Positions 1 through 64,000 of a stretch of DNA of 64,000 nucleotides are shown here, piece after piece. The stretch is from the NCBI GenBank assembly GCA_965198185.1, contig CBDAOU010000001.1, forward strand, positions 636,310-700,309. Reading direction: 5' to 3'. Position 1 is the first letter of the stretch. The number at the start of each line of letters is the position of its first letter. The notes beneath the pieces are model-generated. The model was not told where the DNA came from. It saw nothing but the letters and a program-made list of their open reading frames with translations, and made no database searches. A program made the position numbers and the translations under genes. Source of the DNA: Chloroflexota bacterium. GTDB lineage: Bacteria > Chloroflexota > UBA11872.

Positions 1-709
1 TTTCGTGATGCGGAAAGATGAGGTCGGCGCCGCCGCCGTGGATGTCGATCTGCTCGCCGAACGCCGTCTGGATCATGGTGGAGCACTCGATGTGCCAGCC
101 GGGGCGCCCGCGTCCCCAGGGACTATCCCAGCCGATCTCGTCCTCCGGGGCGAGCTTCCACAGCGCGAAATCCCGCGGATCGCGCTTCTCCGGGTCCACC
201 TCCACACGCGCGCCGGCCTCGACGCCCACATCCTCCGTGCGTCCGGACAGTGAGCCGTATTCCGGGAATGCCGGCACCGAGAAGTAGACGCCCTGCGAGG
301 TGGGATAGGCATAGCCGCGGTCGATGAGGTGCTCCACCGCCGCCACGATTTCGGACATGGAACCGGTAACCGTGGGGTACTCGTGGGCATGGCGCACGCG
401 CAGGCGGTCGAGCACTTCGAAGTAGGCCCGCGTCTGCTCCTCGGCGTAGGCGAGCGGGTCCTGTCCGGCGGCCCGCGCGCGGTCGATGATCTTGTCGTCG
501 ATGTCGGTGAAGTTCTGGAGGTGCCGCACCTCGTAGCCGCGGTATTCCAGATAGCGCCGGACCACGTCCATGTGGACGAACATGAAGCCGTGACCGACGT
601 GGGGCGGGGCCTTGGGCGTCATGCCGCAGACGTAGAGGCGCACCGGCTCGTCGAGCGGCGCGAAGGGGCGTCGCTCTCCCGTGCGCGTGTCCGAGATGTG
701 TAGCGTCAC
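1..709 (-). CDS. cysS: cysteine--tRNA ligase, N-terminal part (gene runs off the window start)
   Basis: Own minus-strand translation from GTG at 709: 'VTLHISDTRTGERRPFAPLDEPVRLYVCGMTPKAPPHVGHG...', the class-I aaRS HIGH-region signature of CysS. Synteny ispD-ispF-cysS. Not in the ORF track because the stop lies outside the window. Confidence 0.8.
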   Translation of the reverse strand, partial: MTLHISDTRTGERRPFAPLDEPVRLYVCGMTPKAPPHVGHGFMFVHMDVVRRYLEYRGYEVRHLQNFTDIDDKIIDRARAAGQDPLAYAEEQTRAYFEVLDRLRVRHAHEYPTVTGSMSEIVAAVEHLIDRGYAYPTSQGVYFSVPAFPEYGSLSGRTEDVGVEAGARVEVDPEKRDPRDFALWKLAPEDEIGWDSPWGRGRPGWHIECSTMIQTAFGEQIDIHGGGADLIFPHHE

Positions 710-742
710 CGTGGCTGACCGTGGGCGATGCGGCGGCGAATT

Positions 743-1216
743 CTACCGATGGCGCCGCGCCAGCAGGACCACCGCGTGGCAGGCGATGGCGCGGCCCTCG
801 CCCACGGCGTCCAGACCTTCATTGGATGCGGCCTTGACGCTGACGCGATCGGCACCCACGTCGAGGCACTCCGCCACGCGCTGCTCGATGGCGGGCACGT
901 GCCCGGCGAGCTTGGGCCGCTCCAGCAACACGGTGGCGTCCACGTTCACCGGTTCCCAGCCGGCGTCGCGGGCACGGGCGGCAGTCTCGCGCGCGAACCG
1001 TGAGCTGTCGGCGCCGCGCCAGGCGGGATCGCTGTCCGGATAGTGCCGGCCGATGTCGCCGGCCTTGAGCGCGCCCAGGACGGCGTCCACGATGGCGTGC
1101 AGCAGCACGTCGGCGTCCGAGTGGCCCACGGCGCCGTGCTCGGACGGAACTTTCACACCGCCGATCAGCAGCGGGCGGCCGGCGGCGAGCCGATGGATGT
1201 CGTAGCCGTGGCCCAC
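743..1216 (-). CDS. ispF: 2-C-methyl-D-erythritol 2,4-cyclodiphosphate synthase
   Basis: ORF 743..1360 contains 'VGHGYDIHRL...GHSDADVLLHA', an IspF motif. Likely start is GTG at 1216 (V49 of the listed ORF), giving ~158 aa, typical for IspF. Confidence 0.9.
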   Translation of the reverse strand: MGHGYDIHRLAAGRPLLIGGVKVPSEHGAVGHSDADVLLHAIVDAVLGALKAGDIGRHYPDSDPAWRGADSSRFARETAARARDAGWEPVNVDATVLLERPKLAGHVPAIEQRVAECLDVGADRVSVKAASNEGLDAVGEGRAIACHAVVLLARRHR

Positions 1217-1254
1217 GCGCAGCTCGGGCAGGGGCTCTGACGCCTCCGTGCCGC

Positions 1255-2175
1255 CTACCAGTAGTCCTCCGTGATCACCTGTGACTCGCGGCCGGTCGTG
1301 GGAAAGCCCTGGCCGGCGAGCACCTCTTTCACGTCGCTGATCATGCCCGGATTGCCGCACAGGTAGGCCGCGCTGCCGGCAACCGAGAGCCGCTCACGCA
1401 CCTGGTCGTGGATCTCGGCGGGCAGGTAGGGGGCCACGCGGCCGATCGCGGGCTCGCCGCAGATCATCCGCAACACGTCGTTCAGCCGCCCGCGGCCCAT
1501 TGCTTCCTCGTACCCGGGGTCTTGGGTGGGGCGGCTGACGACGGGCACGTAGAGCAACTCGAATCCGGCGTCGGCGGCCAGCGCTTCCAGCTCGGCGCGA
1601 TAGCCCAGCTGGCTGGCGTAAGACACCCCGTGCAGCACGGTGAGGCGACGCGGCGTGCGGCCGACGCGCTGATAGTCCTGCCAGAAGACGCGGGCCATCG
1701 AGACAAATGGGGCGAGCCCCGTGCCGGTGGCGGCGCAGACCAGGTCGTGCTGGGTGGTGCGCGAGGGCACAAAGCGGCCGGCTGGGCGCGGCATATAGAG
1801 CACCTCGTCGCCGGGTGCATGGCGCCAGAGCGCGCCGGTGAAGACGCCCTGGCGATTGCTGCCGTCCTCGTCGGCGTCGCGCACCAAGATGACGTAGAAC
1901 TCAAGCGACTCGCGCTCGGCGGACGTCGACGCGATGGAGAACTGACGCGGGCGCGGGTCGTCCGCCGGTTGGTCCCAGAAGGCGAGCTGGGTGTACTGGC
2001 CGGGCTCGAATTCGGCGAATGGCTCGCCGTCGGGGCGATCGATGGTGAAGATCGCGAGATCGGGGTCGTCAAGCAGCTCCCAAGACGCCAGCCGTGCGCG
2101 CTCCATACGCTCGCGAATGTCGCGGCGTCGGCGCCTTGGGGTAGCCGCCGGGGCCTGATCCGCGCCAGCCGTCAC
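1255..2175 (-). CDS. ferredoxin--NADP+ reductase-like FAD/NAD(P)-binding oxidoreductase
   Basis: 306-aa ORF with FNR-family features: 'AATGTGLAPFVSM' NAD-binding motif and C-terminal 'YLCGNPGM'. Sits between ispD and ispF. Confidence 0.75.
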   Translation of the reverse strand: MTAGADQAPAATPRRRRRDIRERMERARLASWELLDDPDLAIFTIDRPDGEPFAEFEPGQYTQLAFWDQPADDPRPRQFSIASTSAERESLEFYVILVRDADEDGSNRQGVFTGALWRHAPGDEVLYMPRPAGRFVPSRTTQHDLVCAATGTGLAPFVSMARVFWQDYQRVGRTPRRLTVLHGVSYASQLGYRAELEALAADAGFELLYVPVVSRPTQDPGYEEAMGRGRLNDVLRMICGEPAIGRVAPYLPAEIHDQVRERLSVAGSAAYLCGNPGMISDVKEVLAGQGFPTTGRESQVITEDYW

Positions 2176-2908
2176 TGCTGCCCACCGTGTGCGGTCATCG
2201 CGTCAGGATAGCCGGGCATGGCCGCCGCGACGCGGGCCTGCGCCGCGCGCAAGTCGGCGGGCCGCGTGATCTTGACGTTGCCGGCGTCGGACTCGAACAC
2301 GTGCACGGGCACGCCCTCGTGCTCCAGCAGCGCCACGTCGTCGGTGAACGCCGCCAGGCGGTCGCGGTTGCGCCGGTGGGCCCGGAGCAGGGCGTCCAGG
2401 CGACCGATTTGGGGGGTCTGGGCCAGCCACACCTGCTCGCGCGGCAGCGTGCGCCCACGCGGCCCGCGGGCGTCACGAGCTTGACGGTGTCGACGGACGG
2501 GACGGCGGCCACGGCGGCGCCGTGCGCCCGGGCCGCCTGGACGCCGCGCGCGATGATGTCCGGGGTCACGAAGGGGCGCGCGCCGTCGTGGATGACGGCG
2601 AACGCCGCGCCGCCGACGACGAGCGTCTCGAGTCCATGGAGGACCGACTCGGCGCGCGACGCGCCGCCCAGCACCACGCGCGTCACCTTGGTCAGGCGCG
2701 CGGCGCGAATGACGTCGGCGATCTGGTCGCGGTTGGCCGCGCTTGCCGTCACCACCACCTGGCGAATCTCAGGCGTTTGCTCGAAGGCGCGCAGGCTCCA
2801 GACGATCAGCGGCGCGTCAGCCAGCGGCGCCAGCAGCTTGTCCTCTCCGCCCATGCGGGTCGCGCCGCCAGCGGCGAGCACCACGGCGTCCACGGGGCCC
2901 GCGGTCAT
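2172..2908 (-). pseudogene. ispD: 2-C-methyl-D-erythritol 4-phosphate cytidylyltransferase, interrupted by a frameshift
   Basis: N-terminal two thirds ('VVLAAGGATRMG...AVIHDGARPF...VDTVKLVTPAGRV') lie in the frame of ORF 2195..2908. The C-terminal third ('TLPREQVWLAQTPQ...FTDD...NVKITRPADL') lies in the frame of ORF 2172..2432. The two frames switch within ~2450-2458 in a GC-rich run. Confidence 0.75.
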
Positions 2909-4239
2909 GGCAGCGCGAGGGCCAGGGCTTCGGCCAGATTTGCCGCCCCGAGGCCCTCGGTCGCGCCGTTGCGTTCGCCGGCGGCCGGCACCAGGCAGCG
3001 GGTGAAGCCGAGACGCTCGGCCTCGCGCACGCGCACCGCGGCGGAGGGCACCGAGCGCAACTCGCCGGACAGCCCCAGCTCCCCGATCGCCGCGACCTGC
3101 GGCCCGGGCGCCTGGTCGCGCGCGCTGGACGCGATCGCCACGGCCACCGCCAAGTCGACCGCGGGCTCGCGCAGCCGCAAGCCGCCGACCACGTTCACGT
3201 AGACATCGTGATTGCCAAGCTGGACCCCGGCGCGGCGGCCCAGCACCGCCAGCAGCATGTGCAGCCGGTTGAGGTCGAATCCCGTGGCGAGGCGCTTCGG
3301 CAGGGCATAGGCCGTCGGCGCCGTCAGCGCCTGAATCTCGACGACCAGCGGTCGCGTGCCCTCCAGCGGCACCGCAACCGCCGAGCCCGGCGCGCGGGCG
3401 TCCCGTTCGGCGAGGAACAGCGCGGAGGGATTGGGCACCTCGTGCAGTCCGTCGCCGCGCATCTCGAACACGGCCACCTCGAAGGTCGGGCCAAAGCGGT
3501 TCTTCACCGACCGCAGCAGCCGCTGGGCGTGAAAGTCGTCGCCTTCCAGATACAGCACCGTGTCCACGATGTGCTCGAGGGTGCGCGGCCCGGCCACCGT
3601 GCCTTCCTTGGTGACGTGGCCCACCAGCATCACGGGCGTCTGGGAGGCCTTGGCGAACTGCATGATCTGGAGCGTGGCCTCGCGCACCTGGCTGATGCTG
3701 CCGGGCGCCGCCGCCAAGCCCTCGACGCGCACGGTTTGAATTGAGTCGACGACCACGAGGCCGGCGCGCAGTCGCTCGGCTTCGGCCAGCGCGCCGCCGA
3801 CCTCGGTATCCGGATAGATGTGAATGGCGCTGGACTCGAGGCCCATGCGCCGGGCGCGCATGCGGACCTGCTGGGGCGACTCTTCCGCCGCGGCGTAGAG
3901 CACCGGGCGCCGGTCGGTCCCCAGGGCGGCGGCCGCGCGCAGCACGAGGGTGGACTTGCCGATGCCAGGATCGCCGCCGATGAGGATTAGCGCGCCGCCG
4001 ACCAGGCCGCCGCCCAGCACGCGATCAAACTCGCTCATGCCGGTCGAGCGCCGCACGGCGGCATCGTCCTCGACGGCACCCAGCGGTACGGCGGCAACGG
4101 AAGCGGAAGACGACGCCGCGCGCGGCGGGCGGTGCTCGATGATGCTATTCCAGGCGCCGCAGGCGCCGCATTGGCCGCTCCACTGCTGGTGGCGCGCGCC
4201 GCAGTCCTCGCAGATGTAGCTGCTGCGCGCCTTAGCCAT
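2905..4239 (-). CDS. radA: DNA repair protein RadA/Sms
   Basis: N-terminal zinc ribbon (CEDCGARHQQWSGQCGACGAW), Walker A 'GDPGIGKST', Lon-like C-terminal domain. 444 aa. Confidence 0.9.
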   Translation of the reverse strand: MAKARSSYICEDCGARHQQWSGQCGACGAWNSIIEHRPPRAASSSASVAAVPLGAVEDDAAVRRSTGMSEFDRVLGGGLVGGALILIGGDPGIGKSTLVLRAAAALGTDRRPVLYAAAEESPQQVRMRARRMGLESSAIHIYPDTEVGGALAEAERLRAGLVVVDSIQTVRVEGLAAAPGSISQVREATLQIMQFAKASQTPVMLVGHVTKEGTVAGPRTLEHIVDTVLYLEGDDFHAQRLLRSVKNRFGPTFEVAVFEMRGDGLHEVPNPSALFLAERDARAPGSAVAVPLEGTRPLVVEIQALTAPTAYALPKRLATGFDLNRLHMLLAVLGRRAGVQLGNHDVYVNVVGGLRLREPAVDLAVAVAIASSARDQAPGPQVAAIGELGLSGELRSVPSAAVRVREAERLGFTRCLVPAAGERNGATEGLGAANLAEALALALP

Positions 4240-4302
4240 TTGGGCTAGCGCGAAACGCGCTGGGAAGGGTTGGCGCGCCGACGGCGCGGCGCGCGGGCCC
4301 GG

Positions 4303-6758
<2,456 letters not shown>

Positions 6759-6762
<4 letters not shown>

Positions 6763-7313
6763 CTGACATCCCCTGCAGCGGCCCCGGTGTCAGCCGTGGG
6801 CGGTGTCCTTGGCCTCAATTGTCGCACGATAGTCGGCCTCTGGCCCTCGCCGCGGCCGAGTTGGATCGAGCTCTGGCTCATCAACTGCGCGACCTGCGCC
6901 CGCACCTCTTCCAGGTTCACACCCAGACTCTCGAGCACCCCGGGGCCGGTTCCCCCGCCCTCGCGCAGGAGCCCCAGCAGCAGGTGCTCGGTGCCGATGT
7001 AGTTGTGGCCCAGCCGCCGCGCTTCCTCGATGGAGAACTCGATGACCCGCTTCACGCGGGGCGTCAGCCTGAAATTGCCCACCATCCTGGCCTCGCCGCG
7101 GCCGATGACAAACTCCACCGCGTTTCGAACCGTGCGCAACTCAACCCCCTGGTTGGTGAGCACCTGCGCGGCGATGCCCTCGCCCTCGCGCACCAGCCCC
7201 AGCAGCAAGTGCTCGGTGCCGATGTAATCGTGGTTGAACCGCGTAGCCTCGTCTTGGGCGAAGACCAAGACCTGCTTGGCGCGCTCGGTGAGTTTATTCA
7301 GGCGGTCGTTCAC
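6759..7313 (-). CDS. stand-alone Clp N-terminal (Clp_N repeat) domain protein, a recent duplicate of the clpC 5' end
   Basis: 184 aa, ~85% identical to ClpC residues 1-150. GTG start in the same 48-nt leader context as clpC. Its TGA stop overlaps the clpC GTG start (GTGA). Confidence 0.8.
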
Positions 7314-7340
7314 CTGACATCCCCTGCAGCGGCCCCGGTG

Positions 7341-8483
7341 TCAGCCGTGGGCGGTGTCCAAGCTCCCCATTGTCGCACTCTCGCCGGCGTCGGTTGGTAA
7401 CGGCGACAACCGAATCCGCCGCCGGCCGGCGTCGATGCTCAGGATTTGGAACTTGCCGAAGTCCCCCTCGCGCATCGAGTCCAGCGCCGCGTCCCCCAGA
7501 TCGGAGGCGTGGGCCAGTCCTTCGATGCCGTCCGTGAGCCGCACGAAGGCTCCAAACGGCGCCAGCTTGGTCACCTCGCCCTCGACGATTTCGTTCACGC
7601 CGTACTTGGACTCCAGCGACTGCCAGGGGTCCTTGGTCGCGCGGCGCAGGCTGAGGGCGATCTTCTTGTCCTCGCGGTCCAGCGAGAGCACGTAGACCTC
7701 GATCTCCTGGCCCGGCTTCAGAATCTCCTCCGGGCTTTCGACCCGGCTCCACGAGAGCTCCGAGATGTGGGCCAAGCCGTCGGCGCCGCCCAGGTCGACG
7801 AAGGCGCCAAAACTGCAAATGTTGCTCACGATGCCCTGCCGCACCTGGCCGACCTGGAGCTCGTCCAGCAGCACCTCGCGGCGGCGCGAGCGGACCTCGC
7901 GCTCAGCCACGCGCTCGGAGAGGATCAGGCGATTGCGGCGACGGTCGAGCTCAATGATCTTGACGTTGATCTTGCGGCCCACCAGTTCCGCCAGCCGCGC
8001 GGCCAGCTCGTCCTCGGTCTCGTCGCTGGCCCCGCGCCGCAGGCTGGTGAGCTGCGACAGCGGCACGAAGCCGCGCGGCCCCACGTCCACCAGGACGCCG
8101 CCCTTGTTGTATTCGAGGATCGTGGCGTCGATGATCGTGCCGTTCTCGAACAGCTCCTCGGTGGCGCGCCACACCTTTTCCTGCTCGGCGCGGCGGAAGG
8201 AGAGCATGGCGCGGCCGTCGCCTTCCGGCTGCACCACGTACACCAGCACGGTCTCGCCAAGCGAATGAACCGGGCGCGGTTCCTCCAGCCGGGTGTCCCA
8301 CTGCTCGCGCTCGGGCACGAAGCCTTCGGCCTTGAGCCCGATGTCCACGAGAATCTCGTCGGGCTCGATGCCGACCACCACGCCTTCAAGCACGTCGCCG
8401 CGGCCGATGCTCGGCAGCTGCGAACTTGCGTCCTCCAGAAGGTCTTCCATGGACTCGAGCACCGGCATCTCATCCGGCGGCAT
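7341..8483 (-). CDS. rpsA: 30S ribosomal protein S1-like, four S1 domains
   Basis: Four S1 RNA-binding repeats (GxV.G.V....G.FV..G). The long ORF 7341..8624 probably starts at an internal Met near 8483, 8468 or 8450. Confidence 0.75.
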   Translation of the reverse strand: MPPDEMPVLESMEDLLEDASSQLPSIGRGDVLEGVVVGIEPDEILVDIGLKAEGFVPEREQWDTRLEEPRPVHSLGETVLVYVVQPEGDGRAMLSFRRAEQEKVWRATEELFENGTIIDATILEYNKGGVLVDVGPRGFVPLSQLTSLRRGASDETEDELAARLAELVGRKINVKIIELDRRRNRLILSERVAEREVRSRRREVLLDELQVGQVRQGIVSNICSFGAFVDLGGADGLAHISELSWSRVESPEEILKPGQEIEVYVLSLDREDKKIALSLRRATKDPWQSLESKYGVNEIVEGEVTKLAPFGAFVRLTDGIEGLAHASDLGDAALDSMREGDFGKFQILSIDAGRRRIRLSPLPTDAGESATMGSLDTAHG

Positions 8484-8703
8484 CGTCTCCGCGACGGCGC
8501 CGGCGGCCGGCGCTTCGTCGGTTGTGGTCAAGGGCGCACCTCTACTGGTTCGGTATCGAACAACTTTCGCAGCGGACCCGAGTATAGCAACGCCATCCTG
8601 GGTTTCTGGTGAAGTCGCGGCCATTTCACTCGCCGCGCAGTGCCGGTGCGGCGTCGCCCCGAACCGTTGCGCCTGGGTCGGTGCGACCCAGGCGCCGGCC
8701 CGT

Positions 8704-9471
8704 TCAGGGCATCTGGAACCCGCCGTCGTAGCTGATGTTCTGCCCGGTGATGTAGTCGGCTTCCTCCGACAGCAGGAACGCGGTCATGGTGGCCACGTCC
8801 TCGGGCTGCTCGGCGCGGCCCAGCGGGACCAGCTTGATCATCTCGGCGAACACCTCGCCCTCCTGCCGCCCCTGGCGCGCGCCTTTTTCGCGGTCGATCT
8901 TGGCCCACATGTCGGTATCCACGAGCCCGGGGCTGACGGCGTTGACGCGCACCTGATGTGGGCTCAACTCCAAGGCCAGGTTGCGCGTCAGCCCATGAAG
9001 CGCGGTCTTGCTGGTGCTGTAGGCGCCCAGCCACTCCGAGGGCCGGCGGGACGATGCGGAGGAAATGATGACGATGCTGCCCCGGTTTCGCGCCGCCATG
9101 ACCCGCCCCGCGGCTTGGGTAAAGAAGAACGCGCCATCGAGATTGACCGCCATCAACCGGCGCCAGTCCTCGGGAGCCATCTCCAGCAGCGGCCGCACCA
9201 TCAAGATGCCGGCGTTGGCCACCGCGCCGGTCAGCCCGCCCAGGTCCGCATCCACCTCATTCACCCAGGCCGACACGGCGTCGGGGTCGGTGACGTCCAA
9301 CGCGTCGCCGCGCGCGCGACCGCCGCCCTGCTCGATCGCGACCGCCACTTCGGCGGCGCTGTCGCCGTTGATGTCGGACACCGCGACGGCCCAGCCCTCC
9401 CTGGCCATGCGCAACGCGATCGCTCGACCGATGCCGCGTCCGGCGCCGGTGATGGCAAGTGCCCCCGCCAT
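8704..9471 (-). CDS. SDR-family oxidoreductase (short-chain dehydrogenase/reductase)
   Basis: 'TGAGRGIGRAIA' Rossmann motif, 'NAG' motif and a catalytic YxxxK ('YSTSK'). 255 aa. Confidence 0.85.
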   Translation of the reverse strand: MAGALAITGAGRGIGRAIALRMAREGWAVAVSDINGDSAAEVAVAIEQGGGRARGDALDVTDPDAVSAWVNEVDADLGGLTGAVANAGILMVRPLLEMAPEDWRRLMAVNLDGAFFFTQAAGRVMAARNRGSIVIISSASSRRPSEWLGAYSTSKTALHGLTRNLALELSPHQVRVNAVSPGLVDTDMWAKIDREKGARQGRQEGEVFAEMIKLVPLGRAEQPEDVATMTAFLLSEEADYITGQNISYDGGFQMP

Positions 9472-9627
9472 TTGTTCCCCCTGCGTCTTGTCCGTGGCTC
9501 CCGACTCGGCGCCGCCGGCGGCCTGGAACCTCTATATGAACTTCGCCGCGACGATCTCAGTGCGCCATCGTACGCGCCGCGGTGGATCGCCGCGGCGTGA
9601 CGCGAAGAGCGGCGCGGTCGGCAGTCC

Positions 9628-10143
9628 CTATGCCGACCCGGTTTCGACAAAGGCCACGCGCGGAAGCAGTTGCTCGTCGAACTCTCCCACCCGCTCTGGT
9701 CCCAGCTCTTCGAGCGCCGCCAAAACCCGGGCCGCCACAACCCTCAGCGCCGTCACGTCGACACCCAGGCACACCGGCTCGAACGGCTCCAAGCGCGCCA
9801 AGCCGTAGCGCAGCAGGTTGCAGGCGCCGCGATGGTTCCCGCGCGAGAGGTGATAGCACCCGACGCCGACCTGCAAGATTCCGCGGTACAGATCGCGCAC
9901 GGGTCCGGTTTCGGCGCGCCAGGCATCTTCCAAGACCTCGTGCTGGGCGTAGAAGGCGCGGTGATTGAAGAGCGCCGCCCCTCGGAGCAGCGCCTCGTCC
10001 GGCGGCCCCTCGCAGCCGCAGGGCACGGAGTCCTTGTCACGCACGCCGCTCCCCCTCACCTCACTCCGGTTTGTCTCAGGCCGGGCGCCAGACGGGCATC
10101 GGCGCACCGGCGTCAGCGCAGAGCCAGAATAGCCAGACGGCAT
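9628..10143 (-). CDS. DUF309 domain protein (start uncertain)
   Basis: The core 'GAALFNHRAFYAQHEVLEDAWR...LYRGILQVGVGCYHLSRGN' matches the DUF309 helical domain. The N-terminal ~40 aa of the listed ORF may be untranslated. Confidence 0.55.
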   Translation of the reverse strand: MPSGYSGSALTPVRRCPSGARPETNRSEVRGSGVRDKDSVPCGCEGPPDEALLRGAALFNHRAFYAQHEVLEDAWRAETGPVRDLYRGILQVGVGCYHLSRGNHRGACNLLRYGLARLEPFEPVCLGVDVTALRVVAARVLAALEELGPERVGEFDEQLLPRVAFVETGSA

Positions 10144-10205
10144 TGGCGCTCCGAGGCGCAGCGCGGGCTTGCGCCGAGCAGGCCCGGCTATACTTCAGAG
10201 AAGCT

Positions 10206-10293
10206 GGAGGGGTGTCCGAGTGGCTTAAGGAGGTGGTCTTGAAAACCACTAGGCGGCTTGCCCGCCTCGTGGGTTCGAATCCCACCCCCTCCG
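10206..10293 (+). tRNA. tRNA-Ser (anticodon TGA)
   Basis: Cloverleaf: acceptor GGAGGGG/CCCCTCC, D-arm 'GTCCGAGTGGCTTAAGGAGG', anticodon loop cTTGAaa, long variable arm and a T-arm 'GGGTTCGAATCCCAC'. CCA is encoded at 10294-10296. Confidence 0.85.
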
Positions 10294-10324
10294 CCAGTCG
10301 CCCCGTCCGGCCCGGTCCGATCTT

Positions 10325-10417
10325 GGAGGAGTCGCATAGTTGGTCTAGTGCGGCCGCCTGCTAAGCGGTTACCGGGGGTGTCCCCCTCGGTCGTGGGTTC
10401 GAATCCCACCTCCTCCG
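10325..10417 (+). tRNA. tRNA-Ser (anticodon GCT)
   Basis: Acceptor GGAGGAG/CTCCTCC, anticodon loop CTGCTAA, long variable arm 'TACCGGGGGTGTCCCCCTCGGTC' and a T-arm 'GGGTTCGAATCCCAC'. No encoded CCA. Confidence 0.85.
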
Positions 10418-10623
10418 CCGGCAGTCTCGCTGCGGCCTAGCGCGCGTGTTTGCCGCGCGGCGGCACCCTCGGTGGATCTGCGCCGCCCCACCGATTTCGA
10501 CGCGGCTGCTGGCGATCTCCACCGCGCGGTGACGACGCTCTTACCAGCTTGCGGCACCGACGGTTCCCGCATCTCCAGCACTCGCGCAGCCGACGGTGAG
10601 GCTGCCTGCGATACTATGCATAC

Positions 10624-10881
10624 TTGTATTCACTGCAGTCGGGGACAGACCTCCTGGCGACCTCGATCCGCCTGGCTCCCGAAACCGAGGAGCGACTTCG
10701 CTTCCTCGCCGCTCAAACCGGGCGCTCCAAGGCCTTCTACCTGCGCGAGCTCATCGAAAACGGCATCGATGAGCTTGAGGACTACTACCTGGCCGCCAGT
10801 GTGCTCGAGCGCGTGCGCAAGGGGCGGGAGCGCCTGCATCCGGCCGCCGACGTGAAGGCCGACCTTGGCCTGGACGGTTGA
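10624..10881 (+). CDS. relB: RelB/ParD-type ribbon-helix-helix antitoxin
   Basis: 'TSIRLAPETEERLRFLAAQTGRSKAFYLRELIENGIDELEDYYLA' is an RHH antitoxin signature. The TTG start at 10624 is uncertain. Immediately precedes a RelE/ParE toxin. Confidence 0.65.
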   Translation: MYSLQSGTDLLATSIRLAPETEERLRFLAAQTGRSKAFYLRELIENGIDELEDYYLAASVLERVRKGRERLHPAADVKADLGLDG

Positions 10882-11131
10882 GTACACCGAGACGTCGCTA
10901 GGGCAACTGCGCAAGCTCGACAAACGCATGGCGCGGCGGGTCATCGAGTACATGGACGAGTTGGTCGCGGTCCTCGATGACCCACGGCGACGCGGCAAGG
11001 CATTGACCGGACCCATGGGCGGCTTGTGGCGTTATCGGATAGGGCGGTGCCGCGTAATCTGCGACCTTCAGGATCAGGTGCTGCGCGTACTGGTGCTGCG
11101 TGTCGCGAGGCGGGACCGGGCCTACCGCTGA
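10865..11131 (+). CDS. relE: RelE/ParE-family toxin
   Basis: 88 aa. 'LRKLDKRMARRVIEYMDEL...LWRYRIGRCRVICDLQDQVLRVLVLRVARRDRAY' is a RelE/ParE fold signature. Overlaps the antitoxin 3' end. Confidence 0.75.
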   Translation: MAWTVEYTETSLGQLRKLDKRMARRVIEYMDELVAVLDDPRRRGKALTGPMGGLWRYRIGRCRVICDLQDQVLRVLVLRVARRDRAYR

Positions 11132-11165
11132 CTCGCCAGCGCCGCCTCCCACCAGAGCGTGTCGC

Positions 11166-11570
11166 CTAGAGCCAATTCTCGACGGCCAGCCCCGGAACCC
11201 GCTCGAAGTGCCGCACGTTTCCGGTGACCACTGTCAGGCCCCGCGCGAGCGCGATGGCAGCGATGCGCAGATCGGCGTCGCCCAGGGGCGTGCCGCGCCG
11301 CTCCAGCTCGGTCCGCACTTCCCCGTAGCGCCTCGCGGCAGTGGTATCGAACGGAAGGACCGGCAGCTCCGGCAGGAGCCTGGTTTCGATCTGAGTTAGC
11401 AAGTCATCGGCCTGGGGACCCCGCCGCCGTGCTCCATAAAGCAACTCTCCCAGCGTGATGCTGGAGGTGAACTGCGACTCCGCCGGCACGGCGGCCAGCT
11501 TTGTGATCAGGCTCATCGAGGGGGAACGCTTCAGCAGATTGCTCAGGACGTCGGTATCCAGCAGGTACAT
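11166..11570 (-). CDS. vapC: PIN-domain toxin VapC
   Basis: 134 aa. 'MYLLDTDVLS' N-terminal acidic residue; PIN catalytic Asp/Glu pattern. Downstream of a Phd/YefM antitoxin with a 1-nt overlap. Confidence 0.85.
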   Translation of the reverse strand: MYLLDTDVLSNLLKRSPSMSLITKLAAVPAESQFTSSITLGELLYGARRRGPQADDLLTQIETRLLPELPVLPFDTTAARRYGEVRTELERRGTPLGDADLRIAAIALARGLTVVTGNVRHFERVPGLAVENWL

Positions 11571-11860
11571 CAGTCCTCGAGCGCCACCTCTCGCCCGGTG
11601 TCGTGCTCCCGCGCGGCATAGATGTCGTCGACCATCGCCTCGATGTCGCGGTCGTCGATGTTGCCCCAGGCGCCGATCAAGGCCAGAGCGCCACGCGGCC
11701 GCGCCACGGCCGCCCGCTCGCTCGCGATCTGTTCCAGGTCGTCCACGCTCACCAGCGCGGCCATGGGCTTGCCGCGGCGTTCGATCACGACGTGTTGTCC
11801 CTGGTAGGCAACCGCCGCCATCAGCGACGAAAGCTCGGCTTTTGCCCGCGCCACACTCAC
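11570..11860 (-). CDS. vapB: Phd/YefM-family antitoxin (VapB)
   Basis: 96 aa. 'VVIERRGKPMAALVSVDDLEQI' is the Phd/YefM signature. Its stop overlaps the vapC start. Confidence 0.8.
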   Translation of the reverse strand: MSVARAKAELSSLMAAVAYQGQHVVIERRGKPMAALVSVDDLEQIASERAAVARPRGALALIGAWGNIDDRDIEAMVDDIYAAREHDTGREVALED

Positions 11861-12182
11861 CGTTCTGGTCAGGCTTCGCCTCCGGTACTTCGAAATGGCC
11901 TGCTCACCGTCATGACCATGATGACATATAGGTCAAAAGTAATGCGCTACGCCTTGTAGCAAGCCGCCAGCTGCCCTGAGCCCTTGTCTTCGGGCGGCGC
12001 ATGGAGTCTGTCACGGCAAGAGTCGTCGGATACTGAATGGCGGCACGTCGTACACAGGCGCAGTGCTTGGCGGCGCTTCGGGCTATCTGCCAGCCCGCTT
12101 GGCAGACTTGATCTGGGTATGGAATTCGGTGTCTGCGCCCGCGAGGCCCGGACGCATCAGGCAATGGATTGTCAGTTTGTCG

Positions 12183-12476
12183 TCACGGCGCCTCGGCGAG
12201 AACAGGTTCGACGTGGATGTCGTGCGACCGCTTCATCGCCTGCGCTAAGTCGTAGGCGGCCTGCAGCTGGTACCAGGTGGCCGCGCCGCCGCCGAAGGCC
12301 TTGTCCAGGCGAATCGCCATCTCGGGTGAGATCCCGGAACGACCGTTCACGACGTCCGACAACTGCTTGCGGCTGACGCCGAGCCGCCTTGCTGTCTCCG
12401 TGACGCTCAGGTCGAGCGGCTCCAGACAGTCGAACCGCACCGACAGCCCAGGATGCGGCGGATTCTTCATGGGCAT
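12183..12476 (-). CDS. higA: HigA-like XRE-family HTH antitoxin/antidote protein (no cognate toxin seen)
   Basis: '[43 protein letters not shown]...[10 protein letters not shown]' is the HigA/VapI antidote signature. Only ~90 nt upstream and ~250 nt of ORF-free DNA downstream. Confidence 0.7.
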
Positions 12477-12567
12477 GTGTATGTCCTTCTAGTGATAGTC
12501 AACGAGATTGACATCGCAGGTGTCCGCCCCGCGAAAGCTGAAGACGAAGCGCCGGGGCGATTGGCCG

Positions 12568-12924
12568 TTAGACCATCAGCCCTTCCACAGGCACGAGCCG
12601 CTTGGCGACCGGGTCGACGCCCATGAACACGCCCTCGAGCGCGAGCGCGCCAAGCAGGGGCAAAGTTCCCTCTTCGTTGAACAGCACCAGCGTGACGACC
12701 TCACGCCCCTCGATGCGCACCCACGTCTGGCCAACGTCCATGAGCCGGACCTCGCCCTGCCCAAACTGAAAGCTCTGACGAGTCAGCGGCGCCACGCCCA
12801 GTTCACGCAGCACCGACGCCGGGACCGAGGTGATAGATGCGCCGGTGTCCACTAGCGCATCCAGCGTCGTCCAACGCTCGCGTTCCTGGTCACCGATGCC
12901 GATCGGAATGCTAAACGTTCCCAT
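12568..12924 (-). CDS. retropepsin-like (clan AA) aspartic protease
   Basis: 118 aa with 'LVDTGASITSVP' (DTG catalytic motif), as in bacterial retropepsin-like TIGR02281/TIGR03698-type proteins. Confidence 0.7.
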   Translation of the reverse strand: MGTFSIPIGIGDQERERWTTLDALVDTGASITSVPASVLRELGVAPLTRQSFQFGQGEVRLMDVGQTWVRIEGREVVTLVLFNEEGTLPLLGALALEGVFMGVDPVAKRLVPVEGLMV

Positions 12925-13030
12925 GTGTGGATGGTGTCAGACGGCGCACAGGCCGGCAACCCGGCGAAACGCTGTGCCGGCAACCTGGGCGACCGATTAG
13001 GGGCTGAACAACGCGGGGAACGCAAGCCGG

Positions 13031-14077
13031 CTACGCCTTGTAGCATCCTAGCCGCCAGCTGGCCTTGTAGCAGGCCGCCAGCTGCCCTTCTCCCTTGTCC
13101 TCAAGCGGCGGATGGTCGTTGTCGCGGCAGAAGTCGTCGGCGATGGGGCAGCGGTCGTAGAAGCGGCAGCGGGGCGCGGGGTCCACGGGCGTCGAGACGC
13201 CGCCGGCGATTCTGACCGGGGCGCGGATGACGGTGGGATCGGGGATCGGCACGGCGGAGAGCAGCGCCTTGGTATAGGGGTGCTTGGGGTGCTGGAGCAC
13301 GGACTCGGTCTCGCCCATTTCCACGATCTTGCCGAGATACATGACCGCGATGCGGGTGCACATATAGCGGGCCACGGCCAGGTCGTGGGTGATGTAGAGA
13401 TAGCTGATGCCCAGGCGGTCGGCCAGGCCCTGCATCAGTTGCATGACGCCGGTTCGGATCGAGACGTCCAGCATTGACGTGGGCTCGTCGGCGACCACGA
13501 AGATCGGCTCGATGACCAACGCCCGCGCAATGGCCGCGCGCTGCCGCTGGCCGCCGGAAAGCTCGTGGGGATACCGGAACAGGTACGCCGCGGGCGGCGT
13601 GAGCCCGACCAACTCCAGCATGCGGGACACGCGCTCCAGGCACTCATGCGGTCCGCAGGCGTTCTGGACCTTCAGCGGCTCGGCGACGGTGTCGAAGATC
13701 GTGCGGCGCGGGTTGAGCGACTCGTAGGGGTCCTGAAAGATCATCTGCGCCTGGCGTCGAAAGGCCTTCAGATCCGCCCCGGTCAGGGTGGTGAGGTCGG
13801 TTGGTGCTCCGCTGCCGTCGTCGAAAAGCACGCGCCCGTCGGTCGGCTCGGCGAGTCGGACCAACAGGCGGCCCGTGGTCGTCTTGCCGCAACCCGACTC
13901 GCCGACCAGGCCGAAGCTCTCGCCACGCGCCAGCTCGAACGAAACACCGTCCACGGCGTGCACGAAGCTGCGGCTGCGCTCGAACATGCGGGTGGAGACG
14001 GGGAATCGCTTTTGAAGCCCCTCGATCTTGACCAGGGAATTGGTTCCGACGGACGACACCGGTGCGGCGGTGGCCAT
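13031..14077 (-). CDS. dppF: peptide ABC transporter ATP-binding protein (DppF/OppF-like)
   Basis: Walker A 'GESGCGKTT', signature 'LSGGQRQR', Walker B 'ILVADEPTSMLD' and an OppF-type C-terminal extension. Real start is the Met at 14077 (aa 91 of the listed ORF), overlapping the dppD stop. Confidence 0.85.
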   Translation of the reverse strand: MATAAPVSSVGTNSLVKIEGLQKRFPVSTRMFERSRSFVHAVDGVSFELARGESFGLVGESGCGKTTTGRLLVRLAEPTDGRVLFDDGSGAPTDLTTLTGADLKAFRRQAQMIFQDPYESLNPRRTIFDTVAEPLKVQNACGPHECLERVSRMLELVGLTPPAAYLFRYPHELSGGQRQRAAIARALVIEPIFVVADEPTSMLDVSIRTGVMQLMQGLADRLGISYLYITHDLAVARYMCTRIAVMYLGKIVEMGETESVLQHPKHPYTKALLSAVPIPDPTVIRAPVRIAGGVSTPVDPAPRCRFYDRCPIADDFCRDNDHPPLEDKGEGQLAACYKASWRLGCYKA

Positions 14078-15099
14078 CAGACCGCCTGGCCGTCGAGGGG
14101 ATGCCAGCAGGCCGCCCAATGCGTGCCGGAGCGCACCGTCGGCGGCTCTTCCGAGCGGCAGACGTCGGTGGCGTAGGGACAGCGCGGGTGGAAGCGACAG
14201 CCGGGCGGCGGCGTGAGCAGGTTGGGAGGCTCGCCGGTCAGCATCCCCAGCTTGTGCTTGGGGCCGGTGACGCTGGGAAAGGCCGACATCAGCGTCTGCG
14301 TGTAGGGATGGATGGGGTGGTGAAAGACATCCACCGTCTCGCCCCACTCCACGATCCGGCCCGCGTACATCACGCCCACGACGTGGCTGACCTCGGCGAT
14401 GACCGCCATGTCGTGCGAGATGTAGATCAGGCTCATGTGCAGCTGCTGCTGGACCTTCCGCAGCTCCTTGAGAATGCGGTCCTGGACGATGACGTCCAGC
14501 GCCGTGGTCGGCTCGTCGGCGATCAACAGGTCCGGTTCGCAGGCCAGGGCCATGGCGATGCCGGCGCGCTGTTTCATGCCGCCGCTGTACTCGTGCGGAT
14601 AGCGCGGGATGAAGCTCGGATCGAGACTCACGAGGTCGAAGAGCTCCCGCACGCGCTCCATGGATACGTCGGGGGTTGACTTGATGTGGACGTCGAGGGC
14701 CTCGATGATCTGATCGCCGACCCGGTAGACGGGGTTGAGCGCGTTCATCGCGGCCTGGAACACCATGGCGATGTGATTCCAGCGGTGCGGCCGCATCTCG
14801 TCGTCGGAGAGCGGGGCGAGGTCCGTTCCGTTCAGCAGCATCTTGCCCCCGATGAGGCGCGCGTTCTCCGGCAACAGCTTCAACAGGGCCATGGCGATGG
14901 ACGACTTGCCGCAGCCGGACTCTCCCACCAGGCCGACGGATTCCCCGCGCTGGACGGCGAATGAGACCCCGTCCACGGCGCGCACGTCGCCGGCCCGCGT
15001 CGCGTAGTACATGGTGAGGTCCTCGACGGCGAGAACCGGGTCGGGCGTGGCGACGCTATTCGTTGGCGCGGCGGCCGCTGGTTGAGGGTTCGTGTCCAC
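14077..15099 (-). CDS. dppD: peptide ABC transporter ATP-binding protein (DppD/OppD-like)
   Basis: Walker A 'GESGCGKSS', 'YSGGMKQR', '[12 protein letters not shown]'. 340 aa. Confidence 0.85.
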
Positions 15100-15108
15100 G
15101 GTGGTTCG

Positions 15109-15309
15109 CTAGGTGACTCGAACCGGATGCGGGACGGGTTGATTGAAGAGATAGCCCTTCTCGTTGAAGGGAATCTCGTCCGGTTGCGTGTTGCCCGCCG
15201 CGGTCGTCGGCAATGCGTCCGGATCGCCGGGACCCATACATGCCGCCAGCACCGTGAACGCGCCGGCGGCGGAGAGCGCCTGTAGGAAGCGTCGGCGGTT
15301 CAGGCCCAT
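15109..15309 (-). CDS. 66-aa ORF with a twin-arginine signal peptide and lipobox (MGLNRRRFLQALSAAGAFTVLAAC...), embedded between dppC and dppD
   Basis: Own translation from ATG at 15309: Tat motif RRRFLQ, hydrophobic h-region, 'LAAC' lipobox, then a 40-aa Pro/Thr-rich tail ending 9 nt before dppD. Not in the ORF track as a separate entry because it is hidden inside ORF 15109..15990. Confidence 0.4.
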   Translation of the reverse strand: MGLNRRRFLQALSAAGAFTVLAACMGPGDPDALPTTAAGNTQPDEIPFNEKGYLFNQPVPHPVRVT

Positions 15310-15410
15310 CTGCCGCACCGGGTGCCTGCGTCGGGCAGCGTCGCCGGAGCCCCGACCCGGTTCGACAGGTGCTTGGTCCATCGTCATGCGTTTTCCCATA
15401 TGGCGTTTGC

Positions 15411-16361
15411 TCATATCCGTCGCAGCCGCGGGTTCACGACTTCGTCCAGCGATCGACCGAGCAGGTAGAACGACGAGCACAAGAGGGTGATGGACAAGCT
15501 GGCGGGAAATATGAGCCACCAGTACTCGCCGACTTGCAGCAGGTATCCGGCGGACTCGGTGGTGTGGATCATCAGGCCCCAGCTCATCCGGACGTCCAGC
15601 AGTCCCAGGAAGCTGAGCACGGCTTCCGAGAAGATGGCGCTGGTGACGGTGAACATCATGTAGAGGAATGAGAGCGGCAGCAGGTTGGGGACGACGTGGA
15701 CGAGCAGGATGTGCAGCGTTCCGCCGCCCGCCGCTCTGGCGGCCTCGATGTAGGGCTTGACGACGACGGAAAGCGCTTGGGATTTCAGCACGACGCCGGT
15801 GCCGCCGAATCCCGAGAGCAGGCCGATCAGCACGGCCAACTCCAGATGCCCGACCTCGAACAGGGCGCTCAGCACGATGAGGATGCTGATCGCCGGCATC
15901 ATGATCATGATGTCGGCCAGCCGCATCAGCAGCGTGTCCACCCAGCCGCCGTAGTAAGCGGCGATCGCGCCGACCATCGTGCCTATGCACACGGTCATGA
16001 GCGCCGCGAGCAATCCGAGCAGGAACTCCGACCGCGTGCTGAACATGAGCTGGCTCAGGATGTCCCGGCCCAACGGATCGGTGCCGAGCGGGTGGCTCAG
16101 GCTTGGCGGCGCGGGCTGGTCGGGCTCGTCAAAGGCGTAGCCCACGATCGGGTCGTAGATGCGCTCGTCCCAGACCGTGTGCATCAGGATTGGATGCGCC
16201 GCGGCCAGCAGCAGATAGAAGAGGATGATCGCCAGTCCCAAGACGCCGATGCGCGTGCCGAGAAACAGCGACCAGTTCTGCCCAAGGCTTCGTCCCGCCA
16301 GCGCCAGGCGCATCTTCCACAGCGACGGCGCGGCGGCGGCATGCGTGGCTTCCAGGGTCAT
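15411..16361 (-). CDS. dppC: peptide ABC transporter permease (DppC/OppC-like)
   Basis: 316 aa, six TM segments and a binding-protein-dependent transport EAA-like loop. Confidence 0.85.
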   Translation of the reverse strand: MTLEATHAAAAPSLWKMRLALAGRSLGQNWSLFLGTRIGVLGLAIILFYLLLAAAHPILMHTVWDERIYDPIVGYAFDEPDQPAPPSLSHPLGTDPLGRDILSQLMFSTRSEFLLGLLAALMTVCIGTMVGAIAAYYGGWVDTLLMRLADIMIMMPAISILIVLSALFEVGHLELAVLIGLLSGFGGTGVVLKSQALSVVVKPYIEAARAAGGGTLHILLVHVVPNLLPLSFLYMMFTVTSAIFSEAVLSFLGLLDVRMSWGLMIHTTESAGYLLQVGEYWWLIFPASLSITLLCSSFYLLGRSLDEVVNPRLRRI

Positions 16362-17509
16362 CGATACCGGACTCTCGGGTCGAGATAGGCGTAGAGGACA
16401 TCAGCTGCCAGGTGCGCCACGAGCACGAATACGCCCACAAAGACGAAGGCCCCCACCGCCAGCGGGAGGTCTTCGCTGACCGTCGCCGACACCAGCGTTT
16501 GCCCCATCCCGGGCCAGGAGAAGACGGACTCGATGATGACGCCGCCGTCGATGGCGAAGGCCAGGCTGAAGACAAAGCTGGTCACCACCGGCAGCAAGGC
16601 GTTGCGGGCGACGTGTTTGTCGCGCACGTCCTTTTCCGGCAGTCCCTTGGCGCGGGCCACCATCACGTGATCTTCGCGAATGACCTCCAGCATGCTGTTG
16701 CGGGTCAGCAACATGGTTCCGGCAAAGCTGATGAGCGTCAGCGTGGCGATGGGCAGGATCATGTGCTTGACGAGGTCCAGCGCCAGGTAGCCGACGCCCG
16801 ACGCCAGCCACACGCCGATCACCGCCACGGCAGCGGCGGCGATGCTCCCCGCCTGGATGAGCGGCGCGGCGGTCAGACGCTTATTCCTGGTCGCCAGAAA
16901 GATGGCGAACACGACCACCGTCACGCCGGCGACCGTTGCCAGCATGAGATTGAAGATCGAATTCGAGTCCGTCGGCGCATCGCGCCACAACACCGGGTCC
17001 AAGAACTTGCCGATGGGCAGCCAGCCGGCCTTGAAGGCGAAGAGCCAGATCATCATGAGCCCGAACCACGGGGTGAATACCGTGTACAGCGAGACGCCGC
17101 CGATGGTTGAGGCGTATTCGACCCAGCCGCCGCGGCGCCAGGCGATGATCTTGCCCAGCGCGAATCCGAGATAGAAGGAAATCACGGTTGCCGTCGCGAA
17201 TAGCACGAGCGTTCGCGGCAGGCGCTCCAGGATCACGTCGCCAACGGTCCTCGGATAAAGGCTGAAGGAGACGCCGAAGTTACCGGTGACCGTGTTCTTG
17301 AGATGGACCAGGTATTGCTTCCAGAGCGGCTCGTTGACGCCGAAGAGCTCCTGGAGGCCCGCGCGGGTCTCCGGCGGGAGACTGGGGTCCATGGAGTAGA
17401 GGCGGGTGATATCGCCGGGCTGGGCGCTGACGAGAAAGAACACGATGGTCAGGAACACGAAGAGCGTCAGCAGGATTTGCACGGTGCGACGCAGGAGATA
17501 GGCAGCCAT
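16358..17509 (-). CDS. dppB: peptide ABC transporter permease (DppB/OppB-like)
   Basis: 383 aa, an N-terminal 'LLRRTVQILLTLFVFLTIVFFL' TM segment typical of DppB, multi-TM. Overlaps the dppC start. Confidence 0.85.
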   Translation of the reverse strand: MAAYLLRRTVQILLTLFVFLTIVFFLVSAQPGDITRLYSMDPSLPPETRAGLQELFGVNEPLWKQYLVHLKNTVTGNFGVSFSLYPRTVGDVILERLPRTLVLFATATVISFYLGFALGKIIAWRRGGWVEYASTIGGVSLYTVFTPWFGLMMIWLFAFKAGWLPIGKFLDPVLWRDAPTDSNSIFNLMLATVAGVTVVVFAIFLATRNKRLTAAPLIQAGSIAAAAVAVIGVWLASGVGYLALDLVKHMILPIATLTLISFAGTMLLTRNSMLEVIREDHVMVARAKGLPEKDVRDKHVARNALLPVVTSFVFSLAFAIDGGVIIESVFSWPGMGQTLVSATVSEDLPLAVGAFVFVGVFVLVAHLAADVLYAYLDPRVRYR

Positions 17510-17592
17510 TCAAATCACCCGTGCGATCGCGATTCGGCCACTCATGCCGGGAATACGCCCATCCAGCCCCGCAATCTCAGCGCGGTCAAACG

Positions 17593-19686
17593 CTACTTGA
17601 TCAGCACCAGGTGTTGCAGCCCCTGTTGCTGCGCCATGCCGCCAAGCACCGAGGTGTAGGCGTACTCGACCCGCGACGGTCGGAACACGTCCACCTTCGG
17701 CGTCGTGAACAGCGTCACGTAGGGCAGGTCGTCCGCGAGCAGTTCCTGCATCTGATGGATCTTTTCGCGCGCGCCCTCGATGGTGGTCTCGGACAGCAGG
17801 GCAAAGGCCAGGGCATCGAATTCGGGGTTGGCGTAGCCGCCCCAGTTGTAGCCGCCCTCCTCGTTCTCGGGCGCGTGGCGGCTGTGGAAGATGTTCTCCA
17901 GGTGGTTGGGGAAGATGCTGAAGCCCCAGCCCAGGATCCACATGTCAAGGTCCTCGGCCACCGTCTCGCTGAACAACCGGTCGACGAGGACGTTGAAGCC
18001 CACCAACTGCGCCCGAACGGGAATGCCCAAGTCGTTCAGCCAGCGCTCGATCCAGATGGCGAAGGTGGACCGCAGGGGATCGTAGCCGGCGCTGGGCGCT
18101 ATCAACTCGAGCTTGGGCACCTCAGATCCGTCGGGCATTCGCAGCCCCTTGCCCGGCGTGGACACGAAATCGCCGTCCTCGCTGACCTCCGGCTCCTGCT
18201 CATAGGTGAACCCGGCGTCTTTTAACAGCGCCACGGCCTGTGCGATTCGCTCGCCTTGGCTCAGCCCCTGACCGATCTTGGACGTGGCGTCGTTGTGCCA
18301 AAACGTGTTCCCTTCGGGGACCATGGCGTACATGGGGATCGCCGCGTCCTGCAGGATGGACCGCGACACAAACTCCTTGTCGATCACAGTCGCCACGGCC
18401 TGCCTGAACGCCTTGGAGCTCATCGGGCCCTTGCGCGTGTTGAATCCCAGATAGAACACGCCGTTGTCGAGATTGGTCACGACCTCCAGATCGGGCGCTT
18501 GGCGGACGCGGTCCAGGAAGCCCTTCTCAAGCCCCAACGGGTTGAAGAGGAAGTCGATATCGCCCGTGGTCAGGGCGAGGATCGCCGAATCCTGGTTGCC
18601 ATAGATGCTGAAGATCTCGGTCTCGAAGTGCGGGCCGATCTCGTACTCGAGAACTTTGTCGCCGGTGGCTTCACCGTAGGCGACCTCGGAGTAGCCGAGC
18701 CTCTCGTTCGTCTCCATGTACGCGCCGCTCTCGAACTCGCTCACGACGGCGCCCATCTGGAAGTAGCTCGGGACCGTCTCGTTCTCAAAGAAGGCGCCCG
18801 GTTCCCATTGGCGGTACGCGAGACCGTTGGAAGTGGGCTCGCCGTCGGGCACGTGCGCGAACAGGGCCTCAATCTGCTGAGCCATTTCGCCGGCCTTCTT
18901 GGCCTCCTCGACCACGGGCGCCCAGTAGTGCTCGGGGAGAATTGGCATGAACGCCAAGCCGAACTGCCACACGCTGAGGCCGGGCGTCTGTGGGTTCCCC
19001 TCGGCGTCGGTCGCCTTGAAGTAGATCTTCAGTCGATGGCTGTCGACGGCTTCCACCCGGTCGATGAACGCAGAATGAACCAGCTGGGCCCAGTTGCCGC
19101 CGAGCTGCAGGTCCATGACGGTGTTGACCGTGAAGACGAAGTCAGCCGCCGTCAGCTCCTCGCCGTCGCTCCAGGTCACGCCCCCTTTGAGCGAGACTTC
19201 GGTCGTCCAGAACTCGGCGCCGTCGACGGTCTGCTTTGCCAAGGGCGTCGGGAAACCGTCCGCGGCCACCGGGACCCAGTCGAACCGTTGCGCGGAATAG
19301 CCGTAGAGCTGCGTGGCGTAGCCACTGATCACGTATCCGGTCCAGACCGACCCAGCCGGCCCGCCCAGGTAGTTCCAGATATTGCGCGAGATCGGATCCT
19401 CGAACAGCCCCATCTTGTAGATGGCCGGTCCGGTGGGGGCCGAGGTTTCGGCCGCCTCCGTGGCCGCCGGAGTCGGGGTGGCCTGGACGATGCGCTCGAC
19501 CTCCACGATCTTCTCGACCTCGACCGGGACTTCCACAATTTTTTCGACTTCGACGGTGACGGTGACGATCTTCTCGACCGGTGGAGGCTCGGCGGTGTCG
19601 CCGCAGGCAAGCGCCGAAGCGGCGACGACAAGACTGCCTACAAGGAATACCAGTGGTGCGCGCATGAGCCTGCCCATGAAAGCCAC
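17593..19686 (-). CDS. ABC transporter substrate-binding lipoprotein, family 5 (peptide/nickel)
   Basis: Signal peptide with lipobox 'ALAC', an (EKIVEV)n repeat linker, then an SBP_bac_5 fold. 697 aa, start possibly at an internal Met. Confidence 0.85.
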   Translation of the reverse strand: MAFMGRLMRAPLVFLVGSLVVAASALACGDTAEPPPVEKIVTVTVEVEKIVEVPVEVEKIVEVERIVQATPTPAATEAAETSAPTGPAIYKMGLFEDPISRNIWNYLGGPAGSVWTGYVISGYATQLYGYSAQRFDWVPVAADGFPTPLAKQTVDGAEFWTTEVSLKGGVTWSDGEELTAADFVFTVNTVMDLQLGGNWAQLVHSAFIDRVEAVDSHRLKIYFKATDAEGNPQTPGLSVWQFGLAFMPILPEHYWAPVVEEAKKAGEMAQQIEALFAHVPDGEPTSNGLAYRQWEPGAFFENETVPSYFQMGAVVSEFESGAYMETNERLGYSEVAYGEATGDKVLEYEIGPHFETEIFSIYGNQDSAILALTTGDIDFLFNPLGLEKGFLDRVRQAPDLEVVTNLDNGVFYLGFNTRKGPMSSKAFRQAVATVIDKEFVSRSILQDAAIPMYAMVPEGNTFWHNDATSKIGQGLSQGERIAQAVALLKDAGFTYEQEPEVSEDGDFVSTPGKGLRMPDGSEVPKLELIAPSAGYDPLRSTFAIWIERWLNDLGIPVRAQLVGFNVLVDRLFSETVAEDLDMWILGWGFSIFPNHLENIFHSRHAPENEEGGYNWGGYANPEFDALAFALLSETTIEGAREKIHQMQELLADDLPYVTLFTTPKVDVFRPSRVEYAYTSVLGGMAQQQGLQHLVLIK

Positions 19687-19863
19687 ACCGCCATTGGAGT
19701 CTGGGACCGCGTCCCAATAGTACGCAGTGTCGTTCCGGCGTCGCGAGTCGAGGTAGCAAATCTTCCCGTTGCTCGCGTTCCCTCTAGCAGACCGAAACCG
19801 GCGCTACCAGAGAATGGGCGCCGGGTATCGGGCGATCGCCGGGTCGGGGATCACAATGGTCGA

Positions 19864-20529
19864 GTGGTTGAAAAGGAGATCGTGGCCGAGATTGAGGGCT
19901 TACAGAGAGTCATCGACGGCGCTCGCGCAGTCATCGACAACTTCCGCCCCCACATCCCCATCGACCCTGAATGGCCGGTGGTAGAGCTGGGCAAAGTCGC
20001 ACGCCTTATCAACGGACGAGCCTATACGCGGTCTGAGCTACTGAAAGACGGACCAACGCCGGTTCTGCGCGTGGGGAAATTCTTCTCCAACCGGGAATGG
20101 TTTTACTCGGACTTGCAGCTCAATGACGATAAATATTGCCGGGCCGGAGATCTATTGTACGCATGGTCAGCCTCATTTGGTCCTAGAATCTGGCACTGTC
20201 CAAGAGCAATCTTCCATTATCATATTTGGAAAATCGAAACTACTGAAGATATGAATAAGAAATTTCTCTACTACCTGCTTGATATGGAGTCTGAGAAAAT
20301 CAAAGCAGATGGTCACGGCATCGCTATGATGCACGCGACCGAATCGGGCATGGAGCGTCGCGGATTGCCTCTTCCCCCTCTTGCCACACAGCAGTCAATC
20401 GTTGCGGAACTCGATGAGGAAGAGGGCCTGATCTCCGCCAATCGCAATCTGATCGACCGATTTGAGCGTAAGATCCAAGCCGCCATCGCCCGCGTCTGGG
20501 GCGATGGCGCTAGCCGAACAGTCGCGTAA
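19864..20529 (+). pseudogene. hsdS: type I restriction-modification specificity subunit (HsdS) remnant: a single target-recognition domain flanked by conserved helices
   Basis: 'VAEIEGLQRVIDGARAVIDNF' and 'LPPLATQQSIVAELDEEEGLISANRNLIDRFERKIQA' are the HsdS conserved coiled-coil regions, bracketing an AT-rich TRD. No hsdM/hsdR, no TRD1 and no ATG start. Confidence 0.6.
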
Positions 20530-21133
20530 GCCAAGCGACGAATCTCTGACAGAGATCGCCATCCACGTCGAGGTCTCGGGCTCGGATAGCCAGGCCCATT
20601 TGCCTAGGATCTTCCCGGGCAGCCAGCCAGGCATACAGCTGTGCCCGCACGGTCTTGCTCGCGGCGAACGGCGGGTTAGGTATCTCGTCGATATACCGCT
20701 GCGAAAGCGGCCACACCGGATCGTCCGCCGGGACCATCTGGATCACGAAGTTTTCAAGCTCACCGGCTGAATGGTTGTCAGGCATCACCCAGACTCCGAT
20801 GCGGGGCCTGTCGCTGGTGCTATTGATGATGGTTCCTGACGCTTCGGGTGAGCTTGGGATGCAAACGTCCTCGTCGGCAAGGCGATCTCTTACGGCGTCC
20901 CAGCGAGCCGGGACATTGTGGTTGGCGTCTACGACGATCCCGATCGACTGACGCCCTGGAGCAAGGATGTCCGCGCCAAGATCATCCAGCAGCGTATCAA
21001 TGCCACCCTTTGGCTCAACGTGAAAGGACGTTGACGGTTCGCAGCGCTCACATATCCGCGCCACGACATGCTTCTCATCCGGACCTTCGACAATGAGCAC
21101 ACGGCTCAGCGACGCTGACCCAGGAAGCGACAC
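20510..21133 (-). CDS. DUF4276-like (Toprim/OLD-nuclease-like) protein, partner of the upstream ABC-type ATPase
   Basis: 207 aa with an N-terminal 'VLIVEGPDEKHV' (EGxDE motif, as I recall for DUF4276). Starts 4 nt after the ATPase stop. Lower GC. Confidence 0.55.
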   Translation of the reverse strand: MSLPGSASLSRVLIVEGPDEKHVVARICERCEPSTSFHVEPKGGIDTLLDDLGADILAPGRQSIGIVVDANHNVPARWDAVRDRLADEDVCIPSSPEASGTIINSTSDRPRIGVWVMPDNHSAGELENFVIQMVPADDPVWPLSQRYIDEIPNPPFAASKTVRAQLYAWLAAREDPRQMGLAIRARDLDVDGDLCQRFVAWLTRLFG

Positions 21134-21136
21134 AAG

Positions 21137-22231
21137 CTATCTGACTTCGATACCGCTTCTGGCTGCGGCCTTGAGGTTCAGCTCCGAGTACTCGACCGCG
21201 CGGACGGCATCACCGTCCCTCTCGAGTCGCACAAGGGCGGCTTCCACTTCATCGACGTCCTCCGCCGCCTGCGCAAATCCCCTCACACAGTCCCAGCCAT
21301 GTGTGGTAGCCAACACCTGCACGTTGTTCGCCTGCGCCGTCTTTAGCACCATGGTCCAGAAATCACGCTGAATCGAGTGATGGATGCCGTTTTCCACTTC
21401 ATCAATTAGCAAGAACCCGTCTTTGCAGTTGGCGAGGGCTAGTGCAACGCCGAATATGCGCATAGCTCCGTCGCCGAGACTTTTCAAGGGAACCGGACTG
21501 TGATCGCCTACAATTCTTACAAATGGACGCTGGCTATAACCGCCTATATAACGCCCGTCACTGCTAACCATGGCGATACGTTCAATCTGGTCGCCAAGAG
21601 CTGCATTCAAGGCTTGGATCGCTCGCTGCTCGTCATCGGTAAGGACCGCTCTATCCCAGAATCTCGATACAGTATTATTGTCCAAGATATCCGGGCCTAG
21701 ATATTCATAGACAATCTCATTTGTTCCTGTCATCTCTGGAATGCTTTCTCGAAATCGTTTAAGAGTGATATGCGGGTGGTCAGTTAGCGTAATGCTTCGC
21801 TCGCTACCCTGGAATTCAGCGGTCAGAAGATGTCCCATATATTCTCCAAATGCTCCCTCTTTGGCCATTGGCGTGGTAACGCATACTTTGTCGGAGCTTA
21901 TCGGCCCTACTGAAAAAAAAGTGTCAGGATGGATGGTCCTGCCGTTGAATACAGCCTTCCAATTCAATACTATGATTAGATCGCCGTCATCATCGACGCC
22001 CTCTCCGTGCTCTTGTCGGTCATACAATATCTTCGATATGACAGAGTAGTCCCCGCGTGATGCAAAAACCCTTACGGCGTCAAGCAAGGTCGTTTTACCT
22101 ACGCCATTTTTGCCGGCGAACAGCGTCACGCGACCCAAGCGTCGAATCTCAAGATCGTCGATCCCGCGAAAACCGTTAATCGACAAGCTGGGAAGGTGCA
22201 GTGCTTCGGCGGTAGCTAGTATTTTAGACAT
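21137..22231 (-). CDS. ABC-type (AAA_21/AAA_15-like) ATPase
   Basis: Walker A 'GKNGVGKTT', Walker B 'LLIDEVENGIH', D-loop/H-loop 'LATTH'. 364 aa. Noticeably AT-richer than flanking genes. Confidence 0.8.
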   Translation of the reverse strand: MSKILATAEALHLPSLSINGFRGIDDLEIRRLGRVTLFAGKNGVGKTTLLDAVRVFASRGDYSVISKILYDRQEHGEGVDDDGDLIIVLNWKAVFNGRTIHPDTFFSVGPISSDKVCVTTPMAKEGAFGEYMGHLLTAEFQGSERSITLTDHPHITLKRFRESIPEMTGTNEIVYEYLGPDILDNNTVSRFWDRAVLTDDEQRAIQALNAALGDQIERIAMVSSDGRYIGGYSQRPFVRIVGDHSPVPLKSLGDGAMRIFGVALALANCKDGFLLIDEVENGIHHSIQRDFWTMVLKTAQANNVQVLATTHGWDCVRGFAQAAEDVDEVEAALVRLERDGDAVRAVEYSELNLKAAARSGIEVR

Positions 22232-22443
22232 CGCGCCGCCCCTTCCCTATCGGCGACTTGCGAAATGTGCGTGTGCACTGGCAGCCAAGGGAATTGTAGC
22301 CGCCTTTCGGCTAGCCTCTAATCCGCGCCGGAATCGGCCCAACCGCGCGCTGTGCCATCCAGGCGGATACCCTGGCCTTTCAAGATTGGCTGACGGGATT
22401 AGGCGCTCGTTCGGCGCCTGGCATTGTGCGAGCGGGCCGCGCG

Positions 22444-23364
22444 TCAAACCTCCCCCTCCGCCCACGCCCGGATCAGATGGTGCGCGATGGCGAAATTGCC
22501 GGGCACGCGTAGCTCGGGATCGGCGCCGGCGAGGGCTCGCAGCACGGTGGCGCGGTCGAACCAGCGCACGGCCTGCATCTCCACGTCGTCGGGGCGCAGG
22601 TCAAGCGTGAGCGCGTCGGCGTGGCAGCCGATCATCAGCGACGAGGGAAACGGCCAGGGCTGCGACGAGTGGTAGCGCACCGCGCCCACCTGGATGCCGG
22701 CTTCCTCGGCCACTTCGCGCCGCACGGCTTCCTCGATGGACTCTCCCTGGTCCATGAATCCGGCCAGCGCCGAAAACATGCGCTGGCTCGCCAGCCGGCC
22801 GCGGGATTGCCCCAGCAGGCAGCGGTCGCCGTCGGCGACCACCACGATCACCACCGGGTCCGTGCGCGGGAAGTGCTCCGCGCCGCAATGCCCGCAGCGG
22901 CGCTGCTGGCCGCCGCGCAGCGGCGCGGTGGGCTGGCCGCACCGGCTGCAAAAGCGATGGCGCGCGTGCCAGTCCACGTTCGCGCGCGCCTGCGCCGCGA
23001 TGCCGGCCTCGGCGGCGGGGAGCAGGACCGCGGCCCCGCGCAGCTCAATAAAGCGCCGCGCGCCGCCTTCGGTCAGGTCGCCGGGATGGTCCGAGACGTC
23101 CACGGCAAAGTGCGCCACGCCGTCCCCGAGCCCCAGCAGATAGCGCGGGCCGTCCACCCGCATCTCGACCAGCCAGCGACCCGTCCGCCAGGCCAAGCGC
23201 GTGGCGGCGGTTTCGTGCACCAAGACTTCCAGCCGTCGCAGCGGCAGGAAGACGCTGGCCGGGTCCCGCTCGCGCCGCGCGATCCACGCCGGGTCGCGCC
23301 GCTCGTGCTCGGCGCGATCCAGCCGGTTTCCGCTGAAGGTGTGTGGACGAGTCACAGGCGGCAA
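22444..23364 (-). CDS. nudC: NAD+ diphosphatase (NADH pyrophosphatase)
   Basis: Zinc ribbon 'CSRCGQPTAPLRGGQQRRCGHCG' followed by a Nudix box 'GFMDQGESIEEAVRREVAEEAG'. Confidence 0.8.
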   Translation of the reverse strand: MPPVTRPHTFSGNRLDRAEHERRDPAWIARRERDPASVFLPLRRLEVLVHETAATRLAWRTGRWLVEMRVDGPRYLLGLGDGVAHFAVDVSDHPGDLTEGGARRFIELRGAAVLLPAAEAGIAAQARANVDWHARHRFCSRCGQPTAPLRGGQQRRCGHCGAEHFPRTDPVVIVVVADGDRCLLGQSRGRLASQRMFSALAGFMDQGESIEEAVRREVAEEAGIQVGAVRYHSSQPWPFPSSLMIGCHADALTLDLRPDDVEMQAVRWFDRATVLRALAGADPELRVPGNFAIAHHLIRAWAEGEV

Positions 23365-23406
23365 CGCATGCTGCTAGCGGTCATTTGTCTCGTGTTGGAG
23401 AACGTC

Positions 23407-23721
23407 ATGCCGCGCATCGCTTTTGCCCTGCCGATCAAGCCCGACAAGATTGACGCCTACCGGGAGACTCACGCCAACGTGTGGCCCGAGTTGCTGGCCG
23501 AGAATACCGTCGCGGGCCTTCGCAACTACACCATCGTGCTCTTCGGCCATCACGCCATCGGCCTGCTGGAGTGCGACGACTGGGATGCCGCGACGGCGTA
23601 CCTGGCGAAGTCGGAATCGCAGCTGCGCTGGCAAGAGCTGCACAAGGACATCCTGGACGTGGACATGAGCACGGGCCTGGTGCCGCTGGAGATGCTGGAC
23701 GAGCTTTTCCACCAGGACTGA
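23407..23721 (+). CDS. L-rhamnose mutarotase-like (RhaM/DUF718 family) protein
   Basis: 104 aa. 'MPRIAFALPIKPDKIDAYRETHANVWPELLAE...NYTIVLFGH' resembles RhaM 'M.R.AF.M.V.P....Y...H.PIWPEL'. Confidence 0.6.
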   Translation: MPRIAFALPIKPDKIDAYRETHANVWPELLAENTVAGLRNYTIVLFGHHAIGLLECDDWDAATAYLAKSESQLRWQELHKDILDVDMSTGLVPLEMLDELFHQD

Positions 23722-23841
23722 CGGGGAAGTTCGTCCGGCGTGGCGCTGCGGGATATATCATTCGTGACTGCGCGATTCAGCGCGCCGCCGGTGGCGGGCC
23801 CGCGCCCGCGACCCTTTTCCTGACTTCTCAAAGGACCTGCC

Positions 23842-25530
23842 ATGCCTCCGTTGCCGCGACCCAACAGCGCCGCCATGACCGAAGGCCCGGCGCGCGCCCC
23901 CGCACGCTCAATGCTCAAGTCCATCGGCTTCGCCGACGAGGACCTGCGACGTCCGATCGTCGGTGTGGCGCACCAGTGGATCGAGACCATGCCGTGCAAC
24001 TTCAACCACCGCGAGATGGCCGAGCACGTCAAGGCCGGGGTGCGGGCGGCGGGCGGCATGCCGGTGGAATTCAACACCATCTCCGTCTCCGACGGCGTGG
24101 CGATGGGCACCGAGGGGATGCGCGCATCGCTGGTGAGCCGCGAGGTCATCGCCGACTCGATCGAGCTGGCGGCGCGGGGCCACTGCATCGACGCGCTGGT
24201 GGTGCTCGTCGGCTGCGACAAGACCATTCCGGCGGGCGCGATGGTGCTGGCGCGGCTCAACCTGCCCGGGCTGGCGTTCTACACCGGCAGCATCGCCCCG
24301 GGCGTTCACCGCGGCCGCGACGTCACCATTCAAGACGTGTTTGAAGGCGTGGGCTCGCACGCGGCGGGGCGCATCGACGACGCCGAGCTGTTGGCCCTGG
24401 AGGACGCCGCCTGTCCCGGCGCCGGGGCCTGCGGGGGGCAGTTCACCGCCAACACCATGGCCACCGCGCTGGAGTTCCTGGGTATAAGCCCGGCGGGCGC
24501 CAACGCGGTTCCGGCCACCAACGCGGCCAAGGCGCAGGCGGCGGTTGCCGCCGGCGAGCTGGCCGTCGACCTGCTGCGGCGCGATGTGCGCCCGCGCGAG
24601 GTCATCACCCGCGCGTCCATGGAGAACGCCATTGCCTCGCTCGCGGCGACCGGCGGCTCGACCAACGCGGTGCTGCACCTCATGGCCATTGCCCACGAGG
24701 CCGGCGTTGCGCTCGAGTTGGAGGACTTCGACCGCATCGCCGAGCGCACGCCGATCATCACCGACCTCAAGCCCACCGGCCGCTACGTGGCATCGGATGT
24801 CCATGCGGCCGGTGGCCTGGCCGTCGTCGCCGCCGAGCTGGCGTCGCGCGACTTGCTGCATGCGGACGCGCGCAACGTCGACGGCCGGACCGTGGCGGAG
24901 ATTGCCGCCGCCGCGCAGCGGTCGGACGCCGCCGGTGACGTGATCACGAGCATCGACGCGCCGGTCAAGGCCAGCGGCGGGATCGCCATTCTGCGCGGCA
25001 ATCTGGCTCCCGACGGCTGCGTCGCCAAGGTCTCCGGACAGGAGGCGACGCCCTTCAGCGGGCCGGCTCGGGTCTTCGACGGCGAGGCCGCGTGCTACGC
25101 GGCTCTTGAGGCTGGTCAGATTGCTCCCGGCGACTTCGTGGTGATTCGCTACGAGGGGCCGGTGGGCGGTCCCGGCATGCGCGAGATGCTGCAGGTGACG
25201 GGCGCGCTGCAGGGCGCGGGCCTGGGCGACTCCGTGGCCCTGATGACGGACGGACGGTTTTCGGGCGCCTCCCACGGCCGCATGGTCGGGCACGTGGCGC
25301 CCGAGGCCGCCCATGGCGGGGCCATTGCGATCGTGCGCGACGGCGACCGCATCACCCTCGATCCCGTGGGTCGCCGGCTGCAGGTTGCTCTCTCGGACGA
25401 GGAAATCGCCGAGCGCCTGGCGGCCTGGAGCCCGCCGCCGGCGCGCTATCCCGGCGGCGTGATGGCCAAATACGCCGCGCAGGTGTCGTCGGCGAGCGCG
25501 GGAGCCGTGACCAGCATCTTCACGCCCTAG
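23842..25530 (+). CDS. ilvD: IlvD/EDD-family dehydratase (dihydroxy-acid or sugar-acid dehydratase)
   Basis: '[10 protein letters not shown]' and '[16 protein letters not shown]' Fe-S cluster motifs, C-terminal 'SGASHG'. Start possibly at the internal Met at 23875. Confidence 0.85.
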
Positions 25531-25559
25531 GAAGGGTCTGTCTTAGGCCCTTGGCTTGA

Positions 25560-25611
25560 CCCCAATCCGTTCGGTGACCCCTTCGACAAGCTCAGGGCGA
25601 ACGGATTGGGG
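25560..25611. repeat. REP-like palindromic element: 14-bp arms CCCCAATCCGTTCG / CGAACGGATTGGGG around a 24-nt loop
   Basis: Perfect 14-bp inverted repeat between convergent genes (ilvD stop / GPP34 stop). A second copy lies at 29620-29671. Confidence 0.7.
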
Positions 25612-25677
25612 CCCTACGTGCGACGGGTCTCTACTTGCTTAGAGGCCCCCTAGTCGCCCGCCGCCCGGGGGCGGCTG

Positions 25678-26328
25678 CTACATGGGCGGGTGCAGGGCCA
25701 TTGCCAGGGACGTCTCGATGTCCCAGACGGCCTGCGAGATGGCCTGGCCGATCAGGTCCAGCTTGCGCACCTGCTCGATGCGCGCGGACGCGAGCGCCAG
25801 CTCACGGCTGGACAGCAGCGCCTGGAAGATGCCGCAGGCCTCGGCGAGGCAGACGATGACGATGTCGCGCGGGTCGGGAATCTCGTCGCTGAACAGCACG
25901 GCCATGATCCGCAGCTTGACCTCGCGGTCGGCCTTGCCGTCCACGGCCGGGTAGCGCCGCGACTTGAACACCCACAGAAAGCTCTCGTCCCGACGCTCGA
26001 GGATGCCTTGATCGACGAGGCGGCCCAGCGCGCGGTCGCGAATCTGGTCGGTGTGTCTAGCGGTCTGGTGGACCCAGTGGGCGGCGTCGTGCGTCTTGTC
26101 GGCCTGCGCGATTCTGGCCAGCGTCGGGTCGAGCAGATCGTCGCCGACCGGCGTCGCGTCGACCAGGACGAGCTGCTTGAGGTCGGTGTCGATGCGGTTC
26201 TCCAACGCCAGGTCCATGAGCACCGCGCCCGCCAGCGCGCAGCGCAGCGACCAGTCGGAGACGTGGAGGAAGTCCCCGCCCTCGTCATCGAGCATGAGCA
26301 GCATGATCTCTTCGGCGAATCTCAGCAC
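25678..26328 (-). CDS. GPP34/GOLPH3-family protein
   Basis: 216 aa. 'EEIMLLMLDDEGG...' resembles the GOLPH3/Vps74 (GPP34) family. Confidence 0.65.
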   Translation of the reverse strand: MLRFAEEIMLLMLDDEGGDFLHVSDWSLRCALAGAVLMDLALENRIDTDLKQLVLVDATPVGDDLLDPTLARIAQADKTHDAAHWVHQTARHTDQIRDRALGRLVDQGILERRDESFLWVFKSRRYPAVDGKADREVKLRIMAVLFSDEIPDPRDIVIVCLAEACGIFQALLSSRELALASARIEQVRKLDLIGQAISQAVWDIETSLAMALHPPM

Positions 26329-26657
26329 CGGCCACGCTCCTTGTCGCGCTTCACGAACCTGGCAAGCCTGCCGCTAGCATATCGCTCCACCCGCGACGGT
26401 GTCCGAGTTGGGCTCGGCGGGAAGGAGCGGGACGAGCCCACGCTCGGGTGCCGAACGTTCCGGAGTCGTCGGTCAGGCGACGGCGGGCCCGATCCATAAT
26501 GTCCGCTGGTGACGATATGGGCGTGGAAGCCGTCCATAGGTGCGGCTGCCGATAATATGGCCGGTGCTGGATCCCTATAAATGCTGCTAGTGATAATAAG
26601 GAGCCCAGTTTTCCCCATACATACCCGAAGTGATAGCATGAGGACGGCCCTACCCCC

Positions 26658-27890
26658 ATGTTGCTGGTTCCGAACATATGGAAAAGCCCCGCCGCCGGAG
26701 ACGCCATGTCCGCAGTTGAGGCAACCAACGCAGCCACCGGTCAGCGCGCCGGGCGCTACGTTACCCAGCCGCAGGGCTATCGAGCGTTTATGCCATTCCC
26801 GTTGCCCCCGGAGCCGCCGGTGCGTCTGGAAGCCGAGCTGCAAACCCTGCTCTCCCAAGCGGACCAAGCCCTGGGCCGGCTGGACGGCTCGATCCAAACG
26901 CTGCCGGACCCGGACCTCTTCGTGTTCATGTACGTGCGCAAGGAGGCCGTGCTCTCCAGCCAGATCGAGGGCACGCAGAGCTCCCTGCAGGACGTGCTGG
27001 CCGCCGAGGCCCGAATCCGCTCGCCGGACCGGCCGCGCGACGTCGACGAGGTCATCAACTACGTGACCGCCATGAGTCACGGCCTGGACCGCTTGCAGAC
27101 GCTGCCGCTGTCAATTCGCTTGATCCGGGAGATTCATGCCCGGCTGTTGCACGGCGTTCGCGGATCCCGGATGCAGCCGGGCGAGCTGCGCACCAGCCAG
27201 AACTGGATCGGTCCTGCCGGATCCACGCTCAATGACGCCATGTTCATCCCCCCGCCGCCGCGGGAGGTGCCGCACGCACTCGGAGCGCTGGAGGGCTTTG
27301 TTCACAGCCCCAGTGAGTTGCCGGTGCTGGTCCAGATTGGCCTGATCCACGCTCAGTTCGAGACGATCCATCCGTTTCTTGACGGAAACGGCCGTGTCGG
27401 CCGGCTGCTCATCACCTTCCTGCTGTGCCAGCGCGGAATTCTCGGGCAGCCGGTGCTCTACCTCTCGCACTTCTTCCGGCAGTACCGCAGTGAGTACTAC
27501 GATCGGCTGCAGGCCGTGCGGGACAGCGGCGATTGGGAAGGCTGGCTGGCCTTCTTCCTGCGCGGCGCGGCGGCGGTTAGCGCCGAGGCCGCGCAGACGG
27601 TGCGCCGCATCCTCACCCTGCGTGAGGAACATCGAACCCTGGTCACGGAGCGCCTGGGCCGCGCCGCCGCCGACGGCCATCGCGTGCTCGGCCACCTGTA
27701 CCGGCGGCCGTTCCTCACCGTTGCCCATGTGCCGGCAATCACGGGGACCAACTATCCCGCCGCCAACCGCCTGGTCGCCCGGCTCGTCCGGATCGGGGTG
27801 TTGGAGGAGATTACGAGCAGCCGGCGCAACCGCGTGTTCCGCTACGGTCCGTACTTGCGGGTCCTGGAGGGCGGCGAGACGGACGAGTAG
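26658..27890 (+). CDS. fic: Fic-family protein (adenylyltransferase/AMPylase family)
   Basis: Canonical Fic motif 'HPFLDGNGRVGRLL' and an N-terminal 'GYRAFMPFPLPP' region typical of class-III/long Fic proteins. Start at 26658 or 26706. Confidence 0.85.
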   Translation: MLLVPNIWKSPAAGDAMSAVEATNAATGQRAGRYVTQPQGYRAFMPFPLPPEPPVRLEAELQTLLSQADQALGRLDGSIQTLPDPDLFVFMYVRKEAVLSSQIEGTQSSLQDVLAAEARIRSPDRPRDVDEVINYVTAMSHGLDRLQTLPLSIRLIREIHARLLHGVRGSRMQPGELRTSQNWIGPAGSTLNDAMFIPPPPREVPHALGALEGFVHSPSELPVLVQIGLIHAQFETIHPFLDGNGRVGRLLITFLLCQRGILGQPVLYLSHFFRQYRSEYYDRLQAVRDSGDWEGWLAFFLRGAAAVSAEAAQTVRRILTLREEHRTLVTERLGRAAADGHRVLGHLYRRPFLTVAHVPAITGTNYPAANRLVARLVRIGVLEEITSSRRNRVFRYGPYLRVLEGGETDE

Positions 27891-27977
27891 CCCGCCCTCG
27901 TCTCATTCGCGAGCACCGTCTCCGTCACCAGCACCCGCACGCCCGCCCAGCCCTTGGCCTGAGCGCGGGGTGCCAGC

Positions 27978-28913
27978 TCAGCGTGCGTCGAGGGTGATGG
28001 TCTCGAGAAACACGCCGAGGCTCGTGAGATCCAACTCGTCCCCGTCCTGAGTAATCGCGACCATCCGGCGTGCGTATTCGCCGGGCGGCAGCGGCCCGCC
28101 GCTTGTCTCCGAGGCAAGGTCTTCGGGCAGCGGGACGCCGAAACTCAGCGACGGCGGGTCGATTTGGAAGACTTCCGTATAGGTCTGGGCGCCGCCGGCC
28201 AGGGTCAAGGAAACTCGGGCGATGGGCTTGTTGAATCGGCAGCCGACCCTGTTGGCGCTGTCAGCCGCTGTGCGCAGCCGGTCGTCGAGTGAGCGCAACA
28301 CGATGCTCAGGTCGCCTCCGATGTCTGTGCTGTCACACCCGCCGGTCAACTCGACCGCGCCAGGGACGTGCAGGCCGAATTCGTAGGCGACCTCGTTGTA
28401 GCGCCGACCGAGGGGAGCGCTGGCGTCCGTGTATTGCCATTGCCCGATGACGCGGATGTGGTAGTCCCCGGGGTCCAGGTCGAGATCGAGCGCGGGATAG
28501 TTCGGTCCCAGTTGCAGGAAGTCGACCATCAGGTTCCCGTGCCGGGTGAACACCTGCGCGAATACGTTGTCGGGCCTGGTCTCGGACTCAATCGTGACGG
28601 GAATTCGCTTGCCAGGGACGGCCTCGGGGTAGGCATTCACCCCCGACCAGATGTCGTATTCGTGGCAGACGCGACTGGACTCGGTTCCGAGGGGCCAGCA
28701 GTAGGAGTGGGGCGAGCCCCAGATCGACCCGCTGGGATGCACCAGCCACATCACCGGCAGCGGAGGGACCGGCCAACTGTCCGGCCACACCCGCGTGGTT
28801 GCCGGCATGGCGTCGTCGCGTGCGGCCGGCTGCGCTCCGCCGTCCGGGCCGCACGCGATTGCCGGCAGCGTCACGACGAGGGCCGCCAAGAATCCCTTCA
28901 GCGCGCGTGTCAT
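27978..28913 (-). CDS. hypothetical secreted lipoprotein
   Basis: Start at 'MTRALKGFLAALVVTLPAIAC' (signal peptide plus lipobox) inside the longer ORF 27978..29075. No recognisable domain. Confidence 0.5.
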   Translation of the reverse strand: MTRALKGFLAALVVTLPAIACGPDGGAQPAARDDAMPATTRVWPDSWPVPPLPVMWLVHPSGSIWGSPHSYCWPLGTESSRVCHEYDIWSGVNAYPEAVPGKRIPVTIESETRPDNVFAQVFTRHGNLMVDFLQLGPNYPALDLDLDPGDYHIRVIGQWQYTDASAPLGRRYNEVAYEFGLHVPGAVELTGGCDSTDIGGDLSIVLRSLDDRLRTAADSANRVGCRFNKPIARVSLTLAGGAQTYTEVFQIDPPSLSFGVPLPEDLASETSGGPLPPGEYARRMVAITQDGDELDLTSLGVFLETITLDAR

Positions 28914-29032
28914 GCGTGCAATCCCAATCCGTTGGGTGCGGGCCACCGGCCGTCCGTTGTGACTGCCGATTGTATGGCGCCCTCCCGCGTGTATGTTGCG
29001 GTGTCGGTGGGCCTTGATGGTTGGCGTGCAAC

Positions 29033-29542
29033 ATGACGGACATTGCGATCGAGGACTGCCGACCGGGCGATCCATACGACCAAGCGGCGCACGACCTCGC
29101 CGAGGCTTTGGGCCAGGCTGAGTACTTCGCGTATGACGCCGAGTGGCACCTGGAAACGCACACGCTGATCTCGGTCGCCTCAGGCTGTTTGGTGGGGTTT
29201 CTCCGCTTCGCCGTTCAGGAGATCGGATCCGACTGTGACCGACCCAGCCTTACCCTGCGCGGCAAGCCCATGCGCGAGGCATACGTTCTGGCATTTGGCG
29301 TCGCGGAGGATCACCGCCGCCGCGGCGTGGGAACCGCGCTGCAGAATGAGTTGATCGAGAGAGCCACAGCCCTCGGCTGCTTTCAGGTGCGCTCGCGGAG
29401 TGCCGGTGAGCGCCTGGCCAATCACGCGCTTAAGGTCTCGCTTGGATTTGGCGTGCATCCCACCAAGGCCACGGATGGCGCCGTGTTCTTCGTGCTGCCC
29501 TTGCCGGAGGCGGCGCGATCACGAGACGGGCTTCGAGACTAA
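29033..29542 (+). CDS. GNAT-family N-acetyltransferase
   Basis: 'AFGVAEDHRRRGVGTALQNELIERA' is the acetyl-CoA binding motif A (R/Q-x-x-G-x-G/A). Confidence 0.7.
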   Translation: MTDIAIEDCRPGDPYDQAAHDLAEALGQAEYFAYDAEWHLETHTLISVASGCLVGFLRFAVQEIGSDCDRPSLTLRGKPMREAYVLAFGVAEDHRRRGVGTALQNELIERATALGCFQVRSRSAGERLANHALKVSLGFGVHPTKATDGAVFFVLPLPEAARSRDGLRD

Positions 29543-29619
29543 GGGCCGCAGTATTTGGGAGCGCCCTGATCGATCCCGAGGAAACCTGTGAGCAAGTAGA
29601 GCCCTATGGCGTACATGGA

Positions 29620-29671
29620 CCCCAATCCGTTCGATCACCCCTTCGACTGGCTCAGGGCGAACGGATTGAGG
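29620..29671. repeat. REP-like palindromic element, second copy (one arm mismatch)
   Basis: CCCCAATCCGTTCG...CGAACGGATTGAGG between the convergent GNAT and Gfo/Idh/MocA genes. 'TAGAGCCC' occurs on both flanks (29598-29605 and 29673-29680). Confidence 0.7.
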
Positions 29672-29700
29672 TAGAGCCCACGGCCTTGCTCAGACCTTTC

Positions 29701-30681
29701 CTAGATTCCGCCCCCAAGCGGCTGCCCAAGGGCGTCGAGCCGGCAGACTTGCTCCAGCAGCCGCATGCTGTGCACCACGTCGTGGATGCTGGTGAGCGGC
29801 TCGCGGCCCTCGCGCACGCAGTCCCGGAAATCACGGTGCAGGGCAGCCACCCCATCGTCCAGCTGCCCGTGCGGGTCGCCGGTGAGGCTGGCGGCGTCGA
29901 GGATTTCGGGCGCGTCGGCGCCGTCGGCGAAGACCTCGCCATAGGAGGGCGGGCGCAAGTAGGCGCTGATGCCGTTGCCGTGCAGCTCGATCCGGTAGTA
30001 ACGGCTGCCGGCGTGACCGATGGCCGTGTGCACCGCCAGCGCGCCTGACGTGAACGCGATGACGGACTGGCTGGCGTTCATCCAATCGGTGTAGGCGTTG
30101 TCAACGCGGGCGTGCGCCTCGTCCCACTCCCCGCCGCACACCCAGCGGATGAAGTCGACCATGTGGATGTCGCGGTCGTACATCACGTTGATCCGCAGCG
30201 ACTCCGGCGGCTGCTGCGCGGGGTGCTTGTTCATGCCCGCCAGCACGAAGCGGATGGGGCCGCGGGCCTCCAGGCGTTGCTTGGCGGCGCGGATCAGCGG
30301 CGTCCAACGCCGTTGCAGCGCCACGCACGCCAGCCGGTCGTTGCGCCGGGCGGCCGCGGCAATGCGGGCCGCCTCCGTCGAGTTGGCGCCGGGCGGCTTC
30401 TCGACCATCACGTGCTTGCCCGCGTCCAGCGCGTCCACGGCGACCTGGCAGACGTGGTAGGGCTGCATGATGGCGTAGACCACGTCGCAGTCGACCTCGT
30501 CGAGCATGCGGCGGTAGTCGGTAAATCGCCGCGGGATGTCAAAGGTATCCCCGGCGCGCGCCAGCCGCTCCGGGTCCAGGTCGCAGACGGCCTCGAGGCT
30601 GACGTCGTCCGCGTCCGCGAGCTGGGGGTAGTGCGCCCGCGTCGCCCGTCCTCCGGCCCCGATCATGGCGGCCTTGAGCAT
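29701..30681 (-). CDS. Gfo/Idh/MocA-family NAD(P)-dependent oxidoreductase
   Basis: N-terminal Rossmann 'MIGAGGRATRAHYP', 'EKP' motif (VMVEKPPG) and a C-terminal alpha/beta domain. Confidence 0.85.
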   Translation of the reverse strand: MLKAAMIGAGGRATRAHYPQLADADDVSLEAVCDLDPERLARAGDTFDIPRRFTDYRRMLDEVDCDVVYAIMQPYHVCQVAVDALDAGKHVMVEKPPGANSTEAARIAAAARRNDRLACVALQRRWTPLIRAAKQRLEARGPIRFVLAGMNKHPAQQPPESLRINVMYDRDIHMVDFIRWVCGGEWDEAHARVDNAYTDWMNASQSVIAFTSGALAVHTAIGHAGSRYYRIELHGNGISAYLRPPSYGEVFADGADAPEILDAASLTGDPHGQLDDGVAALHRDFRDCVREGREPLTSIHDVVHSMRLLEQVCRLDALGQPLGGGI

Positions 30682-30745
30682 GGCCCGCTCCCGGTCGCTG
30701 TCGTTTACGCGCAGAGTCTAGTATGGACGGCCTCGCGCCCGCGGA

Positions 30746-31933
30746 ATGCAGCCCGTGTCCTATCAGCAGGTCCTAGCCCGGCTGGACCCCGAGGCCATCG
30801 CGCGGGACACGCTGGCCTTTGTCCAAGTTCCCAGTGAGACGGGCGCCGAGGGTGCCGGCGGCGAGTACTTTGCCGCGCTGTGCCAGCGCGCCGAGCTCGA
30901 AATCGAGATCGACCGATTCATCGCCGACCGGCCCAACGTCTACGCACGCCTTCCGGGGACCGAGCGGGGACGTCCGTTGATGTTGAACGGCCACGTGGAC
31001 ACGATTCCGCGCGGCGACAGCGATCCGCCGGAGCTGCGGGACGGCTGGGTGGTGGGGCGCGGCGCGGAGGACATGAAGGGCGGGCTGGTGGCGATGGTGC
31101 ACGCGGCGTCGGCGCTGCGGCGCGCCGGAGTGCGGCTCGGCGCGGACCTTTGGCTGACGGGAGTCGTCGGTCACGAAACGCCGGTGGGCAAGAAGGAAGG
31201 ACCGAAGCGACTGGTGGAGCGCATCCGCGCGGGCGACATCCCGGCGGCGGCGGTGATCATCGCCGAGGGTCCGCACGCCATCTGGACGGCCGGGCTGGGC
31301 GCGGCGATGTTCCGCATCACGCTGAGCAGCGCGCGGGGCATCGTGCACACGCTGCACGTGCCCTACGCCGACAACCCGGCGCGCTGGGCGGGCGCGATGC
31401 TGGAGGAGTTCGCGGCTTGGGAAGCGCGGTTCGAGGACGAGACGCCGCATCCGCTCTGTGGGCGGCAGCGGGTCGACATCGGCCTGGTCGCGGGCGGCGA
31501 CTATCCCAACCGTCTGCCGACGCCCCTCACGCTGCGGGGCACGCGGCGCTGGCGGCACGGATTGACGGCGGCGGACATTGAGTCGGAGCTGCGGGACCTC
31601 TGCCGGCGCATCGAGGAACGGTCGGGGCTGCAGGCGACGTTTTCGCTGGACGCGCCGCACGAGCCCTTCGAGACGCCCGCGGACCACGCGCTGGTGCGGG
31701 CCTTGGAGGCCGCGGCGACGACCGCCACCGGCGCCACGCTGCCACGGATCGGCCTGGGCCTGGTGACCGACGCCAACATCTACGCCAACGACGCGTCGCT
31801 GCCGGTGGTCTGCTGCGGCCCCGAGTACGCCACGGCCCACTCCGACAACGAGCGCGTGTCGGTCGAGCGTCTGCACCGAACCGCCGCGCTTTACGCGCTC
31901 GCGGCTATGGAGTTCTGCGGCGTCGAGGGCTGA
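30746..31933 (+). CDS. M20-family metallopeptidase (ArgE/DapE/acetylornithine deacetylase-like)
   Basis: 'LNGHVDTIP', 'GAEDMKGGL', 'HETPVG' metal-binding motifs. 395 aa. Confidence 0.8.
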   Translation: MQPVSYQQVLARLDPEAIARDTLAFVQVPSETGAEGAGGEYFAALCQRAELEIEIDRFIADRPNVYARLPGTERGRPLMLNGHVDTIPRGDSDPPELRDGWVVGRGAEDMKGGLVAMVHAASALRRAGVRLGADLWLTGVVGHETPVGKKEGPKRLVERIRAGDIPAAAVIIAEGPHAIWTAGLGAAMFRITLSSARGIVHTLHVPYADNPARWAGAMLEEFAAWEARFEDETPHPLCGRQRVDIGLVAGGDYPNRLPTPLTLRGTRRWRHGLTAADIESELRDLCRRIEERSGLQATFSLDAPHEPFETPADHALVRALEAAATTATGATLPRIGLGLVTDANIYANDASLPVVCCGPEYATAHSDNERVSVERLHRTAALYALAAMEFCGVEG

Positions 31934-32279
31934 CGACACGGGCCTGAAGCCGGGGAGTCGCGGTGCGCGACGAGCGGTGGAAACACGTGGACTACCGCGG
32001 CTTTGCGCCGTGGCTCTTCGACCGGGTGGACGACCCGGAAGAGCGCCACGACTTTGCCGCCGACCCGAAGTCGGACGGCTTGACTTAGTGGGAATAAGAC
32101 GTTGGGCCAAGAGATTATTCCCTTGACCAGTGGTATGCATTGCATTATCCTCCTCTAGCAAGGGAGTAGTCCATTGGTGAGGCGCATGAAATTCAACTTC
32201 ACCGTGGATGTGCGCGGCATTGATACCGATTCTCTTTTCCGGCGCCTCTACGAGGTCCGCACGCACGGTGGGCAATCCC

Positions 32280-33083
32280 ATGTCTGACCGGCGCTACACG
32301 ATGGCTAAGCCGTACTGGCGCCAGCTGCTGGACTCGGCGCGTGTCGTGCGAGGTGTCTTGGGGGCGGCGCTCGCCCTGTGGGTCATTCTGCGCATGTTGG
32401 GGATTCTCGACGCTTGGGACCTGCTGACACTCACTTTGGTCATCGCCGGTCTCGCCTGGCTGATTGACCTCGGCCCGCGCAACCCGTCCGGGTGGCTTGT
32501 GGTCGGCGCCGGCATCCTGGTGCAGGTGAGCCATCGCGGCGCGTTCAGCGGCGGCGTGCAGCTGGGCATTTGGCTGGCCTTCGCGATCGTTGCCTTGGGC
32601 GCCCTGTGGCAAAACGGGACCATCCGCACGCGTCGCACGGTGCGCTTGCGAGGGTGGAAAGACAGCCACGTGGATCTCAATTACACCGGGGGCACGCTGC
32701 GCGCCAGGGGCGACGTCCGGCGGGGCGAGATTACCTGTCGGCTGTGCGACGTCGTTGTCGATCTGCGGTACGCCGACATCACCCGTCCGCCGGCGATCCT
32801 CGATGTGACGTGCGTCGTGGGCCGGCTGGATTTGGTGGTACCGATCTGGTGGCGTGTCGGCCAAAACGTCAACACCACGCTCTCGCGCCTGGTGCTCGAG
32901 GCGCGCCTTGCCGGGGAACACGGCAGTCCCAGGTCCGGCTCGTGGATTGGGCGCATGCGGCCGGTCGGAAGCCGTAGGCGCGGCGTCCGCGAGGGCGGAG
33001 ACCCGGAGCCGGACGCGGGCTTCGTGAACCTGCTGGTGCAAGGGTCGTCGCACCTGGGCCGCATCCGGATTCGCCACACCTGA
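32280..33083 (+). CDS. membrane protein with a LiaF-like/DUF2154 beta-rich C-terminal domain, copy 1
   Basis: N-terminal TM helices, then repeated beta-strand segments 'NYTGGTLRARGDVRRGEITCRLCDVVVDLRYADI...DVTCVVGRLDLVVP'. Start at the Met at 32280 or 32301. Confidence 0.55.
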   Translation: MSDRRYTMAKPYWRQLLDSARVVRGVLGAALALWVILRMLGILDAWDLLTLTLVIAGLAWLIDLGPRNPSGWLVVGAGILVQVSHRGAFSGGVQLGIWLAFAIVALGALWQNGTIRTRRTVRLRGWKDSHVDLNYTGGTLRARGDVRRGEITCRLCDVVVDLRYADITRPPAILDVTCVVGRLDLVVPIWWRVGQNVNTTLSRLVLEARLAGEHGSPRSGSWIGRMRPVGSRRRGVREGGDPEPDAGFVNLLVQGSSHLGRIRIRHT

Positions 33084-33307
33084 CGACCGGCGTTCGCTAG
33101 GACGGGCCACTCATCGATCCTCCGGTTATTCGGAGCGCCAGCGAGGAATCTGCGGCCATCCCGGTGACCTCGATGGCTGCCGGTGGTCTGCTGCGGCCCG
33201 GAGTACGCCACGGCCCACTCGGACCATGAGCGCGTGTCGGTCGAGCGCCTACACCGGACCGCCGCGCGGTACGCCCTGGTGGCGATGGAGTCTTGCGGCG
33301 TAGAGGG

Positions 33308-33475
33308 CTAAGGCGAATCCGTCGGCGGCCAATTGCGCGACCTGCTCTCGTGCTCCTTACTGAGCCATCCGAGGTACCGGAAGACACGCCACAGCACCGC
33401 CACCAATAGAAAGAACCCCAGCGCCAGCACCACGTACACGGCGATGATCAGGATCTCGAGCGGTCCGAGCGGCAT
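33308..33475 (-). CDS. small hydrophobic protein (55 aa, one TM helix)
   Basis: 'MPLGPLEILIIAVYVVLALGFFLLVAVLWRVFRYLGW' preceded by GGAGG 6 nt upstream of the ATG. Lies in the spacer between the duplicated segments. Confidence 0.35.
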   Translation of the reverse strand: MPLGPLEILIIAVYVVLALGFFLLVAVLWRVFRYLGWLSKEHESRSRNWPPTDSP

Positions 33476-33711
33476 TTCTAACCTCCGCGTCATTGGCCTG
33501 GTGGACGCCGCACGCCGTCCAAGCTAGCGCGCCGGCGGGCTCCGTCGCGCGGTCCGACCAAATCGACGCTTTGCTAGGCTCCAAATTGAGGAGTGCTGCA
33601 TGCAATTCACCGGGCATCTGTCACGGGACGAGCGCAGGTTCAGCACCGGCGCAATGCGCGATTCCTCGAAGGCCGGTCGCACGATCCAATGCGCCCACAA
33701 GGGTCGTCCGA

Positions 33712-34515
33712 ATGCCTGACCGGCGCTACACGATGGCTAAGCCGTTCTGGCGCCAGCTGCTGGACTCGCCACGTTTCATGCGAGCGGCCTTTGGCATGTC
33801 CGTGTTCTTTTGGATCATCCTGCGCATCACCGGGGTCCTCGATATCTGGGACCTGCTGACGATGATGCTGGTGCTCTTTGGTCTCACCTGGATGAATGAC
33901 CTCGGTCTACTCAATCCGGTCGGATGGCTTGCGGTTGGCGCCGGAATCCTGGTGCAGGTGAGCCATCTTGGCGAGTTCAGCGGCAGCGTGCAGCTGGGCA
34001 TTTGGCTGGCCTTCGCGATTGTTGCCTTGGGCGCCCTGTGGCAAAACGGGACCATCCGCACGCGTCGGACGGTGCGCTTGCGGGGGTGGAAAGACAGCCA
34101 CGTGGATCTCACCTACACCGGGGGCACGCTGCGCGCCAAGGGCGACGTCCGGCGGGGCGAGATCACCTGCCGGCTGTGCGACGTCGTTGTCGATCTGCGC
34201 TACGTCGACATCACGCGTCCGCCGGCAATCCTCGACGTGACGTGCGTCGCGGGTCGGCTGGATTTGGTCGTCCCGATATGGTGGCGCGTCGGCCAAAACG
34301 TGAACACCACGCTCTCGCGCTTGGTGCTCGAGGCGCGCCTCGCCGGGGAACACGGCAGCCCCAGCCCGCGCACGTGGTTTGCGCCGATTCGGCCGGGCGG
34401 CAGCGGTAGACCCGGCGTCAGTCAAGGCGGCGATCCGGAGCCGGACGCGGGCTTTGTGAACCTCTTGGTGCAGGGGTCGTCACACCTGGGCAGGGTGCGG
34501 ATTCGCCACGCCTGA
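33712..34515 (+). CDS. membrane protein with a LiaF-like/DUF2154 C-terminal domain, copy 2 (tandem paralog)
   Basis: ~85% identical to copy 1. C-terminal halves are near-identical at the nucleotide level. Confidence 0.55.
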   Translation: MPDRRYTMAKPFWRQLLDSPRFMRAAFGMSVFFWIILRITGVLDIWDLLTMMLVLFGLTWMNDLGLLNPVGWLAVGAGILVQVSHLGEFSGSVQLGIWLAFAIVALGALWQNGTIRTRRTVRLRGWKDSHVDLTYTGGTLRAKGDVRRGEITCRLCDVVVDLRYVDITRPPAILDVTCVAGRLDLVVPIWWRVGQNVNTTLSRLVLEARLAGEHGSPSPRTWFAPIRPGGSGRPGVSQGGDPEPDAGFVNLLVQGSSHLGRVRIRHA

Positions 34516-34787
34516 CGACGGGCGGTCGCTACGACGCGTCCACCCGTCCACTTCCGGTCATTCCGAGCGCCAGCGAGGAATCTGCGGCCGTCGCGGTGAC
34601 CTCGGCGGCAGCCGGTGACTCATCCCTGCGCCTCGGGTCGAACGTCTGAGATTCCTCGCGATGCTCGGTATGACAACCGGGGCAATCGGAACGCGAGCGA
34701 AGGGACCGAGTTCCCAGGCTGCACGCAGCCCGGGCCACCGGGAAGCGTGGGCCACCGGCCGAGGCTCGAAGTTGAGATAGGAAGCGA

Positions 34788-35639
34788 TTAGCCTTCGGGC
34801 GCGATGAGGATCTCGTTGCGGGCGCGGAGGGCCAGCGTCTCGTTGTAGAGCGTGGGCGGTCGGCGTGGCAACGGCGGCGCGGTGGGCGTTTTGGATGGAT
34901 CGCGGAGCGCCCGGCGGTCCCGCCCCCGCACTTCCCACCACCAGTGCTCAGTTGCCAGCGGCTCGACCTCCCGGCGGAGAATGAACTCCGCGCGGTCCCA
35001 GGCGCTGAAGGCCGCGTGGGCCAGAAAGACCCGCGACACCATGGCGCCGTCCCACTCTTCGAGATCGGGCAGCGCCAGCGGCCCCGTGTCGACTTGAAAC
35101 TGGCCCTTCGTCCGCTCGATGTTGATCGTGCGAATCGGGTATTCCAGCGTGACGGTCAGCCCCCGCGCGCCGTCGTGGTAGGTCGTGCGGGCGTTCAAGC
35201 GTTGCCCAGCCCGCACCGCGCGCATCACCTCGCGGGTGTCGCGTGTCGGCTTCGAGCCTGAAACCACGTGGGTCGTGAAATGCGTGCCGGCGAAGCGGCC
35301 GGCGTGAGGCGTGGGGGCGGTCGGCTCGCGCTCCGCAGACGGGCGCGTGGCGATGGGGATGCCGTGCGTGCGGCTGAGCACCACCCGGAACTCCTGGCTG
35401 GGGACCTGGAACAGGTTGCGGTCGGCGATGGTGTACTCGGCAAGACAGGGTTGCAGCAGGAAGATTTCAAGCGGCGGCGCGTCATCCTCGCCGCGGATCG
35501 TGCACACGGCGTCGTAGCCGATGCGCACGTGATAAGCGTCGCCCGGCTGGCCCACGAAGCCGCCGGGGTACTTGTAGACCGGGTCCGGCCGGTGGGGCAG
35601 GTGGTCCCAGGTGAAATGCGAGCGCGCGAAGTCGATCAT
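34788..35639 (-). CDS. hypothetical protein, 283 aa, unknown family (paralog A)
   Basis: No motif I recognise. Shares 'MIDFxRSxxTW...PDPVYxYPGGFVGxPG...NLFQVP...RLNARxTY...FLAHAAF...EFILRR' with the upstream gene. Confidence 0.55.
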   Translation of the reverse strand: MIDFARSHFTWDHLPHRPDPVYKYPGGFVGQPGDAYHVRIGYDAVCTIRGEDDAPPLEIFLLQPCLAEYTIADRNLFQVPSQEFRVVLSRTHGIPIATRPSAEREPTAPTPHAGRFAGTHFTTHVVSGSKPTRDTREVMRAVRAGQRLNARTTYHDGARGLTVTLEYPIRTINIERTKGQFQVDTGPLALPDLEEWDGAMVSRVFLAHAAFSAWDRAEFILRREVEPLATEHWWWEVRGRDRRALRDPSKTPTAPPLPRRPPTLYNETLALRARNEILIAPEG

Positions 35640-36487
35640 TGGCGCACCGATTCAGAGGCCCGCAGGATGGTGTTGACCGCCGCCAATTCCCAGGTTTCGT
35701 AGTAGCCGGACGCGCGCGGGCGGGGCCGTTCGGGTTCGACTCCCGGCACGTGCCGCTCGTACCGATCACGCCCGCGCACGGCGGCCGCCCAGGCCAGGTC
35801 GTGCTCGGCCACCTCGATGCTCCGCCGCAGGATGAACTCCACGTGATCGTCGGCGGCGAAGGCCGCGTGGGCCAGGAAGACCCGATCGACTCCAGCGCCA
35901 TCCCAAGTGGTCAGGTCTGGGAGCGCCACCGCGCCGGTGCACACCTGATAGCGGCCGCCGCCGGCGTGCAGGTTGATGAGCTTTATCGGGTATTCGACGG
36001 TCACCGCGAGGCCCTGCACGTTATCTCGGTAGGTGGATCGGGCGTTGAGGCGGTCGCCCGCCAGGGAGGACGCGACGATCGCGTCGTCGGTCACGAGCGC
36101 CGCGGCATCGAGCGTGCGCACGTCGATGGCGACTCCGCGAACCGCGCCGCCGATGGGCTGCCGCCGCGTGCCCTCGTCATGCCAGCTGGGCTCGGCGGCG
36201 ATGGGGACCGTGAACGCGTCGCTGACGGCGGCGCGGAACTCGCCGTTGGGCACCTGAAACAGGTTGTCGTCGGCGATGATGAACTCGGAGCGGCAGGGCG
36301 CGGTGAGATAGATCGTGCACGCGGTACCCCGCGCCTCATCGACGATCTCGCAGCCGGCGTCGATCTGGAGTCGGCTGGTGGTGGCCTCGCCCGGCTCGCC
36401 GACAAAACCGCCCGGATAGGCATAGACCGGGTCGGGCTCGGCCCACTCGATCGTCCAGGTGATGAAGGATCGGTTGAAGTCGATCAT
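35636..36487 (-). CDS. hypothetical protein, 283 aa, unknown family (paralog B)
   Basis: ~45% identical to paralog A with the same length. Stop/start ATGA overlap at 35636-35639. Confidence 0.55.
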   Translation of the reverse strand: MIDFNRSFITWTIEWAEPDPVYAYPGGFVGEPGEATTSRLQIDAGCEIVDEARGTACTIYLTAPCRSEFIIADDNLFQVPNGEFRAAVSDAFTVPIAAEPSWHDEGTRRQPIGGAVRGVAIDVRTLDAAALVTDDAIVASSLAGDRLNARSTYRDNVQGLAVTVEYPIKLINLHAGGGRYQVCTGAVALPDLTTWDGAGVDRVFLAHAAFAADDHVEFILRRSIEVAEHDLAWAAAVRGRDRYERHVPGVEPERPRPRASGYYETWELAAVNTILRASESVRQ

Positions 36488-37103
36488 GGATCAGCCGGCG
36501 GAGCCTGGCGCATCCCCCACGGTGGACCTCTCCCTGCCACGGCGCCCGGGCTGGTGAGGATAGCCCGGCGGCGGCGGGATCGACTATCCATCGGCGCACG
36601 CCGTAGCTGTCCGGTCCCGGATCGCGCCACGAGCGGGATGTCCGCGAACGTATCGATCTCGAAGCTCCTCCGGTGCCTTATTGCTTGACGAACGCGGCGG
36701 GGAGTCCACCACCCGAGGTTCCCTTCGTAGGGATGCGCTGCCAAGCAGCAGCGCGTGAGTGGGGTGGAATCCGCTGCGAACTGGAAGCCCGAGATCGTGT
36801 TTGACAAGTTACCGCTCGAACATTCGCAGGCCATAATAGACACCAAGAACTCAAGTGTTCATAGGCGGTGGACTTGAAGCTGGTTCGAAGTGGAGTGTGA
36901 TCTTTCTCGCATGTGGTATCGCGACCTACGTCCACGGTTCAAGCCACGTTTTCGGTCGGCCTATATGCCCCCGTGTGCGGTCCTTCTTCGTTGTCTCGCA
37001 CTCCCGCAAAGTGGTAGCATGGTAGATATCGGGGAGTGCCGTGAGAGGGGGGCGTATGCGTGACGCGGAGACCACGGTGCCTATCCAAAGAAGGAGGACC
37101 GCC

Positions 37104-37373
37104 ATGCCCCCACGGCGCCCACGTGAAGAGGCGGTCCGCCTCGGCAAGGAGAAATACCACCGGGACATCCTGCCTCAGGTCGAGGCTGACCACTTTGGAG
37201 AGTACGTCGCCATCGACATTGAGACCGGGGACTGGGCCGTTGCCGACACGACCCGCGTTGCGGTGGAGCGGCTGCGAGCGCGGCGGCCCGATGCTGTCGA
37301 TGTCTTGTGTGAGCGCGTCGGATACCGGGCGTTGCGCAGCTTCGGGGCCGGGTCCCTGCGGAAGACCGGGTGA
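37104..37373 (+). CDS. small hypothetical protein (89 aa) co-transcribed with a retropepsin-like protease
   Basis: AAGGAGG Shine-Dalgarno 7 nt upstream of the ATG at 37104. 'EADHFGEYVAIDIETGDWAVADTT'. Stop overlaps the protease GTG (GTGA). Confidence 0.6.
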   Translation: MPPRRPREEAVRLGKEKYHRDILPQVEADHFGEYVAIDIETGDWAVADTTRVAVERLRARRPDAVDVLCERVGYRALRSFGAGSLRKTG

Positions 37374-37741
37374 TCGAGGGGGTTGTGAATGCCGCCCGTG
37401 AAGCAGTGGTTCCCCTACACCTACAGGGGCCAGAGGGGCGGACCCGGGAGATCGAGGCCGTGGTCGACACCGGCTACAGCGGTTTCTTGACGCTGCCAAC
37501 TGCGTTGGTGGACGAGATAGGGTTGCCGTTCGCTTACATTGGCCAGGCGCTTCTGGCCAACGACGCTGCGGTCGATTTCGACGTTCACTACGTCACCGTG
37601 CTCTGGGACGGCCAACCGAGAGACATCGAGGCCGACGCGACGGGCAGCACCCCTCTCGTGGGCATGCTGCTCCTAGACAGGCATGACCTGAGCATCCAGG
37701 TTCGGGACGGCGGGCGAGTCCTCATTCAGGCTACGGCATAG
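37370..37741 (+). CDS. retropepsin-like (clan AA) aspartic protease
   Basis: 123 aa with 'VVDTGYSGFLTLP' (DTG motif). Second copy of this family in the window. Confidence 0.7.
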   Translation: MIEGVVNAAREAVVPLHLQGPEGRTREIEAVVDTGYSGFLTLPTALVDEIGLPFAYIGQALLANDAAVDFDVHYVTVLWDGQPRDIEADATGSTPLVGMLLLDRHDLSIQVRDGGRVLIQATA

Positions 37742-37755
37742 ATAATGAATATCGC

Positions 37756-38793
37756 ATGGCTGATGGGATGAGCGAACGGCTGGACATTGCCTACTACTAT
37801 CCCGCGCCCTTTTGGGGCATGGGCGAAGGCAGCTGGATAGAGTCGCTGCTCCTGTTCTTCGATAAGGTCTCCATCCTGCTGCCGGGCTATATATACGGGC
37901 GACATCATTCCGCCGACCCCGTGTTGGCCGAGCCGCTGGAAGACTAAGGTTTGCTGGAGGTGCTCGAACCCAACAAGTGGATAGACCAGGACATGACGAA
38001 GAAGCTGGTAGAGACTGTCAGCGACCTGCTTGCTAACGGTGTGTTCGACAACCTTCCCGGAGAAGTCTATTTCCACGAATTGTCTCAGTCCCGCATGGGC
38101 TACGGGGCCGATGTTGATCTGGCTGAGTCGCTGATATCGAGACTTCGGGCGAAGGGGCTTGCGAAACCGAGCGAGGATGGCGTCTCGATACCCCTCCACC
38201 CGACCGTACGCACGACCATCCTCGTCATCCTCGCCCAACTTGCGCGCTCGGCAGGCAACAAACATAACCTGTCCGTCCACCCTGCTACCCAAGACGGACG
38301 CGCCCTCAAAGACCTCATTGATACCTTATCGAACGAGCGGATGCCTTCCCGCGGCAATGTAGTTGCCCTTGACCTCGAACCCGTCAGCTTCAACCTGGAC
38401 CCAGTGCCTCTTGACGAACTCCTACAATTCCGAGCCGAGCACCATGAGGCGCACCGGGTTTATATGCGTAACCTGCGAGGGTTCATGATGGAGCTTTCCG
38501 ACATCGATAGCCTGGAGGATAGAGCGGCCCTTCTCCTACAGCGACGCCAGGAAATCTCCGACGCTGCTCACGAACTCCAACGCTCTACTCGAATAGCACT
38601 GGGAGTAAACCTTGCCTCATGGTCCCTGGGAATCGCTGGCAGCGCATGGTCGGCTACGACTGGCGACCCGCTCGGAGCCGTGCTTGCGACGTTGGGGCTA
38701 GGCTCAAGCATCGTCGGCTTGGTGGCCACGTCCTCGAACAAGGTCACCGCTTACTCCTATCTGTTTCACGTGCAACGCACCTTTGCGGGGTAA
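37756..38793 (+). pseudogene. 345-aa unknown-function ORF interrupted by a single in-frame TAA (37945-37947)
   Basis: ORFs 37756..37947 and 37951..38793 are in the same frame: '...AEPLED*GLLEVLEPNKW...'. N-terminal 'YYYPAPFWGMGEGSW', C-terminal Gly/Ala/Ser-rich hydrophobic segment. Low GC (~50%). Confidence 0.45.
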
Positions 38794-38889
38794 CCACACG
38801 CAGTTCCGTCCTGCCGACGATCCAATGAAACGGTCCCACGGCGGTTCCGGGAGTACCCTAGGCCCCATGCCGCACTTCCAAAACCCGGC

Positions 38890-40578
38890 ATGAGCAGCCT
38901 CACCGGCGCGGTGTGGGACATCCGCCGCCGCGCGCCGAAGGAGCTCTTTGCGCGGCTGGGGGACGTTCCGCCGCTGGCGGTGCAACTGCTGCACAACCGG
39001 GGCTACGGCGACGAGGCGGCGATCCGCGAGTTCCTGGACGGCCCGCTGCCGCCGCACGATCCCTACCTGCTCGACGGCATGGACGCGGCGGTGACGCGCG
39101 TGGCGCAGGCGCTCGCGCAGGGCGAGCGCGTCTACGTGTACGGCGACTATGACGTGGATGGCGTCACCGGCACGGCGCTGCTGCTGGAGACCTTCGAAAT
39201 GCTGGGCGCCGCCGCCACGCCCTACATTCCCGAGCGGCTGACCGAGGGCTACGGCCTCAACCACGACGCGATCGACGCGATTGGCGCTCAGGGCCCCGGG
39301 CTCATGGTGACGGTGGACTGCGGGATCGGCAGCGCGGATGTGATTGCGCGCGCGCGAGCGCACGGGATCGACACGATCGTGACGGATCACCATATCGGCG
39401 ACGGCGCTGACAGCGGCGCGGTGGCGGTGCTGAACCCCAACCAGCCGGGCGGCGCGTATCCGTTTCCGGGGCTCTCCGGCGTGGGCGTGGCCTACAAGCT
39501 GGTGCAGGCGCTGGCGGAGGAGATGCCGGAGCGCCTGCCGTATCCCGAGGAGTTTCTCGACCTCGTGGCCCTGGGCACCGTCGCGGACATGGCCCCGATC
39601 CGGGACGAGAACCGCACGTTCGTGGCCGAGGGTCTGGAAGCGCTTCGCAAAACCCAGCGCCGAGGTCTGCACGCGCTGGGTGAGGTTGCCCGTCGTCCCG
39701 TTTCACGCATCGACGCCGCCGACATTGCCTTTGGCTATGCGCCGCGACTCAATGCCGCCGGCCGGCTGGCGCGCGCCGATCTGGCGCTGCAATTGCTGCA
39801 AGCTCGCCAGTCAGTCGAGGCCGAATCGGTGGCCCACGAGCTGGACAACCTCAACATCGAGCGCCGCCGCCTGACGCAGCTGGTGATGGACGCGGCCGCG
39901 GCGCAGATCGACCCGGCCGAGCCCTTGGTCTTTGCCATCGGCGAGGAGTTTCCGCTGGGCGTCGTCGGGTTGGCGGCGGGCCGGCTGGTGGAGCAGACGG
40001 GGCTGCCCGCGTTCGTGGGGGCGCATGTGAACGGTGTCGTGCGCGGATCGGCGCGGGCGCCGGAGGGCGTTGGCCTAGCCGACGTGCTTGGCACGCAGGC
40101 GGAGGTACTTGATGCCTGGGGCGGGCACACCCAGGCGGCCGGGTTCACCGTGCGGCCCGAGCGCGTGGATGAGCTGCGCGATGGCCTGGCACGAGAGTTG
40201 GAGCGCGCCGGCGTGAAGGCGCCGGCCGAGCCGCGCTTGGACGCCGACTGCCGTGTCTATCCACGCACGGTGACCTGGGAGACCTACGAAATGACGCAGC
40301 AACTCGGGCCGTTCGGCGAGGCGCATGCCGAACCGCGGTTCGTGGTGGAGAATATTGCTATCGACGAGACGCGCGTCGTCGGCTCGACGCATCTGGCGCT
40401 GCGCTTCGCGGAACTGGGCGCCGATGTGGAGGGGATCTGGTTCGGGCAGGCGGACTTGCGCGCTGCGCTGCCGCCGGGTCGGCGCTGCGACGCCGCGTTT
40501 CGTCTAAATCTGCGCACGTTCAACGGCGAAACGCGGTTGCAAATGCTGATCGACGACATCCGCCACACGGCGGCCTAG
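38890..40578 (+). CDS. recJ: single-stranded-DNA-specific exonuclease RecJ
   Basis: DHH motifs 'VYVYGDYDVDGVT', 'TVDCG', 'VTDHH' and a DHHA1 domain. 562 aa. Confidence 0.9.
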   Translation: MSSLTGAVWDIRRRAPKELFARLGDVPPLAVQLLHNRGYGDEAAIREFLDGPLPPHDPYLLDGMDAAVTRVAQALAQGERVYVYGDYDVDGVTGTALLLETFEMLGAAATPYIPERLTEGYGLNHDAIDAIGAQGPGLMVTVDCGIGSADVIARARAHGIDTIVTDHHIGDGADSGAVAVLNPNQPGGAYPFPGLSGVGVAYKLVQALAEEMPERLPYPEEFLDLVALGTVADMAPIRDENRTFVAEGLEALRKTQRRGLHALGEVARRPVSRIDAADIAFGYAPRLNAAGRLARADLALQLLQARQSVEAESVAHELDNLNIERRRLTQLVMDAAAAQIDPAEPLVFAIGEEFPLGVVGLAAGRLVEQTGLPAFVGAHVNGVVRGSARAPEGVGLADVLGTQAEVLDAWGGHTQAAGFTVRPERVDELRDGLARELERAGVKAPAEPRLDADCRVYPRTVTWETYEMTQQLGPFGEAHAEPRFVVENIAIDETRVVGSTHLALRFAELGADVEGIWFGQADLRAALPPGRRCDAAFRLNLRTFNGETRLQMLIDDIRHTAA

Positions 40579-40590
40579 CGGAGGCGTCGC

Positions 40591-42987
40591 ATGCCGGTCT
40601 CCGTGACGGCCACGCTGGCGCCGATGGTGAGCGCGGACACGCCCGCGCTGGCGGTCGATGAGTTGCTGGAGCGGGTGGCGGCCTATACGTCCGCCGACGA
40701 TCAACCGGAGGTCAGCGACCTCGTGCGCCGGGCGTACGACGCCGCCGAGCGGGCGCATGCGCCGCAGAAGCGGTTGTCCGGCGAGCCGTACATCCAGCAC
40801 GTGCTGGCGGTGGCCATGCTGCTGGCCGATTTGCACCTCGACTCCGACACGGTCGCCGCCGGTCTGCTGCACGACGCCGTCGAGGACACCAGCCTGAGCC
40901 TGGACGGGATCCGGCGGCAGTTCGGGAGCGCGGTGGCGGACATGGTCGACGGGGTGACCAAACTGGAGCGCGTCACCGTCGCCAGCCTGGACGAGCAACA
41001 GGCACAGAACCTGCGCAAGGTGCTGCTGGCGATGGCGCGCGACGTGCGGGTTGTGCTCATCAAGCTCGCCGACCGGCTGCACAACGTGCGCACGGCCTGG
41101 GTGTATTCGGCTGAGAAACGCGCCCGGTACGGGCAGGAAACGCTCGAGATCTTCGCGCCGCTGGCCGGGCGGCTCGGCATTGAGGAATGGCGCTGGCAGC
41201 TCGAGGACTATGCCCTCAAGCTGTTGGACCCCGATCGCTACCGCGATCTGGCCCGCTGGCTGCTCGCCGAGCGGCGCGCGCGCGAAGCCGCCATCGCCGA
41301 GGTGCAGGAACAGCTGCGACGCGGGCTCGACGAGGCGGGCATCGACGCGCAAATCCAAAGCCGGGTCAAGCACATCTACAGCATCGAGCGGAAGATCCGG
41401 CGCAAGGGGGCCGACCGCGAGTCGATCTACGACATTCTGGCGATCCGCGTCATCGTGCACTCCCAGCAGGACTGCTACGGCGCGCTGGGCGTGGTGCACG
41501 GCGCCTGGCGCCACATTCCGGTCGAGTTCGACGACTACATCTCGGCGCCCAAGGAGAACGGCTACCAGTCGCTGCATACCGCGGTGCTGGGGCCTGACGG
41601 GAAGCCGCTGGAAGTGCAGATCCGCACGCGCGATATGCATCAGAACGCGGAATACGGCGTGGCGGCGCACTGGCGCTATAAGGAGGGCGGCCCGCTGGGA
41701 CCGGAGGCCTTCCTGGACAAGCTGGCCTGGATCCGGCAGATCCTCAGCTGGCAGGAAGACGGCGACTCGGCGGGGTCCTTCGTGGATGCCGTCAAGACCG
41801 ACTTCTTCAGCGACACCGTGTTCGTGTTCACGCCCAAGGGCGAGGTCAAGGACTTCCCCATCGGCAGCACGCCGCTGGACTTCGCCTATCGCATCCACAG
41901 CGACGTGGGCCACTCCTGCATCGGGGCCAAGGTCAACCGCCGCCTGGTGCCGCTGGACCACGAGCTGGAGAACGGCGACGTGGTGGAGGTTCTGACGAGC
42001 ACGAGCAGCAAGGGACCAAGCCGGGCGTGGCTCTCGCTGGTGCGCACGGCGCATGCGCGCGACAAGATCCGCCGCTGGTTCAAACAGCACGAGAAGGCCG
42101 AGAACGTCGTCTCGGGCCGCGCATTGCTCGACCGGGAATTGCGGCGCGTGGGCCAGGGCGGCGTCGCGAACGTGCCCGAGGCCGACCTGAAGGCGATCGC
42201 GACCGCGCTGGGCTACCTGGATGTCGAGAGCTTGCTGGCCGGCGTCGGCTACGGCGCCACGACGGTGCACCAGGTGGTCACGCGGCTGCGGCTCACCCCA
42301 GAGGTGGCGGAGCCGGAGGTGCCGGAAACGCTGGAGCCGGACGAGCGGCGCGACGTGCAGCCGCTGGTCAACGTGCTCGGCGCCGGCAACCTGCTCACGC
42401 GCGTCGCGGCCTGCTGCCATCCGCTGCCGGGGGACGACATCGTGGGGTTCATCACCCGCGGTCACGGGGTCAGCATCCATCGACGCAACTGCGCCAACGT
42501 GCACAACGTGTCCGAACCCGAGCGCCTGGTGCCGGTGTCATGGGCCGACCGATTGGTTGAGACCGACTCCGACCTGCCCGTCCGTCTGGCCGGCTGCTGC
42601 ACCCCGAGACCCGGCGGACACATCGAGGGCGTGGCGACGAACGGCGCGATTGAGGTGCACCGGCGCAGCTGCCGCGCGCTGGCCGGCGAGGCCGACGCGC
42701 GCGTGCCGGTGCGTTGGATCGAGGACGATACCCAGAGCCTGCCGGTCAGCATCCGCGTGGTGGCGCACGACCGCGAAGGGCTGACGCACGACGTCACCGG
42801 AATCATTCGGGAAGAAGGGCTCAACATCGCCACCATGTCGGTGCGAACGAACCGGCGGCAGGAGGCCACGTTCCGGCTCACCGTGGCGCTGCGCAGCGTG
42901 GCGCAACTGGCCCGACTGCTGCGGCGCATCGAGACCGTTCGGGGTGTCGTTGCCGTCTCACGTGAGGGTGCGCGGGCGCGGCAATAG
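40591..42987 (+). CDS. relA: bifunctional (p)ppGpp synthetase/hydrolase RelA/SpoT
   Basis: HD hydrolase domain 'HDAVEDT', synthetase domain 'RVKHIYSIERK...YQSLHT', TGS and ACT domains. 798 aa. Confidence 0.9.
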   Translation: MPVSVTATLAPMVSADTPALAVDELLERVAAYTSADDQPEVSDLVRRAYDAAERAHAPQKRLSGEPYIQHVLAVAMLLADLHLDSDTVAAGLLHDAVEDTSLSLDGIRRQFGSAVADMVDGVTKLERVTVASLDEQQAQNLRKVLLAMARDVRVVLIKLADRLHNVRTAWVYSAEKRARYGQETLEIFAPLAGRLGIEEWRWQLEDYALKLLDPDRYRDLARWLLAERRAREAAIAEVQEQLRRGLDEAGIDAQIQSRVKHIYSIERKIRRKGADRESIYDILAIRVIVHSQQDCYGALGVVHGAWRHIPVEFDDYISAPKENGYQSLHTAVLGPDGKPLEVQIRTRDMHQNAEYGVAAHWRYKEGGPLGPEAFLDKLAWIRQILSWQEDGDSAGSFVDAVKTDFFSDTVFVFTPKGEVKDFPIGSTPLDFAYRIHSDVGHSCIGAKVNRRLVPLDHELENGDVVEVLTSTSSKGPSRAWLSLVRTAHARDKIRRWFKQHEKAENVVSGRALLDRELRRVGQGGVANVPEADLKAIATALGYLDVESLLAGVGYGATTVHQVVTRLRLTPEVAEPEVPETLEPDERRDVQPLVNVLGAGNLLTRVAACCHPLPGDDIVGFITRGHGVSIHRRNCANVHNVSEPERLVPVSWADRLVETDSDLPVRLAGCCTPRPGGHIEGVATNGAIEVHRRSCRALAGEADARVPVRWIEDDTQSLPVSIRVVAHDREGLTHDVTGIIREEGLNIATMSVRTNRRQEATFRLTVALRSVAQLARLLRRIETVRGVVAVSREGARARQ

Positions 42988-43135
42988 CAGGGGCTGGCAG
43001 GCCCCGAAGCTAACCGGACACGGGGCCGGTTGCGCGGTGCCATGTCCACCGTGACGCTGTAAGCGGGCGTCGAGGCGCGCGCGGGGTACCGTGAGCCGAG
43101 TCCGGCGAGCGACGCACCACACCATTGGAGAAGTC

Positions 43136-44038
43136 ATGGCGAATCAATTGGCGACCGCGACGTTGGGACGAACGGGTCTGGAAGTGACGCGACTGGGTTA
43201 CGGCGCCATGGAGGTTCGCGGCGGGCCGCGAGGGCGTGCCACCACCGATGCCGAGGCGGAGGCCATCCTCGCGGCGGTGCTCGACGCCGGGATCACCTAT
43301 ATCGACACCTCCAACGACTACGGGCTGAGCGAGGAGCTGATCGGCCGGTACATCTCCGACCGGCGGGACGAGTATTTCCTGGCCACCAAGTGCGGCTGCG
43401 TGGGGCCCGCCGGCGGTCAGCACGTTTGGACGCGTGAAAACTTGATGCGCGGGCTGGAGCAGAGTTTGGAGCTGCTGCGAACCGACTACGTCGACGTGAT
43501 GCAGCTACACGGCGCATCCATTGAGGAATCGGAGCGCGAGGGCGTGGTGGACACGCTGAACGAGATGCGCGAGCAGGGAAAGGTGCGGCACATCGCCACC
43601 TCGACCTCGGTGCCGAACCTGCCGACATTCATCGAGTGGGGGGCGTTCGATCTCTTTCAGATCCCCTATTCGGCGCTGAACCGCGAGCACGAGGAGTGGA
43701 TCAGCAAATCGGCTCAGGCGGGGATCGGGACCGTGATCCGCGGGGGCGTGCAGAAGGGCGAGCCCGGCGAAGGTGGCGGCCGGGCCGATGCCTGGGTCAA
43801 GTTCGAGCAGGCCAATCTCGACGAGCTGCGCGCCGAGGGCGAGAGCCGCACGGCCTTCATATTGCGGTACACGCTGAGTCACCCGGACGTGCACACGATC
43901 ATCGTGGGAACGAAGAACCCGGCTCACCTGCGGGAGAACCTGGCAACGGAGCAGCGCGGTCCGTTGGCCGCGGAAGTCTACGCCGAGGCCAAGCGCCGGC
44001 TGGACGCCGTCGGCGAGACGCCAGAGAGCGCGGGGTAG
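43136..44038 (+). CDS. aldo/keto reductase
   Basis: 'LGRTGLEVTRLGYGAM', 'IDTSNDYG', catalytic tetrad context. Start at the Met of 'MANQLATATLGRTG'. Confidence 0.85.
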   Translation: MANQLATATLGRTGLEVTRLGYGAMEVRGGPRGRATTDAEAEAILAAVLDAGITYIDTSNDYGLSEELIGRYISDRRDEYFLATKCGCVGPAGGQHVWTRENLMRGLEQSLELLRTDYVDVMQLHGASIEESEREGVVDTLNEMREQGKVRHIATSTSVPNLPTFIEWGAFDLFQIPYSALNREHEEWISKSAQAGIGTVIRGGVQKGEPGEGGGRADAWVKFEQANLDELRAEGESRTAFILRYTLSHPDVHTIIVGTKNPAHLRENLATEQRGPLAAEVYAEAKRRLDAVGETPESAG

Positions 44039-44372
44039 CTAGCGTCGGACGCGGCGGTGCGGCTATGTCGGCGGCCCCTCAATCAGGGCGGATGGTGCGT
44101 CACGGCGCGGGTACCGGAGTGGCCGCGAGAACGTGATTCACAGACCCGATCCGTCGTGTGTGGGCAATGAGCCGGGGGGAACTGCACGCGCGGTCCCGGC
44201 GATTGTGTCGACTGTTGCTGACCGGCTTGGGGAAGCCCCACGCTGCACGCAGCGCGGGCCACCGAAGCTCGGATCGGGCCGTCTGGCGCGCTCCGTCTCC
44301 GCGTACACCGCTTTGACCCAAGCGCCTTACTGAAATAGCCTATTCGGTAAGGTAGACCCTCAGGAGGCGACT

Positions 44373-44615
44373 GTGCGGGTCAAGATCACGTCCAAGCGCC
44401 AGGTCACCTTTCCCGCACATGTGCTGGATGCCCTGGGTCTGCAGCCGGGCGACCGGCTCGACCTTGAGGAAGGGCCGGACGGCTTCTTGCTGCGCCCCGT
44501 GCGAGTCGATTCGACCCGCCTCGCACCGCTGCGCGACAAGCTCCAACGCGGGATTGGCGCCTTCGATCTTGAGAAGTTCCGGGAGCAACGCCATGACCCA
44601 GCGCTTCGGGATTGA
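44373..44615 (+). CDS. vapB: AbrB/MazE/SpoVT-family antitoxin (VapB-like)
   Basis: 'VKITSKRQVTFPAHVLDALGLQPGDRLDLEE' is a swapped-hairpin AbrB-fold signature. GTG start. Confidence 0.7.
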   Translation: MRVKITSKRQVTFPAHVLDALGLQPGDRLDLEEGPDGFLLRPVRVDSTRLAPLRDKLQRGIGAFDLEKFREQRHDPALRD

Positions 44616-44991
44616 CACGTCGGTCCTCGTGCGTTTGCTGACGGGAGAGCCGGAGGCCGAATTCGATCGTTGCGCTGCCAGACTGAGGGCGCAGGTCGAG
44701 GACGACGGTGCAGAGATATTCGCCTCGAACCAGGTCATTGGCGAGACGTACATCGCCGTTCAGCATCACTACGGGGTTTCGAAGCGGGACGCGCGCGCGG
44801 CGCTGCTCGACGTGTTGGGCAGCGGTCTGGTCGCTCCCCTCAATGGGTATTCGGCGCTGGCGACCATTGGATCGTCGTCGGGTGCGGGCCTGCTTGACCG
44901 GCTCATTGCGGACGACTATGCGCGCGCCGGACTTACGACGCTGACCCTTGACGCAAAAATGGCCTCGCTACCCGGCGCCGATCGACTATGA
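44593..44991 (+). CDS. vapC: PIN-domain toxin VapC
   Basis: 'MTQRFGIDTSVLVRLLTGEP...' N-terminal PIN aspartate. Start is an internal Met of ORF 44419..44991. Overlaps vapB by 23 nt. Confidence 0.8.
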   Translation: MTQRFGIDTSVLVRLLTGEPEAEFDRCAARLRAQVEDDGAEIFASNQVIGETYIAVQHHYGVSKRDARAALLDVLGSGLVAPLNGYSALATIGSSSGAGLLDRLIADDYARAGLTTLTLDAKMASLPGADRL

Positions 44992-45826
44992 AGAGGCGGC
45001 CTTAGGCGACACGTCCTCGCCGTGCAGCCAGCGGAGGCCGCCCGGCCAGCCGCGCGCGGACTGCTCCAGGATCGAGCGGATGTAGGCGTTGAGCGCGCTG
45101 ACCGTGAAGTCGTACCTTTCGGCTTCCCACACGAAGTAGTTCACGATGGCGACGCCCAGGAACTGCGCCGCCGAGCTGTATCCACCGTGGGGCCGGCGGT
45201 GGGCGGCAATGAGGTGCGGGGCGCGCTGGAGATCCCAGGCCGACGCCGGCGCGCCGTCTTGGTGGCGGTAGACGACCCCGTGCACGACGTCGACACAGCC
45301 CCAGCGTCCCTGGCGAAGCACTTCGACGATGGCATGACCGCTGTAGGCCGCCGTCGTGTTGAAAAGATCAACCAACCTGGCCGGCAAGCCCGGCGACTTG
45401 GCACAGCACGCAGCCAACGCGGGCCAGGTCGGTGCACCAGTCGGTGCCGCGTTCGACGATGGCCTCCTCGGTGCCTCCCAGCCTGAGATCGTCGAGGCTG
45501 ATCGTCGGCGGCCTGCGCGATGGCCGCGCACCAGCGGGCGATGCCGTCGACATCTCGTCCGGGGTTGTGGCGCCGGCGGTCGCCTCGCCCAGGAAGCGCT
45601 CCAGCTCAGGCCGTGATCCGTGGCGATAGCGCAGCGTCGTGGGCGTGTAGGACGTATAGAGATAGTCGGCGGTCGCCGTGCCAAGCCGGATCATGCGCTG
45701 GGAGAGGACACGGTCGACCGATCCCGGGGCATGGGCGTCGCCGGCCAGCATGATCTGGTAGGCCGGCCCGAACTGGTCTTCGCCGACGTACTCGGCGATC
45801 TCAGGTGGAGTGTTGGGCACGGGCAT
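44986..45826 (-). pseudogene. transglutaminase-like cysteine peptidase family protein, single frameshift
   Basis: N-terminal part in ORF 45368..45826 ('RGTDWCTDLARVGCVLCQVAG') and C-terminal part in ORF 44986..45684 ('LPARLVDLFNT...GHAIVEVL...GCVDVVHG') lie in different frames. A 1-nt indel near 45385-45395 restores 'CQVAGLPARLVDLF'. Confidence 0.5.
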
Positions 45827-46032
45827 GTGTCGAGATCCCGCGGCACCGGTCCGCTACCCGGCCAAGCGCCCCTGGAGTTGGGCACCCGAGCGCCCATCTG
45901 GTGAGTTGCCAAGACCCTTCATCGGACCGATGCCAGCCTGGGGCAACGGATTGGCGAGCAAGTCTATGCCGCGCTTAGGACGAGTGTCCGGCCTCGTAGG
46001 CTCAGTGCAGCCCACGAGCTAGGTTGCGGACT

Positions 46033-48658
46033 CAGGCGGCGTCAGGCACGACGCGCCATAGTCGCCCGGTGGGACCCGGGTTTACGCCTTGCGGGATATC
46101 GGCGCTGAATTCCAAGAAATACAACCCGTCCGCCAGATAGGCCACTCCAGTAATGGGCGCCAAGCCGTGGCCGACATACTTCACGAACGTCATCGGACGT
46201 CCCGCCACGGCACCGGTGGCGTCCAGCTTGATTTCCCAGATCTCCTTGCGTGGTCGATGGTCCCTCTGACGAAGCTATGCGGCTCCGGCCCGAACGCGCC
46301 CACGTAGAGATTGCCCTGACGGTCCGCCGCAAACGGCCCGCCAACGGCAAATGCAACGCCCACGGGTGCGATGGCCGGGCTGAAGAACCACAGCCCGCGC
46401 TGCAGGAGGCTGCTATCGGTCCCGGCGTAGCCATAGTTTTGCCCCGCCTCCAGGCGCAGCAGGCGATCAACGTCATAGCCGTTCTCTGCCGTATAGATCG
46501 CGTCGTCGCCAGGACGCTGAGCCAGGGCGACGAAGTTGCGCAACCCCTTGGCCCACTGATAGGACACCGGCGCTTCAGGTTGTGCGGGGTCAAAGCGGGG
46601 ATTGTCGGCAGGCGCGCTGCCATCCCGATTCAGCCGGAGCACCTTGCCGCCAAAGTAGGCGTCGTCCAGCCCCCGCGTGAGTGTGCAACCGCCCCGTTGC
46701 CGACCGCCACGTAGAGCTGGCCATCGACCGTCCGAAGACCCGCAGCCCCTGAATCTGCGTGCGGAGGGTTCCGTCGCTTCGCCCTCCATGCGCAACACGT
46801 CCACGGCGCGCGCCGCCGTTGCGGCCGCGTGTCGTGCGACTCTCCAAGCGCACCCGATCTTGTTATAAAGCGATGGATCTCCGTCGCGGTAGGTCATCGA
46901 TCATAGACGTCGACCTGGCTCGTGGATCGACCGCAATCAATAGATTCCCGGTTTCACCCTCGAACTCCGTGACCGGCGCCGAGGGCTGCTCGTTGAGGAT
47001 GTTCGTCGCATAGGTCCACACCGAGCCATCCCTTCCAAGCGCCTTGACCGACCCGGCGAGTTCGGTGACGTACGCCACGGGGGCGTCCGGGGCGTCGGTT
47101 GGCAATGGCACCGGCGCCAGCAGCACCGGCAGTGTGAACCCGCCCGCCACCAACTCGACCCGAAATTCCTCACGCACCCTCCATGGCACCGCCGGCTGGC
47201 GGGCCTGTGCGTGCAAAAACAGCTTGGGTTCCGTGTCAGCCCGGTCCAGCGGCGTGTCGTCCGGCTCAAAGTGGAAAGCCCCCCTGGCCGTCGGCGCGGC
47301 GATCAGCACCGCGCCGGGGTCAAGCTTCAGCCAGGGCAACCACGCGAACCGCCGCACCCCCGTCGCATCCAAGAAGGACAGTTCCGATGCCGGGGTCTCG
47401 AGCCCATCCGGGCCCGCCTCAAACTTGAAGAACACGCTCGCGTAGCGCTCGGCTGGTTCGAAGTCGCGCATCACGTTGCCCGTGGCCGTGCCGGTGATCT
47501 CCTGCAGTCCGCCGACCGGGCTGGTGATCTGCAGCGTGGCGCCGGCGGTCAGCGCGACGGGCGTGCCGTCGTCATGCCTGCGCCAGCGGACTATGCGGCT
47601 GAATGTCACCCGTGTCCGCATCGGCTTGGTGATCGGAACTTGTCTTGCTCGACGTCCACGGCCATCCACAGATCCGACCACGCCTTCACTCGCTGAGCGG
47701 ATCGCCGCTGGAATCGCGGTGGCGCGCACGGATGGCGTAGGCCGTCTTGTGCCTCAGGCCCATCCGCCCCGCCAGCGGACCCTGGAAGACACCGCGTTCA
47801 AGCGTCGCCTGGTCGAGAGGACCCGTTGTCACTATGGCCGTCCACACCCGCGTATGGCGGTGCAACTCCCAGATCCCAAACTCCGTCGCCGTGTGGCGGT
47901 CGCCCGGGTCTGCGTCGACGAACGGCTCCGTCTGCAGCGTGACGAATACGGGGGAGAGCCCGTCGCGCAGGAGCACAGTCGCCGGCTCAATCAGGGGAGG
48001 CGCCTGCGGCGGCGTGTTGCCGCTGGCCGCCGGCGTGAGCACCGGCGCCACCCGCGGCGTCGGTGCCGGCAATTCCGCGGCGGTCACAGCGGTCGCGTCC
48101 TCTGGCGCCAGCAAGGTGTCGTCGGCCAAATCAATCGTGAGGTTTACGTCGCCGTCCAACACACCGCGCTGGTTGAGGATGAAGGCGGTGATTTGCAGAT
48201 ACTCGGGGTTAATGAGGCCCCCGGGACCCACACCTCCGGCGGGCATACGATTGCGGATGTAGTCGTAGAGGTCGAGTGCCGTGGCATAGCGCTCGGTGCA
48301 GCTGCAGGTCCAGCGAGCGTCGGGACGGTGCCTCGGCCAGGTCGTCCCCATGACCACGGCGCAGTGCTCCGCGTACGGATCAATGTCCGCATCTCGACTT
48401 CGATTCAGGAGTCGCCGCGGCCGTCGATTCAGCTGGTGCTTCGACGGTCGCGCCAGGCGTCGGCCCAGCCGTCGGGGCCGTCTCCAACGGCGATGCCGAC
48501 TCGCTGCTCGGGCCTTCCAGTGCCAGCACGAGCAGCAGCGCCGCAAGCCCGAACGCCGCCACCGCGATGCCCGGCGATGCGCGGGCCAGCGTCTCCCGGC
48601 TCATGGGCGTCCTCTGGTCATGCCCGGCACCCCGAGGTTTCGGCGCTCGCCATGTCAC
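46033..48658 (-). pseudogene. membrane-anchored cytochrome c – PQQ-dependent sugar dehydrogenase (glucose/sorbosone DH family), at least 3-4 frameshifts
   Basis: Four pieces in different minus-strand frames. (1) A signal/TM plus PT-rich linker (48658-48380). (2) A cytochrome-c-like 'LYDYIRNRMPAGGVGPGGLINPEYLQITAFILN' (to 47686). (3) GSDH segments 'DGQLYVAVGNG', 'GGKVLRLNRDGSAPADNPRF', 'TAENGYDVDRLLRLEAGQNYGY'. (4) A C-terminal 'EIWEIKLDATG...RVVPDAA*'. Confidence 0.5.
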
Positions 48659-49084
48659 CCCACCTAACTGTTCGCCACTGGCGTCGCTCTAGCCCCGATC
48701 CGGGGCATGATGCCAGCCCACCCAGCTCCCGTCGCAGTCCGCGCATCGCCGGACAGCCGGAACCGGACTTTTCAAGGGCGGGGCGTTGCTGAGGTCCCGC
48801 ACGTCGCTGGCAACGAATTGTCCCGAGGAGTGTCTGATCTTTCGGCCTGATCGACGTTGTCGTCAGGGCGTCGCGGACGAGGCTGCGCATCTGCAACGCG
48901 ATGCATGGTAGGCAGGCGCGACGGCGTACGCTGTCAACGCCCGGTGGGAGTGGTCCATCATGCCTGGCCGGATTCTTCGAGCCGCGAGTCGCCCCATGGC
49001 AGCCATCCCTGGATCGCGCCACCGACCCGGTGGTCGCGCGCACCTGACTCACCCGCGCTTGCGGCTGAACGCCCCGTCCCGGCC

Positions 49085-51067
49085 ATGAGCGCCGTCGTCA
49101 CCGACACCCGCCGTACGCCCGGGGTCAGGGTTCAGCCGGTGCCCATCGAGGCGGTGCGGGTTGGGTCCGGGTTCTGGCGCGGCTGGCTTGACCGGCTCTA
49201 CGACGTCACGCTGCCTTCGCAGCACGCGCAGTGCGAAGCCACCGGCCGCCTCGACAACATCCGGCGCGTCTCGGGCCGCGTGGATGCGCCGTTTCGGGGG
49301 CGCTACTACGACGAGTCCGACGTCTACAAGTGGCTCGAGGCCGCCAGCTGGGCGCTGGCGGGGCGCGAGGATCGGCGGCTGCGGGCGCTGGTGGACGCGC
49401 TGGTCGATGACATTGCCGCCGCGCAGCAGCCGGACGGCTATCTCCATACCTATTTCGCGCTGGAGCGGGCCGACGAGCGCTACACCGACCTCATCAACAA
49501 GCACGAGCTGTACTGCGCCGGGCACCTGATCCAGGCGGGCATCGCCCACCGCCGTGCGACGGGTACGGAGGCGCTGCTGGACGTGGCGGTGCGGCTGGCC
49601 GATCACATCTGCGTCGAGTTCGGCCCCGAGGCCCGCGAAACGGCGGACGGGCATCCCGAGATCGAGCTGGCGCTGGTCGAGCTGGCGCGCGAAACCGGCG
49701 AGCGCGTCTACGCCGAGCGCGCTCGGTTCTTCTTGGACCAGCGGGGACGGCAGCCGCCGCGGCTGGGCGGATACCGCTATCTCCAGGACCACGAGCCGGC
49801 GGCCGAGCAACAGGAGATTGCGGGGCATGCGGTGCGGGCGGTCTACCTGGCGTGCGGCCTGGCCGACGCCGGCCTGGAACTCGAGGACCGCGCGCTGTGG
49901 GCGGCGTCCGAGCGGCTCTGGCGCAGCGCCTACGAGTCCAAGGTCTTCGTCACCGGCGGCCTGGGGGCGCACTACGCCGGCGAGTCGTTCGGCTCCGCGT
50001 TCGACCTCCCGAATCGCAACTCCTACGCCGAGTCGTGCGCGGCCGTGGCGGGGGTGATGTGGAACTGGCGCCTCCTCGCCGGCACGGGCGAGGCGCGCTA
50101 CGCCGACTGGATGGAGACCACGCTCTACAACGGCATGCTGGCGGGGCTGTCGCTGGACGGCGAGCACTACTTCTATCCCAACCCGCTCAGCGCGGCGGTG
50201 GGGCACGCCCGGGTGGCGTGGTTCGACTGCGCCTGCTGTCCGCCCAACCTGGCGCGCCTGCTCGCCAGCCTGCCCGGCTACCTCTACGGCGTGTCCGAGC
50301 GGGCGCTGTGGGTGCATCACTTCGCGGCGGGTCGGGTGGATGCGGACGTGCCGGGCGCGGGTCGTCTGTCGCTGGAGGTGGACACGGACTACCCATGGTC
50401 GGGCAATGTCCAGTTCTCCGTGCGCCAGGCGCCGGGCGGTCCGGTGGAACTGCGGCTGCGCGTGCCAGGTTGGTGTGACGGCGCCGGCCTTGAGCTGGTC
50501 CCAGCCGACCCCGCCGAGTCCGCCGCCGACCTCAACCGTCATTCCGGCGAAGGCCGGAATCCACCGAATATGTCCCCCGCGCCGACATCCGATGTCCGCT
50601 CCCTGGCCGCCGGCGACTACGCCACGCTGCGCCGCGTGTGGGCGACCGGCGACCAGGTCACCCTGCGGCTGCCCATGCCGCCGCGCCGCTTGGTCAGCGA
50701 CCCGCGGGTGACGGCCAACGTCGGCCGCGTGGCCCTGGCCCGTGGACCGCTGATCTACTGCGTCGAATCCCACGACCGCCCGGGACTGGAGCAGGACGCC
50801 TTCGCGCTGCCCGACGACGCAGCGGTCACCCCAGGATCCGCCGACGACCGTCTGCCGGGAATGACGCTGCTGGACACGACGGTCGTCCCGCTGCCCGGAA
50901 CGCCCCGGCGCGGCGCGCTCTATCAATCGGCTACGGGCGACGCCCAAGCGGCCGATGCTCCCACGGACCCGGTGGCCATCCGCGCCATTCCCTACTTCGC
51001 CTGGGCCAATCGAGGGCCGGGCACGATGGACGTGTGGCTGCGCCGGCAGGAGGCGGTTTCCGCTTAG
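49085..51067 (+). CDS. glycoside hydrolase family 127 (beta-L-arabinofuranosidase-like, DUF1680)
   Basis: GH127 core 'HELYCAGHLIQAG', Cys-rich 'WFDCACCPPNLARL' zinc site. Start at the Met of 'MSAVVTDTRRTPG' (49085). Confidence 0.85.
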   Translation: MSAVVTDTRRTPGVRVQPVPIEAVRVGSGFWRGWLDRLYDVTLPSQHAQCEATGRLDNIRRVSGRVDAPFRGRYYDESDVYKWLEAASWALAGREDRRLRALVDALVDDIAAAQQPDGYLHTYFALERADERYTDLINKHELYCAGHLIQAGIAHRRATGTEALLDVAVRLADHICVEFGPEARETADGHPEIELALVELARETGERVYAERARFFLDQRGRQPPRLGGYRYLQDHEPAAEQQEIAGHAVRAVYLACGLADAGLELEDRALWAASERLWRSAYESKVFVTGGLGAHYAGESFGSAFDLPNRNSYAESCAAVAGVMWNWRLLAGTGEARYADWMETTLYNGMLAGLSLDGEHYFYPNPLSAAVGHARVAWFDCACCPPNLARLLASLPGYLYGVSERALWVHHFAAGRVDADVPGAGRLSLEVDTDYPWSGNVQFSVRQAPGGPVELRLRVPGWCDGAGLELVPADPAESAADLNRHSGEGRNPPNMSPAPTSDVRSLAAGDYATLRRVWATGDQVTLRLPMPPRRLVSDPRVTANVGRVALARGPLIYCVESHDRPGLEQDAFALPDDAAVTPGSADDRLPGMTLLDTTVVPLPGTPRRGALYQSATGDAQAADAPTDPVAIRAIPYFAWANRGPGTMDVWLRRQEAVSA

Positions 51068-53322
51068 GGACCGGCCGCGGCGTCTGGACGGCAGCACCGA
51101 GGGACTGGTATTTCACGTGATCCCTTGGGCCGGAGGTCTGCCGCCAGCAGCAGCGCCATGCCCATGGCCGCCAGCGCGCCAGTGAGGGTTTGATAGGCCG
51201 CGCCGGCGGAATCGCCGTGGAGGTCGAAGGGGGCGTACCAGGCGAACAGCTCGCGGCGGAAGCTCAGGTAATCCAAGTCGCCGCGGGGCAGGTCGAGGGG
51301 ATGGGCCCAGAGTTGGGGCGCGTTGACGTAGATATCAGCGGGCAGGAGACTGCCGCCCCGGTCGTGCGCGTAGGCCTCGGGTGTGCCGAGCACATAGAGG
51401 CTGCCGGCGGTCAGATAGACAACTAGGGCGAGCCCGGCCGCGGCGGCGATGGTGCGCGCGGCCGCGCCCCGTTGCGCCGCCAGAGCACCCAGCGCCGTCG
51501 CGCCAAGCGCGGCCAGCACCGCCATGATCGGAGCCGGATAGGCGATGTGGCGCACGAACTCCTGGGCGTCGTGGGGGCGAACGGTGTAGGAGTCGATGCC
51601 GAGGGTCACGACCACGTTGACGCCCGCCGCCAGCGGCAACACGGCAAAGGCCCAGTGGCGGCGGGTGCCCGCAACGGCGCCGATCGCGGCGAGAGCGAGG
51701 AGGACGGCGATGAGGAGGGGGAAGCGAACGTCTTCAAGGAGTACATCACGGGAGATCTCATGCCAGGTCGTGCCGCCCACGAGGCCGGCATGGTCGGCAA
51801 TCCTGTTGAGGGCGAACTCGCGCGCGGCAGTGGGCCACGGGCGGCCGAGTTGCACCTGACTAAATAGCGCCAGCGGAGTCAGCAGGGCGGCCGCCATCAG
51901 CGCGCCGGCAACGGTCCAGCGCGAGCGGATGCCGACGAGTGCGCCGAGAACGAGCAGGCCGCCATAGAGCAGGCCCTCGGGCCGGGTACCGGCGAGCACG
52001 GCTGCGAGCACACCGAGCACCGGCAGGGATGCCCGCGGGTGGGGGGTCCGCAGCACGTGTGCGAATACCCACACCGCGCCCGCCAGCCAGGCGATGAACA
52101 CCGGATCGGGCTCGGCGGAGCCCAGGCTTGCAATTTGGACCGGTGGCAGCAGCACCAACCCGACGGCGGCGGCGAAGGCCGCGGCACGCGCGGCGCCGGC
52201 GGCCAGCGCAGCGCGATAGATCAGCCACGGCAGCAACACGTTGGCCAGGAAGAGGGGGGCCAAGGCCGCAGGATAGGTGTAGCCCAGGACCGTGAAGGCC
52301 GCCAGCTGCAGCAGCGGCAGGCCGGGCAGGCTGAGCCAGTCTCCCCAGATGGGATAGCGTGCCTGGCCCAGGGCGTAGGCCGTGCTCCAGAAGTGGCCGA
52401 GGTCATCCATGGTCACGGCGATATAGGACGCGGCCTGCAGGCCGCCGATCAGCAGCAGCGACAGCGTGGCCGCGGGCGCTGCCAGGCGTCGCAGGGTCAG
52501 GCGCCAGCCCTCCCAAAGCCGGCTGGGTGCGGCGCGCTCGCCCCACCAGACGGTGGCAGCGGTCAGCGCCAGCCCAACGGCGAGCGTCACCGCCAGCACC
52601 TGTGCGCCGGCGGAGGTGGCCAGCTCGTGCCGGGGCGCCGCCGGGACGGCGGTGATGACCGCCATGACCCACGCGGCGGCGAAGGGCAGCGTCCGCCAGG
52701 CCACTCCTTGCGACGTGCGCGCCGCCGGCTGCGGGGGCAGCCGTGCCAATCCTCCGGTCACCGCCGCCCCGAGCACCCAGCCGATCAGCGCCCACGGTGG
52801 CTCGAAACTGGAAGAATCAACCACGGCCACTTGCAGCAACGCCGCAATCGCCACGCCGGCGGCCCCGCCGTAGGCCAGATCAACGCTCGCGCTGGAACCG
52901 CCGGCCCGCTGAGCGGTCAGCACAATGCTCAGCGGCAGCACGGCGACCAGCACCCAGTTCAGCGCGCTCAGCTTCATCATCAGATGGACTAGGTCCGGGC
53001 TGAAATGCATCGCGGCGGCGACGCCGATCAGAGGCAGGGCGAACAGAGGGGTGACGGCGGGCGACCGGCGCCAAGCGACGACGGCGGCCAGCGCCGCCAG
53101 CACCGCGCCGGTCGCCAACACGTCCCAGGACGCGCGGAGGCCGGCCCCGATCGGCCCGCCCACGAGGAGCGCGCCGAGCAGGCCGTGCCCGGCGGCACTG
53201 AGCACGACGAGGCTTGCGGCTACCGGCGGCCTCCAGGTACGCCGCGTGAGGTTCTGGGTGATTCCGAAGTGGGCGTCGCCGTCAGGAGCGCTTGGGATCG
53301 CTTCGCCTGGTGAAGCGGACAA
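51064..53322 (-). CDS. large polytopic membrane protein (752 aa), putative GT-C-type glycosyltransferase
   Basis: More than 14 predicted TM helices, Ala/Leu-rich. Sits next to two GT2 polyprenol-phosphate glycosyltransferases and GH127. Confidence 0.55.
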   Translation of the reverse strand: MSASPGEAIPSAPDGDAHFGITQNLTRRTWRPPVAASLVVLSAAGHGLLGALLVGGPIGAGLRASWDVLATGAVLAALAAVVAWRRSPAVTPLFALPLIGVAAAMHFSPDLVHLMMKLSALNWVLVAVLPLSIVLTAQRAGGSSASVDLAYGGAAGVAIAALLQVAVVDSSSFEPPWALIGWVLGAAVTGGLARLPPQPAARTSQGVAWRTLPFAAAWVMAVITAVPAAPRHELATSAGAQVLAVTLAVGLALTAATVWWGERAAPSRLWEGWRLTLRRLAAPAATLSLLLIGGLQAASYIAVTMDDLGHFWSTAYALGQARYPIWGDWLSLPGLPLLQLAAFTVLGYTYPAALAPLFLANVLLPWLIYRAALAAGAARAAAFAAAVGLVLLPPVQIASLGSAEPDPVFIAWLAGAVWVFAHVLRTPHPRASLPVLGVLAAVLAGTRPEGLLYGGLLVLGALVGIRSRWTVAGALMAAALLTPLALFSQVQLGRPWPTAAREFALNRIADHAGLVGGTTWHEISRDVLLEDVRFPLLIAVLLALAAIGAVAGTRRHWAFAVLPLAAGVNVVVTLGIDSYTVRPHDAQEFVRHIAYPAPIMAVLAALGATALGALAAQRGAAARTIAAAAGLALVVYLTAGSLYVLGTPEAYAHDRGGSLLPADIYVNAPQLWAHPLDLPRGDLDYLSFRRELFAWYAPFDLHGDSAGAAYQTLTGALAAMGMALLLAADLRPKGSREIPVPRCCRPDAAAGP

Positions 53323-53508
53323 GCTAGTCGCTGTCGCGCGCGACGCGGCCGCCGCGCAGGTTCACGATCTCCGCCATGATGGCCAGCGCGATCTCGGCCG
53401 GTGTGCGGCGGCCGGAATCCAGGCCGATCGGGGCGTAGACGCGGCGGAACTTGTCGGGCGACGACCCGCGTTCAGCGGTCGCATCGGCGGCGCGCAGCCT
53501 TGCGACAG

Positions 53509-54669
53509 TCAGTCGGGGGCGGCGCCGAGGAACGCGATGAAGGCCAGATGCACGCCACTGATGATGAGCGCCTGGGCCAGGGCGGCGAGTTGGGCGCCGG
53601 CCGTGGAGGCGGCGCCGCCAACCCACTGGACGAAGATGAACACGTCGATGCCGACCCCGCCGAGAACCGCGAGGGTGGCCAGCGCCAGGGCGGTTTCCAG
53701 GTGCACAAGCGGATAGATGCGCGCCAGCCAGCGCGAGGGCCGCGCCAAGCCGGTCTGGACCAGACGGCGGTGCGCCACCAGACCGAAGGCGAGGCCGCTG
53801 ACGCCCAACACCCAGAAGATCGGCCCGGCGAACACAGGTTGCCACCGCAGGCCGCCGATGTCCGCGCTCGAGGCGGTGAAGCCGAGCACGAAGGTCAGGC
53901 TGCCCAGCGTGAGGAGGATCGCGCTGGGCAGCACGTACAGCAACGCGGGCGTCAGCAGCAGGATCAGTCGCAGATGGCGCCAACCGTCGCGCAGAGTCCG
54001 CAGCTTGCTCTCCCCCTCGCGGGGACCATAGGACGTCGGGATTTCGGCGATGCGCAGACCTTGGATGGCAGCCTTGGCGATCATCTCGGAGGCCAGCTCC
54101 ATACCGCTGGACCGCAGACGCAGCCGGTCGATGGCTGGGCGGGTCAACGCGCGGAGGCCGCTTTGGCTGTCGCGAATGTGGACACCGTAGGTGCGCCGCA
54201 ACACCCAACTGATGAGCGGGGTGCCAATGCGACGATGCAGCCAGGGCATGGCGCCCGGCTGCACGCCGGCCAGGCGATTGCCTAGGGCCAGGTCGAAGCC
54301 GTCCTACAGCGGCGTCACGAGCGCCGCCAGGCTCGCAAGGTCGTAGGTGTCGTCCGCATCCGCCATCACAATGAACCGGCCGCGAGCCTCCGTAAAGCCG
54401 CGCCGCAACGCCGCGCCATAGCCGGGGCAGGCTTCGCGCACCACTCGTGCCCCCGCCGCTTCGGCGAGCGCCGCTGAGTCGTCCGTCGAGCCGTTGTCGA
54501 CGACCAGCACCTCCCCAGGCAACCCCGTGCGCGCGACGCCCAGATGCGCTGCCCGCACGGACGCGGCCACCGTCTGGGCTTCATTCAGGCAGGGAAGGAT
54601 GACCGAGATCGCTGGGGCAAGGGTGTCGACCGTGACCTTCTGGCGAGGCGACGAGGGCATTGGGGGCAC
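53509..54669 (-). pseudogene. GT2 polyprenol-phosphate glycosyltransferase (GtrB/Ppm1-like with a C-terminal TM domain), interrupted by an in-frame TAG
   Basis: N-terminal ORF 54304..54669 ('ISVILPCLNEAQT...VVDNGSTDDS...MADADDTYD') and C-terminal ORF 53509..54264 share one frame: '...LVTPL*DGFDLALGNRLAGVQPGAMPWLHRR...'. A single amber codon sits at 54304-54306. Confidence 0.7.
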
Positions 54670-54779
54670 GTCTGTGAGTTCCGCACCGTGCGGCTACCTG
54701 AGGTGCCCCGATGGTAGTGGATTGCTGAGCCCGCAGCGCAAGCGGCGTCTGGCTATGACAGCCGGCGGCGCGCGGTGGC

Positions 54780-55544
54780 ATGCTGCGGCGGATGTCGCTG
54801 TCCAGTCCCCCGCACGTCTGCTTCGTTGTTCCCACCTACAACGAGGCAGCCAACATCACACCGCTGCTGGAGCGGGTGACCGGGCTGTACCCCAGCGGCG
54901 ACACGGCGGTTCTGATTGTGGACGACCGCAGCCCCGACGGCACGGGGGACTTGGTGCGGGCCTTCGCTACCGGCGATCGGCGCGTGCATCTGCTTGAGGG
55001 TCCCCGGTGCGGCCTGGGCCGCGCCTACGTGCGCGGCATCCGGCACGCCCTTGATGAGCTGGGGGCCGAGGTGATCGTGCAGATGGACGCCGATTTCTCG
55101 CATGATCCCGCCGACGCGCGCCGGCTGCTGGATCGTCTCGGTGCCGGTGCCGACGTGGTGATCGGGAGCCGCTATGTCGCCGGCGGCGGCATCGACAACC
55201 GCTGGAGCCTGCGCCGCCGGCTGCTGTCGGGATGGGGCAACCAACTGACGCGCTGGGTCGCGGGCTTGCGACGCGTGCGGGACTGTACGGCGGGATTCAA
55301 GGCCATCAGCGCCAACGCGCTGCGCGCAGCCGACATCGACGGCATCACGGCGCGGGGGCAGGCCTTCCAGGTCGTGTTGCTGCACCGCCTGACCCGTGGC
55401 GGCGCGCGCGTCGTGGAGGAGCCAATCTTCTTCCGCGAGCGCGATCGCGGGCGGACCAAGCTGGGCTGGCGGGACATCGTGGAGTGTCTGCTCGTCATAT
55501 GGCGGCTGCGACTCACCGACCTTCTCCGGTCGCGCCAGACGTGA
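54780..55544 (+). CDS. GT2 polyprenol monophosphomannose synthase-like glycosyltransferase
   Basis: 'FVVPTYNEAANI', 'IVDDRSPDGT', 'MDADFSHDP', 'VIGSRY' are dolichol-P-mannose synthase-type motifs. Confidence 0.85.
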   Translation: MLRRMSLSSPPHVCFVVPTYNEAANITPLLERVTGLYPSGDTAVLIVDDRSPDGTGDLVRAFATGDRRVHLLEGPRCGLGRAYVRGIRHALDELGAEVIVQMDADFSHDPADARRLLDRLGAGADVVIGSRYVAGGGIDNRWSLRRRLLSGWGNQLTRWVAGLRRVRDCTAGFKAISANALRAADIDGITARGQAFQVVLLHRLTRGGARVVEEPIFFRERDRGRTKLGWRDIVECLLVIWRLRLTDLLRSRQT

Positions 55545-55625
55545 GCGACGCGCTCAGTAGCTAGCACCCCGCAGGGTGAGCGCGCATTGCCATGGAGGCC
55601 CGTTGGTTTACTGATCAGTTGTTGA

Positions 55626-55639
55626 CGTTACATTTGTAA
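55626..55639. promoter_or_regulatory. perfect palindrome GTTACAtttGTAAC overlapping a TTGACG -35-like hexamer, upstream of the phage-like module
   Basis: AT-rich 60-bp stretch 'tttactgatcagttgttgacgttacatttgtaacgatctaggattagg' in otherwise GC-rich DNA. Also contains a TGATCA palindrome. Confidence 0.45.
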
Positions 55640-55711
55640 CGATCTAGGATTAGGGCTGTAGCACGCAGGCGCCTGCCTCGCTCGGCGCGCCAATGACACC
55701 AGGAGGCCCTC

Positions 55712-57400
55712 TTGCCCGAGTCCCGTCCCGACGCGTTGCCCCCACCGTCCGAGTCCTATGTGCAAGAGCTGGAGCAGCATCTGCTCACCGAGTTCGGCGG
55801 CCGCAACGCGCGCATTGAGCGCTTGCGACGGCTGCGGTTCATGGAGGAGCCGGTCGACATTCCGGCGGCCTATCGGGCCACGACGCGCGAGGTGCGGACG
55901 CCGCTGGCCCGGGAGCAGCTCAAGCGGGTCGTGGGCAGCCTGACCGCCAACCACCCGACCATCAGCGTGCCGCCGGCCGATCAGACGTCGGAGAGCCGAG
56001 CCAACGCCTCGCGTCGCGAGCGTTGGACGGCCGCCGCCCTGCGGCGCATGAAGAACGACGCCGAGCGCGACATCTTCGGCATGTTCGTGGACGCGCTGGT
56101 GGCCGACGGCACAGGGGTGATGAAGCTGGTCTACGTCCCCGAGCGCTGGGCGGGGTATCCGAGCCGCGGCGACGCCGGGCCGGAGACCGACGCCGCGTTC
56201 AACGAGCGGTCGACTCGCTTCAAGCGCGCCGCGCCGTTCCCGCTGGCGTGGCGCGACGTGGACGTGCTGACCTTCTATCCCCTGATCGGCGACGACGGGA
56301 TCGAGGCCTGCCTGGAGATCGCCGAGCGGCCCAAGTGGCTCATGATGCGGCGCTACGGCCTCGTCGAGGACCGACGCACCGGTCGCCTGGCGCCCGCGGG
56401 CCGCGCGTCGGCGGCGGAGGGTCCGGCAGCCGCCGGCGGCACCGTGCGCGTGGTCGAATACTGGGACCGCGAGCATTTCGCCTACCTGGTGGACGGCCAT
56501 CTGGTGCGGCGCGGCCGCCACGCCTACGGCGCGGTGCCTTATGTGATGGCGCACGGCAACCAGTCGCCCAGCCGCGACCCGGCCAAGGCCGGCGAGTCGA
56601 TGCTGGCGTCGGTCGAATACCTGGTGCCGCTGCTCGACCGGCTGCTGACCATGAAGCAGAACGCGGTGCACCTCTACGCCTACCCGACGCCCAAGCTCAC
56701 CGGCTTTGCGGGCGGCGACGGCGCCCTCGGCGAGGACGGCCGCCCGCCGCCGATCGAGTTCCGGCCGGGCGAGATTCTGCCGTTGTTCCCCGGTGAGGAT
56801 CTGAGCTTGCTGCAGTGGTCGGGCACGCCACCCGATCTGGACGAGCTCATCGCCCTTACGCGCTCGATGATCGATCAGGCCGGCGTACCCACGGTGCTCT
56901 TCGGCATCGCGCCCGGCGGCAACACGAGCGGGTACTACCTGAACCAGCTGATCAACGCGGCGCGCTTGTCGTTCAACCAGATCACGCGGCACGCCGAGCA
57001 GGCGCTGGAGCGCATCGTGCAGCTGGCCTGGCGTCTGGTCGAACACCGGGTGCGCGAAACGGTGTATGTCTACGGCGACGACGACGCCGCGTGGCTGGGC
57101 CTGTCGCCGCGCGACATCAGCGGCTACTACGCCGTGCGCGCCAAGCTGGAGGCCCTGGCCCCGGCGGATGAGATCGCCCAAGGCACCTATGCCGCGAACC
57201 TGGTGGCGGCCAAGCTGGCGTCCCGGCGCTGGGCCATGCAGGAGAAGCTGGGCATCGCCAACGCGGCGGAGATGCAGGCGGAGATCATGCGCGAGGAGAT
57301 GCTTGACGATCCGGAGGTCCGGCGCGCCCTATGGCGCCGCGAGGGCGCCGTATCCGCGGCGGCTGACGCCGACCGCGCGGCCCCGGCGGACGGATCGTGA
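55712..57400 (+). CDS. phage-related protein, possibly portal (562 aa)
   Basis: Large acidic protein immediately upstream of a small ORF and a large terminase. No signature I can name with certainty. Confidence 0.4.
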   Translation: MPESRPDALPPPSESYVQELEQHLLTEFGGRNARIERLRRLRFMEEPVDIPAAYRATTREVRTPLAREQLKRVVGSLTANHPTISVPPADQTSESRANASRRERWTAAALRRMKNDAERDIFGMFVDALVADGTGVMKLVYVPERWAGYPSRGDAGPETDAAFNERSTRFKRAAPFPLAWRDVDVLTFYPLIGDDGIEACLEIAERPKWLMMRRYGLVEDRRTGRLAPAGRASAAEGPAAAGGTVRVVEYWDREHFAYLVDGHLVRRGRHAYGAVPYVMAHGNQSPSRDPAKAGESMLASVEYLVPLLDRLLTMKQNAVHLYAYPTPKLTGFAGGDGALGEDGRPPPIEFRPGEILPLFPGEDLSLLQWSGTPPDLDELIALTRSMIDQAGVPTVLFGIAPGGNTSGYYLNQLINAARLSFNQITRHAEQALERIVQLAWRLVEHRVRETVYVYGDDDAAWLGLSPRDISGYYAVRAKLEALAPADEIAQGTYAANLVAAKLASRRWAMQEKLGIANAAEMQAEIMREEMLDDPEVRRALWRREGAVSAAADADRAAPADGS

Positions 57401-57633
57401 CGGCGGCAAAGCGACGGCCGTCGCCCCACGAGCTTCCCGCGCGATTTCGCACGCTGGCCGAGGAGCACACGGACGAGATCTGTGCGGCTGTCATCGACCG
57501 CGCGCGCAAGGGCGAGCGCTGGGCGACCGAGCTGGTGATGCAATACGCCTTCGACCGCTCAGCCGCAGCCTCCGAGGACGCGCTCGTGACTCTGCTGGAG
57601 GACATCCGCGCCCGCCTTGCGCACAGCGCGTGA
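57397..57633 (+). CDS. small hypothetical protein (78 aa), possibly a small-terminase/DNA-binding component
   Basis: Overlaps the upstream gene stop (ATGA) and the terL start. Basic N-terminus. Confidence 0.35.
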   Translation: MTAAKRRPSPHELPARFRTLAEEHTDEICAAVIDRARKGERWATELVMQYAFDRSAAASEDALVTLLEDIRARLAHSA

Positions 57634-58909
57634 GGCGCTGTGGCGGCGCGTGGGCTACGCGCCGAGCCCCGAGCAGCGGCGGGCGCATGACTCGCCCGCG
57701 CGCATTCGCCTGATCGCCGGCGGGGAACGTGCCGGCAAGAGCCGCAGCGCCGCCATGGAGCTGTTCGGCCGCTGCCTTGAAGGCCGGCTCTACTGGCTGG
57801 TCGGCCCGGACTATGAGCTCTGCCGGCCCGAGTTCCGTTATTTGGCGGAGGCGTTTGGGGCCATCGGCGCCGTCGAGAGCCTGAGCTTCCCGTCGTCGGA
57901 GCAGTGTCGCCTGACGTTGCGCACCGGGGCGCGGATCGTGACCAAGTCGGCCCGCGATCCGGCGCGGCTGGCCGGCGAGGCGCCCGACGGAATTCTGGGC
58001 TGCGAGGCAGCCCAGTTGCCCTATGAGGTCTACCTGCGCCTGAGAGGCCGCGTGGCGGAGCGCCGCGGCTGGCTCTGGCTGAGCGGCACGTTCGAGGGCT
58101 CGCGCGGCTGGTACGCGGACCACTTCAGCGCCTGGCAGGTGGTGAACGCCGACGGCGCGGCGGCGTTCTCGATTCCGACCTGGTCCAACCGCACACTGTT
58201 TCCGGGCGGGCGCGCCGACGCCGAGATCGAGGCGCTCGAAGCGACCTATCCAGCGTCGGTGTTTCGGGAACGATTCGGCGGCGTGCCCTGCCCGCCCGCG
58301 ACCCTGGTGTTTCCTGAATTCGAGCCGGCGCGCCACGTGGCCGCCGTCGATCCGGCTGCCGTCGAGACCGTGGAGCTCGCGATCGACCCGGGATATGCCG
58401 GCGCCTATGCCGTGCTCGCGGTGACCGAGGCCGCCGGCGAAGTGCGGGTGATCGACGAGGTCTACCACCGCCGCATGGTGGCCGCGGAGATCATCGCGGA
58501 ATGCCGGCGACGCTGGTGGTGGCCGCGGGTGAGCGGCGGGGTGATCGACGTCGCCGGTCGCCAGCACCACGCCAGCGCCAGCCAGGTCGAAATCTGGCAG
58601 GCCCTAGCTGGGCTGCGCCTGCGGTCCCGCCCGGTGCGGGTCCAGGACGGCATCGATCGCCTGCGCACCTTCCTCCGCGACCCGGCCAGCGGGGAGCCGC
58701 GACTCACCCTGGCGCCGGCCTGCCGCGCGCTCATGCAGGAATTTGGAAGCTATCGCTACCACGAGATGCGGGACGACCGCCCAATCTCGGAGCTGCCCAT
58801 CGACCGCGATAACCATGCCATCAAGGCGCTGGCCTACTGGCTCTATGACCGCTTTGGGCCCGTTGCACGGCCGGCGCGGGCGTACCGGTCGTTCGCTCTG
58901 GTGGGCTAA
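57617..58909 (+). CDS. terL: phage terminase large subunit
   Basis: Walker A 'GGERAGKS', Walker B-like 'LWLSGT', RNase-H-like nuclease motifs 'IDPGYAGAYAV' and 'DRDNHAIKALAYWL'. Confidence 0.75.
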   Translation: MRTAREALWRRVGYAPSPEQRRAHDSPARIRLIAGGERAGKSRSAAMELFGRCLEGRLYWLVGPDYELCRPEFRYLAEAFGAIGAVESLSFPSSEQCRLTLRTGARIVTKSARDPARLAGEAPDGILGCEAAQLPYEVYLRLRGRVAERRGWLWLSGTFEGSRGWYADHFSAWQVVNADGAAAFSIPTWSNRTLFPGGRADAEIEALEATYPASVFRERFGGVPCPPATLVFPEFEPARHVAAVDPAAVETVELAIDPGYAGAYAVLAVTEAAGEVRVIDEVYHRRMVAAEIIAECRRRWWWPRVSGGVIDVAGRQHHASASQVEIWQALAGLRLRSRPVRVQDGIDRLRTFLRDPASGEPRLTLAPACRALMQEFGSYRYHEMRDDRPISELPIDRDNHAIKALAYWLYDRFGPVARPARAYRSFALVG

Positions 58910-58991
58910 CGGTCGCTATCGACGCGACGACCGCCGCGTCGATAGCCCTTGCTACCATTCAACGCCGGGGTGCGCCGCAGCGAGGGTCGGG

Positions 58992-59348
58992 ATGGCGAAG
59001 AACCCGCGTCAGCCGAACGAGCTCTCGCTGAAGCTCGAATGGTCGGGATTCGAGGACCAGCCGGTGCACTTCGTGAACCGGTTTGCCGTCCAGCACGACG
59101 CGCAGGCGAACGAGTTCTATCTCAACGTCGGCGCCGTGTCGCCGCCACTGATCATGGGGTCCGACGCGGACCGTATCGCCACAGCCGCCAAGCTGCAGGA
59201 GCGCGGCACGATTCCGGTGCATCCGGTGGCCCGCCTGGCACTGACCCCGGAGCGCGTCCTTGAGTTGATCAAGGCGTTGCAGACGAATTACCGGAACTAT
59301 CAAGAGGCCTTGGCGCGCCGCCAAGCAGACGCCGACGCCGGCGACTGA
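58992..59348 (+). CDS. hypothetical protein (118 aa)
   Basis: Starts at 'MAKNPRQPNELSLKLEW' within the longer ORF 58743..59348. Unknown function, follows terL. Confidence 0.4.
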   Translation: MAKNPRQPNELSLKLEWSGFEDQPVHFVNRFAVQHDAQANEFYLNVGAVSPPLIMGSDADRIATAAKLQERGTIPVHPVARLALTPERVLELIKALQTNYRNYQEALARRQADADAGD

Positions 59349-59516
59349 CCCTGATCGGACAGCCGGACCGCGGAGTGGACTGCTTATGGGACGCTGTCGC
59401 GACGTTCGTTTCACGATGCGAGCGATCGGGATCGAGGGTCGGCGCCGAGCCGCTGGCGCGCGGCGAGCAAGCCCGGAGATACTCGCAGGCACTGCTTGGT
59501 TCAAACGCGGTGATCG

Positions 59517-61133
59517 ATGTTGGGGCCTCAGGCAAGAGCCGTTACGGGTGTCGTATTCGCCAGGCAGCGGATGGCGAGCTTGGCGTCGCGCCGGTGGTTT
59601 CTGCCGATCGGCTCGGTGGTGAAGGACGGCGTCCTGGAAAGCAACGCCTGGAGCCTCGATGTGGCTCGCGCCGCGGTGCTGACGCTGCTGGCGGGCCTGA
59701 TCTATCTGCTTTCGTCCGGAGCCCACGCGTACAGCGTCGACGAGATCACCAACTACGCATCGGCCCGAGCGCTGGTGGAAACGGGCAGCCCGGACCTGTC
59801 AGGCGAGCAACCGTTTCCCCGCGAACAGTTGCTGACGCTGCGGCACCCGTCCATGGACAGGGTGACCGGACGCTATGGCCTGCTCTCGTGGGTGGGGATG
59901 GCACCGGCCTACCTCGTGGCTCGCTGGACCGATTCAATGCCGCCGCCGCCGTCGCCGACGTTTCCCCAACCGAGCGCGGTGCGGCCGGTGGCCGCGCTCC
60001 TCTACGCGCCGGCGATCGCTGCGCTCCTGGTGGGCGCAACCTATCTGCTTGGGCGCAACCTTGGCCTGCGACCCCGCAACGCTGCCGCGGCGGCGCTGGT
60101 GCTGGCGTTTGCCAGTCCTCTCTGGGTGTACGCGCAGGGCCTGGCCAACATCCCGCTCGCCGCGCTGTTCAGTGTGCTGGCGTTCGTCGCGGTCACCGGA
60201 TCGCGCTCGGGCTCGGGCGCATGGGCGGTGGCCGGCGGGCTCGCCGGTCTTGCCGCGCTCACGCGGACCGAATTCGTGGTCCTTGCGCCTGCGGTCGGCG
60301 CGTTGAGCGTGTTCCGCGGTGAGCGACTTTCGCGGGCCGGGCTCACCCGCGGGCTGGCGTTTGCGGTGGCATGGGCCGTCGTGGTCGTCCCGGGCATCGG
60401 GCTGTGGAACCTGTACCGAACGGGGGACTTCTTCGACGTCGGCTACCGGTCGGCCTCAATCCTCTGGCAAACGGACCGGGCCCATATCGGAATCTTCGGG
60501 GTGCTGGCCAGTCCGAGCTTTGGGCTGATGGTTTTCATGCCCGTCGCCGCAATCGGCCTGTGGGGGATGCTCGGCGCGACGTCCCGCCGGCCGATCTGGC
60601 TGACCATGCTGGCGCTGATTGTTCTCGCGGTTATCGGCTACGGGTCGTTTGACGACTGGTCCGGTGGGGTCTCCTGGGGACCTCGATACCTGACGGCCGT
60701 CACGCCGTTCTTGGCGCTAGGCATCGGCCTGGCTATGCAGGCGCCGTCAACGACCCTGGGTATGCGCCTTGTCACGCTGGGGCTGGCGGCGTGGTCGACC
60801 GGAGTTTCGGTGCTGGGCGTGCTCTTCGACTACCAATCGGGCTGGCGAAATCTCTGGGAGCACACGTCGCGTCTTGAACAGATCGAGTGGAATCCCCATT
60901 TCTCGTTGATCGGCGCCCACCTGCGGCTGGCCCGCCAGTGGGTCGACGGACTGATCGGCCCCGATCTGTTCGTGGTGCACCGGCTCGGCGCCTGGACGAT
61001 CGCCGTGCTAGCAGTGGGGCTGGTGGTGGTTCTGGGCCTAGCCGTGGCCATTGAGACCCGCAGCGTTGTGCTCGGCGGGCGGCACCGTAAGGACGCGCTA
61101 GCGGGACCGACGACGGATGTTCACGCTGGCTGA
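59517..61133 (+). CDS. polytopic membrane protein, putative GT39/GT83 (PMT/ArnT-like) glycosyltransferase
   Basis: N-terminal 'YSVDEITNYASARALVETGS' resembles the PMT/ArnT loop-1 motif. More than 10 TM helices. Start possibly at the Met at 59571. Confidence 0.55.
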   Translation: MLGPQARAVTGVVFARQRMASLASRRWFLPIGSVVKDGVLESNAWSLDVARAAVLTLLAGLIYLLSSGAHAYSVDEITNYASARALVETGSPDLSGEQPFPREQLLTLRHPSMDRVTGRYGLLSWVGMAPAYLVARWTDSMPPPPSPTFPQPSAVRPVAALLYAPAIAALLVGATYLLGRNLGLRPRNAAAAALVLAFASPLWVYAQGLANIPLAALFSVLAFVAVTGSRSGSGAWAVAGGLAGLAALTRTEFVVLAPAVGALSVFRGERLSRAGLTRGLAFAVAWAVVVVPGIGLWNLYRTGDFFDVGYRSASILWQTDRAHIGIFGVLASPSFGLMVFMPVAAIGLWGMLGATSRRPIWLTMLALIVLAVIGYGSFDDWSGGVSWGPRYLTAVTPFLALGIGLAMQAPSTTLGMRLVTLGLAAWSTGVSVLGVLFDYQSGWRNLWEHTSRLEQIEWNPHFSLIGAHLRLARQWVDGLIGPDLFVVHRLGAWTIAVLAVGLVVVLGLAVAIETRSVVLGGRHRKDALAGPTTDVHAG

Positions 61134-62530
61134 TGCGTTGGGGACCGAGCAGAGATGGGCGGCCGCGGGCGGACGCTTGCCACGAGGAGGACTGGAATGA
61201 GGGTGATCATGGTCAGTGCGATGACTAGGTCCGCCGCCAGCAACCACCAACGCGGATCGGTGGTGAGAAGCCGCCATATCGCGGCCAGCTTGCTCAGGGT
61301 TGGCTCGGGCGCGCTGTAGGCCACGAATTCCAGGTTCTGGTCCGGCCACGCCAACGCGCCGTTGATCCAGAGCCGGCCATCCGCATAGCGATCACCTTTC
61401 GTCGCGCCAACGCCAAGCTCGGCGCCGGTCTGGACATCGGCCGTTACCTGTAGGGCCAGCAGCTGGCCCTCGGCGGCGCTGACTGGCGGCAGAAGCTCAA
61501 TGTCTTTCCAGCGCGGGCAGTCACCAGCCGGGACCTCGACGGACCCTTCAGCATGAGTGCGGTCTGGCGCTTCGAGGGGGGTGACGCGAACCGCGACCGT
61601 CGCGGGACCGCCCCGCTCGCAATTTGACAGAAGGAGCCTGATGCTCTGCACGGGCGTGGCGGGCATGCGGAGCTCCTGAACCACAGCTTCGTGCCGCTGG
61701 AGGCTCAACCCAAAGGCGCCCGAGCGCATGTTTGGGGCCAGCGCCTCCGCCAACGGCGCACGGAAGAGGAAACCCACCGCAAGGCCGCCAAGCACGGCCA
61801 GCGCCGCGATCGACGCGACGAGCGACCGGTGCCAGCGGCCGCCGAAGAGGGGATAGGGCGGCAGACGTCCCTCTCGCAACACGATGACCGCGCTCAGTCC
61901 AATCAGCAGCGTTCCGCTGTACTCCAGGGTCTCTTCGACCACGAAAGCCAACGCCAACGCTCGCCCGCCGAACAGCCACTGATCAAGCGCATCCTGCACG
62001 AGCGCCAACACCCAGCAGGCGATCCCGAGCGTCAGCGGCGCGCGGGTCGCCGGCCCGCCCAGCCCGTTGCGGACGAAGATCCACATCGCCAGCACAAACG
62101 CGACGACCAGCGGACTCACCAGGACCTGCCACGACAGGCCCAGGCGTTCGGCGTGCCCGACGACCGAGATAGGACCAGCCCTCTTGAAGTCAAAGAGCTC
62201 TCCATAGGTCAACGCCGCCGCCGTCAGCGCCAGCGCGGCCCAGCCCCCAACGGCAATCCAGCCGGCCGAGCGGCGGCGGCTGATCACGGCCGCGGCGAGC
62301 GCAAGCACCGTCACGCATGCCAAAGTGGCGGCGGCCACCGAGTTCGCAATCGTGCCTTCGCTGTTGGCGTCGAGCCGGCCCAGGGTGGCGTCCCAGGGCG
62401 GGAGCAGCGCCGGGAATGCCAGGCTGAAAAGATGGGTCCCGACGTAGCCGCCCCACCAGAAGGCCACCACGCCCAGCAGCAGCAGCCGTGCAGTGCAACC
62501 CACCAGCCGCCAGGCAGAGCCTCGGGTCAT
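61121..62530 (-). CDS. membrane protein (about 9 TM) with a C-terminal extracytoplasmic domain, paralog 1
   Basis: 469 aa. N-terminal TM bundle then a soluble domain 'VRVTPLEAPDR...GDCPRWKDIELLP...GATKGDRYADGRLW'. Confidence 0.6.
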   Translation of the reverse strand: MTRGSAWRLVGCTARLLLLGVVAFWWGGYVGTHLFSLAFPALLPPWDATLGRLDANSEGTIANSVAAATLACVTVLALAAAVISRRRSAGWIAVGGWAALALTAAALTYGELFDFKRAGPISVVGHAERLGLSWQVLVSPLVVAFVLAMWIFVRNGLGGPATRAPLTLGIACWVLALVQDALDQWLFGGRALALAFVVEETLEYSGTLLIGLSAVIVLREGRLPPYPLFGGRWHRSLVASIAALAVLGGLAVGFLFRAPLAEALAPNMRSGAFGLSLQRHEAVVQELRMPATPVQSIRLLLSNCERGGPATVAVRVTPLEAPDRTHAEGSVEVPAGDCPRWKDIELLPPVSAAEGQLLALQVTADVQTGAELGVGATKGDRYADGRLWINGALAWPDQNLEFVAYSAPEPTLSKLAAIWRLLTTDPRWWLLAADLVIALTMITLIPVLLVASVRPRPPISARSPTHQPA

Positions 62531-62743
62531 CGGGCGGTTGGTCGGCTCATGTCAGGCGGCACTGGCGCGTCTTGGGCGCTCGGGCGGATGGCACGCACTG
62601 CTGAGCCTACAGCGGGCGGCGCACCGAAGCCGGCGAGACGACGCCACCCGCCGCTCCATCTCGGCGGAGCCAAGCGCTGAGATGGAAGCGAGAACTGCCC
62701 ATGAGCCCTGTGGACGTGCCCCATCGGATCCGGCCACGGCTAT

Positions 62744-64000
62744 TCACGCTGGCTGATGCGTTGAGGAACGAGCAGCGATGGGCCGCAACGGGCGGAGGCT
62801 CACCACGAGGAGGACTGGAATAAAGATGATCATGGTCAGCGCGACGGCGGCGTCCGCCGCCAGCAGCAGCCAGCGCGGATCGGTGGTGAGAAGCCGCCAT
62901 ATCGCGACCAGCTTGCTCAGGGTCGGCTCGGGCGCGCTGTAGGCGACAAACTCCAGGTTCTGATCCGGCCAGGCCAACGCGCCGTTGACCCAGAGCCGGC
63001 CATCCGCATAGCGATCGCCTTTCGTCGCGCCAACGCGAAGCTCGGCGCCGGGCTCAACGTCAGCCGCTACCTGCAGGGCCAGCAGCCGGCCCTCGGCGGC
63101 GGTGAGTGGCGGCAGGAGCTCAATGTCTTTCCAGCGCGGGCAGTCACCTACGGGGACCTGGACCGACCCCTCGGCAAGGACACGGTCGGGCGCCTCGAGG
63201 GGGGTGACGCGAACTGCGATCGTTCCCGAACGACCGGTTGGCTGACAATTCGACAGGAGCAGCCCAACGCTCCGCACCGGTGTGGCGGGCATGCGGAATT
63301 CCTGGACCACGGCTTCCTGCCGGCTGAGGCTTACGCTGAAGGCGCCCGCGCGCGTGTAGGGCGCCAGCGCCTCCACCAACGGCGCGCGGAAGAGGAAACC
63401 CACCGCAAGGCCGCCAAGCACGGCCAGCGCCGCGATCGACCCAACGAGCGACCGGCGCCAGCGGCCGCCGAATAGGGGATACGGCGGCGGATGGCCCTCT
63501 CGCAACACGATGGCCGCGCTCAGCCCAATCAGCAGGGTTCCGCTGAACTCCGCGGTTTCTTCGAGCACATACCCCAGCGCCACCGCTCCACCGGTGGGCA
63601 TCCACCGCCCGATCGCCTCCTGCGCGAGCGCAAACACCCAGCAAGCGACTCCGAGCGTCAGCGGCGCGCGGGCAGGCGGCACGTCTAGACCCTTGCGGAT
63701 GAAGATCCACATCGCCAGCACGAATACGACGACCAGCGGACTCACCAGAACGGGCCATGGAAGCCCCACGCGTCCCGCCTGCTCGAAGAGAGAGATCGGA
63801 CCCCGCTCTTTGAACTCGGCAAGCTCCTCGAAGGTCAAGGCCGCCGTCGTCAGGGCCACCGCAGCCCAACCGCCAACGGCAATCCAACCGGCCGAGCGGC
63901 GGCGGTTGACGACGGCCGCGGCGACCGCGAGCAGCGTCACGCACGCAAAGGTCGCGGCGGACACCGTGTTCGCAATCGTGCCTTCGTTGTCCGCATCCAA
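62744..64000 (-). CDS. membrane protein, paralog 2 (N-terminus beyond the window end)
   Basis: ~80% identical to paralog 1 over 418 aa. Shares the upstream leader. Runs off the window. Confidence 0.6.
   Translation of the reverse strand: MDADNEGTIANTVSAATFACVTLLAVAAAVVNRRRSAGWIAVGGWAAVALTTAALTFEELAEFKERGPISLFEQAGRVGLPWPVLVSPLVVVFVLAMWIFIRKGLDVPPARAPLTLGVACWVFALAQEAIGRWMPTGGAVALGYVLEETAEFSGTLLIGLSAAIVLREGHPPPYPLFGGRWRRSLVGSIAALAVLGGLAVGFLFRAPLVEALAPYTRAGAFSVSLSRQEAVVQEFRMPATPVRSVGLLLSNCQPTGRSGTIAVRVTPLEAPDRVLAEGSVQVPVGDCPRWKDIELLPPLTAAEGRLLALQVAADVEPGAELRVGATKGDRYADGRLWVNGALAWPDQNLEFVAYSAPEPTLSKLVAIWRLLTTDPRWLLLAADAAVALTMIIFIPVLLVVSLRPLRPIAARSSTHQPA

Follow-up and report, generated by a model that had tools for sequence, protein, structure and literature searches.

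ABC ATPases are joined to Toprim proteins in an immune group that includes OLD, Gabija, retron-OLD, PARIS and AbiL. In PARIS, an insert of the ATPase has been proposed as the trigger sensor, and the system has a link to anti-restriction (PMC11464382). RloAB is found in type I restriction-modification (RM) loci (PMC13064643). PDC-M38 is one of 145 "guilt-by-embedding" computational candidates (Payne et al., bioRxiv 10.1101/2024.01.29.577857). What defines PDC systems is that they lie embedded in RM, BREX or DISARM loci (bioRxiv 10.1101/2024.01.29.577857), and other PDC candidates have been tested without success (PMC12409345). Neither "PDC-M38" nor "DUF3226" occurred in any paper text of the literature we searched; the sole mention of PDC-M38 was in a table supplementing the PADLOC embedding preprint. 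We also compared published partner lists for ATPase-Toprim systems (Toprim_OLD, DUF4435, RloB, DUF4276), and DUF3226 was absent from them.

We analysed a two-gene module in a 64-kb stretch of DNA, hereafter the window (Table 1). An earlier, sequence-only reading had proposed Pfam and PADLOC profile searches, and these returned AAA_15/AAA_21, DUF3226 and PDC-M38A/B. The ATPase matched the PDC-M38A HMM PDLC04611 (2.6e-72, 242 bits) with aa 13-364 on profile positions 2-383 of 383. The small protein matched the PDC-M38B HMM PDLC04624 (8.1e-40) with aa 9-206 on positions 12-218 of 220. The genes were adjacent and co-oriented, A then B, with 3 nt between the ATPase stop codon and the small-protein GTG. 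By these matches the pair is a member of PDC-M38, a family known as a computational phage-defence candidate only; the earlier view that no named system could be assigned did not survive the full-length matches. Overall, our data suggest that the segment is probably a horizontally acquired ABC-ATPase and Toprim ("OLD-like") module of the PDC-M38 family, what is left of a composite island to which a type I RM system formerly belonged.

Table 1. Coordinates of the foreign segment, its features and its flanking genes in the window.
Feature	Position	Strand	Description
Oligopeptide-binding protein gene	17593-19686	-	Slot flank
Variable slot / foreign segment	19757..22447		~2.7 kb; from comparison of relatives
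PIN (VapC-type) toxin gene remnant	19802..19871	-	3' end, 70 nt; from nt identity
hsdS 3' remnant	19864..20529	+	Type I specificity subunit from its central conserved region through the second target-recognition domain to the C-terminal conserved region
Inverted repeat	20481..20509		Perfect, 11 bp, G+C-rich, 7-nt loop; directly 3' of small-protein stop codon
DUF3226 protein (PADLOC PDC-M38B)	20510..21133	-	207 aa, GTG start; OLD-type Toprim + helical domain; predicted metal-dependent nuclease effector
SMC/Rad50-type ABC ATPase (PADLOC PDC-M38A)	21137..22231	-	364 aa, ATG start; predicted sensor and regulator
Hypervariable ATPase insert	21707..21931	-	aa 101-175; from alignment to 38 homologues
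Non-coding region 5' of pair	22232..22447	-	Purine-rich ribosome-binding-like GGGAAGGGG before ATG
nudC	22444-23364	-	Slot flank

We assessed base composition along the window. The segment had a GC of ~0.55 against 0.68 and was the lowest-GC stretch of the 64 kb, containing its lowest kilobase pair. Along the slot, GC ranged from 0.47 to 0.60 compared to the 0.68 background. By gene it was 0.518 for the ATPase, 0.603 for the small protein and 0.533 for the hsdS piece (rest of the window, 0.681), with a value of 0.474 at 21500-21999 within the ATPase, where the insert region is the GC minimum of the segment. Third-codon-position GC was 0.55 for the ATPase and 0.67 for the small protein, and 0.80-0.93 for neighbouring genes.

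The flanks (15421-19748/56 and 22448-25530) were 88-89% identical in nucleotide sequence to two relatives, L081 and L082. In the slot, these relatives instead carried a small ORF and a PhdYefM-PIN module, L082 additionally ParE. In two other genomes, L035 and L001, the pair was located at another slot. Two small slots lie on either side of one transporter operon, and their contents (toxin-antitoxin genes, the pair, type I RM) vary between genomes that are 88-90% identical. Base composition and comparison with relatives together indicate that the segment is foreign DNA. A horizontally acquired low-GC insert had been proposed at 19864-22231; both the low GC and the acquisition were upheld, and both ORFs lay where they had been placed, with the true limits of the segment slightly wider. 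The pair was patchy and GC-shifted, unlike core genes of background composition. The term "defence hotspot", also used in that reading, was too strong for a small variable slot amid housekeeping genes that holds toxin-antitoxin genes in relatives. A search of the slot for integration scars turned up neither an integrase nor a tRNA, and any flanking direct repeats were unconvincing; an Rfam scan of 19000-23000 gave no ncRNA match at E ≤ 1, including retron msr/msd as in class 3 OLD.

The ATPase carried Walker A (GKNGVGKTT, aa 40-48), a signature-like motif (SLGDGAMR, aa 251-258), Walker B (FLLIDE, aa 273-278) with a D-loop, and an H-loop (LATTH, aa 307-311) in an ABC head fold, and it matched Pfam AAA_15/AAA_21. 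The ABC-type ATPase first recognised by its Walker A/B motifs and "ATTH" H-loop was thus confirmed. Upon alignment to 38 homologues, mean identity was 0.21 for aa 101-175, 0.61 for aa 11-100 and 0.76 for the C-terminal core (aa 246-364). The insert varied from 69 to 118 aa among homologues, had no nucleotide similarity to L001 or L002 (flanking ATPase parts, 75-79% identical), and showed low pLDDT at 125-131, 151-154 and 163-170. These data make it a candidate specificity or trigger-recognition region. The window ATPase departed from 15 of 128 conserved columns and its insert was among the shortest; reduced function of this copy is therefore possible. Invariant residues were all kept in both window proteins.

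Profile searches assigned the small protein to DUF3226 (PF11536), with 166.4 bits against a gathering cutoff of 27 over profile positions 2-207 of 208. This was the sole Pfam match at E ≤ 0.1, so the DUF4276 assignment made earlier is not supported; neither Pfam nor PADLOC gave a match to DUF4276 (PF14103), RloB, DUF4435 or Toprim_OLD at that threshold. The motif noticed in that reading, "VLIVEGPDE", was present near the N-terminus (RVLIVEGPDE, aa 11-20), and its call of a Toprim-like partner was borne out by the fold, a predicted OLD-type Toprim with a helical domain. Fold comparison is the only link of the small protein to PH0156 and OLD; similarity to Toprim/OLD was found at 9-17% sequence identity and with weak Foldseek E-values (best 6.6e-3). 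A PDB search using the single sequence and the family profile found no chain. The motif series E16-x3-E20, D69-x-N71, E125-x-E127 and K160/R163 parallels E400/E404, D455/D457, T506/E508 and K562 of Bp OLD (PMC6755086), as judged by the order of motifs and by secondary-structure prediction rather than by superposition. E16 and D69 were invariant in the family, and the second DxD position was N or D (N71 here, N in most relatives). The modelled fold, together with the conserved acidic and putatively metal-binding motifs, fits a predicted nuclease role.

Searched against 1.84 billion cluster representatives, the DUF3226 profile returned 3916 representatives at 50% clustering. The top 150 were all stand-alone proteins of 145-274 aa. 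The ATPase was encoded directly upstream of the DUF3226 gene in all 80 loci compared, from at least 8 phyla. Gene order and spacing therefore show a tight, always linked pair that has the form of an operon, convergent here with the hsdS remnant. When the two genes closest to the pair on either side were scanned against Pfam in ~75 loci, no conserved third gene emerged. The inverted repeat behind the pair is a possible transcription stop and has no T-run after it; terminator-like matches in the scan were at chance level only, and a promoter scan of the upstream region found no sigma-70-like consensus.

In 66 of 76 loci the pair had a lower GC than its flanks. The same pairing was the main cargo of small plasmids (6-14 kb). 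Across genomes, this distribution shows the pair to be mobile. None of 50,697 phage records carried the family, a point against the defence reading. The pair could also be chiefly a toxin-antitoxin-like addiction module, in which a Toprim toxin is checked by the ATPase, loss is harmful, and the pair stabilises plasmids or islands rather than acting against phage. We regard this as unlikely. [quoted passage not shown] However, with its 364 aa and hypervariable insert the ATPase would be an expensive antitoxin and is better suited to sensing; addiction and defence are also not mutually exclusive.

The hsdS piece matched Pfam Methylase_S (6.7e-18) and PADLOC Specificity_I (1.2e-36), and aligned to the L035 HsdM-S protein only from residue 602 onward, with 89% nucleotide identity to L035 at 19874-19991. 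It begins at the central conserved region, directly past the PIN-gene scar. To function, an HsdS needs a pair of target-recognition domains, or else a half that dimerises, along with cognate hsdM and hsdR; only the second half was found here, and tblastn with L035 HsdM and HsdR found nothing else in the 64-kb window. We conclude, as had been proposed, that the piece is a remnant. The PIN scar was 84-86% identical in nucleotide sequence to L081 18161-18230 and L082 18177-18246, the end of a PIN gene that sits in the other (tRNA-Ser) slot of those relatives.

One type I RM family adjoined the pair, convergent with it or around it, in 8 of the 80 loci and in several phyla (HsdR 66-76% and HsdM-S 63-75% identical), and at one locus the pair lay between hsdR and hsdM. 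An hsdS remnant, shorter than that of the window, was also present beside the pair in L002. Neighbours of the pair also included Eco57I-type methylases, CAP12 TIR, PIN/Phd and other AAA_21 genes. This context, along with the embedding that defines PDC systems, favours a defence role, whereas the many neighbours that were housekeeping genes count against one. The recurrent RM association, the two remnants and the identification of PDC-M38 via RM, BREX or DISARM embedding are consistent with a guard in the style of PrrC/RloC or PARIS, dedicated to backing up type I restriction and firing only when its partner RM complex is inhibited. Because hsdM and hsdR are gone, the window pair would then be a functionless orphan. 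We consider such a guard quite improbable, since ~90% of the 80 loci had no such RM within 8 kb, plasmid copies came without RM, and both window genes remained intact with conserved residues kept after RM loss.

A housekeeping role in DNA repair or chromosome maintenance outside any conflict system, comparable to that of RecF (an ABC ATPase) and RecR (a Toprim protein), is highly improbable: the fold search scored SMC, Rad50 and defence ATPases equally high without telling them apart and the RecF N-terminal match was weak (4.4e-08, far below cutoff), but all NCBIfam housekeeping matches were far below cutoff and to the P-loop only, and the pair is patchy, plasmid-borne, lower in GC than its hosts, elsewhere or absent in 88-90% identical genomes, and equipped with a hypervariable insert.

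For the preferred reading, an acquired OLD-like module, a mechanism can be proposed by analogy with OLD, Gabija and PARIS. An ATPase dimer would hold or gate the Toprim protein, and the hypervariable insert would sense an infection cue. In view of the recurrent type I RM link, this cue could be a protein that counters restriction or else a signal of damaged DNA. ATP binding or hydrolysis would then free or activate the Toprim nuclease, which would cut DNA (like OLD and GajA) or tRNA (like AriB) and abort infection. We infer from the same analogy what the nuclease would cut (DNA or RNA), what would trigger it and that ATPase and Toprim protein make contact.

If the defence role is true, a large family joins the ABC-ATPase and Toprim immune group. 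The compact 207-aa effector and the clearly delimited, sensor-like insert would make the pair a convenient model for trigger recognition by such ATPases. The locus also records module movement, with slot contents swapped between 88-90% identical genomes and an RM system in mid-decay. More tentatively, and with considerable doubt, DUF3226 pairs may be a distinct, unrecognised class of split OLD-like immune systems. The insert, evolving fast and recombining, would then serve as a receptor for phage proteins that counter restriction or for other proteins, and the Toprim partner would be a toxic nuclease. Such toxicity would make the pair self-addictive, so that it would outlive the type I RM system with which it arrived. 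We suggest that the ABC ATPase be annotated as PDC-M38A and the DUF3226 Toprim-like protein as PDC-M38B, rather than as DUF4276 or PARIS.

The architecture had been said to parallel split ATPase and Toprim systems, and comparison with the known systems agreed. OLD, especially class 2 (Bp/Xcc OLD, GajA), is one polypeptide, whereas the window pair is two separate genes with no Toprim_OLD sequence match, and the second DxD aspartate is usually N in the DUF3226 family. Membership in OLD classes 1-2 was rejected on the two ORFs and the missing Toprim_OLD signature. Gabija has a GajB/UvrD helicase partner; it was rejected because the GajA HMM covered only aa 246-317 of the ATPase (1e-13) and the slot had no helicase gene. 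MADS (MAD3-MAD4), with a DUF4276-type partner, resembles the pair in joining an AAA_15/21 ATPase to a small, stand-alone protein. MAD3 matched the window ATPase N-terminus weakly (5e-11, P-loop region only), and the small protein had no DUF4276 or mad4 match. AbiL (AbiLi and AbiLii) and RloAB are likewise two-gene modules of an ATPase and a Toprim-like protein. Although the ATPase matched one AbiLi HMM end to end (1.3e-44), AbiL was rejected, as the partner had no AbiLii/RloB match at E ≤ 0.1. PARIS, too, is split over two genes, one for an AAA_15/21 ABC ATPase and one for a Toprim effector, and shares the ATPase insert as proposed sensor and a thematic anti-restriction link. In contrast to AriA, the window ATPase is ~100 aa shorter, with no IS2-type helical insertion evident in predicted secondary structure. 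PARIS was rejected because AriA HMMs covered aa 214-315 only (C-terminal ABC core) and the partner had no DUF4435/AriB match (Foldseek probability to AriB, 0.12). From PDC-M38 there was no structural difference, the window copy having a short divergent ATPase insert and a lost RM neighbour; the two agree in that both proteins match at full length, that their genes are neighbours on one strand with A before B, and that type I RM is associated.

Both proteins of the pair matched the PADLOC-DB phage-defence candidate PDC-M38 over their full length (A, the 364-aa ATPase, 2.6e-72; B, the 207-aa small protein, 8.1e-40), although the sequence-only reading had considered the pair not assignable to a named system. 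In Pfam, the small protein covered the entire DUF3226 domain (PF11536, 9.6e-49) with no other family at E<=0.1, and the earlier assignment to DUF4276 was therefore rejected. The ATPase matched AAA_15 (2.8e-22) and AAA_21 (1.4e-18), and its N-terminus passed the DUF2813 cutoff. One AbiLi model of PADLOC-DB also matched the ATPase end to end (1.3e-44), more weakly than PDC-M38A. The AriA, GajA, PtuA, HEC-01A and MAD3 models reached only its P-loop or C-terminal ABC core, and none of the AbiLii, AriB and MAD4 models matched the small protein. The small protein has no NCBIfam family, and the ATPase gave only sub-threshold P-loop matches there. On each testable point, the pair agrees with PADLOC PDC-M38 and Pfam DUF3226. 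The PDC systems are 145 untested candidates found by "guilt-by-embedding" in type I RM, BREX and DISARM loci, among which PDC-M38 appears only within the supplementary cassette list (bioRxiv 10.1101/2024.01.29.577857). Full-text literature search returned no mention of "PDC-M38" or "DUF3226" in the running text of the papers searched. The pair is an additional member of a catalogued candidate family known computationally only.

We counted three coding elements between the binding-protein gene and nudC, and the 3' ends of the hsdS piece and the small-protein gene overlapped by 20 nt. The Walker A/B, H-loop and VLIVEGPDE motifs cited from sequence alone were all found in the two proteins. The proposed lower-GC insert was also borne out: the slot was the GC minimum of the window, and third-codon-position GC was 0.55 (ATPase) and 0.67 (small protein) compared to 0.80-0.93 in neighbouring genes. 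Elsewhere, GC of the pair was below that of its flanks in 66/76 loci (mean −4.8 points; −13 in the window).

Features of the two slots and their base composition (window positions)
Feature	Position	Strand	GC	Remark
Two tRNA-Ser genes	10206-10296, 10325-10419
Oligopeptide-binding protein gene	17593-19686	-		One border of slot
hsdS-like piece	19864-20529	+	0.533	Coding element inside slot
Perfect 11-bp G+C-rich hairpin	20481-20509			Directly after small-protein stop codon
207-aa small protein	21133-20510	-	0.603	GTG start, 3 nt after ATPase stop
364-aa ATPase	22231-21137	-	0.518	Convergent with hsdS piece
nudC	22444-23364	-		Other border of slot
Remainder of window			0.681

A mechanical ORF of 757 aa at 18256-20529 (+) is an artefact, an antisense frame of the binding-protein gene that stays open into the hsdS remnant; because it contains no stop, any hsdS' translation has no defined upstream limit. 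Short tandem-like repeats at 19487-19580 (ACGATCTTCTCGACC and relatives) code for a repetitive VEVEKIVEVPVEVEKIVEVERIV linker in the N-terminal part of the binding protein. At 37951-38793 (+), a 280-aa ORF without Pfam match, beside a 123-aa ORF (37370-37741) likewise without one, may mark a further small foreign islet; GC at 38001-39000 was 0.605, the second-lowest kilobase. A Fic/DOC family protein at 26658-27890 (+; Fic_N 3.6e-29, Fic 6.4e-20) is conserved in L081 and L082, two close relatives, and so belongs to the shared backbone outside the insert.

A scan at one genome per species gave 559 confirmed loci. Among the best 80, the ATPase lay directly upstream of the DUF3226 gene in every case (cut by a contig end in two). 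The hosts were MAGs of Chloroflexota/Dehalococcoidia, Latescibacterota, Entotheonella, Binatia, Nitrospirales, Gemmatimonadota, Gammaproteobacteria and others; many of their isolate names are, we presume, those of marine sponge microbiomes. Searched against 1.84 billion cluster representatives, the DUF3226 profile gave 3916 matches (2100 at E<=1e-10). The best 150 of these, 145-274 aa long, all stand alone, and an OLD-like fusion is not seen among them. In Acinetobacter and Citrobacter, plasmids of 6-14 kb carried distant members (19-29% identity), with an adjoining "ATP-binding protein", as their main cargo. DUF3226 matches also came from plasmids of Klebsiella and Plesiomonas, and none from phage records. 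In two such small plasmids, one Acinetobacter (NZ_CP035939.1) and one Citrobacter (NZ_CP055541.1), the stop and start codons of the two genes overlap, and one pair adjoins tet(39), the other mobA/traD. These plasmid hosts are culturable sources for the family.

In ~75 loci, the two genes next to the pair on either side were scanned with Pfam, and no third conserved gene emerged. Neighbours included toxin-antitoxin parts (PhdYefM, PIN, HTH), RM genes (Methylase_S, N6_Mtase, Eco57I-type), CAP12 TIR, other AAA_21 and phage portal genes, and also ordinary metabolic genes. Second, distant ATPase paralogues (27-37% identity) lay a few kb from the pair in two loci (L044 10497-11534 (-); L073 13271-13615 (-)), and several upstream neighbours were likewise AAA_15/AAA_21 genes, suggesting that ABC-ATPase modules of different kinds occur in clusters.

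Identity of the ATPase to its homologues was uneven, averaging 0.61 at aa 11-100, 0.21 at aa 101-175 and 0.76 at aa 246-364. The middle region carried indels (69-118 aa) and had low model confidence. Compared to the related loci L001 and L002, the small-protein gene and the 3' third of the ATPase gene were 79% identical in DNA and the ATPase 5' end ~75%, with no detectable DNA similarity in the ATPase middle, a pattern that points to a mosaic, recombining gene. The closest ATPase homologue was only 55-56% identical, versus 79% for that of the small protein. The hypervariable region seems to be the counterpart of inserts proposed to set trigger specificity in ABC-ATPase defences (bioRxiv 10.1101/2024.01.29.577857). 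The window ATPase kept all invariant residues and deviated in 15/128 highly conserved columns. The pair forms a tight two-gene operon whose ABC ATPase is intact with a hypervariable insert.

Sequence searches found no solved relatives of the small protein. Its AlphaFold2 model, built on 36 homologues, was confident (pLDDT 90.5, pTM 0.87). Fold comparison gave 2p62 (uncharacterised archaeal protein PH0156; 12.0), 6nk8 (class 2 OLD C-terminal region; 10.5), 6p74 (Thermus OLD; 9.0), 9i2f (retron Ec67; 8.6) and 8u7i (GajA; 8.1). In the family alignment, E16 after strand 1, D69 after strand 3, E127, K160 and R163 are invariant. An acidic residue follows E16 by four positions, position 71 is N or D, and D119 (after strand 4) and E125 are nearly invariant; E125 and E127 begin the helix after D119. 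The order of the motifs and the predicted secondary structure lead us to infer that this series parallels the two-metal site of Bp OLD (E400/E404, D455/D457, T506/E508, K562; PMC6755086). The window copy departs from 2/72 highly conserved columns, both by conservative changes. The partner is an OLD-type Toprim-plus-helical protein with conserved acidic residues, and the fold upholds the suggested "Toprim half of OLD" though the family name is DUF3226.

We observed that L081 and L082 are collinear with the window (88-89% nucleotide identity; binding-protein orthologue 89-90%) up to 19748/56 and from 22448 on. Their nudC slot holds a small ORF and PhdYefM-PIN (in L082 also ParE) without the pair. 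In L035 (flanks 89% identical) and L001 (81%), a pair occupies another slot, across the transporter operon from the nudC slot and next to two tRNA-Ser genes, where the window has ParE-type, PhdYefM-PIN and HigA-like genes instead. These window genes (10578-11935) have 77-85% nucleotide identity to the nudC-slot genes of L081/L082, and at 19802-19871 the window has a 70-nt scar left by a PIN gene, which occupies the tRNA slot in L081/L082. By these matches, the contents of the two slots look exchanged between the window and L081/L082. The oligopeptide ABC-transporter operon lies between two small variable slots (10206-12924 and 19757-22447), which are filled differently (ParE-type, PhdYefM-PIN, HigA-like, ATPase-DUF3226 pair, type I RM) in these 81-90% identical genomes.

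In L035, the pair is convergent with a full type I RM system (HsdR and HsdM-HsdS). HsdM and HsdS share one reading frame there, interrupted in hsdS by an in-frame stop. This RM family lay beside the pair in 8/80 loci of several phyla (best 80 of 559; L010, L011, L027, L033, L035, L040, L041, L043), in Nitrospirales, Binatia, Gammaproteobacteria and Chloroflexota MAGs, with 66-76% (HsdR) and 63-75% (HsdM-HsdS) amino acid identity to L035. The L027 pair is flanked by hsdR on one side and hsdM on the other. The hsdS remnant noticed earlier is real: its alignable part begins at the central conserved region, directly behind the PIN scar, and no hsdM or hsdR lies within the 64-kb window. L002, among the pair's closest relatives, retains only a 37-residue hsdS tail. 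On the simplest interpretation, the pair came with a type I RM system, since deleted. The pair is mobile, and its RM and toxin-antitoxin neighbourhood recurs.

By analogy with OLD, Gabija and PARIS (PMC6755086, PMC11464382, PMC13064643), the pair most likely works as a split OLD-type system. The ATPase would gate the nuclease and its insert would sense a cue; nucleotide binding or hydrolysis would release or activate the Toprim protein, which would cut DNA or tRNA and stop infection. The modelled fold resembles the class 2 OLD catalytic region more than AriB, which speaks mildly for nicking or degradation of DNA rather than cleavage of tRNA. A rival reading, a mainly addictive role in the manner of a toxin-antitoxin, would fit the slots the pair occupies, its carriage on plasmids and its persistence after RM loss. 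A second rival reading makes the pair an obligate guard of type I RM, its window copy then an orphan, but ~90% of loci are without that RM. The patchy distribution, mobility and low GC of the pair contradict RecF/RecR-like housekeeping.

Compared to known systems, the pair differs from PARIS, ruled out by a partner without DUF4435 and a partial AriA match; from Gabija, by absence of GajB; from AbiL, by absence of an AbiLii/RloB partner; and from OLD proper, by split genes lacking the Toprim_OLD signature. The published lists of ATPase-Toprim partners that were consulted (Toprim_OLD, DUF4435, RloB, DUF4276) do not include DUF3226. The pair stays within the familiar scheme of an ABC ATPase alongside a Toprim protein, to which DUF3226 adds a large family whose effector is compact and whose variable region has sharp limits.

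Follow-up and report, generated by a model that had tools for sequence, protein, structure and literature searches.

A tandem duplication of a LiaF-like membrane-protein gene behind an M20 peptidase gene in Chloroflexota, and its later remodelling

The closest described systems to the locus analysed here are LiaF of Bacillus subtilis and VraT (YvqF) of Staphylococcus aureus, proteins of about 240-270 aa with four N-terminal transmembrane (TM) helices and, behind them, a beta-rich domain for which a cytoplasmic location is predicted. In the LiaFSR and VraTSR systems, the LiaF gene adjoins, or shares an operon with, the genes of a LiaS-type kinase and a LiaR-type regulator, and LiaF inhibits the kinase. 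However, the architecture of a LiaI-LiaF-TM domain joined to a Toastrack domain has been found in a wide range of contexts that lack a two-component system (PMC11237479), so the statement in the first-pass annotation that LiaF-type proteins normally partner a LiaSR-like system was too strong. In this work, a 64-kb stretch of DNA from a Chloroflexota bacterium (the window) was found to carry, in tandem, two genes for proteins of the same size class and layout, which match at the profile level. It is likely that the arrangement goes back to a real tandem duplication of considerable age within a group of uncultured Chloroflexota, followed by birth and death of copies, and that both copies are LiaF-type and in use. 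The features of the locus are as follows (position in the window, strand).

30746-31933, +: M20/ArgE-DapE-type peptidase gene, 395 aa (Pfam Peptidase_M20, E=8e-26; NCBIfam ArgE/DapE family)
31798-31807, +: left-border microhomology GCTGCCGGTG, inside the peptidase gene (from sequence and alignment)
31963-32088, +: fragment of 41 codons, similar to the C terminus of sulfatase-type hydrolases (NCBIfam PehA, E=9e-4, matched at 435-469 of 506 positions)
32064-32285, +: distal upstream element D, with an inverted repeat, a sigma-70-like promoter, a conserved leader and a 33-codon upstream ORF
32280-33083, +: LiaF-like gene copy 1, paralog clade A, 267 aa, four TM helices and then a beta-rich C-terminal domain
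33084-33185, +: tail 1, with the left arm only of a hairpin (33121-33152), ending in the junction decamer (33176-33185)
33176-33311, +: peptidase 3' remnant
33308-33475, -: small ORF, 55 aa from a conserved ATG, one TM helix, called as a 55-aa gene in L001-L003
33541-33711, +: proximal upstream element P, with the invariant core TTGCTAGGCTCC...GAGGAG...CATGCA
33712-34515, +: LiaF-like gene copy 2, paralog clade B, 267 aa (P0009 is residue-for-residue identical in the alignment)
34516-34680, +: tail 2, with the complete long hairpin (34553-34680), between convergent genes
34608-34617, +: right-border microhomology GCAGCCGGTG, within the loop of the hairpin 3' of copy 2
34788-36487, -: two convergent paralogs, 283 aa each, 47% identical, uncharacterised

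By alignment, the copies lie head to tail, and both the units (unit 1, 31808-33185; unit 2, 33186-34617) and the junction between them could be defined. Each unit contains about 134 nt of the 3' end of the M20 peptidase gene, then a spacer, the 267-codon membrane-protein gene and a tail of about 100 nt. The junction is a 10-nt microhomology, GC(T/A)GCCGGTG; the decamer of the left border recurs there at 33176-33185, and 9/10 of its positions match at 34608-34617. The last ~134 nt of the peptidase gene are the source of the duplicated tail, with 88% identity between 31798-31931 and 33176-33309, close to the approximately 85% given before. The sequence behind the first gene (33121-33185) is also repeated at 34553-34617 with 89% identity, which had not been noticed earlier. 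Both genes are intact ORFs of 267 codons and share 86% nucleotide and 81% amino-acid identity. The duplication is far above chance expectation and recurs in independent public contigs. Thus, the tandem segmental duplication with a peptidase 3' remnant described in the first-pass annotation stands, with all elements where they had been placed or a few bases away, and its junction is now located.

We propose that the ancestral order was M20 peptidase gene, LiaF-like gene and hairpin, followed by the two convergent 283-aa genes. The duplicated segment would have begun 126 nt ahead of the peptidase stop codon and reached into the hairpin loop about 100 nt past the LiaF-like gene; once joined at the 10-nt microhomology, two complete LiaF-like genes would have been separated by a peptidase tail without function. 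Junction and repeat structure can be read directly from the sequence, and it is because of the microhomology at the junction that illegitimate recombination is suggested as the mechanism. All fetched loci that reach far enough have the peptidase gene ahead of the LiaF-like gene. The 283-aa paralogs, which gave no match in Pfam, NCBIfam or PDB sequences, accompany the LiaF-like gene in all related genomes with a sufficiently long locus.

The same duplicated arrangement was observed in L001-L003, L004, L005, L009, L010, L012 and L015. The junction is shared by three other contigs of one public sample (L001-L003, ERZ25067264) and by contigs of five further assemblies. Since the junction sequence is identical in L005, L009, L010, L012 and L015, the duplication itself was a single and early event; it is ancient and common to several genomes, not recent. 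Related Chloroflexota genomes contain one, two or three copies, with a single copy in the distant relatives L006/L018, L008 and L017 (in L006 and L008 the gene is 22 nt from the convergent gene) and three copies in L011. The gene tree consists of three paralog clades (C, A and B), of which the window has kept A (copy 1) and B (copy 2), and the array went on evolving by birth and death after the duplication.

The two spacers (31934-32279 and 33312-33711) could not be aligned, except for a short island near the small upstream ORFs. They do differ, as had been claimed, but the cause is insertions and deletions and not drift: the conserved proximal leader is deleted before copy 1, spacer 1 holds a fragment of a sulfatase gene, and spacer 2 holds a small gene. 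This remodelling would have taken place after the duplication. The sulfatase-like fragment, which also matches choline-sulfatase (E=0.05), is probably a gene remnant, judged from these matches; it is limited to the window's own lineage, and positions 1-130 of spacer 1 have no match in L004, L005 and L009. The small ORF in spacer 2 had been described as a single-TM ORF of 55 aa on the opposite strand, which holds for the conserved start (33311-33475), whereas the first ATG gives 61 aa (33308-33493). Its stop codon overlaps that of the remnant, and its sole homologue is P0094 (75% identical). Compared with L019, there are 17 synonymous and 11 nonsynonymous differences (pS 0.42, pN 0.10) and one in-frame indel, and the ORF is probably a real gene for a 55-aa membrane protein.

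Element D contains the inverted repeat GGGAATAA (32090-32097) / TTATTCCC (32115-32122), which occurs once in the window, and directly 3' of it a putative sigma-70-like promoter, TTGACC(32123)-17-TATCCT(32151); the promoter scan found 3 sites against 0.3 expected. In the alignment of D with nine relatives, the mean column identity was 77% and the -35 hexamer was retained in 9/10 sequences. The sigma-70-type match just 3' of the repeat, together with sequence conservation across nine related loci, thus supports the AT-rich patch that had been called promoter-like. There is one D element per locus, invariably before the first copy, and copy 1 may be driven by this conserved promoter. Element P also occurs once in the window, but is conserved before 18 copies, distant single-copy genomes included; copy 2 retains this proximal leader, which precedes nearly all family members. 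A hairpin is predicted in P at 33572-33600, with the stem GCTCC/GGAGC and one compensatory pair (RNAalifold). Each element holds an upstream ORF whose TGA overlaps the ATG of the following copy (33 codons in D, 32186-32287; 40 codons in P, 33600-33719), and codon periodicity is absent from both. Tail 1 folds no better than shuffled sequence (z=+0.56). The hairpin predicted in tail 2 has an MFE of -90.3 kcal/mol (z=-2.4; 2/200 shuffles fold equally well). Only the left arm of this hairpin follows copy 1, therefore nothing obvious halts transcription into copy 2, and transcription from the copy 1 promoter may run on into it.

The peptidase remnant had been reported to be in frame with nothing, but it still forms an open frame of 42 codons (33183-33311) and matches Pfam Peptidase_M20 at positions 172-205 of 206 (E=0.043). 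It differs from the functional tail by 12 synonymous and 4 nonsynonymous changes (dN/dS about 0.08 over only 134 nt). The orthologous remnants in L005, L009, L010 and L012 bear indels, two of them in frame, and that of L015 has an in-frame stop codon. The window's remnant looks too well preserved for an old pseudogene, and therefore a simple single-event history falls short of explaining everything. Alternatively, recombination with a related lineage could have imported or replaced unit 2 (remnant, small ORF, leader and copy 2), which would then not be a direct descendant of the original second unit. This stretch would have lain directly behind the functional peptidase gene in the donor lineage, and the divergence between tail and remnant would have accrued while both were coding, as the intact frame and the low dN/dS suggest. 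The remnant is also nearer to the functional tails of L005 and L008 (92%) than to the window's own (88%), and the synonymous divergence of copy 2 from its L005 ortholog (dS 0.27) is about twice that of copy 1 from its own (0.13). Moreover, in L019 a full-length peptidase 3' end runs directly into sequence of the spacer-2 type that carries the small ORF, and a copy-2-like gene comes next; however, L019 shares only 78% identity with the window in this region and is therefore not the donor. The junction sequence shared with L005, L009, L010, L012 and L015 speaks for a duplication that happened once and early, and the counts behind the remnant argument are small. On balance, we regard such a replacement as rather unlikely.

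The synonymous divergence between copy 1 and copy 2 is 0.33 overall, and dN/dS is 0.34 for the whole gene and 0.08 for the beta core. Against orthologs, dN/dS is in the range of 0.20-0.43 for copy 1 and 0.22-0.32 for copy 2, and judged from these ratios both copies are under purifying selection. The C-terminal halves had been described as almost identical; this is true of about nt 226-630 of the gene (88-97% identity), but the last ~170 nt reach only 73-90%. We attribute the high identity to strong purifying selection together with gene conversion, in which short tracts would have made the genes more alike over their 3' two-thirds and left TM1 and TM2 distinct. By comparing the two halves of the gene, dS is alike (0.34 and 0.31), and the beta domain, with its very low dN/dS, is conserved family-wide, so purifying selection alone might appear sufficient. 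However, finer segments differ several-fold in dS (0.68 in TM1-TM2, 0.10 in TM3-TM4 and 0.25 in the beta core). In codons 75-150, the window copies differ at 4/70 third positions, compared with 18-36% in other genomes, and copy 2 is nearer to copy 1 than to its own L005 ortholog (8/68). Near-identical patches occupy different positions in L005, L009, L010 and L004, and in a tree built from codons 111-210 copy 2 of the window clusters with clade A. Selection without gene conversion is thus an improbable explanation.

The assignment of both proteins to the LiaF type depends on remote-homology methods, by which the LiaF/DUF2154-like label given earlier is upheld. Direct matches of copy 1 fall below the Pfam gathering thresholds (hmmscan; LiaF-TM, E=0.055, 14.7 bits against a cut-off of 27; LiaF-like_C, E=0.099, 13 bits against 29), copy 2 has no direct Pfam match, and neither protein has a match in NCBIfam or a relative among PDB sequences. 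An exhaustive profile search with the family gave 73 hits, and among the distant relatives reached by the family profile LiaF-TM (PF22570) was found in 42/44, PF18917 in 39/44 and LiaF-like_C (PF09922) in 38/44. The family and distant-relative profiles were aligned by hhalign with 99.85% probability (E=1.6e-30) over 221 columns, spanning both domains and the motif DLR.A....PA.LDV....G...L.VP..W.V. Thus, the N-terminal four-TM LiaI-LiaF-TM domain is recognised at the profile level and, since the direct DUF2154 match is sub-threshold while the relatives match PF09922, membership of the C-terminal domain is a transitive, profile-level link. The AlphaFold2 model (pLDDT 74 overall) has a short N-terminal helix followed by four TM-length helices at residues 20-111 (pLDDT about 80) and a beta domain (pLDDT 88-91). 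In two Foldseek searches, the top match was the Toastrack exemplar 4QRK (PMC11237479; E=0.53 and then 0.074, TM-score 0.23-0.28, non-significant), followed by other beta-helix proteins. The profile results support both proteins as divergent LiaF-type, with an N-terminal four-TM LiaI-LiaF-TM domain and a DUF2154/Toastrack domain that is predicted to be beta-helical. The number of TM helices is even, Arg/Lys-rich segments can be read before TM1 (DRRYTMAKPYWRQ) and after TM4 (TIRTRRTVRLRGWK), and we infer that the beta domain is cytoplasmic. It is very improbable that these are unrelated small membrane proteins with a beta-rich tail: the sub-threshold Pfam matches and the non-significant fold match would fit, but the profile search leads straight to proteins labelled LiaF-TM and LiaF-like_C, the hhalign match includes the motif, and the two weak matches of copy 1 are exactly these domains in the correct order.

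Finally, although the window comes from a metagenome and strain variants of the locus co-occur in one sample (L001-L003), an assembly artefact, with a single-copy locus wrongly expanded or two strain haplotypes stitched together, can be dismissed, because a repeat that had been collapsed or expanded would not give copies with 14% nucleotide difference and entirely different spacers. Junction and gene order are also found in three further contigs of that sample and in five other assemblies, and across genomes copy 1 and copy 2 have their orthologs in separate clades.

The lack of a nearby LiaSR-like system, noted in the first pass, is upheld for the window and for the fetched stretches of relatives. 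No HisKA/HATPase_c or Response_reg domain was found in 30 further window ORFs scanned with Pfam, and the genes called in the stretches of up to 8-10 kb a side from nine public contigs likewise included neither a histidine kinase nor a response regulator. By analogy with their family, the LiaF-like products may be sensors or scaffolds, anchored in the membrane, for envelope or membrane stress, and would act without adjacent LiaS and LiaR. Most of the difference between the two paralogs is in TM1-TM2. More speculatively, and with a small chance of being right, the locus might be an evolving array of one to three LiaF-type sensors without a two-component system, in which selection holds the TM1-TM2 hairpins of the paralogs apart and gene conversion keeps the rest alike, the cytoplasmic Toastrack platform included. 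It would mean that the paralogs respond to different cues in the membrane, or assemble into mixed oligomers, and act on one common cytoplasmic partner, which could be the M20 peptidase, either 283-aa protein or, in this lineage, the 55-aa membrane protein; the proximal leader, with its predicted hairpin covering a ribosome-binding site, would be a shared regulatory switch.

Compared with LiaF and VraT, the window proteins are too divergent for the Pfam thresholds, have a clade-specific CxxC (C153, C156) and C178 in place of the usual A.FGG motif, and belong to a tandem array of one to three paralogs. A LiaS/VraS or LiaR/VraR gene is lacking in the 64-kb window and the relatives' fetched stretches, and no liaI, liaH/pspA or pspC is nearby. 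Membrane-anchored, stand-alone Toastrack proteins without PspA or a two-component system, as here, are already described and widespread (Ravi et al., 2024, PMC11237479); in contrast to the neighbourhoods reported there, PspC, HAAS/PadR, DUF2089 and ABC/GntR were not found, and the conserved neighbours are the M20 peptidase and the two 283-aa proteins. With tandem gene duplications that arise by microhomology-mediated illegitimate recombination and then undergo birth-and-death and concerted evolution, the locus shares head-to-tail units, a truncated gene at the junction, short homology at the breakpoints, copy-number variation among relatives and mosaic gene-conversion tracts, and nothing essential differs. 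The locus is ordinary gene-family evolution and no new kind of system, a textbook case that is unusual only in the legibility of its junction and later remodelling.

Repeat search and pairwise alignment resolved two head-to-tail units in the window (31808-33185 and 33186-34617), so the tandem duplication proposed in the first-pass annotation is real, although that annotation overlooked a duplicated tail behind each of the two LiaF-like membrane-protein genes (copy 1 and copy 2). The corresponding segments of units 1 and 2 are as follows.

31798-31931 and 33176-33309: 3' end of the M20 peptidase gene, 88% identity
31934-32279 and 33312-33711: spacer, not alignable
32280-33083 (+) and 33712-34515 (+): LiaF-like gene of 267 codons, copies 1 and 2, 86% nucleotide and 81% amino acid identity
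33121-33185 and 34553-34617: post-gene tail, 89% identity

With the post-gene tail known, the junction could be located. The peptidase gene reads ...GCGTC GCTGCCGGTG GTCTGCTGCGG... at the left boundary (decamer at 31798-31807), the sequence downstream of copy 2 reads ...CCTCGGCG GCAGCCGGTG ACTCATCC... (decamer position 34608-34617), and the hybrid downstream of copy 1 reads ...CCTCGATG GCTGCCGGTG GTCTGCTGCGG... (decamer position 33176-33185). From these three boundaries, the duplicated unit starts 126 nt short of the stop codon of the peptidase gene and ends about 100 nt past the membrane-protein gene, and the units are joined by a 10-nt microhomology. The duplicate may have originated by illegitimate recombination at this microhomology. 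A long hairpin follows copy 2 (34553-34680; -90 kcal/mol, z = -2.4), and the right-hand breakpoint lies inside its loop, so copy 1 is trailed by the left hairpin arm only, in a stretch no better folded than shuffled sequence (z = +0.56). A terminator scan of 31800-34900 gave no intrinsic terminator. Because the hairpin after copy 1 is incomplete, both copies would be co-transcribed from the promoter in the distal upstream element (D). The hairpin behind copy 2 was also considered as a dispersed REP/MITE element and rejected, as its arm is confined to the two duplicated sites in the window. A separate 54-nt palindromic, REP-like element, GACCCCAATCCGTTCG...CGAACGGATTGGGG, occurs in intergenic positions 25558-25611 and 29618-29671 with 91% identity.

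The duplication is neither an artefact nor recent. Three other contigs of a single public sample, L001-L003, also encode the exact copy-1 protein, and each of them carries the peptidase remnant at the start of unit 2, the small opposite-strand ORF and a second copy. Relatives labelled Chloroflexota bacterium, which stem from other samples and MAGs, have a common gene arrangement: a GFO/IDH/MocA oxidoreductase, the M20 peptidase, the LiaF-like gene or genes, the convergent pair encoding 283-aa proteins, RecJ and RelA. Copy numbers were surveyed by tblastn at 18 loci, the L-numbers being public contigs of related loci, and are as follows.

One copy, distant genomes (59-62% identity): L006/L018, L008, L017
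One copy, closer genomes: L013, L014, L016
Two copies: window, L001-L005, L009, L010, L012, L015
Three copies: L011

The junction is shared by the window, L005, L009, L010, L012 and L015, and L004 and L011 have a secondary deletion bounded by two short stretches of similar sequence. In a neighbour-joining tree with the distant single-copy genes as outgroup, three paralog clades were obtained: clade A with the window's copy 1, clade B with its copy 2 and the genes of the single-copy loci L013, L014 and L016, and clade C with the first copies of L011 and L015. By comparing copy numbers, junctions and paralog clades, the history that emerges is one of tandem duplication in at least two rounds, followed by differential loss. 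The region is a rearrangement hot spot, and insertion sequences have entered this locus in relatives. Transposase genes were seen in L005 between peptidase and copy 1 (5307-6260, DDE_Tnp_1) and in L009 after copy 2 (10346-11518, IS481-type, rve). The window itself holds another tandem duplication, about 1.6 kb long (61095-62551 and 62718-64000; 85-87% nucleotide identity) that spans two (-) ORFs of 476 aa and at least 418 aa, the latter leaving the window, with no Pfam match. A partial-gene tandem duplication lies by clpC (6293-6592 and 6844-7143, repeats 82% identical), where a 193-aa ORF of Clp_N repeats only (6759-7340, -) immediately precedes the full ClpC gene (4303-6789, -).

The assignment of both proteins to a family required distant relatives. 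Direct Pfam search gave sub-threshold matches for copy 1 only (LiaF-TM, E = 0.055; LiaF-like_C, E = 0.099), NCBIfam gave no match for the LiaF-like proteins, and a word-indexed search gave only 22 close relatives, with a Pfam domain in 0/22. When 1.84 billion representative proteins were searched exhaustively with the family profile, 73 matched; among the distant ones (~220-270 aa), LiaF-TM was present in 42/44, LiaI-LiaF-like_TM1 in 39/44 and LiaF-like_C in 38/44. Profile-profile alignment of the family with these distant relatives covered both domains (99.85% probability, E = 1.6e-30, 221 columns). A first AlphaFold2 run with 19 close homologs reached a pLDDT of 60 and gave no usable fold match. 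The second run, with a combined alignment of 55 sequences, showed a short helix (residues 12-18) before four helices of TM length (residues 20-111), a beta-rich domain at pLDDT 88-91 and a disordered insert (residues 208-246). The top PDB fold match in both searches was 4QRK, at E-values that are not significant (0.53, then 0.074); it is one of two structures defining the "Toastrack" fold, which unites DUF2154, DUF4097 and DUF2807 (PMC11237479). A PDB sequence search with the family profile gave chance matches to small membrane proteins only. From profile-level membership, we conclude that copies 1 and 2 are probably divergent LiaF-type proteins (LiaI-LiaF-TM + Toastrack). Three conserved cysteines, C153 and C156 (a CxxC) and C178, are specific to the clade. 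The Toastrack domain would be cytoplasmic, and the proteins may serve as membrane-stress sensors or scaffolds, with paralogs differing in TM1-TM2.

Over the whole gene, copies 1 and 2 differ with dS 0.33, dN 0.11 and dN/dS 0.34 (Nei-Gojobori), and by segment the values are as follows.

Codons 18-75, TM1-TM2: dS 0.68, dN/dS 0.49
Codons 76-115, TM3-TM4: dS 0.10, dN/dS 0.33
Codons 116-208, beta core: dS 0.25, dN/dS 0.08
Codons 209-246, loop: dS 0.45, dN/dS 0.39
Codons 247-267, last strands: dS 0.50, dN/dS 0.16

A uniform dS along the gene, and hence no gene conversion, was considered and was overturned by these finer segments and by comparison with orthologs. Within codons 75-150, the window paralogs differ at 4 of 70 comparable third positions, the paralogs of other genomes at 18-36%, and copy 2 and its L005 ortholog at 8 of 68. 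In other genomes the near-identical patches fall at different positions (nt 1-90 in L005, 406-495 in L010, 451-540 in L009, 496-585 in L004). Together, segment dS, third-position counts and shifting patches argue for strong purifying selection on the beta domain, combined with patchy gene conversion in the 3' two-thirds. TM1-TM2 was not homogenised, and its dS is similarly high (0.6-0.9) between the paralogs of L004, L009 and L010. Each copy is constrained relative to its own orthologs (dN/dS 0.20-0.43), so both appear functional.

The spacers do differ, as had been noted in the first-pass annotation, but through insertions and deletions rather than drift. An Rfam scan of 31500-35000 (E<=1) gave no match, and no known riboswitch or sRNA is present in either spacer. 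Two upstream elements were distinguished.

32064-32285: element D (distal), one per locus, always before the first copy, conserved in nine relatives
33541-33711: element P (proximal), before copy 2 and nearly every family member, distant single-copy genes included

Within element D lie the inverted repeat GGGAATAA/TTATTCCC, a leader that is conserved and an upstream ORF of 33 codons. Directly 3' of the repeat lies a sigma-70-like promoter, TTGACC-17-TATCCT, with its -35 hexamer retained in 9/10 loci; a promoter scan of the region gave 3 sites against 0.3 expected. This match, and the conservation of D, bear out the promoter-like patch that had been noticed at the repeat. Element P has an invariant core, TTGCTAGGCTCC-N5-GAGGAG-N6-ATG, at 33570-33600 and at homologous sites in 17 related copies, and the core is kept even where protein identity is only 59-62%. 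RNAalifold gave a small hairpin GCTCC/GGAGC in P with one compensatory pair, which is predicted to cover the ribosome-binding site. Equally, the core could be an extended -10 promoter (TGnTAnnnT). P is deleted at the window's copy 1 and in L004 and L010, so that D joins directly onto the start codon. The inverted repeat and leader core were rejected as marks of a local regulon, each being found once in the window. The upstream ORFs at 32186-32287 and 33600-33719 are not conserved peptides, because codon periodicity is absent (variable columns by codon position 13/14/16 and 13/13/15, against 34/24/70 in the gene's beta core); the TGA-ATG overlap arises because the gene's own codons 2-3 are Ser/Pro-Asp. 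Some relatives have lost the start codon of these ORFs or carry a stop. One strain variant, L002 (11321-12238), has a 2-nt insertion that merges the reading frames of the upstream ORF and copy 2 (called product 305 aa). Spacer 1 also holds a 41-codon fragment (31963-32088) that resembles sulfatase-type hydrolases at their C-terminus (NCBIfam PehA, E = 9e-4), which is restricted to the window's own lineage and is probably debris of a deleted gene.

Spacer 2 carries, behind the remnant, a further reading frame.

33308-33475 (-): small single-TM ORF, 55 aa

Its single homologue, 75% identical, is in L019 (732-887, 51 aa). There it immediately follows a peptidase gene that leaves the contig and whose 3' end, at least 385 nt, is intact, and its stop overlaps that of this functional gene. 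Between the two ORFs there are 17 synonymous and 11 nonsynonymous changes (pS 0.42, pN 0.10) and an in-frame indel. The synonymous excess and the in-frame indel suggest that it is likely a real gene for a 51-55-aa single-pass membrane protein, otherwise an orphan. The window's remnant is still an open frame, with 12 synonymous and 4 nonsynonymous changes relative to the functional tail, and it is ~92% identical to functional tails of other genomes, compared with 88% to the window's own. Orthologous remnants are more decayed, with single-base deletions (L005, L010), an in-frame 3-nt deletion (L009, L012) or an in-frame stop (L015). As L019 demonstrates, tail and remnant do recombine in this population, which makes it plausible that a functional tail recently refreshed the window's remnant.

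Convergent with the LiaF-like gene are two adjacent paralogs, 47% identical.

34788-35639 (-): 283-aa protein
35636-36487 (-): 283-aa protein

This pair is present in every related genome whose locus reaches that far, and in the single-copy L006 and L008 the stop codons of the LiaF-like and convergent 283-aa genes are just 22 nt apart. The 283-aa proteins had no match in Pfam, NCBIfam or PDB sequences. Elsewhere in the window, a DUF3226 protein (20510-21133, -) adjoins an AAA_15/AAA_21 ATPase (21137-22231, -), a pairing reminiscent of abortive-infection or defence modules.

The proteins encoded here extend a known family by a new, divergent member, and the tandem duplication in which their genes lie is of a textbook kind. 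For annotation, about 20 "hypothetical" proteins of uncultured Chloroflexota are now assignable as divergent LiaF-type (LiaI-LiaF-TM + Toastrack). In addition, the locus illustrates cleanly how a tandem duplicate arises in nature, with a microhomology junction through a neighbouring gene and a hairpin, and later array evolution is readable as loss, re-duplication, indel remodelling and patchy gene conversion. Wider interest would follow only if TM1-TM2 were kept different on purpose or the leader were a switch.

The first-pass annotation had also stated that a LiaSR-like system is absent, and this holds for the ORFs checked: neither a histidine kinase nor a response regulator domain turned up in 30 further ORFs across the window, or among called genes in stretches of up to 8-10 kb a side on nine public contigs. 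The Bacillus and Staphylococcus systems have LiaRS-type partners, whereas the window locus has none nearby. The LiaI-LiaF-TM + Toastrack architecture occurs in many neighbourhoods without LiaRS (PMC11237479). Thus, the absence of LiaRS sets the locus apart from the Bacillus and Staphylococcus systems and is no anomaly; the locus is one more instance of the architecture lacking a LiaSR-type system and raises no new question.

Follow-up and report, generated by a model that had tools for sequence, protein, structure and literature searches.

Two adjacent paralogous genes in the window (the whole 64,000-nucleotide stretch of Chloroflexota DNA analysed here) encode members of a family that matched none of the curated libraries searched. 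We consider it about an even chance (probability roughly 0.5) that these two proteins, A and B, represent an undescribed enzyme family working with NAD(P)-dependent sugar dehydrogenases, probably as a heteromer or as co-expressed specialised isoforms. We infer both the enzymatic nature of the family and its coupling to a dehydrogenase step from gene neighbourhood and conservation.

Organization and surroundings of the gene pair

Paralog A (35636-36487, minus strand; the 'A-type' copy) is the upstream gene of the pair, and paralog B (34788-35639, minus strand; the 'B-type' copy) is the downstream gene; both start with ATG and encode exactly 283 aa, in agreement with an earlier sequence-only reading of this DNA. 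The stop codon of A and the start codon of B overlap as ATGA (35636-35639, minus strand); a 4-nt overlap, either ATGA or GTGA, is present in L001-L009 and was kept in 10/10 genomes of the window's clade, which supports the translational coupling proposed in that reading. BLASTP aligned A with B at 135/285 identities (47%, E=8e-75), far beyond chance and close to the ~45% proposed previously, and all elements of the described conserved skeleton (MIDFxRS, PDPVYxYPGGFVG, NLFQVP, RLNAR, EYPI, ALPDL..WDG, RVFLAHAAF and EFILRR) were found in the alignment. The reported absence of a signal peptide was likewise confirmed, as neither protein has a hydrophobic N-terminus. One database protein (P0001) is 100% identical to A. 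Both copies were retained in 10/10 genomes of the clade and are under purifying selection, the median dN/dS over 45 genome pairs being 0.28 (A) and 0.22 (B). Because of this selection and the existence of hundreds of homologues, A and B are real genes. The GC content of the pair (0.69) equals the genome background.

The pair had also been described as flanked by an inverted-repeat-bearing spacer and a low-GC islet. The spacer does contain hairpins, but only two short ones, and neither the spacer nor the islet is related to the pair. One hairpin, with 10-nt arms (34713-34734, unstranded), lies 54-75 nt downstream of the B stop codon and is a tentative candidate terminator, although a consensus terminator scan returned nothing at that position; the second is located at 34517-34548. 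Both lie between convergent genes and fit ordinary terminators. No Rfam family matched within the spacer, and its part from 34553 to 34617 duplicates 33121-33185, being included in an adjacent tandem duplication of 1432 nt. Elsewhere around the pair, a small overlapping gene pair adjoins A, a low-GC islet lies in the region, and a PtuA/OLD-like ATPase is encoded 13 kb away.

Comparison with known families and folds

Searches of Pfam-A and NCBIfam with A and B gave nothing at E<=10 except a noise match to HDPD (E=0.55), and no Pfam-A or NCBIfam family was common to more than two of 92 diverse superfamily members (best E=0.0013). PADLOC and PHROGs returned no match for A, B or five unannotated neighbours. 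An hmmsearch of the PDB sequences with family profile A1 gave 0 matches; the best PDB match of profile A2 (4rho, E=0.03) aligned over the His-tag/TEV linker of that entry. Nor was there a Pfam match to known sugar lactonases or mutarotases (SGL, Amidohydro_2, Lactonase, Aldose_epim, RhaM, RbsD_FucU) or to DUF1080. DUF6807 or 'PmoA-like' proteins (PF14100) are frequent neighbours of GFO/IDH/MocA genes, a likeness in gene context that may serve as a lead; PF14100 matched neither A, B nor the 92 relatives.

A first AlphaFold2 model (pLDDT 77, from 20 sequences) had no Foldseek match, and the prediction was rerun with a 92-sequence alignment to exclude model quality as the cause. The resulting model of A (pLDDT 93, pTM 0.90) is mostly beta, with long hairpins. 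Its best Foldseek match in the PDB had E=0.048, probability 0.23 and TM<=0.2, and no credible neighbour was found in either the PDB or BFVD; the galactose mutarotase 1l7k appeared only at E=2.1 and TM 0.11, and no jelly-roll or GH16-like chain was among the Foldseek rows. The predicted fold matches no solved structure in the PDB. Since the searches of Pfam-A 2025, NCBIfam 2026, PADLOC, PHROGs, PDB sequences and Foldseek (PDB, BFVD) were all negative, the sequence-only description of an 'unrecognised family', which a profile match to a characterised family was to have refuted, still stands.

A phmmer search of the PDB with A retrieved NohD (9oqs) at E=0.055, which would place A and B at the far edge of the FMN/heme-binding split beta-barrel superfamily (PF04299, NohD/PipS-like), with a flavin or heme cofactor. 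The split-barrel proteins 3u5w, 2arz, 6m09/6m0a, 2ig6, 5jv4 and 2iab were also among the top Foldseek rows of both models, and TAT export, common among cofactor proteins, is seen in a few family members. However, these rows had a probability of <=0.23, TM 0.1-0.2 and an rmsd of 11-15 A, the NohD alignment was A/R/P-rich (bias 2.5) and gapped across the EYPI motif, and neither paralog B nor either family profile found NohD or any other PF04299 protein. The PF04299 HMM matched neither A, B nor the 92 relatives. NohD has a conserved axial His as heme ligand, H57 (PMC12576811), which was aligned to the non-conserved Asp D145 of A, and the family has no invariant His at all. The likeness to NohD and piperazate synthase (PF04299, heme-dependent split barrel; PMC12576811) thus consists of a borderline phmmer match and low-probability Foldseek rows, with no support from the profiles, from paralog B, from the conserved motifs or from the position of the heme ligand. 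After the alignment and profile searches, we judged the phmmer match to be compositional; at the level of these sequence and structure comparisons, homology to NohD/PipS is effectively refuted, and a split-barrel cofactor protein is very improbable.

Extent and conservation of the family

The family comprises ~450 close clusters, and an exhaustive profile search found 594 representatives; 162 hits were in GTDB. Its members come from uncultured Chloroflexota, Latescibacterota, Gemmatimonadota, Poribacteria and Acidobacteriota. It occurs almost only in uncultured lineages, every locus coming from a MAG, and no homologue was found among 72,556 plasmids. Its members are ~284 aa long and belong to a wider superfamily with ~240-aa relatives and a distant 250-aa subfamily; most are cytoplasmic. 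Across 92 sequences with a mean column identity of 22%, E68, P167 and Q181 were invariant, and S7, R39, C65, P80, Y166, N172, T184, G185, A206 and Y262 were at least 90% conserved. This conservation pattern appears enzyme-like and was counted in favour of an enzyme; no catalytic motif of known type is present. When the N- and C-terminal halves were compared by hhalign for a possible internal duplication of the fold, only a weak match resulted (residues 36-80 versus 141-183, P~0.005, probability 7-9%). A putative covalently fused tandem (P0215), which contains two profile stretches, was rejected as a frameshifted mis-call of the A/B region.

Gene neighbourhoods of the family

Neighbouring ORFs were compared with called genes, and antisense artefacts in high-GC DNA (e.g. 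c360/c368 in L012) were left out. The genes that recurred beside the family across lineages encode NAD(P) oxidoreductases from three superfamilies, sialidase-like BNR_2 proteins, ABC importers and enzymes acting on sugar acids. The immediate same-strand neighbour was an oxidoreductase gene in independent lineages: a GFO/IDH/MocA (GFO) gene in 18 loci (Latescibacterota/Gemmatimonadota, Litorilinea and L061), an AKR gene in 8 loci by hand-checked count (Poribacteria and L020/L095), and a Zn-ADH (MDR) gene in five Caldilineaceae; GFO genes also adjoin the distant 250-aa subfamily. The adjacent GFO proteins share 25-40% identity and are mutually non-orthologous, so the link is to a type of reaction and not to one gene. 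Fusions to BNR_2 domains, annotated at source as sialidase or glycoside hydrolase, occur in both domain orders, and the L095 operon combines SBP_bac_5, three permeases, BNR_2, AKR and the family gene. In other lineages, the adjacent genes encode FAA-hydrolase, MR_MLE, Amidohydro_2, sugar SBPs and sulfatase.

These associations have to be read against the composition of the genomes, in which genes for GFO/IDH/MocA, AKR, PhyH, sulfatase and TIM-barrel proteins occur in great numbers. Within +/-10 kb, 114 GFO-like ORFs were found in 60/80 loci. Adjacency is enriched only ~4-fold, and one syntenic clade accounts for 15 of the 18 adjacent cases. At many loci the neighbours are unrelated (e.g. glycogen synthase, CinA, an EPS locus, housekeeping genes). 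When compared with NCBIfam, the partner genes all scored far below equivalog cut-offs and received no specific enzyme names; the best row for the FAH-family neighbours, 2,4-didehydro-3-deoxy-L-rhamnonate hydrolase, was also below its cut-off.

An arrangement that bears on the window was that of the outgroup L094, in which A is followed by B 10 nt later and by a GFO gene 100 nt later, beside ILVD_EDD and rhaM genes (convergent), with an SDR gene also beside A-B. The L094 cluster has no gene annotated as a recognised lactonase, so that one pathway step is left vacant; the specific 'missing lactonase' version of the enzyme reading is weakened by L057, where a gene of the Amidohydro_2 family, which includes known sugar lactonases, adjoins the family gene. 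The window retains orthologues of the L094 GFO, ILVD_EDD and rhaM genes. The GFO/IDH/MocA NAD(P) oxidoreductase gene (29701-30681, minus strand, as the pair; PF01408/PF22725) is 71-73% identical to the gene that follows B in L094 and lies ~4 kb from the pair. Between it and B is a block of opposite polarity (30746-34515, plus strand), which is absent from this position in L094 and is context outside the system; it encodes an M20 peptidase (30746-31933) and two hydrophobic proteins that are tandem duplicates (32208-33083 and 33493-34515). A RhaM-type mutarotase (23407-23718, plus strand; tblastn 74% identity to the L094 gene with PF05336) and an ILVD_EDD-family dehydratase (23842-25530, plus strand; tblastn 86% identity to the L094 gene with PF00920/PF24877) together occupy 23407-25530 and are likely pathway partners of the pair. 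In the window, the pair is no longer in an operon with any enzyme.

Duplication and division of labour

Whether the pair is always duplicated had been raised in the sequence-only reading, and it is not: 68/81 family loci are single-copy, tandem pairs being limited to the window's clade, L035 and two Acidobacteria. Any heterodimer would therefore be lineage-specific and not a family-wide property. Every tandem locus examined has both types, as do 10/10 clade genomes plus L094, and the A-type and B-type orthologues are confined to one Chloroflexota clade, with B orthologues at least 69% identical found only there. Among 78 positions that are at least 95% conserved in single-copy orthologues, A keeps 64 and B keeps 66. 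B carries R66L and C183D at otherwise conserved positions, states that also occur in the second copies of the Acidobacteria, and A carries Y69F, T70I and P186A beside conserved motifs. Since different conserved residues were lost in A and B, a heteromer or split specialisation is plausible; judging from these sequence patterns, the two are probably either a heteromer, whose formation we infer, or two co-expressed specialised isoforms.

It is possible, though on balance doubtful, that A and B are independent homo-oligomeric isoenzymes that have the same activity on different substrates (subfunctionalisation) and are co-transcribed but form no heteromer. The prevalence of single-copy loci implies that the ancestral protein functions on its own, both copies keep E68, P167 and Q181, which are invariant in the superfamily, and the substitutions of both A and B flank conserved motifs, as expected for altered specificity. 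The L035 pair is separated by a 29-nt gap with its own ribosome-binding site, and in the Acidobacteria only the B copy has a twin-arginine signal, which apparently places the two copies in different compartments. This last observation also weighs against a heterodimer that is obligate and cytoplasmic, unless A is exported along with B; hitch-hiking of partners that lack a signal is known for the TAT pathway. However, the strictly kept 4-nt overlap favours stoichiometric co-production, and the joint confinement of A-type and B-type orthologues to the same clade, with both types in every tandem locus examined, also argues against independent isoenzymes. The most specific form of the heteromer reading, in which A and B are an obligate heteromeric enzyme with a fold absent from the PDB that performs an unassigned step coupled to sugar dehydrogenases (for example, as a new sugar-lactone hydrolase class or a keto-sugar isomerase/lyase), seems to us unlikely.

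Proposed role and relation to known pathways

According to our preferred reading, that of an enzyme family working with sugar dehydrogenases, A and B would be cytoplasmic, mostly-beta proteins of an undescribed ~284-aa family. The family would most likely catalyse, without a cofactor, one step by which imported sugars or their derivatives are broken down, directly beside an NAD(P)-dependent dehydrogenase, by processing its product (e.g. a sugar lactone or keto-sugar that is hydrolysed or isomerised) or by preparing its substrate. The ancestral unit in the lineage would have been an A-B-GFO/IDH/MocA operon, next to which a RhaM mutarotase and a sugar-acid dehydratase (ILVD_EDD) were encoded, with two insertions having separated A-B, the GFO gene and the mutarotase/dehydratase genes in the window. 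A and B would have arisen from an old duplication and would be made in equal amounts through the stop/start overlap.

A non-enzymatic role, as a ligand-binding, regulatory or assembly/partner subunit for the oxidoreductases or BNR_2 glycosidases, would account for the lack of a recognisable catalytic motif or metal-binding His/Asp cluster. The predicted all-beta fold with long hairpins resembles many binding modules, and fusion to BNR_2 catalytic domains in both orders is reminiscent of a carbohydrate-binding or accessory module. We nevertheless regard this role as improbable, because proteins of ~284 aa in which many polar residues (E, Q, R, N, Y, S, C) are invariant over the full length and across phyla look more like an active site than a binding module, and because the family occurs as a free-standing cytoplasmic protein at enzyme positions in catabolic operons. 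Still less credible, to the point of being nearly negligible, is a toxin-antitoxin, defence or mobile-element cargo module: the low-GC islet and overlapping small genes near A and the PtuA/OLD-like ATPase 13 kb away would suit it, but neither PADLOC nor PHROGs recognised the pair, the plasmid search found no homologue, the GC content of the pair is that of the genome, and the family is chromosomal, usually single-copy and located inside catabolic operons across phyla.

Several known systems resemble the neighbourhoods of the family. Non-phosphorylative oxidation of L-rhamnose and L-fucose (LRA1-6/fuconate-type pathways) begins with a mutarotase, a sugar 1-dehydrogenase, a lactonase and a sugar-acid dehydratase, followed by an aldolase or by a dehydrogenase and an FAH-family hydrolase. 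The RhaM, GFO dehydrogenase, ILVD_EDD dehydratase and SDR genes beside A-B in L094 recall such clusters, as do the adjacent FAH-family, MR_MLE dehydratase-type and Amidohydro_2 genes of other lineages; however, the family matches no known lactonase or mutarotase family, and the link is one of neighbourhood only. Oxidative '3-keto' cleavage of glycosides uses a GFO/IDH/MocA glycoside 3-dehydrogenase, a xylose-isomerase-like TIM-barrel lyase and a DUF1080 jelly-roll lyase/hydratase (bioRxiv 10.1101/2024.03.25.586180), and shares with the family a non-Rossmann, partly all-beta accessory protein beside GFO/IDH/MocA in carbohydrate-uptake operons, as well as TAT signals on some members and partners. 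In contrast to that pathway, the family has no sequence match to DUF1080 or AP_endonuc_2 and no Foldseek match to a PDB jelly-roll or TIM barrel, its members are mostly cytoplasmic, and its partners include AKR and MDR dehydrogenases, which lie outside that pathway. In anhydro/dehydro-sialic acid metabolism, a sialidase (BNR) is paired with the GFO/IDH/MocA oxidoreductase YjhC (PMC7315737); L020/L095 similarly combine a BNR-type beta-propeller glycosidase and an NAD(P) oxidoreductase with the family gene, and some family members are fused directly to BNR_2. However, the oxidoreductase of L020/L095 is an AKR rather than a YjhC-like protein, none of the sialic-acid genes (nanA/K/E) was seen, and the hosts of the family are free-living or sponge-associated.

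Unnamed 'dark' families are numerous, and an A/B family without a function would not surprise specialists, promising though it is as a lead. If our reading is correct, a protein family with a new fold has been missed by all curated libraries, and assignment of its reaction would add a new enzyme scaffold. The family sits in operons for carbohydrate degradation, regarded as a basis of the lifestyle of sponge symbionts and other marine heterotrophs, and its function would close a gap in the oxidative sugar pathways of uncultured, largely sponge-associated Chloroflexota, Poribacteria and Latescibacterota. The conserved A/B pair would then offer a natural experiment on how one homomeric enzyme becomes two specialised subunits that are translated together.

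The gene pair and its protein family

Genes A (35636-36487) and B (34788-35639) are minus-strand ORFs of 283 codons each, with A upstream. BLASTP aligned their products over the full length with 47% identity (E=8e-75), and the alignment contained all of the motifs listed in the sequence-only reading, which had described coupled paralogs of an unrecognised family; the stop/start overlap was likewise present, the ATG of B overlapping the TGA of A as ATGA at 35636-35639. The GC content of the A/B region (0.69) equals the window background. A long antisense ORF on the plus strand (35639-36688) was dismissed as a high-GC artefact.

The profile search proposed in that reading led to no known family. 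Neither protein had a match at E≤10 beyond noise in Pfam-A or NCBIfam, or any match in PADLOC or PHROGs; the close-family (A1) and superfamily (A2) profiles found nothing credible among 177,635 PDB sequences, and 0 of 92 superfamily members matched a Pfam family. Both the observation and its interpretation stand, the family being undescribed in every library searched. Among 5.8 billion proteins, a word-indexed search returned 453 relatives of A, nearly all of 282-287 aa and none with a precomputed Pfam domain; those bearing a name were called "hypothetical protein". When 1.84 billion cluster representatives were searched exhaustively with a HMMER profile, 594 proteins scored at E≤1e-3 (337 of them at E≤1e-10), among them many ~240-aa proteins whose match lay in the core (profile positions ~36-228). 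The 455-aa protein P0215 had two profile-matching stretches, yet it is a frameshifted A/B read-through in alternative frames, a gene-calling artefact and not a fusion. In a 92-sequence alignment with a mean column identity of 22%, E68, P167 and Q181 were invariant, and S7, R39, C65, P80, Y166, N172, T184, G185, A206 and Y262 were at least 90% conserved.

Predicted fold

Twenty sequences gave a mediocre AlphaFold2 model (pLDDT 77); the model from the 92-sequence alignment was confident (pLDDT 93, pTM 0.90) and comprised about 16 strands and 2-3 short helices. Foldseek found no match at E≤0.001 among 350,542 PDB chains (best row: E=0.048, probability 0.23, TM 0.13-0.20), and a search of BFVD returned nothing either; "no known fold" thus refers to solved structures (PDB) and viral models (BFVD). 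There was a weak hint of a possible internal duplication, residues 36-80 aligning with 141-183 (hhalign P~0.005).

Copy number and divergence of the pair

We surveyed copy number with a local HMM in the window and 80 loci from one-genome-per-species GTDB contigs. Two adjacent copies were present in the window and in L001-L009, nine closely related Chloroflexota MAGs of which several come from sponges, in a Baikal Chloroflexi MAG (L035) and in two Acidobacteria (L043, L053). The remaining 68 loci had one copy, so that the pair is lineage-specific rather than family-wide; whether it is always duplicated had been asked in the sequence-only reading. In a neighbour-joining tree, the L035 copies were sisters of each other, and the A and B proteins of the window clade formed two separate old lineages, B lying nearest the second copies of the Acidobacteria. 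Orthologues of B with at least 69% identity occurred only in the narrow clade that has A-type proteins; its next-best matches were ~50%-identical single-copy proteins.

The ATGA or GTGA overlap was found in 10/10 window-clade genomes. The L035 copies are 29 nt apart, and the second has a separate ribosome-binding site. In the Acidobacteria, the B copy alone has a twin-arginine signal (TRRQFIH...; MAKRSTRRQFIH...AGPAC), which is encoded in the 140-nt "gap" (L043 1327-1468; L053 10864-11004) behind an AGGAGG ribosome-binding site; the first copy lacks such a signal in both genomes. As read from these sequences, the asymmetry would mean either different compartments or TAT hitch-hiking. RR-type signals also occur in two superfamily representatives, P0247 and P0267.

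Both genes are under purifying selection in the window clade, with median dN/dS values of 0.28 (A) and 0.22 (B). In the 68 single-copy proteins, 78 positions are at least 95% conserved; of these, 64 are retained in A and 66 in B, with losses mostly at different sites (F9, P15W, V38S, Y69F, T70I, S81N and P186A, among others, in A; A63Q, R66L, L132T, C183D and W266L, among others, in B). R66L and C183D are common to B and the Acidobacterial B copies.

Genes adjacent to the family

Neighbour families were assigned by clustering all locus ORFs and scanning the cluster representatives with Pfam; Pfam-annotated gene calls at eleven places gave further contexts. On the same strand, a GFO/IDH/MocA NAD(P) oxidoreductase (GFO) gene immediately followed the family gene at 15 Latescibacterota/Gemmatimonadota loci, with 4-122 nt between the two; such genes flanked it on either side in Litorilinea and lay downstream of it in L061 and L073. 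An aldo-keto reductase (AKR) gene lay directly upstream on the same strand in seven Poribacteria and L020, and a Zn-dependent alcohol dehydrogenase (MDR) gene, likewise on the same strand, adjoined the family gene in five Caldilineaceae. PhyH dioxygenase neighbours occurred at 13 loci, on the same strand in only 7. Because adjacent GFO proteins of different clades were 25-40% identical and not mutual best hits, the link is with a reaction class and not with one co-inherited gene. The oxidoreductase background was high (114 GFO-like ORFs within ±10 kb of the family gene at 60 loci), enrichment in the GFO adjacency bin was only about 4-fold, most adjacent cases came from one syntenic clade, and neighbours at several loci were unrelated.

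Genes adjacent in single lineages encoded an FAA-hydrolase family protein (L072), an MR_MLE enolase-type protein (L038), Amidohydro_2 (L057), CN_hydrolase (L045/L048), DAO (L028/L059) and sugar/peptide ABC components (L013, L028, L082, L095). The co-directional operon of L095 comprises SBP_bac_5, three permeases, BNR_2, AKR and the family gene. BNR_2 sialidase-like propellers were fused to the family domain in two superfamily representatives, one per domain order, named sialidase or glycoside hydrolase at source. Against NCBIfam, the partner enzymes showed sub-threshold, generic similarity only, for example to inositol, levoglucosan and xylose dehydrogenases, 2,4-didehydro-3-deoxy-L-rhamnonate hydrolase, and galactonate/arabinonate dehydratases.

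The genes of a distant ~250-aa subfamily belong to a catabolic operon conserved in L087 (863-14725) and L091 (1-12171), which includes a Dpp-type ABC importer. The operon carries two GFO genes, the family gene, FAA_hydrolase, GntR, a PALP enzyme, an MlrC-like peptidase and an AstE/AspA-type deacylase, followed in L091 by a class-III aminotransferase; its substrate may be a nitrogen-containing sugar or compatible-solute-like compound.

The most divergent genome with both types, L094 (A-type protein 64% identical to A), has the order RecJ (minus strand), A, 10 nt, B, 100 nt, GFO, and beyond these a convergent ILVD_EDD dehydratase and RhaM mutarotase, with an SDR nearby. The window retains orthologues of the GFO gene (29701-30681, minus strand as A and B, 71-73% identical), the ILVD_EDD gene (23842-25530, 86%), rhaM (23407-23718, 74%) and the SDR gene (8707-9471), now split by opposite-strand blocks. 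One, between B and GFO, encodes an M20 peptidase and both copies of a duplicated hydrophobic protein; the other, which parts GFO from ILVD_EDD, encodes an acetyltransferase, a 311-aa unknown protein, Fic and GPP34. In L084, a closer relative, the order is interrupted in the same way. The L094 gene order and the retained orthologues imply that the ancestral state was an A-B-GFO operon within a small sugar-oxidation cluster.

Spacer and other features of the window

The spacer 3' of B, between convergent genes, had been noted for its inverted repeats; these amount to two short hairpins (34517-34548 and 34713-34734) and nothing more. It matched no Rfam family, and consensus scans for promoters and terminators gave nothing convincing. 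The 89% identity of its 65-nt segment 34553-34617 to 33121-33185 stems from a tandem duplication of the adjacent gene with a period of 1432 nt (32208-34617), this segment being the conserved tail of the repeat unit. The duplicated gene (32208-33083 and 33493-34515; 79-89% nucleotide identity) encodes a hydrophobic protein without a match in Pfam, PADLOC or PHROGs and is present once in L084 (302 aa). The unit also includes a 44-aa fragment of the adjacent M20 peptidase N-terminus (33177-33308).

Divergent from A are two small overlapping plus-strand genes (37041-37741; 110 and 123 aa), 97% identical to their L084 orthologues as against 81-94% for neighbouring genes. Neither product matched a family or a PDB entry; the second has a D-T-G motif reminiscent of retropepsin-like proteases. 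At 37756-38793 (plus strand), in the low-GC islet of the sequence-only reading (60-62% GC), an orthologue of a 345-aa L084 protein (93% identical) has an in-frame stop at 37948-37950 that leaves ORFs of 63 and 280 aa, possibly a pseudogene or a sequencing error. The lowest GC content in the window (53-56%) is at 20510-22231 (minus strand). There, a 364-aa ORF (21137-22231, minus strand) has an N-terminus similar to OLD-family, PtuA (Septu) and retron-associated AAA ATPases (PDB 9n69, E=7.5e-6; also 6p74 and 8ee4) and is followed by a 207-aa ORF; the region is a candidate horizontally acquired defence module.

Possible function

We predict, with a probability of about 0.5, that these proteins make up a new family of cytoplasmic enzymes which need no cofactor and act beside an NAD(P)-dependent sugar/polyol dehydrogenase in the catabolism of imported carbohydrates. 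Compared with the established non-phosphorylative deoxy-sugar pathways, the L094 cluster includes mutarotase, dehydrogenase and sugar-acid dehydratase genes but no recognisable lactonase; a concrete candidate step is that the family protein would hydrolyse the lactone or otherwise convert the dehydrogenase product. The Amidohydro_2 neighbour in L057 counts against a lactonase role across the whole family. The closest mechanistic analogue of this setting is the oxidative 3-keto-glycoside pathway, in which a GFO-type oxidase works with accessory lyases/hydratases of diverse folds (bioRxiv 10.1101/2024.03.25.586180); known sialidase-plus-oxidoreductase pairs are a further analogue (PMC7315737). 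The family belongs to none of the protein families of either system.

Copy number, overlap and residue losses would be compatible with a heteromer as well as with two specialised isoforms; the conservation of the overlap speaks for production of A and B in stoichiometric amounts. That they are two independent isoenzymes is possible but doubtful. A binding or accessory role without catalysis, in place of the predicted enzyme, is improbable. A cryptic split-barrel cofactor protein, as hinted at by a borderline phmmer match of A to the heme enzyme NohD (9oqs, E=0.055), is very unlikely: we rejected the match because the alignment is compositionally biased, breaks the EYPI motif of the family and places H57, the heme ligand of NohD (PMC12576811), opposite a variable Asp, and because searches with B and both profiles did not recover it. 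A defence or TA module is more improbable still, given that A and B matched nothing in PADLOC or PHROGs.

We regard both the protein family and, judging from the predicted model, its fold as new, because the family is undescribed in all libraries searched and no neighbour of its confident model was found among solved structures. The predicted setting is an ordinary one, that of an accessory enzyme with which uncultured marine bacteria break down sugars.

Follow-up and report, generated by a model that had tools for sequence, protein, structure and literature searches.

A retropepsin-like protease gene pair and an interrupted DUF6236-related gene in a horizontally acquired islet of a Chloroflexota genome

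The locus, its borders and the gene-free stretch

The window, i.e., the stretch of 64,000 nucleotides analysed here, is part of a Chloroflexota genome. Between tandem 283-aa genes and recJ lie a gene-free stretch of about 600 bp, a gene for a small protein, a gene for a retropepsin-like aspartic protease and a long reading frame which is interrupted by a stop codon. The coordinates are collected in Table 1. A first-pass annotation, made from the letters alone, had described the region as a low-GC islet. The drop in GC is real, yet its level had been set too low, at about 0.50 for 36.5-38.8 kb. Across 36.6-38.8 kb the GC content is 0.58-0.66; that of the flanks is 0.68-0.71 (about 0.70).

Table 1. 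Positions of the features at the islet locus, numbered from the first letter of the window
Feature	Position	Strand	Remarks
Inserted islet	36589..38847	.	2.26 kb; variable hotspot between tandem 283-aa genes and recJ
Non-coding spacer	36589..36953	.	inside islet; no ORF, no Rfam family
Pair cassette (module 1)	36954-37741	+	small gene, protease gene and own 5' control region
5' control region of the pair cassette	36954..37103	+	75% identical upstream of small gene in L085/L086
Degenerate hairpin	36967-83	+	within 5' control region
-35-like TTGTCT	36991-96	+	within 5' control region
GGTAGcatGGTAG box	37013-37025		
-10-like TAGCAT	37015-20	+	inside GGTAGcatGGTAG box
Shine-Dalgarno AAGGAGG	37091-97	+	6 nt before ATG 37104
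Small protein gene	37104..37373	+	89 aa; 105 aa if start at ATG 37056
Retropepsin-like aspartic protease	37370..37741	+	123 aa; GTG start; TIGR03698
DTG motif	37466-74		
341-aa DUF6236-related gene, apparent pseudogene (module 2)	37768..38793	+	98% identical to intact P0001 in syntenic L001
Nonsense codon TAA	37945..37947	+	codon 60 (Q60) of 341-aa frame
Islet 3' tail	38794..38847	.	past long ORF; ~30 nt common to L002, L012 and L056 loci of same gene

The borders of the islet are defined by an empty site. The related locus L155, whose RecJ is 88% identical to that of the window, aligns with the window to position 36588 and again from 38848, with 18 nt in between. In L153 and L154 (RecJ 92% identical) the same site holds an SSF transporter and a methyltransferase instead. 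L001 and L004 share 96-100% identity with the window in the islet and 83-95% in the flanks, i.e., divergence between strains is 4-10 times lower in the islet than in the flanks. Presence or absence between conserved flanks, a deviant composition and a divergence discordant with that of the flanks are the marks of a horizontally acquired islet, and all of them were found. The region is thus a foreign islet, as the first-pass annotation had it: a horizontally acquired insertion of 2.26 kb in a variable hotspot of a Chloroflexota genome. The isolate-name series IRC3, RHO3, COS2, SB06xx and Plut may point to sponge symbionts as the source of the MAGs.

The islet locus contains no integrase, transposase or attC-like site. 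At the islet ends no inverted repeat was found, and a search for target-site duplications or repeats brought up only short GC-rich chance matches. The scan called no terminator in the 3' tail. An integron gene cassette was set aside in view of the 26-nt junction between protease and long gene and the lack of attC-like repeats. An origin from a phage was dropped because neither IMG/VR nor the GenBank phages contain a relative of the protease or of the long gene.

The stretch upstream of the small gene is indeed devoid of a credible ORF, starting from the first codon of the 283-aa gene (36487, minus strand). It is, however, not the single element it had been taken for. About 100 bp of ordinary host intergenic DNA, present also at the empty site, are followed by a lineage-specific spacer of about 365 bp, and the last 150 bp or so are the 5' control region of the cassette. 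DNA similar to the spacer was found in L001 and L004 only; it is absent from the other cassette loci. Could the stretch be a functional element, a small RNA or a decayed partner gene of the system? It was transferred with the block and is conserved like coding DNA among the window, L001 and L004; other loci with all three genes are likewise gene-free for about 300-600 bp upstream of the pair. Against this stand the host origin of the first 100 bp and the limits of conservation: tblastx and blastn of the stretch against all fetched loci showed only the last 100 bp to be common, with L085/L086, and tblastx gave no convincing match. In addition, there is no Rfam family at E<=1 in 35.5-39.5 kb, and folding is unremarkable on both strands (z about -0.8). 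A tRNA scan of the stretch was equally empty. We regard such a function as very improbable.

A self-contained two-gene cassette

The small gene was annotated with 89 aa, and an ORF of this length is present. The in-frame alternative start would yield the length annotated in the closest homologues. At 37370-73 the TGA of the small gene and the GTG with which the protease gene begins overlap, and both genes form one operon, as had been proposed. The small protein has 638 homologues. Neither a Pfam, NCBIfam or PADLOC family nor a PDB relative was found, and no DNA-binding domain was recognised. DUF5678 matched weakly in 2 of 20 relatives (best E 0.0065) and did not match the window protein itself. 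The residue pattern of alignment A5, read by eye and not by a prediction tool, suggests a beta-beta-alpha-beta core. A near-invariant Gly, mostly Gly-Gly, is located 6-10 residues ahead of the C-terminus. The small protein is probably a distant DUF5678-like protein and an obligate partner of the protease.

The assignment of the protease is confirmed by TIGR03698 (clan_AA_DTGF), which it matches with 63.3 bits at a cut-off of 57.35 (E 2.2e-17, profile positions 2-105 of 107). The DTG motif is in place as well. The catalytic motif VVDTGYSG comprises residues 31-38, with D33 and T34 invariant in alignment A4, and DTG or DSG is retained in nearly all relatives. The protein has one D-T-G in about 120 residues, which is the hallmark of a single-motif retropepsin and implies that the enzyme would be homodimeric. 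At the place of the retroviral G-R-D/N-type motif it has TPLVGMLLL. It is a bare domain of 123 aa without a sensor. A literature search on DUF6236, DUF5678, TIGR03698 and retropepsin combined with antitoxin brought up no relevant study. Tangentially, a retropepsin-domain protein was reported near archaeal type III CRISPR loci (PMC3973734).

The box and the Shine-Dalgarno sequence noted upstream of the small gene are both present. By alignment with homologous cassettes, GGTAGcatGGTAG is the -10 region of the cassette promoter; in alignment A2 the columns of the -10 region do not vary. Many loci of the pair have clearer promoters at the corresponding position, e.g., TAGAAT or TTGGCA...TATATAT. 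From this homology we infer that the cassette probably has its own sigma70-type promoter. It is the homology which carries this claim because the window's own hexamers agree with 8 of 12 positions and the promoter scan made no call.

Several observations demonstrate that the pair is autonomous. In each of the 53 metagenome loci which have room for it, a homologue of the small protein directly precedes the protease, and the genes downstream of the pair are mutually unrelated across these 53 loci. DNA homology with L084 and L076 begins and ends at the pair (37099-37741). In L076-83 the pair is followed by an HNH gene, in L084 by nothing. The pair also resides on plasmid pCC7120alpha of Nostoc PCC 7120, where its two genes overlap by 4 nt and encode WP_044523651.1 and WP_010999818.1. 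On Nostoc plasmids the homologue of the small gene was recognised with an hhalign probability of 99.6%. In Nostoc sp. MS1 the pair is located between the BREX genes pglZ and pglX. The layout of overlapping, co-directional small genes with a promoter at the homologous position recurs in 60+ loci, and 50+ loci have the full pair but no long gene. Module 1 thus is a self-contained, translationally coupled two-gene cassette.

The cassette decays asymmetrically. In 9 loci the protease is disrupted and the small gene is intact, in 1 locus the reverse holds; this bias is modest, with a binomial p of about 0.04 once gene length is taken into account. Some of the decay lesions may be assembly errors or come from related contigs.

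The interrupted 341-aa gene

The long ORF had been placed 12 nt behind the protease with a length of 345 aa. The ORF is real. Its first ATG (37756) follows after 14 nt, and the homologues start at ATG 37768, which leaves 341 aa and a gap of 26 nt. As had been suggested, the ORF is interrupted and belongs to a family which is uncharacterised. PF19749 (DUF6236) matches 22 of 62 diverse relatives at E<=0.01 (best E 3.8e-10), remains below the gathering threshold in the subfamily of the window (P0094: 24.3 vs 26.2), and matches neither the window protein with its stop repaired nor P0001. The DUF6236-related family comprises 916 clusters at 50% identity, and 55-80% identity is kept across phyla.

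The in-frame TAA was verified. At codon 60 L001 and L004 carry CAA (Gln); in the remaining homologues this codon specifies Q, R or L. A sequencing or assembly error, which would leave the 341-aa gene intact and functional, could be suspected since the stop is a lone C-to-T difference from L001 and L004 and the window assembly is probably metagenomic. However, the same copy carries K25E and M42I at positions which are invariant in the 18 homologues of alignment A1. Compared with L001, the long gene has 7 non-synonymous changes to 1 synonymous, the adjacent pair 0 to 1. Further, degraded or truncated copies of the gene are common in other assemblies. An error is therefore quite unlikely. Judged by the nonsense codon and the substitutions at invariant residues, module 2 appears to be dead in the window, i.e., a genuine pseudogene.

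Elsewhere the gene is widespread. Its hosts, from at least 8 phyla, belong to Chloroflexota, Acidobacteriota, Latescibacterota, Gemmatimonadota, Alpha- and Gammaproteobacteria, Actinomycetota and Rhodothermales. In one case 94-98% identical DNA is shared by MAGs of Gemmatimonadota, Gamma- and Alphaproteobacteria. A HigB/HigA-like pair precedes the gene in L041, L042 and L072. Its neighbours include HsdM, DEAD/ResIII helicases, an MmeI-like enzyme, ThsB-TIR, DISARM, QatC, McrBC and transposases. The defence matches are strong ones among 122 neighbouring ORFs, counted with no background control; the association with defence islands is thus anecdotal. ThsB-TIR was considered as a fixed partner and rejected: it is located upstream of the long gene in L150 but downstream in L031. 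We infer that module 2 probably encodes a cargo protein of the conflict or defence type.

AlphaFold predictions were poor when based on 18 close homologues (pLDDT 59). With 62 diverse sequences pLDDT rose to 79.5 overall, and residues 1-190 were good. Foldseek found no significant match of the model in PDB (E<=0.001) or BFVD, and a PDB profile search yielded nothing significant. The protein may begin with a Rossmann-like N-domain in the cytoplasm, continue with a long helical hairpin and end in a conserved segment rich in Gly, Ala and Ser. This segment had been described as a hydrophobic, Gly-zipper-like C-terminus. It is conserved and Gly-rich; its hydrophobicity is marginal, with a best 19-residue Kyte-Doolittle mean of 1.62, a family median of 1.4 and 8 of 62 members reaching 1.6. 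It may associate with the membrane.

Interpretation and comparison with known systems

The three genes keep their order and spacing in 10 of 72 genome loci, all from one Chloroflexota subclade. This dispels the suspicion that they might never co-occur elsewhere. In these triad loci pair and long gene have for the most part been inherited together (Mantel r 0.69, p 0.0006), the junction of 26 nt persists throughout the triad clade down to 51% protease identity, and neither a promoter nor a terminator was called between protease and long gene. All this speaks for a single system in which a restrained protease would process or activate the 341-aa protein, which in turn would act on the membrane; the conserved Gly-rich segment and the defence-type contexts of both modules point in the same direction. 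The first-pass annotation had likened such an arrangement to protease-activated effectors of the gasdermin or CHAT type. Yet a consistent adjacency of protease and effector is lacking, being limited to the 10 of 72 long-gene loci and to few pair loci. The long gene stands without protease in 62 of the 72 loci, in at least 8 phyla, and is intact and conserved in most of these lineages, including L002/L005, where only a 60-nt protease relic is left. Conversely, nearly all other contexts of the pair lack the 341-aa gene, and L014 displays a recombination between the two modules. The likeness to gasdermin and CHAT effectors also found no support. A gasdermin or CHAT family or fold was found neither in PADLOC or Pfam at E<=1 nor by Foldseek in PDB at E<=0.001, the protease is a bare domain, and the C-terminal segment of the long protein is marginally hydrophobic. 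That the three genes constitute one protease-activated killer system is improbable. Because of the co-inheritance and the conserved junction a functional link between pair and long gene is conceivable within the triad clade.

Evidently, the islet is a mosaic which joins two modules, each independently mobile elsewhere. We give a probability of about 0.55 to the reading that it combines a toxin-antitoxin (TA)-like protease cassette with a decaying cargo gene of defence islands in an accessory mosaic, a view which derives from comparison of sequences. In the Chloroflexota subclade module 2 is located 26 nt behind the protease, where it may merely use the cassette promoter with no need of the protease; elsewhere it occurs alone or behind other TA pairs in defence islands. 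As for the pair itself, the small protein, in a fixed ratio with the protease, may restrain the putative dimer as an inhibitor or as a decoy substrate, and an unrestrained protease would be costly to the cell. That module 1 acts as such a TA or addiction-type pair is suggested by the overlapping small genes with their own promoter, the mobile and defence contexts, the protease-biased decay and the conserved DTG; we advance this tentatively, at somewhat less than even odds. Alternatively, the small protein may be the substrate in a processing system, its matured product having a regulatory or tagging role. For example, a precursor could be trimmed after the conserved [F/L/I]-G-G near its C-terminus, by analogy to the ubiquitin-like domain and retropepsin of Ddi1. 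Strict pairing, translational coupling, the near-invariant glycines and the beta-beta-alpha-beta pattern would fit. The loci examined have no ubiquitin-like or E1/E2-type genes nearby, however, and the preferential loss of the protease better fits a costly effector, so that we consider processing unlikely. About as doubtful is the most far-reaching proposal: the pair would represent a new TA or abortive-infection class with a dimeric aspartic protease as effector, to which a Chloroflexota lineage would have recruited the DUF6236-related protein as a third effector in a co-transcribed three-gene defence operon, the window being a decaying example.

The copy in the window is partly dead and part of an ordinary accessory islet. 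Nevertheless, it points to two widespread gene sets which seem to be uncharacterised. The pair is found in metagenomes of soil, marine and symbiont origin as well as in Nostoc, which can be cultured and where one copy is part of a BREX locus. Should it be a TA or defence module, aspartic proteases would join the repertoire of bacterial conflict effectors. The DUF6236-related protein is a candidate for a conflict or defence factor encoded by one gene, and it marks recent transfer across phyla.

How do the modules compare with known systems? Like type II TA modules (HigBA, MazEF) the pair consists of two overlapping, co-directional small genes, the smaller one first, with a promoter of its own; it is dispersed over unrelated contexts, plasmids and defence islands, and it decays often, the putative effector first. 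A HigBA-like pair even takes the same position ahead of the 341-aa gene in other phyla. Unlike in TA modules, neither protein could be assigned to a known family of toxins or antitoxins, no DNA-binding domain is recognised, and the putative effector is an aspartic protease. To our knowledge this protease class is not represented among established TA toxins, and a literature search for an aspartic protease as TA toxin found nothing.

The protease shares with retropepsins (HIV protease, the RVP domain of Ddi1, the AF_0612 family TIGR03698) its size of about 120 residues, the single D-T-G and the TPLVGMLLL motif. It differs in being free-standing, outside any polyprotein and without UBL/UBA fusion. 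RefSeq designates the cyanobacterial homologues 'clan AA aspartic protease'; different from clan AA at large, the protease of the window type always has a DUF5678-like gene in front. The 341-aa protein resembles DUF6236 proteins in length and by the profile matches of 22 of its 62 relatives, but with its subfamily under the gathering threshold the kinship is at the level of a superfamily. As in gasdermin and CHAT operons, a protease gene in an accessory islet is directly followed by the gene of a protein whose C-terminus is Gly-rich and weakly hydrophobic; here, the protease is of another class, a sensor or repeat domain is absent, and the association is facultative and lineage-restricted.

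Finally, the islet resembles the cargo of defence islands and hotspots, although its locus lacks an integrase, a transposase, an attC-like site and a target-site duplication. It is an indel with clear borders, the site of which is empty in one relative and filled with other cargo in others, it is lower in GC and less diverged than its flanks, and the neighbours of its homologues include R-M, DISARM, Thoeris ThsB, QatC and McrBC genes.

An insertion of composite structure beside recJ

Across about 36.6-38.8 kb of the window the GC content falls from 0.68-0.71 in the flanks to 0.58-0.66. The dip reported in the first-pass annotation is real, yet its depth had been overstated at about 50%. Alternative states of the site were found via close homologues of RecJ among the comparison loci (L-numbers; genomes, metagenomes and plasmids). 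In L155 (RecJ 88% identical) two 283-aa paralogues stand directly before recJ; the alignment to the window runs through 36588 and resumes at 38848 with 18 nt intervening, i.e., the site is empty. In L153 and L154 (RecJ 92%) a sodium:solute symporter (SSF transporter) and a methyltransferase occupy the exact position of the islet. Because one site is empty and two carry other cargo, the 2.26 kb from 36589 to 38847 are inserted DNA in a variable site. Within the L153 insert, 74 nt (L153:4673-4746) duplicate the 5' end of the 283-aa gene.

Two syntenic Chloroflexota assemblies carry the same islet; overall identity to the window is about 95% for L001 and about 89% for L004. Identity to L001 is 96.4-100% in the islet and 89-95% in the flanking genes; for L004 the values are 96-98% in the islet genes and 83-88% in the flanks. 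As the islet is less diverged than its surroundings, it is either younger than the divergence of the strains or was exchanged among them. A search of the islet revealed neither an integrase nor a transposase, and no target-site duplication.

Between 36487, the start of the minus-strand 283-aa gene, and the small ORF no credible ORF exists, in agreement with the stretch of about 600 bp initially called non-coding; it is, however, not a single element but consists of three parts (see table). Searches of the stretch gave neither an Rfam family (E ≤ 1) nor a tRNA, and its predicted RNA folding is ordinary. The 283-aa genes have no match in Pfam, NCBIfam, PADLOC or PHROGs and are kept as a pair beside recJ in L001, L153 and L155. 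Further upstream are two tandem paralogues; a family scan of the second (33739-34512) found nothing. Just ahead of them GC dips to about 0.60 at 31.8-32.4 kb, presumably the 'first islet' of the first-pass annotation. About 5.6 kb downstream of the islet a MazE-type antitoxin homologue marks a second toxin-antitoxin-type module; in L001 a PIN-domain gene follows the antitoxin gene.

Features of the islet and its surroundings (window coordinates unless a locus is named)
Feature	Position	Strand	Remarks
Two tandem paralogous genes, 78% identical	32280-33083, 33739-34515	+	hydrophobic N-terminal halves
Two paralogous 283-aa genes, 48% identical	34788-35639, 35636-36487	-	tandem, 4-nt overlap
Host intergenic DNA	36488-36588		also at the empty site of L155
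Spacer	36589-36953		found only in L001 and L004
Protease cassette 5' region	36954-37103		75% identical to the equivalent in L085/L086
-35-like hexamer TTGTCT	36991-96		aligned with other cassette loci
-10-like hexamer TAGCAT	37015-20		18 nt from the -35-like hexamer
Small ORF, 89 aa	37104-37373	+	AAGGAGG 6 nt upstream
Protease ORF, 123 aa	37370-37741	+	GTG start, contains VVDTGYSG
Long frame	37756/37768-38793	+	TAA at 37945-47
MazE-type antitoxin homologue	44373-44612	+	92.5% identical to the L001 copy
SSF transporter and methyltransferase insert	L153:3167-5516; L154:1988-4337		same intergenic site as the islet

The small protein and the protease form an autonomous cassette

The operon layout described at first reading was confirmed: the TGA of the small gene, which is preceded by AAGGAGG, overlaps the GTG of the protease gene. 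The assignment as a retropepsin-like protease is equally sound (NCBIfam TIGR03698, clan AA, DTGF; score 63.3 bits, cut-off 57.35). Family scans assign no family to the small protein of the window. An alternative in-frame ATG at 37056 would extend it to 105 aa, the length called in the closest homologues.

The pair is an autonomous, widespread cassette in which pairing is obligate. Homologues of the small protein number 638, many of them 85-97% identical; these are closer to the window than are the small proteins of other loci in which the pair precedes the long gene (triads). In the loci of the homologue P0211 (L076-L083) an HNH endonuclease gene follows the pair. At that of P0128 (L084) no same-strand gene follows, and the neighbours are phage-type genes (RusA, AHJR, HTH_17). 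DNA homology to these loci is limited to 37099-37741. Scanning JGI metagenomes with a protease profile yielded 61 loci (33-66% identity). A small-protein homologue lies directly upstream of the protease in 53 of 53 loci with enough upstream sequence, the other eight being cut by contig ends, and the genes downstream are mutually unrelated. In cultured cyanobacteria the pair is annotated as a 90-aa 'hypothetical protein' and a 'clan AA aspartic protease', with a 4-nt overlap. The pair resides on plasmid pCC7120alpha of Nostoc PCC 7120 and, inserted between the BREX-1 genes pglZ and pglX, on plasmid pNSMS101 of Nostoc sp. MS1 (L148:2205-2842). The Nostoc upstream protein is homologous to that of the window (hhalign probability 99.6%, E 1.4e-24). 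Against Pfam DUF5678 the small-protein profile scores weakly (2 of 20 members, best E 0.0065), and it recovers no solved structure. Almost all proteases retain the catalytic D-T-G, with D-S-G as a rare variant.

Two side observations concern the partners of this cassette. In the small proteins (alignment A5, C-terminal 12 columns; window residues 79-89) a Gly that is almost invariant, and mostly part of a Gly-Gly, precedes the variable C-terminal tail by 6-10 residues, an arrangement that resembles ubiquitin-like precursors. In the metagenomic locus L087 (1070-4189) the pair precedes a 1039-aa ORF beginning …VVLVLGAGAS…, which resembles the SIR2-type NAD-binding motif of large defence proteins.

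When aligned, the cassette 5' regions display a hairpin (perfect in L008, L014 and L052, degenerate in the window), then a T-rich sequence, then -35-like and -10-like hexamers. The window hexamers match 8 of 12 consensus positions; a promoter scan made no call. Homology to the other loci suggests a cassette promoter upstream of the small gene in the window. The duplicated box GGTAGcatGGTAG (37013-37025), correctly noticed beforehand, comprises the -10 region and a second GTAG copy. In many cassette loci (e.g., L008:4290-4330, L052, L015, L086) a GTAGAA direct repeat with N8-9 spacing overlaps the -10 box; the window lineage has a compressed form. Since GTAGAA occurs twice in many homologous loci the duplication is a conserved feature, possibly an operator for autoregulation.

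Nine loci have a truncated, frameshifted or stopped protease next to an intact small gene, one shows the reverse, and in one both are damaged. The asymmetry is modest (binomial p ~0.04 by our own calculation, protease gene length allowed for), and the loci were retrieved by protease peptide patterns, which biases against seeing protease decay. In-frame stops interrupt both cassette genes in L012 (4332-4975); in L017 (4601-4972) the protease is frameshifted, and the small and long genes are intact.

The long gene and its facultative link to the cassette

The long gene of the window is a pseudogene from a mobile, DUF6236-related family; the in-frame TAA pointed out earlier is present. With the stop masked the frame has 732 homologues; of the best 120, nearly all are uninterrupted and 335-348 aa long. 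Because these homologues begin where the window has the ATG at 37768, the gene has 341 codons and a 26-nt gap to the protease, which replaces the 345 aa and twelve nt first proposed. P0001 of the syntenic L001, the closest homologue at 98% identity, reads CAA (Gln) opposite the TAA. Against L001 the long gene carries 7 non-synonymous and 1 synonymous changes, of which K25E and M42I in the window copy hit positions invariant among 18 homologues; the small gene has 0 changes, the protease 1 synonymous, and recJ 14 non-synonymous and 61 synonymous. This pattern, set against the neighbouring genes, argues for real relaxed selection and not a lone sequencing error. Degraded copies are frequent in other genomes too: they make up at least 13 of the 72 genome loci, and one 90% cluster holds several truncated members. 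As an accessory mosaic in which one gene is dying, the islet of the window is ordinary.

The long-protein family comprises 916 clusters at 50% identity (HMMER). Pfam DUF6236 is matched by 22 of 62 diverse members (best E 3.8e-10), the window subfamily remaining below threshold. An AlphaFold model built on a diverse alignment (pLDDT 79.5 overall, >90 for residues 1-190) predicts an α/β N-domain of Rossmann-like type, a long hairpin of helices (215-278), a Gly/Ala/Ser-rich segment modelled with low confidence (281-323) and, at the C-terminus, a short helix. Neither Foldseek searches of PDB and BFVD nor a profile search of PDB gave a significant match. The C-terminal segment is conserved in its pattern (LGxAGxxW...GDPxG...AYSYLF), but the hydrophobicity ascribed to it is marginal, so 'membrane-active' is a guess.

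The 72 loci in GTDB species genomes (43-94% identity) are spread over Chloroflexota, Acidobacteriota, Latescibacterota, Gemmatimonadota, Rhodothermales, Alpha- and Gammaproteobacteria, Actinomycetota and Binatia. The pair stands directly upstream, at constant spacing, in 10 of them (9 genomes), all within a single Chloroflexota subclade of the long-gene tree. Within that subclade an intact long gene is preceded in L002/L005 and L006 by a remnant of the protease 3' end, and other members have lost the pair wholly. Among triads, pair and long-gene distances correlate (Mantel r 0.69, p 0.0006), with L014 as one clear recombinant. The triad association has a single origin and is physically tight, fairly stable and dispensable; the link is facultative and clade-restricted.

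Outside triads, a HigB-like/HTH-antitoxin pair precedes the long gene in L041, L042 and L072, in a block of 94-98% identical DNA over 1.7-2.0 kb (L041:4340-6370, L042:3930-6360). As these MAGs are labelled Longimicrobiales, Pseudomonadales and Paracoccaceae, the block reflects either very recent cross-phylum transfer or a binning/assembly artefact. The long gene adjoins HsdM and a DEAD/ResIII helicase in L149, an MmeI-like enzyme, a ThsB-TIR protein and a helicase/MZB pair in L150, and an AAA_15 ATPase and DUF4276 in L151. Among the 122 nearest ORFs of 41 loci, strong PADLOC matches include DISARM DrmMI/DrmD/DrmA, type IIG R-M, QatC, BrxH, ThsB and DpdE/F, and Pfam adds six DEAD/ResIII helicases, McrBC, DpnII-type nucleases and several DDE transposases. 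These counts, which lack a background set for comparison, are suggestive of residence in defence islands. A homologue 45% identical is carried by a Rhodococcus koreensis plasmid; the phage collections searched contained neither the pair nor the long gene. In some Dehalococcoidia loci a ~45-nt motif (…tagattgagacctcccaccggaaagttcgcaatacggta…) flanks the gene as a direct repeat; it stands on both sides in L009 and L013, and downstream, at about +45 to +100, in L007, L010 and L018. It could represent a repeat element or, alternatively, a site of recombination. In L010 a tRNA 3' end lies just upstream.

Possible functions

Tentatively (probability about 0.4), the pair would act as a cassette of the toxin-antitoxin or addiction type; this reading draws on how the genes are laid out, on their mobility, on the defence-island and BREX settings and on the asymmetric decay. 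The small protein, translated together with a dimeric aspartic protease, would restrain that enzyme, whose free activity would be costly to the cell. Most simply, the long protein would be a separate conflict or defence-type cargo, riding the cassette promoter in the triad clade. Alternatively, a processing model is proposed in which the protease trims the small protein at the conserved Gly-Gly. The resemblance to gasdermin or CHAT-effector loci raised in the first-pass annotation did not survive: none of the membership tests run placed the islet there. A looser version, in which three genes work like such a module in the triad clade only, is improbable.

The islet gives access to two gene sets that are abundant and as yet uncharacterised; we found no study of either in the searchable literature. 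If the toxin-antitoxin-like reading is true, a cassette with a retropepsin-like protease as effector would be a new variety of such systems.
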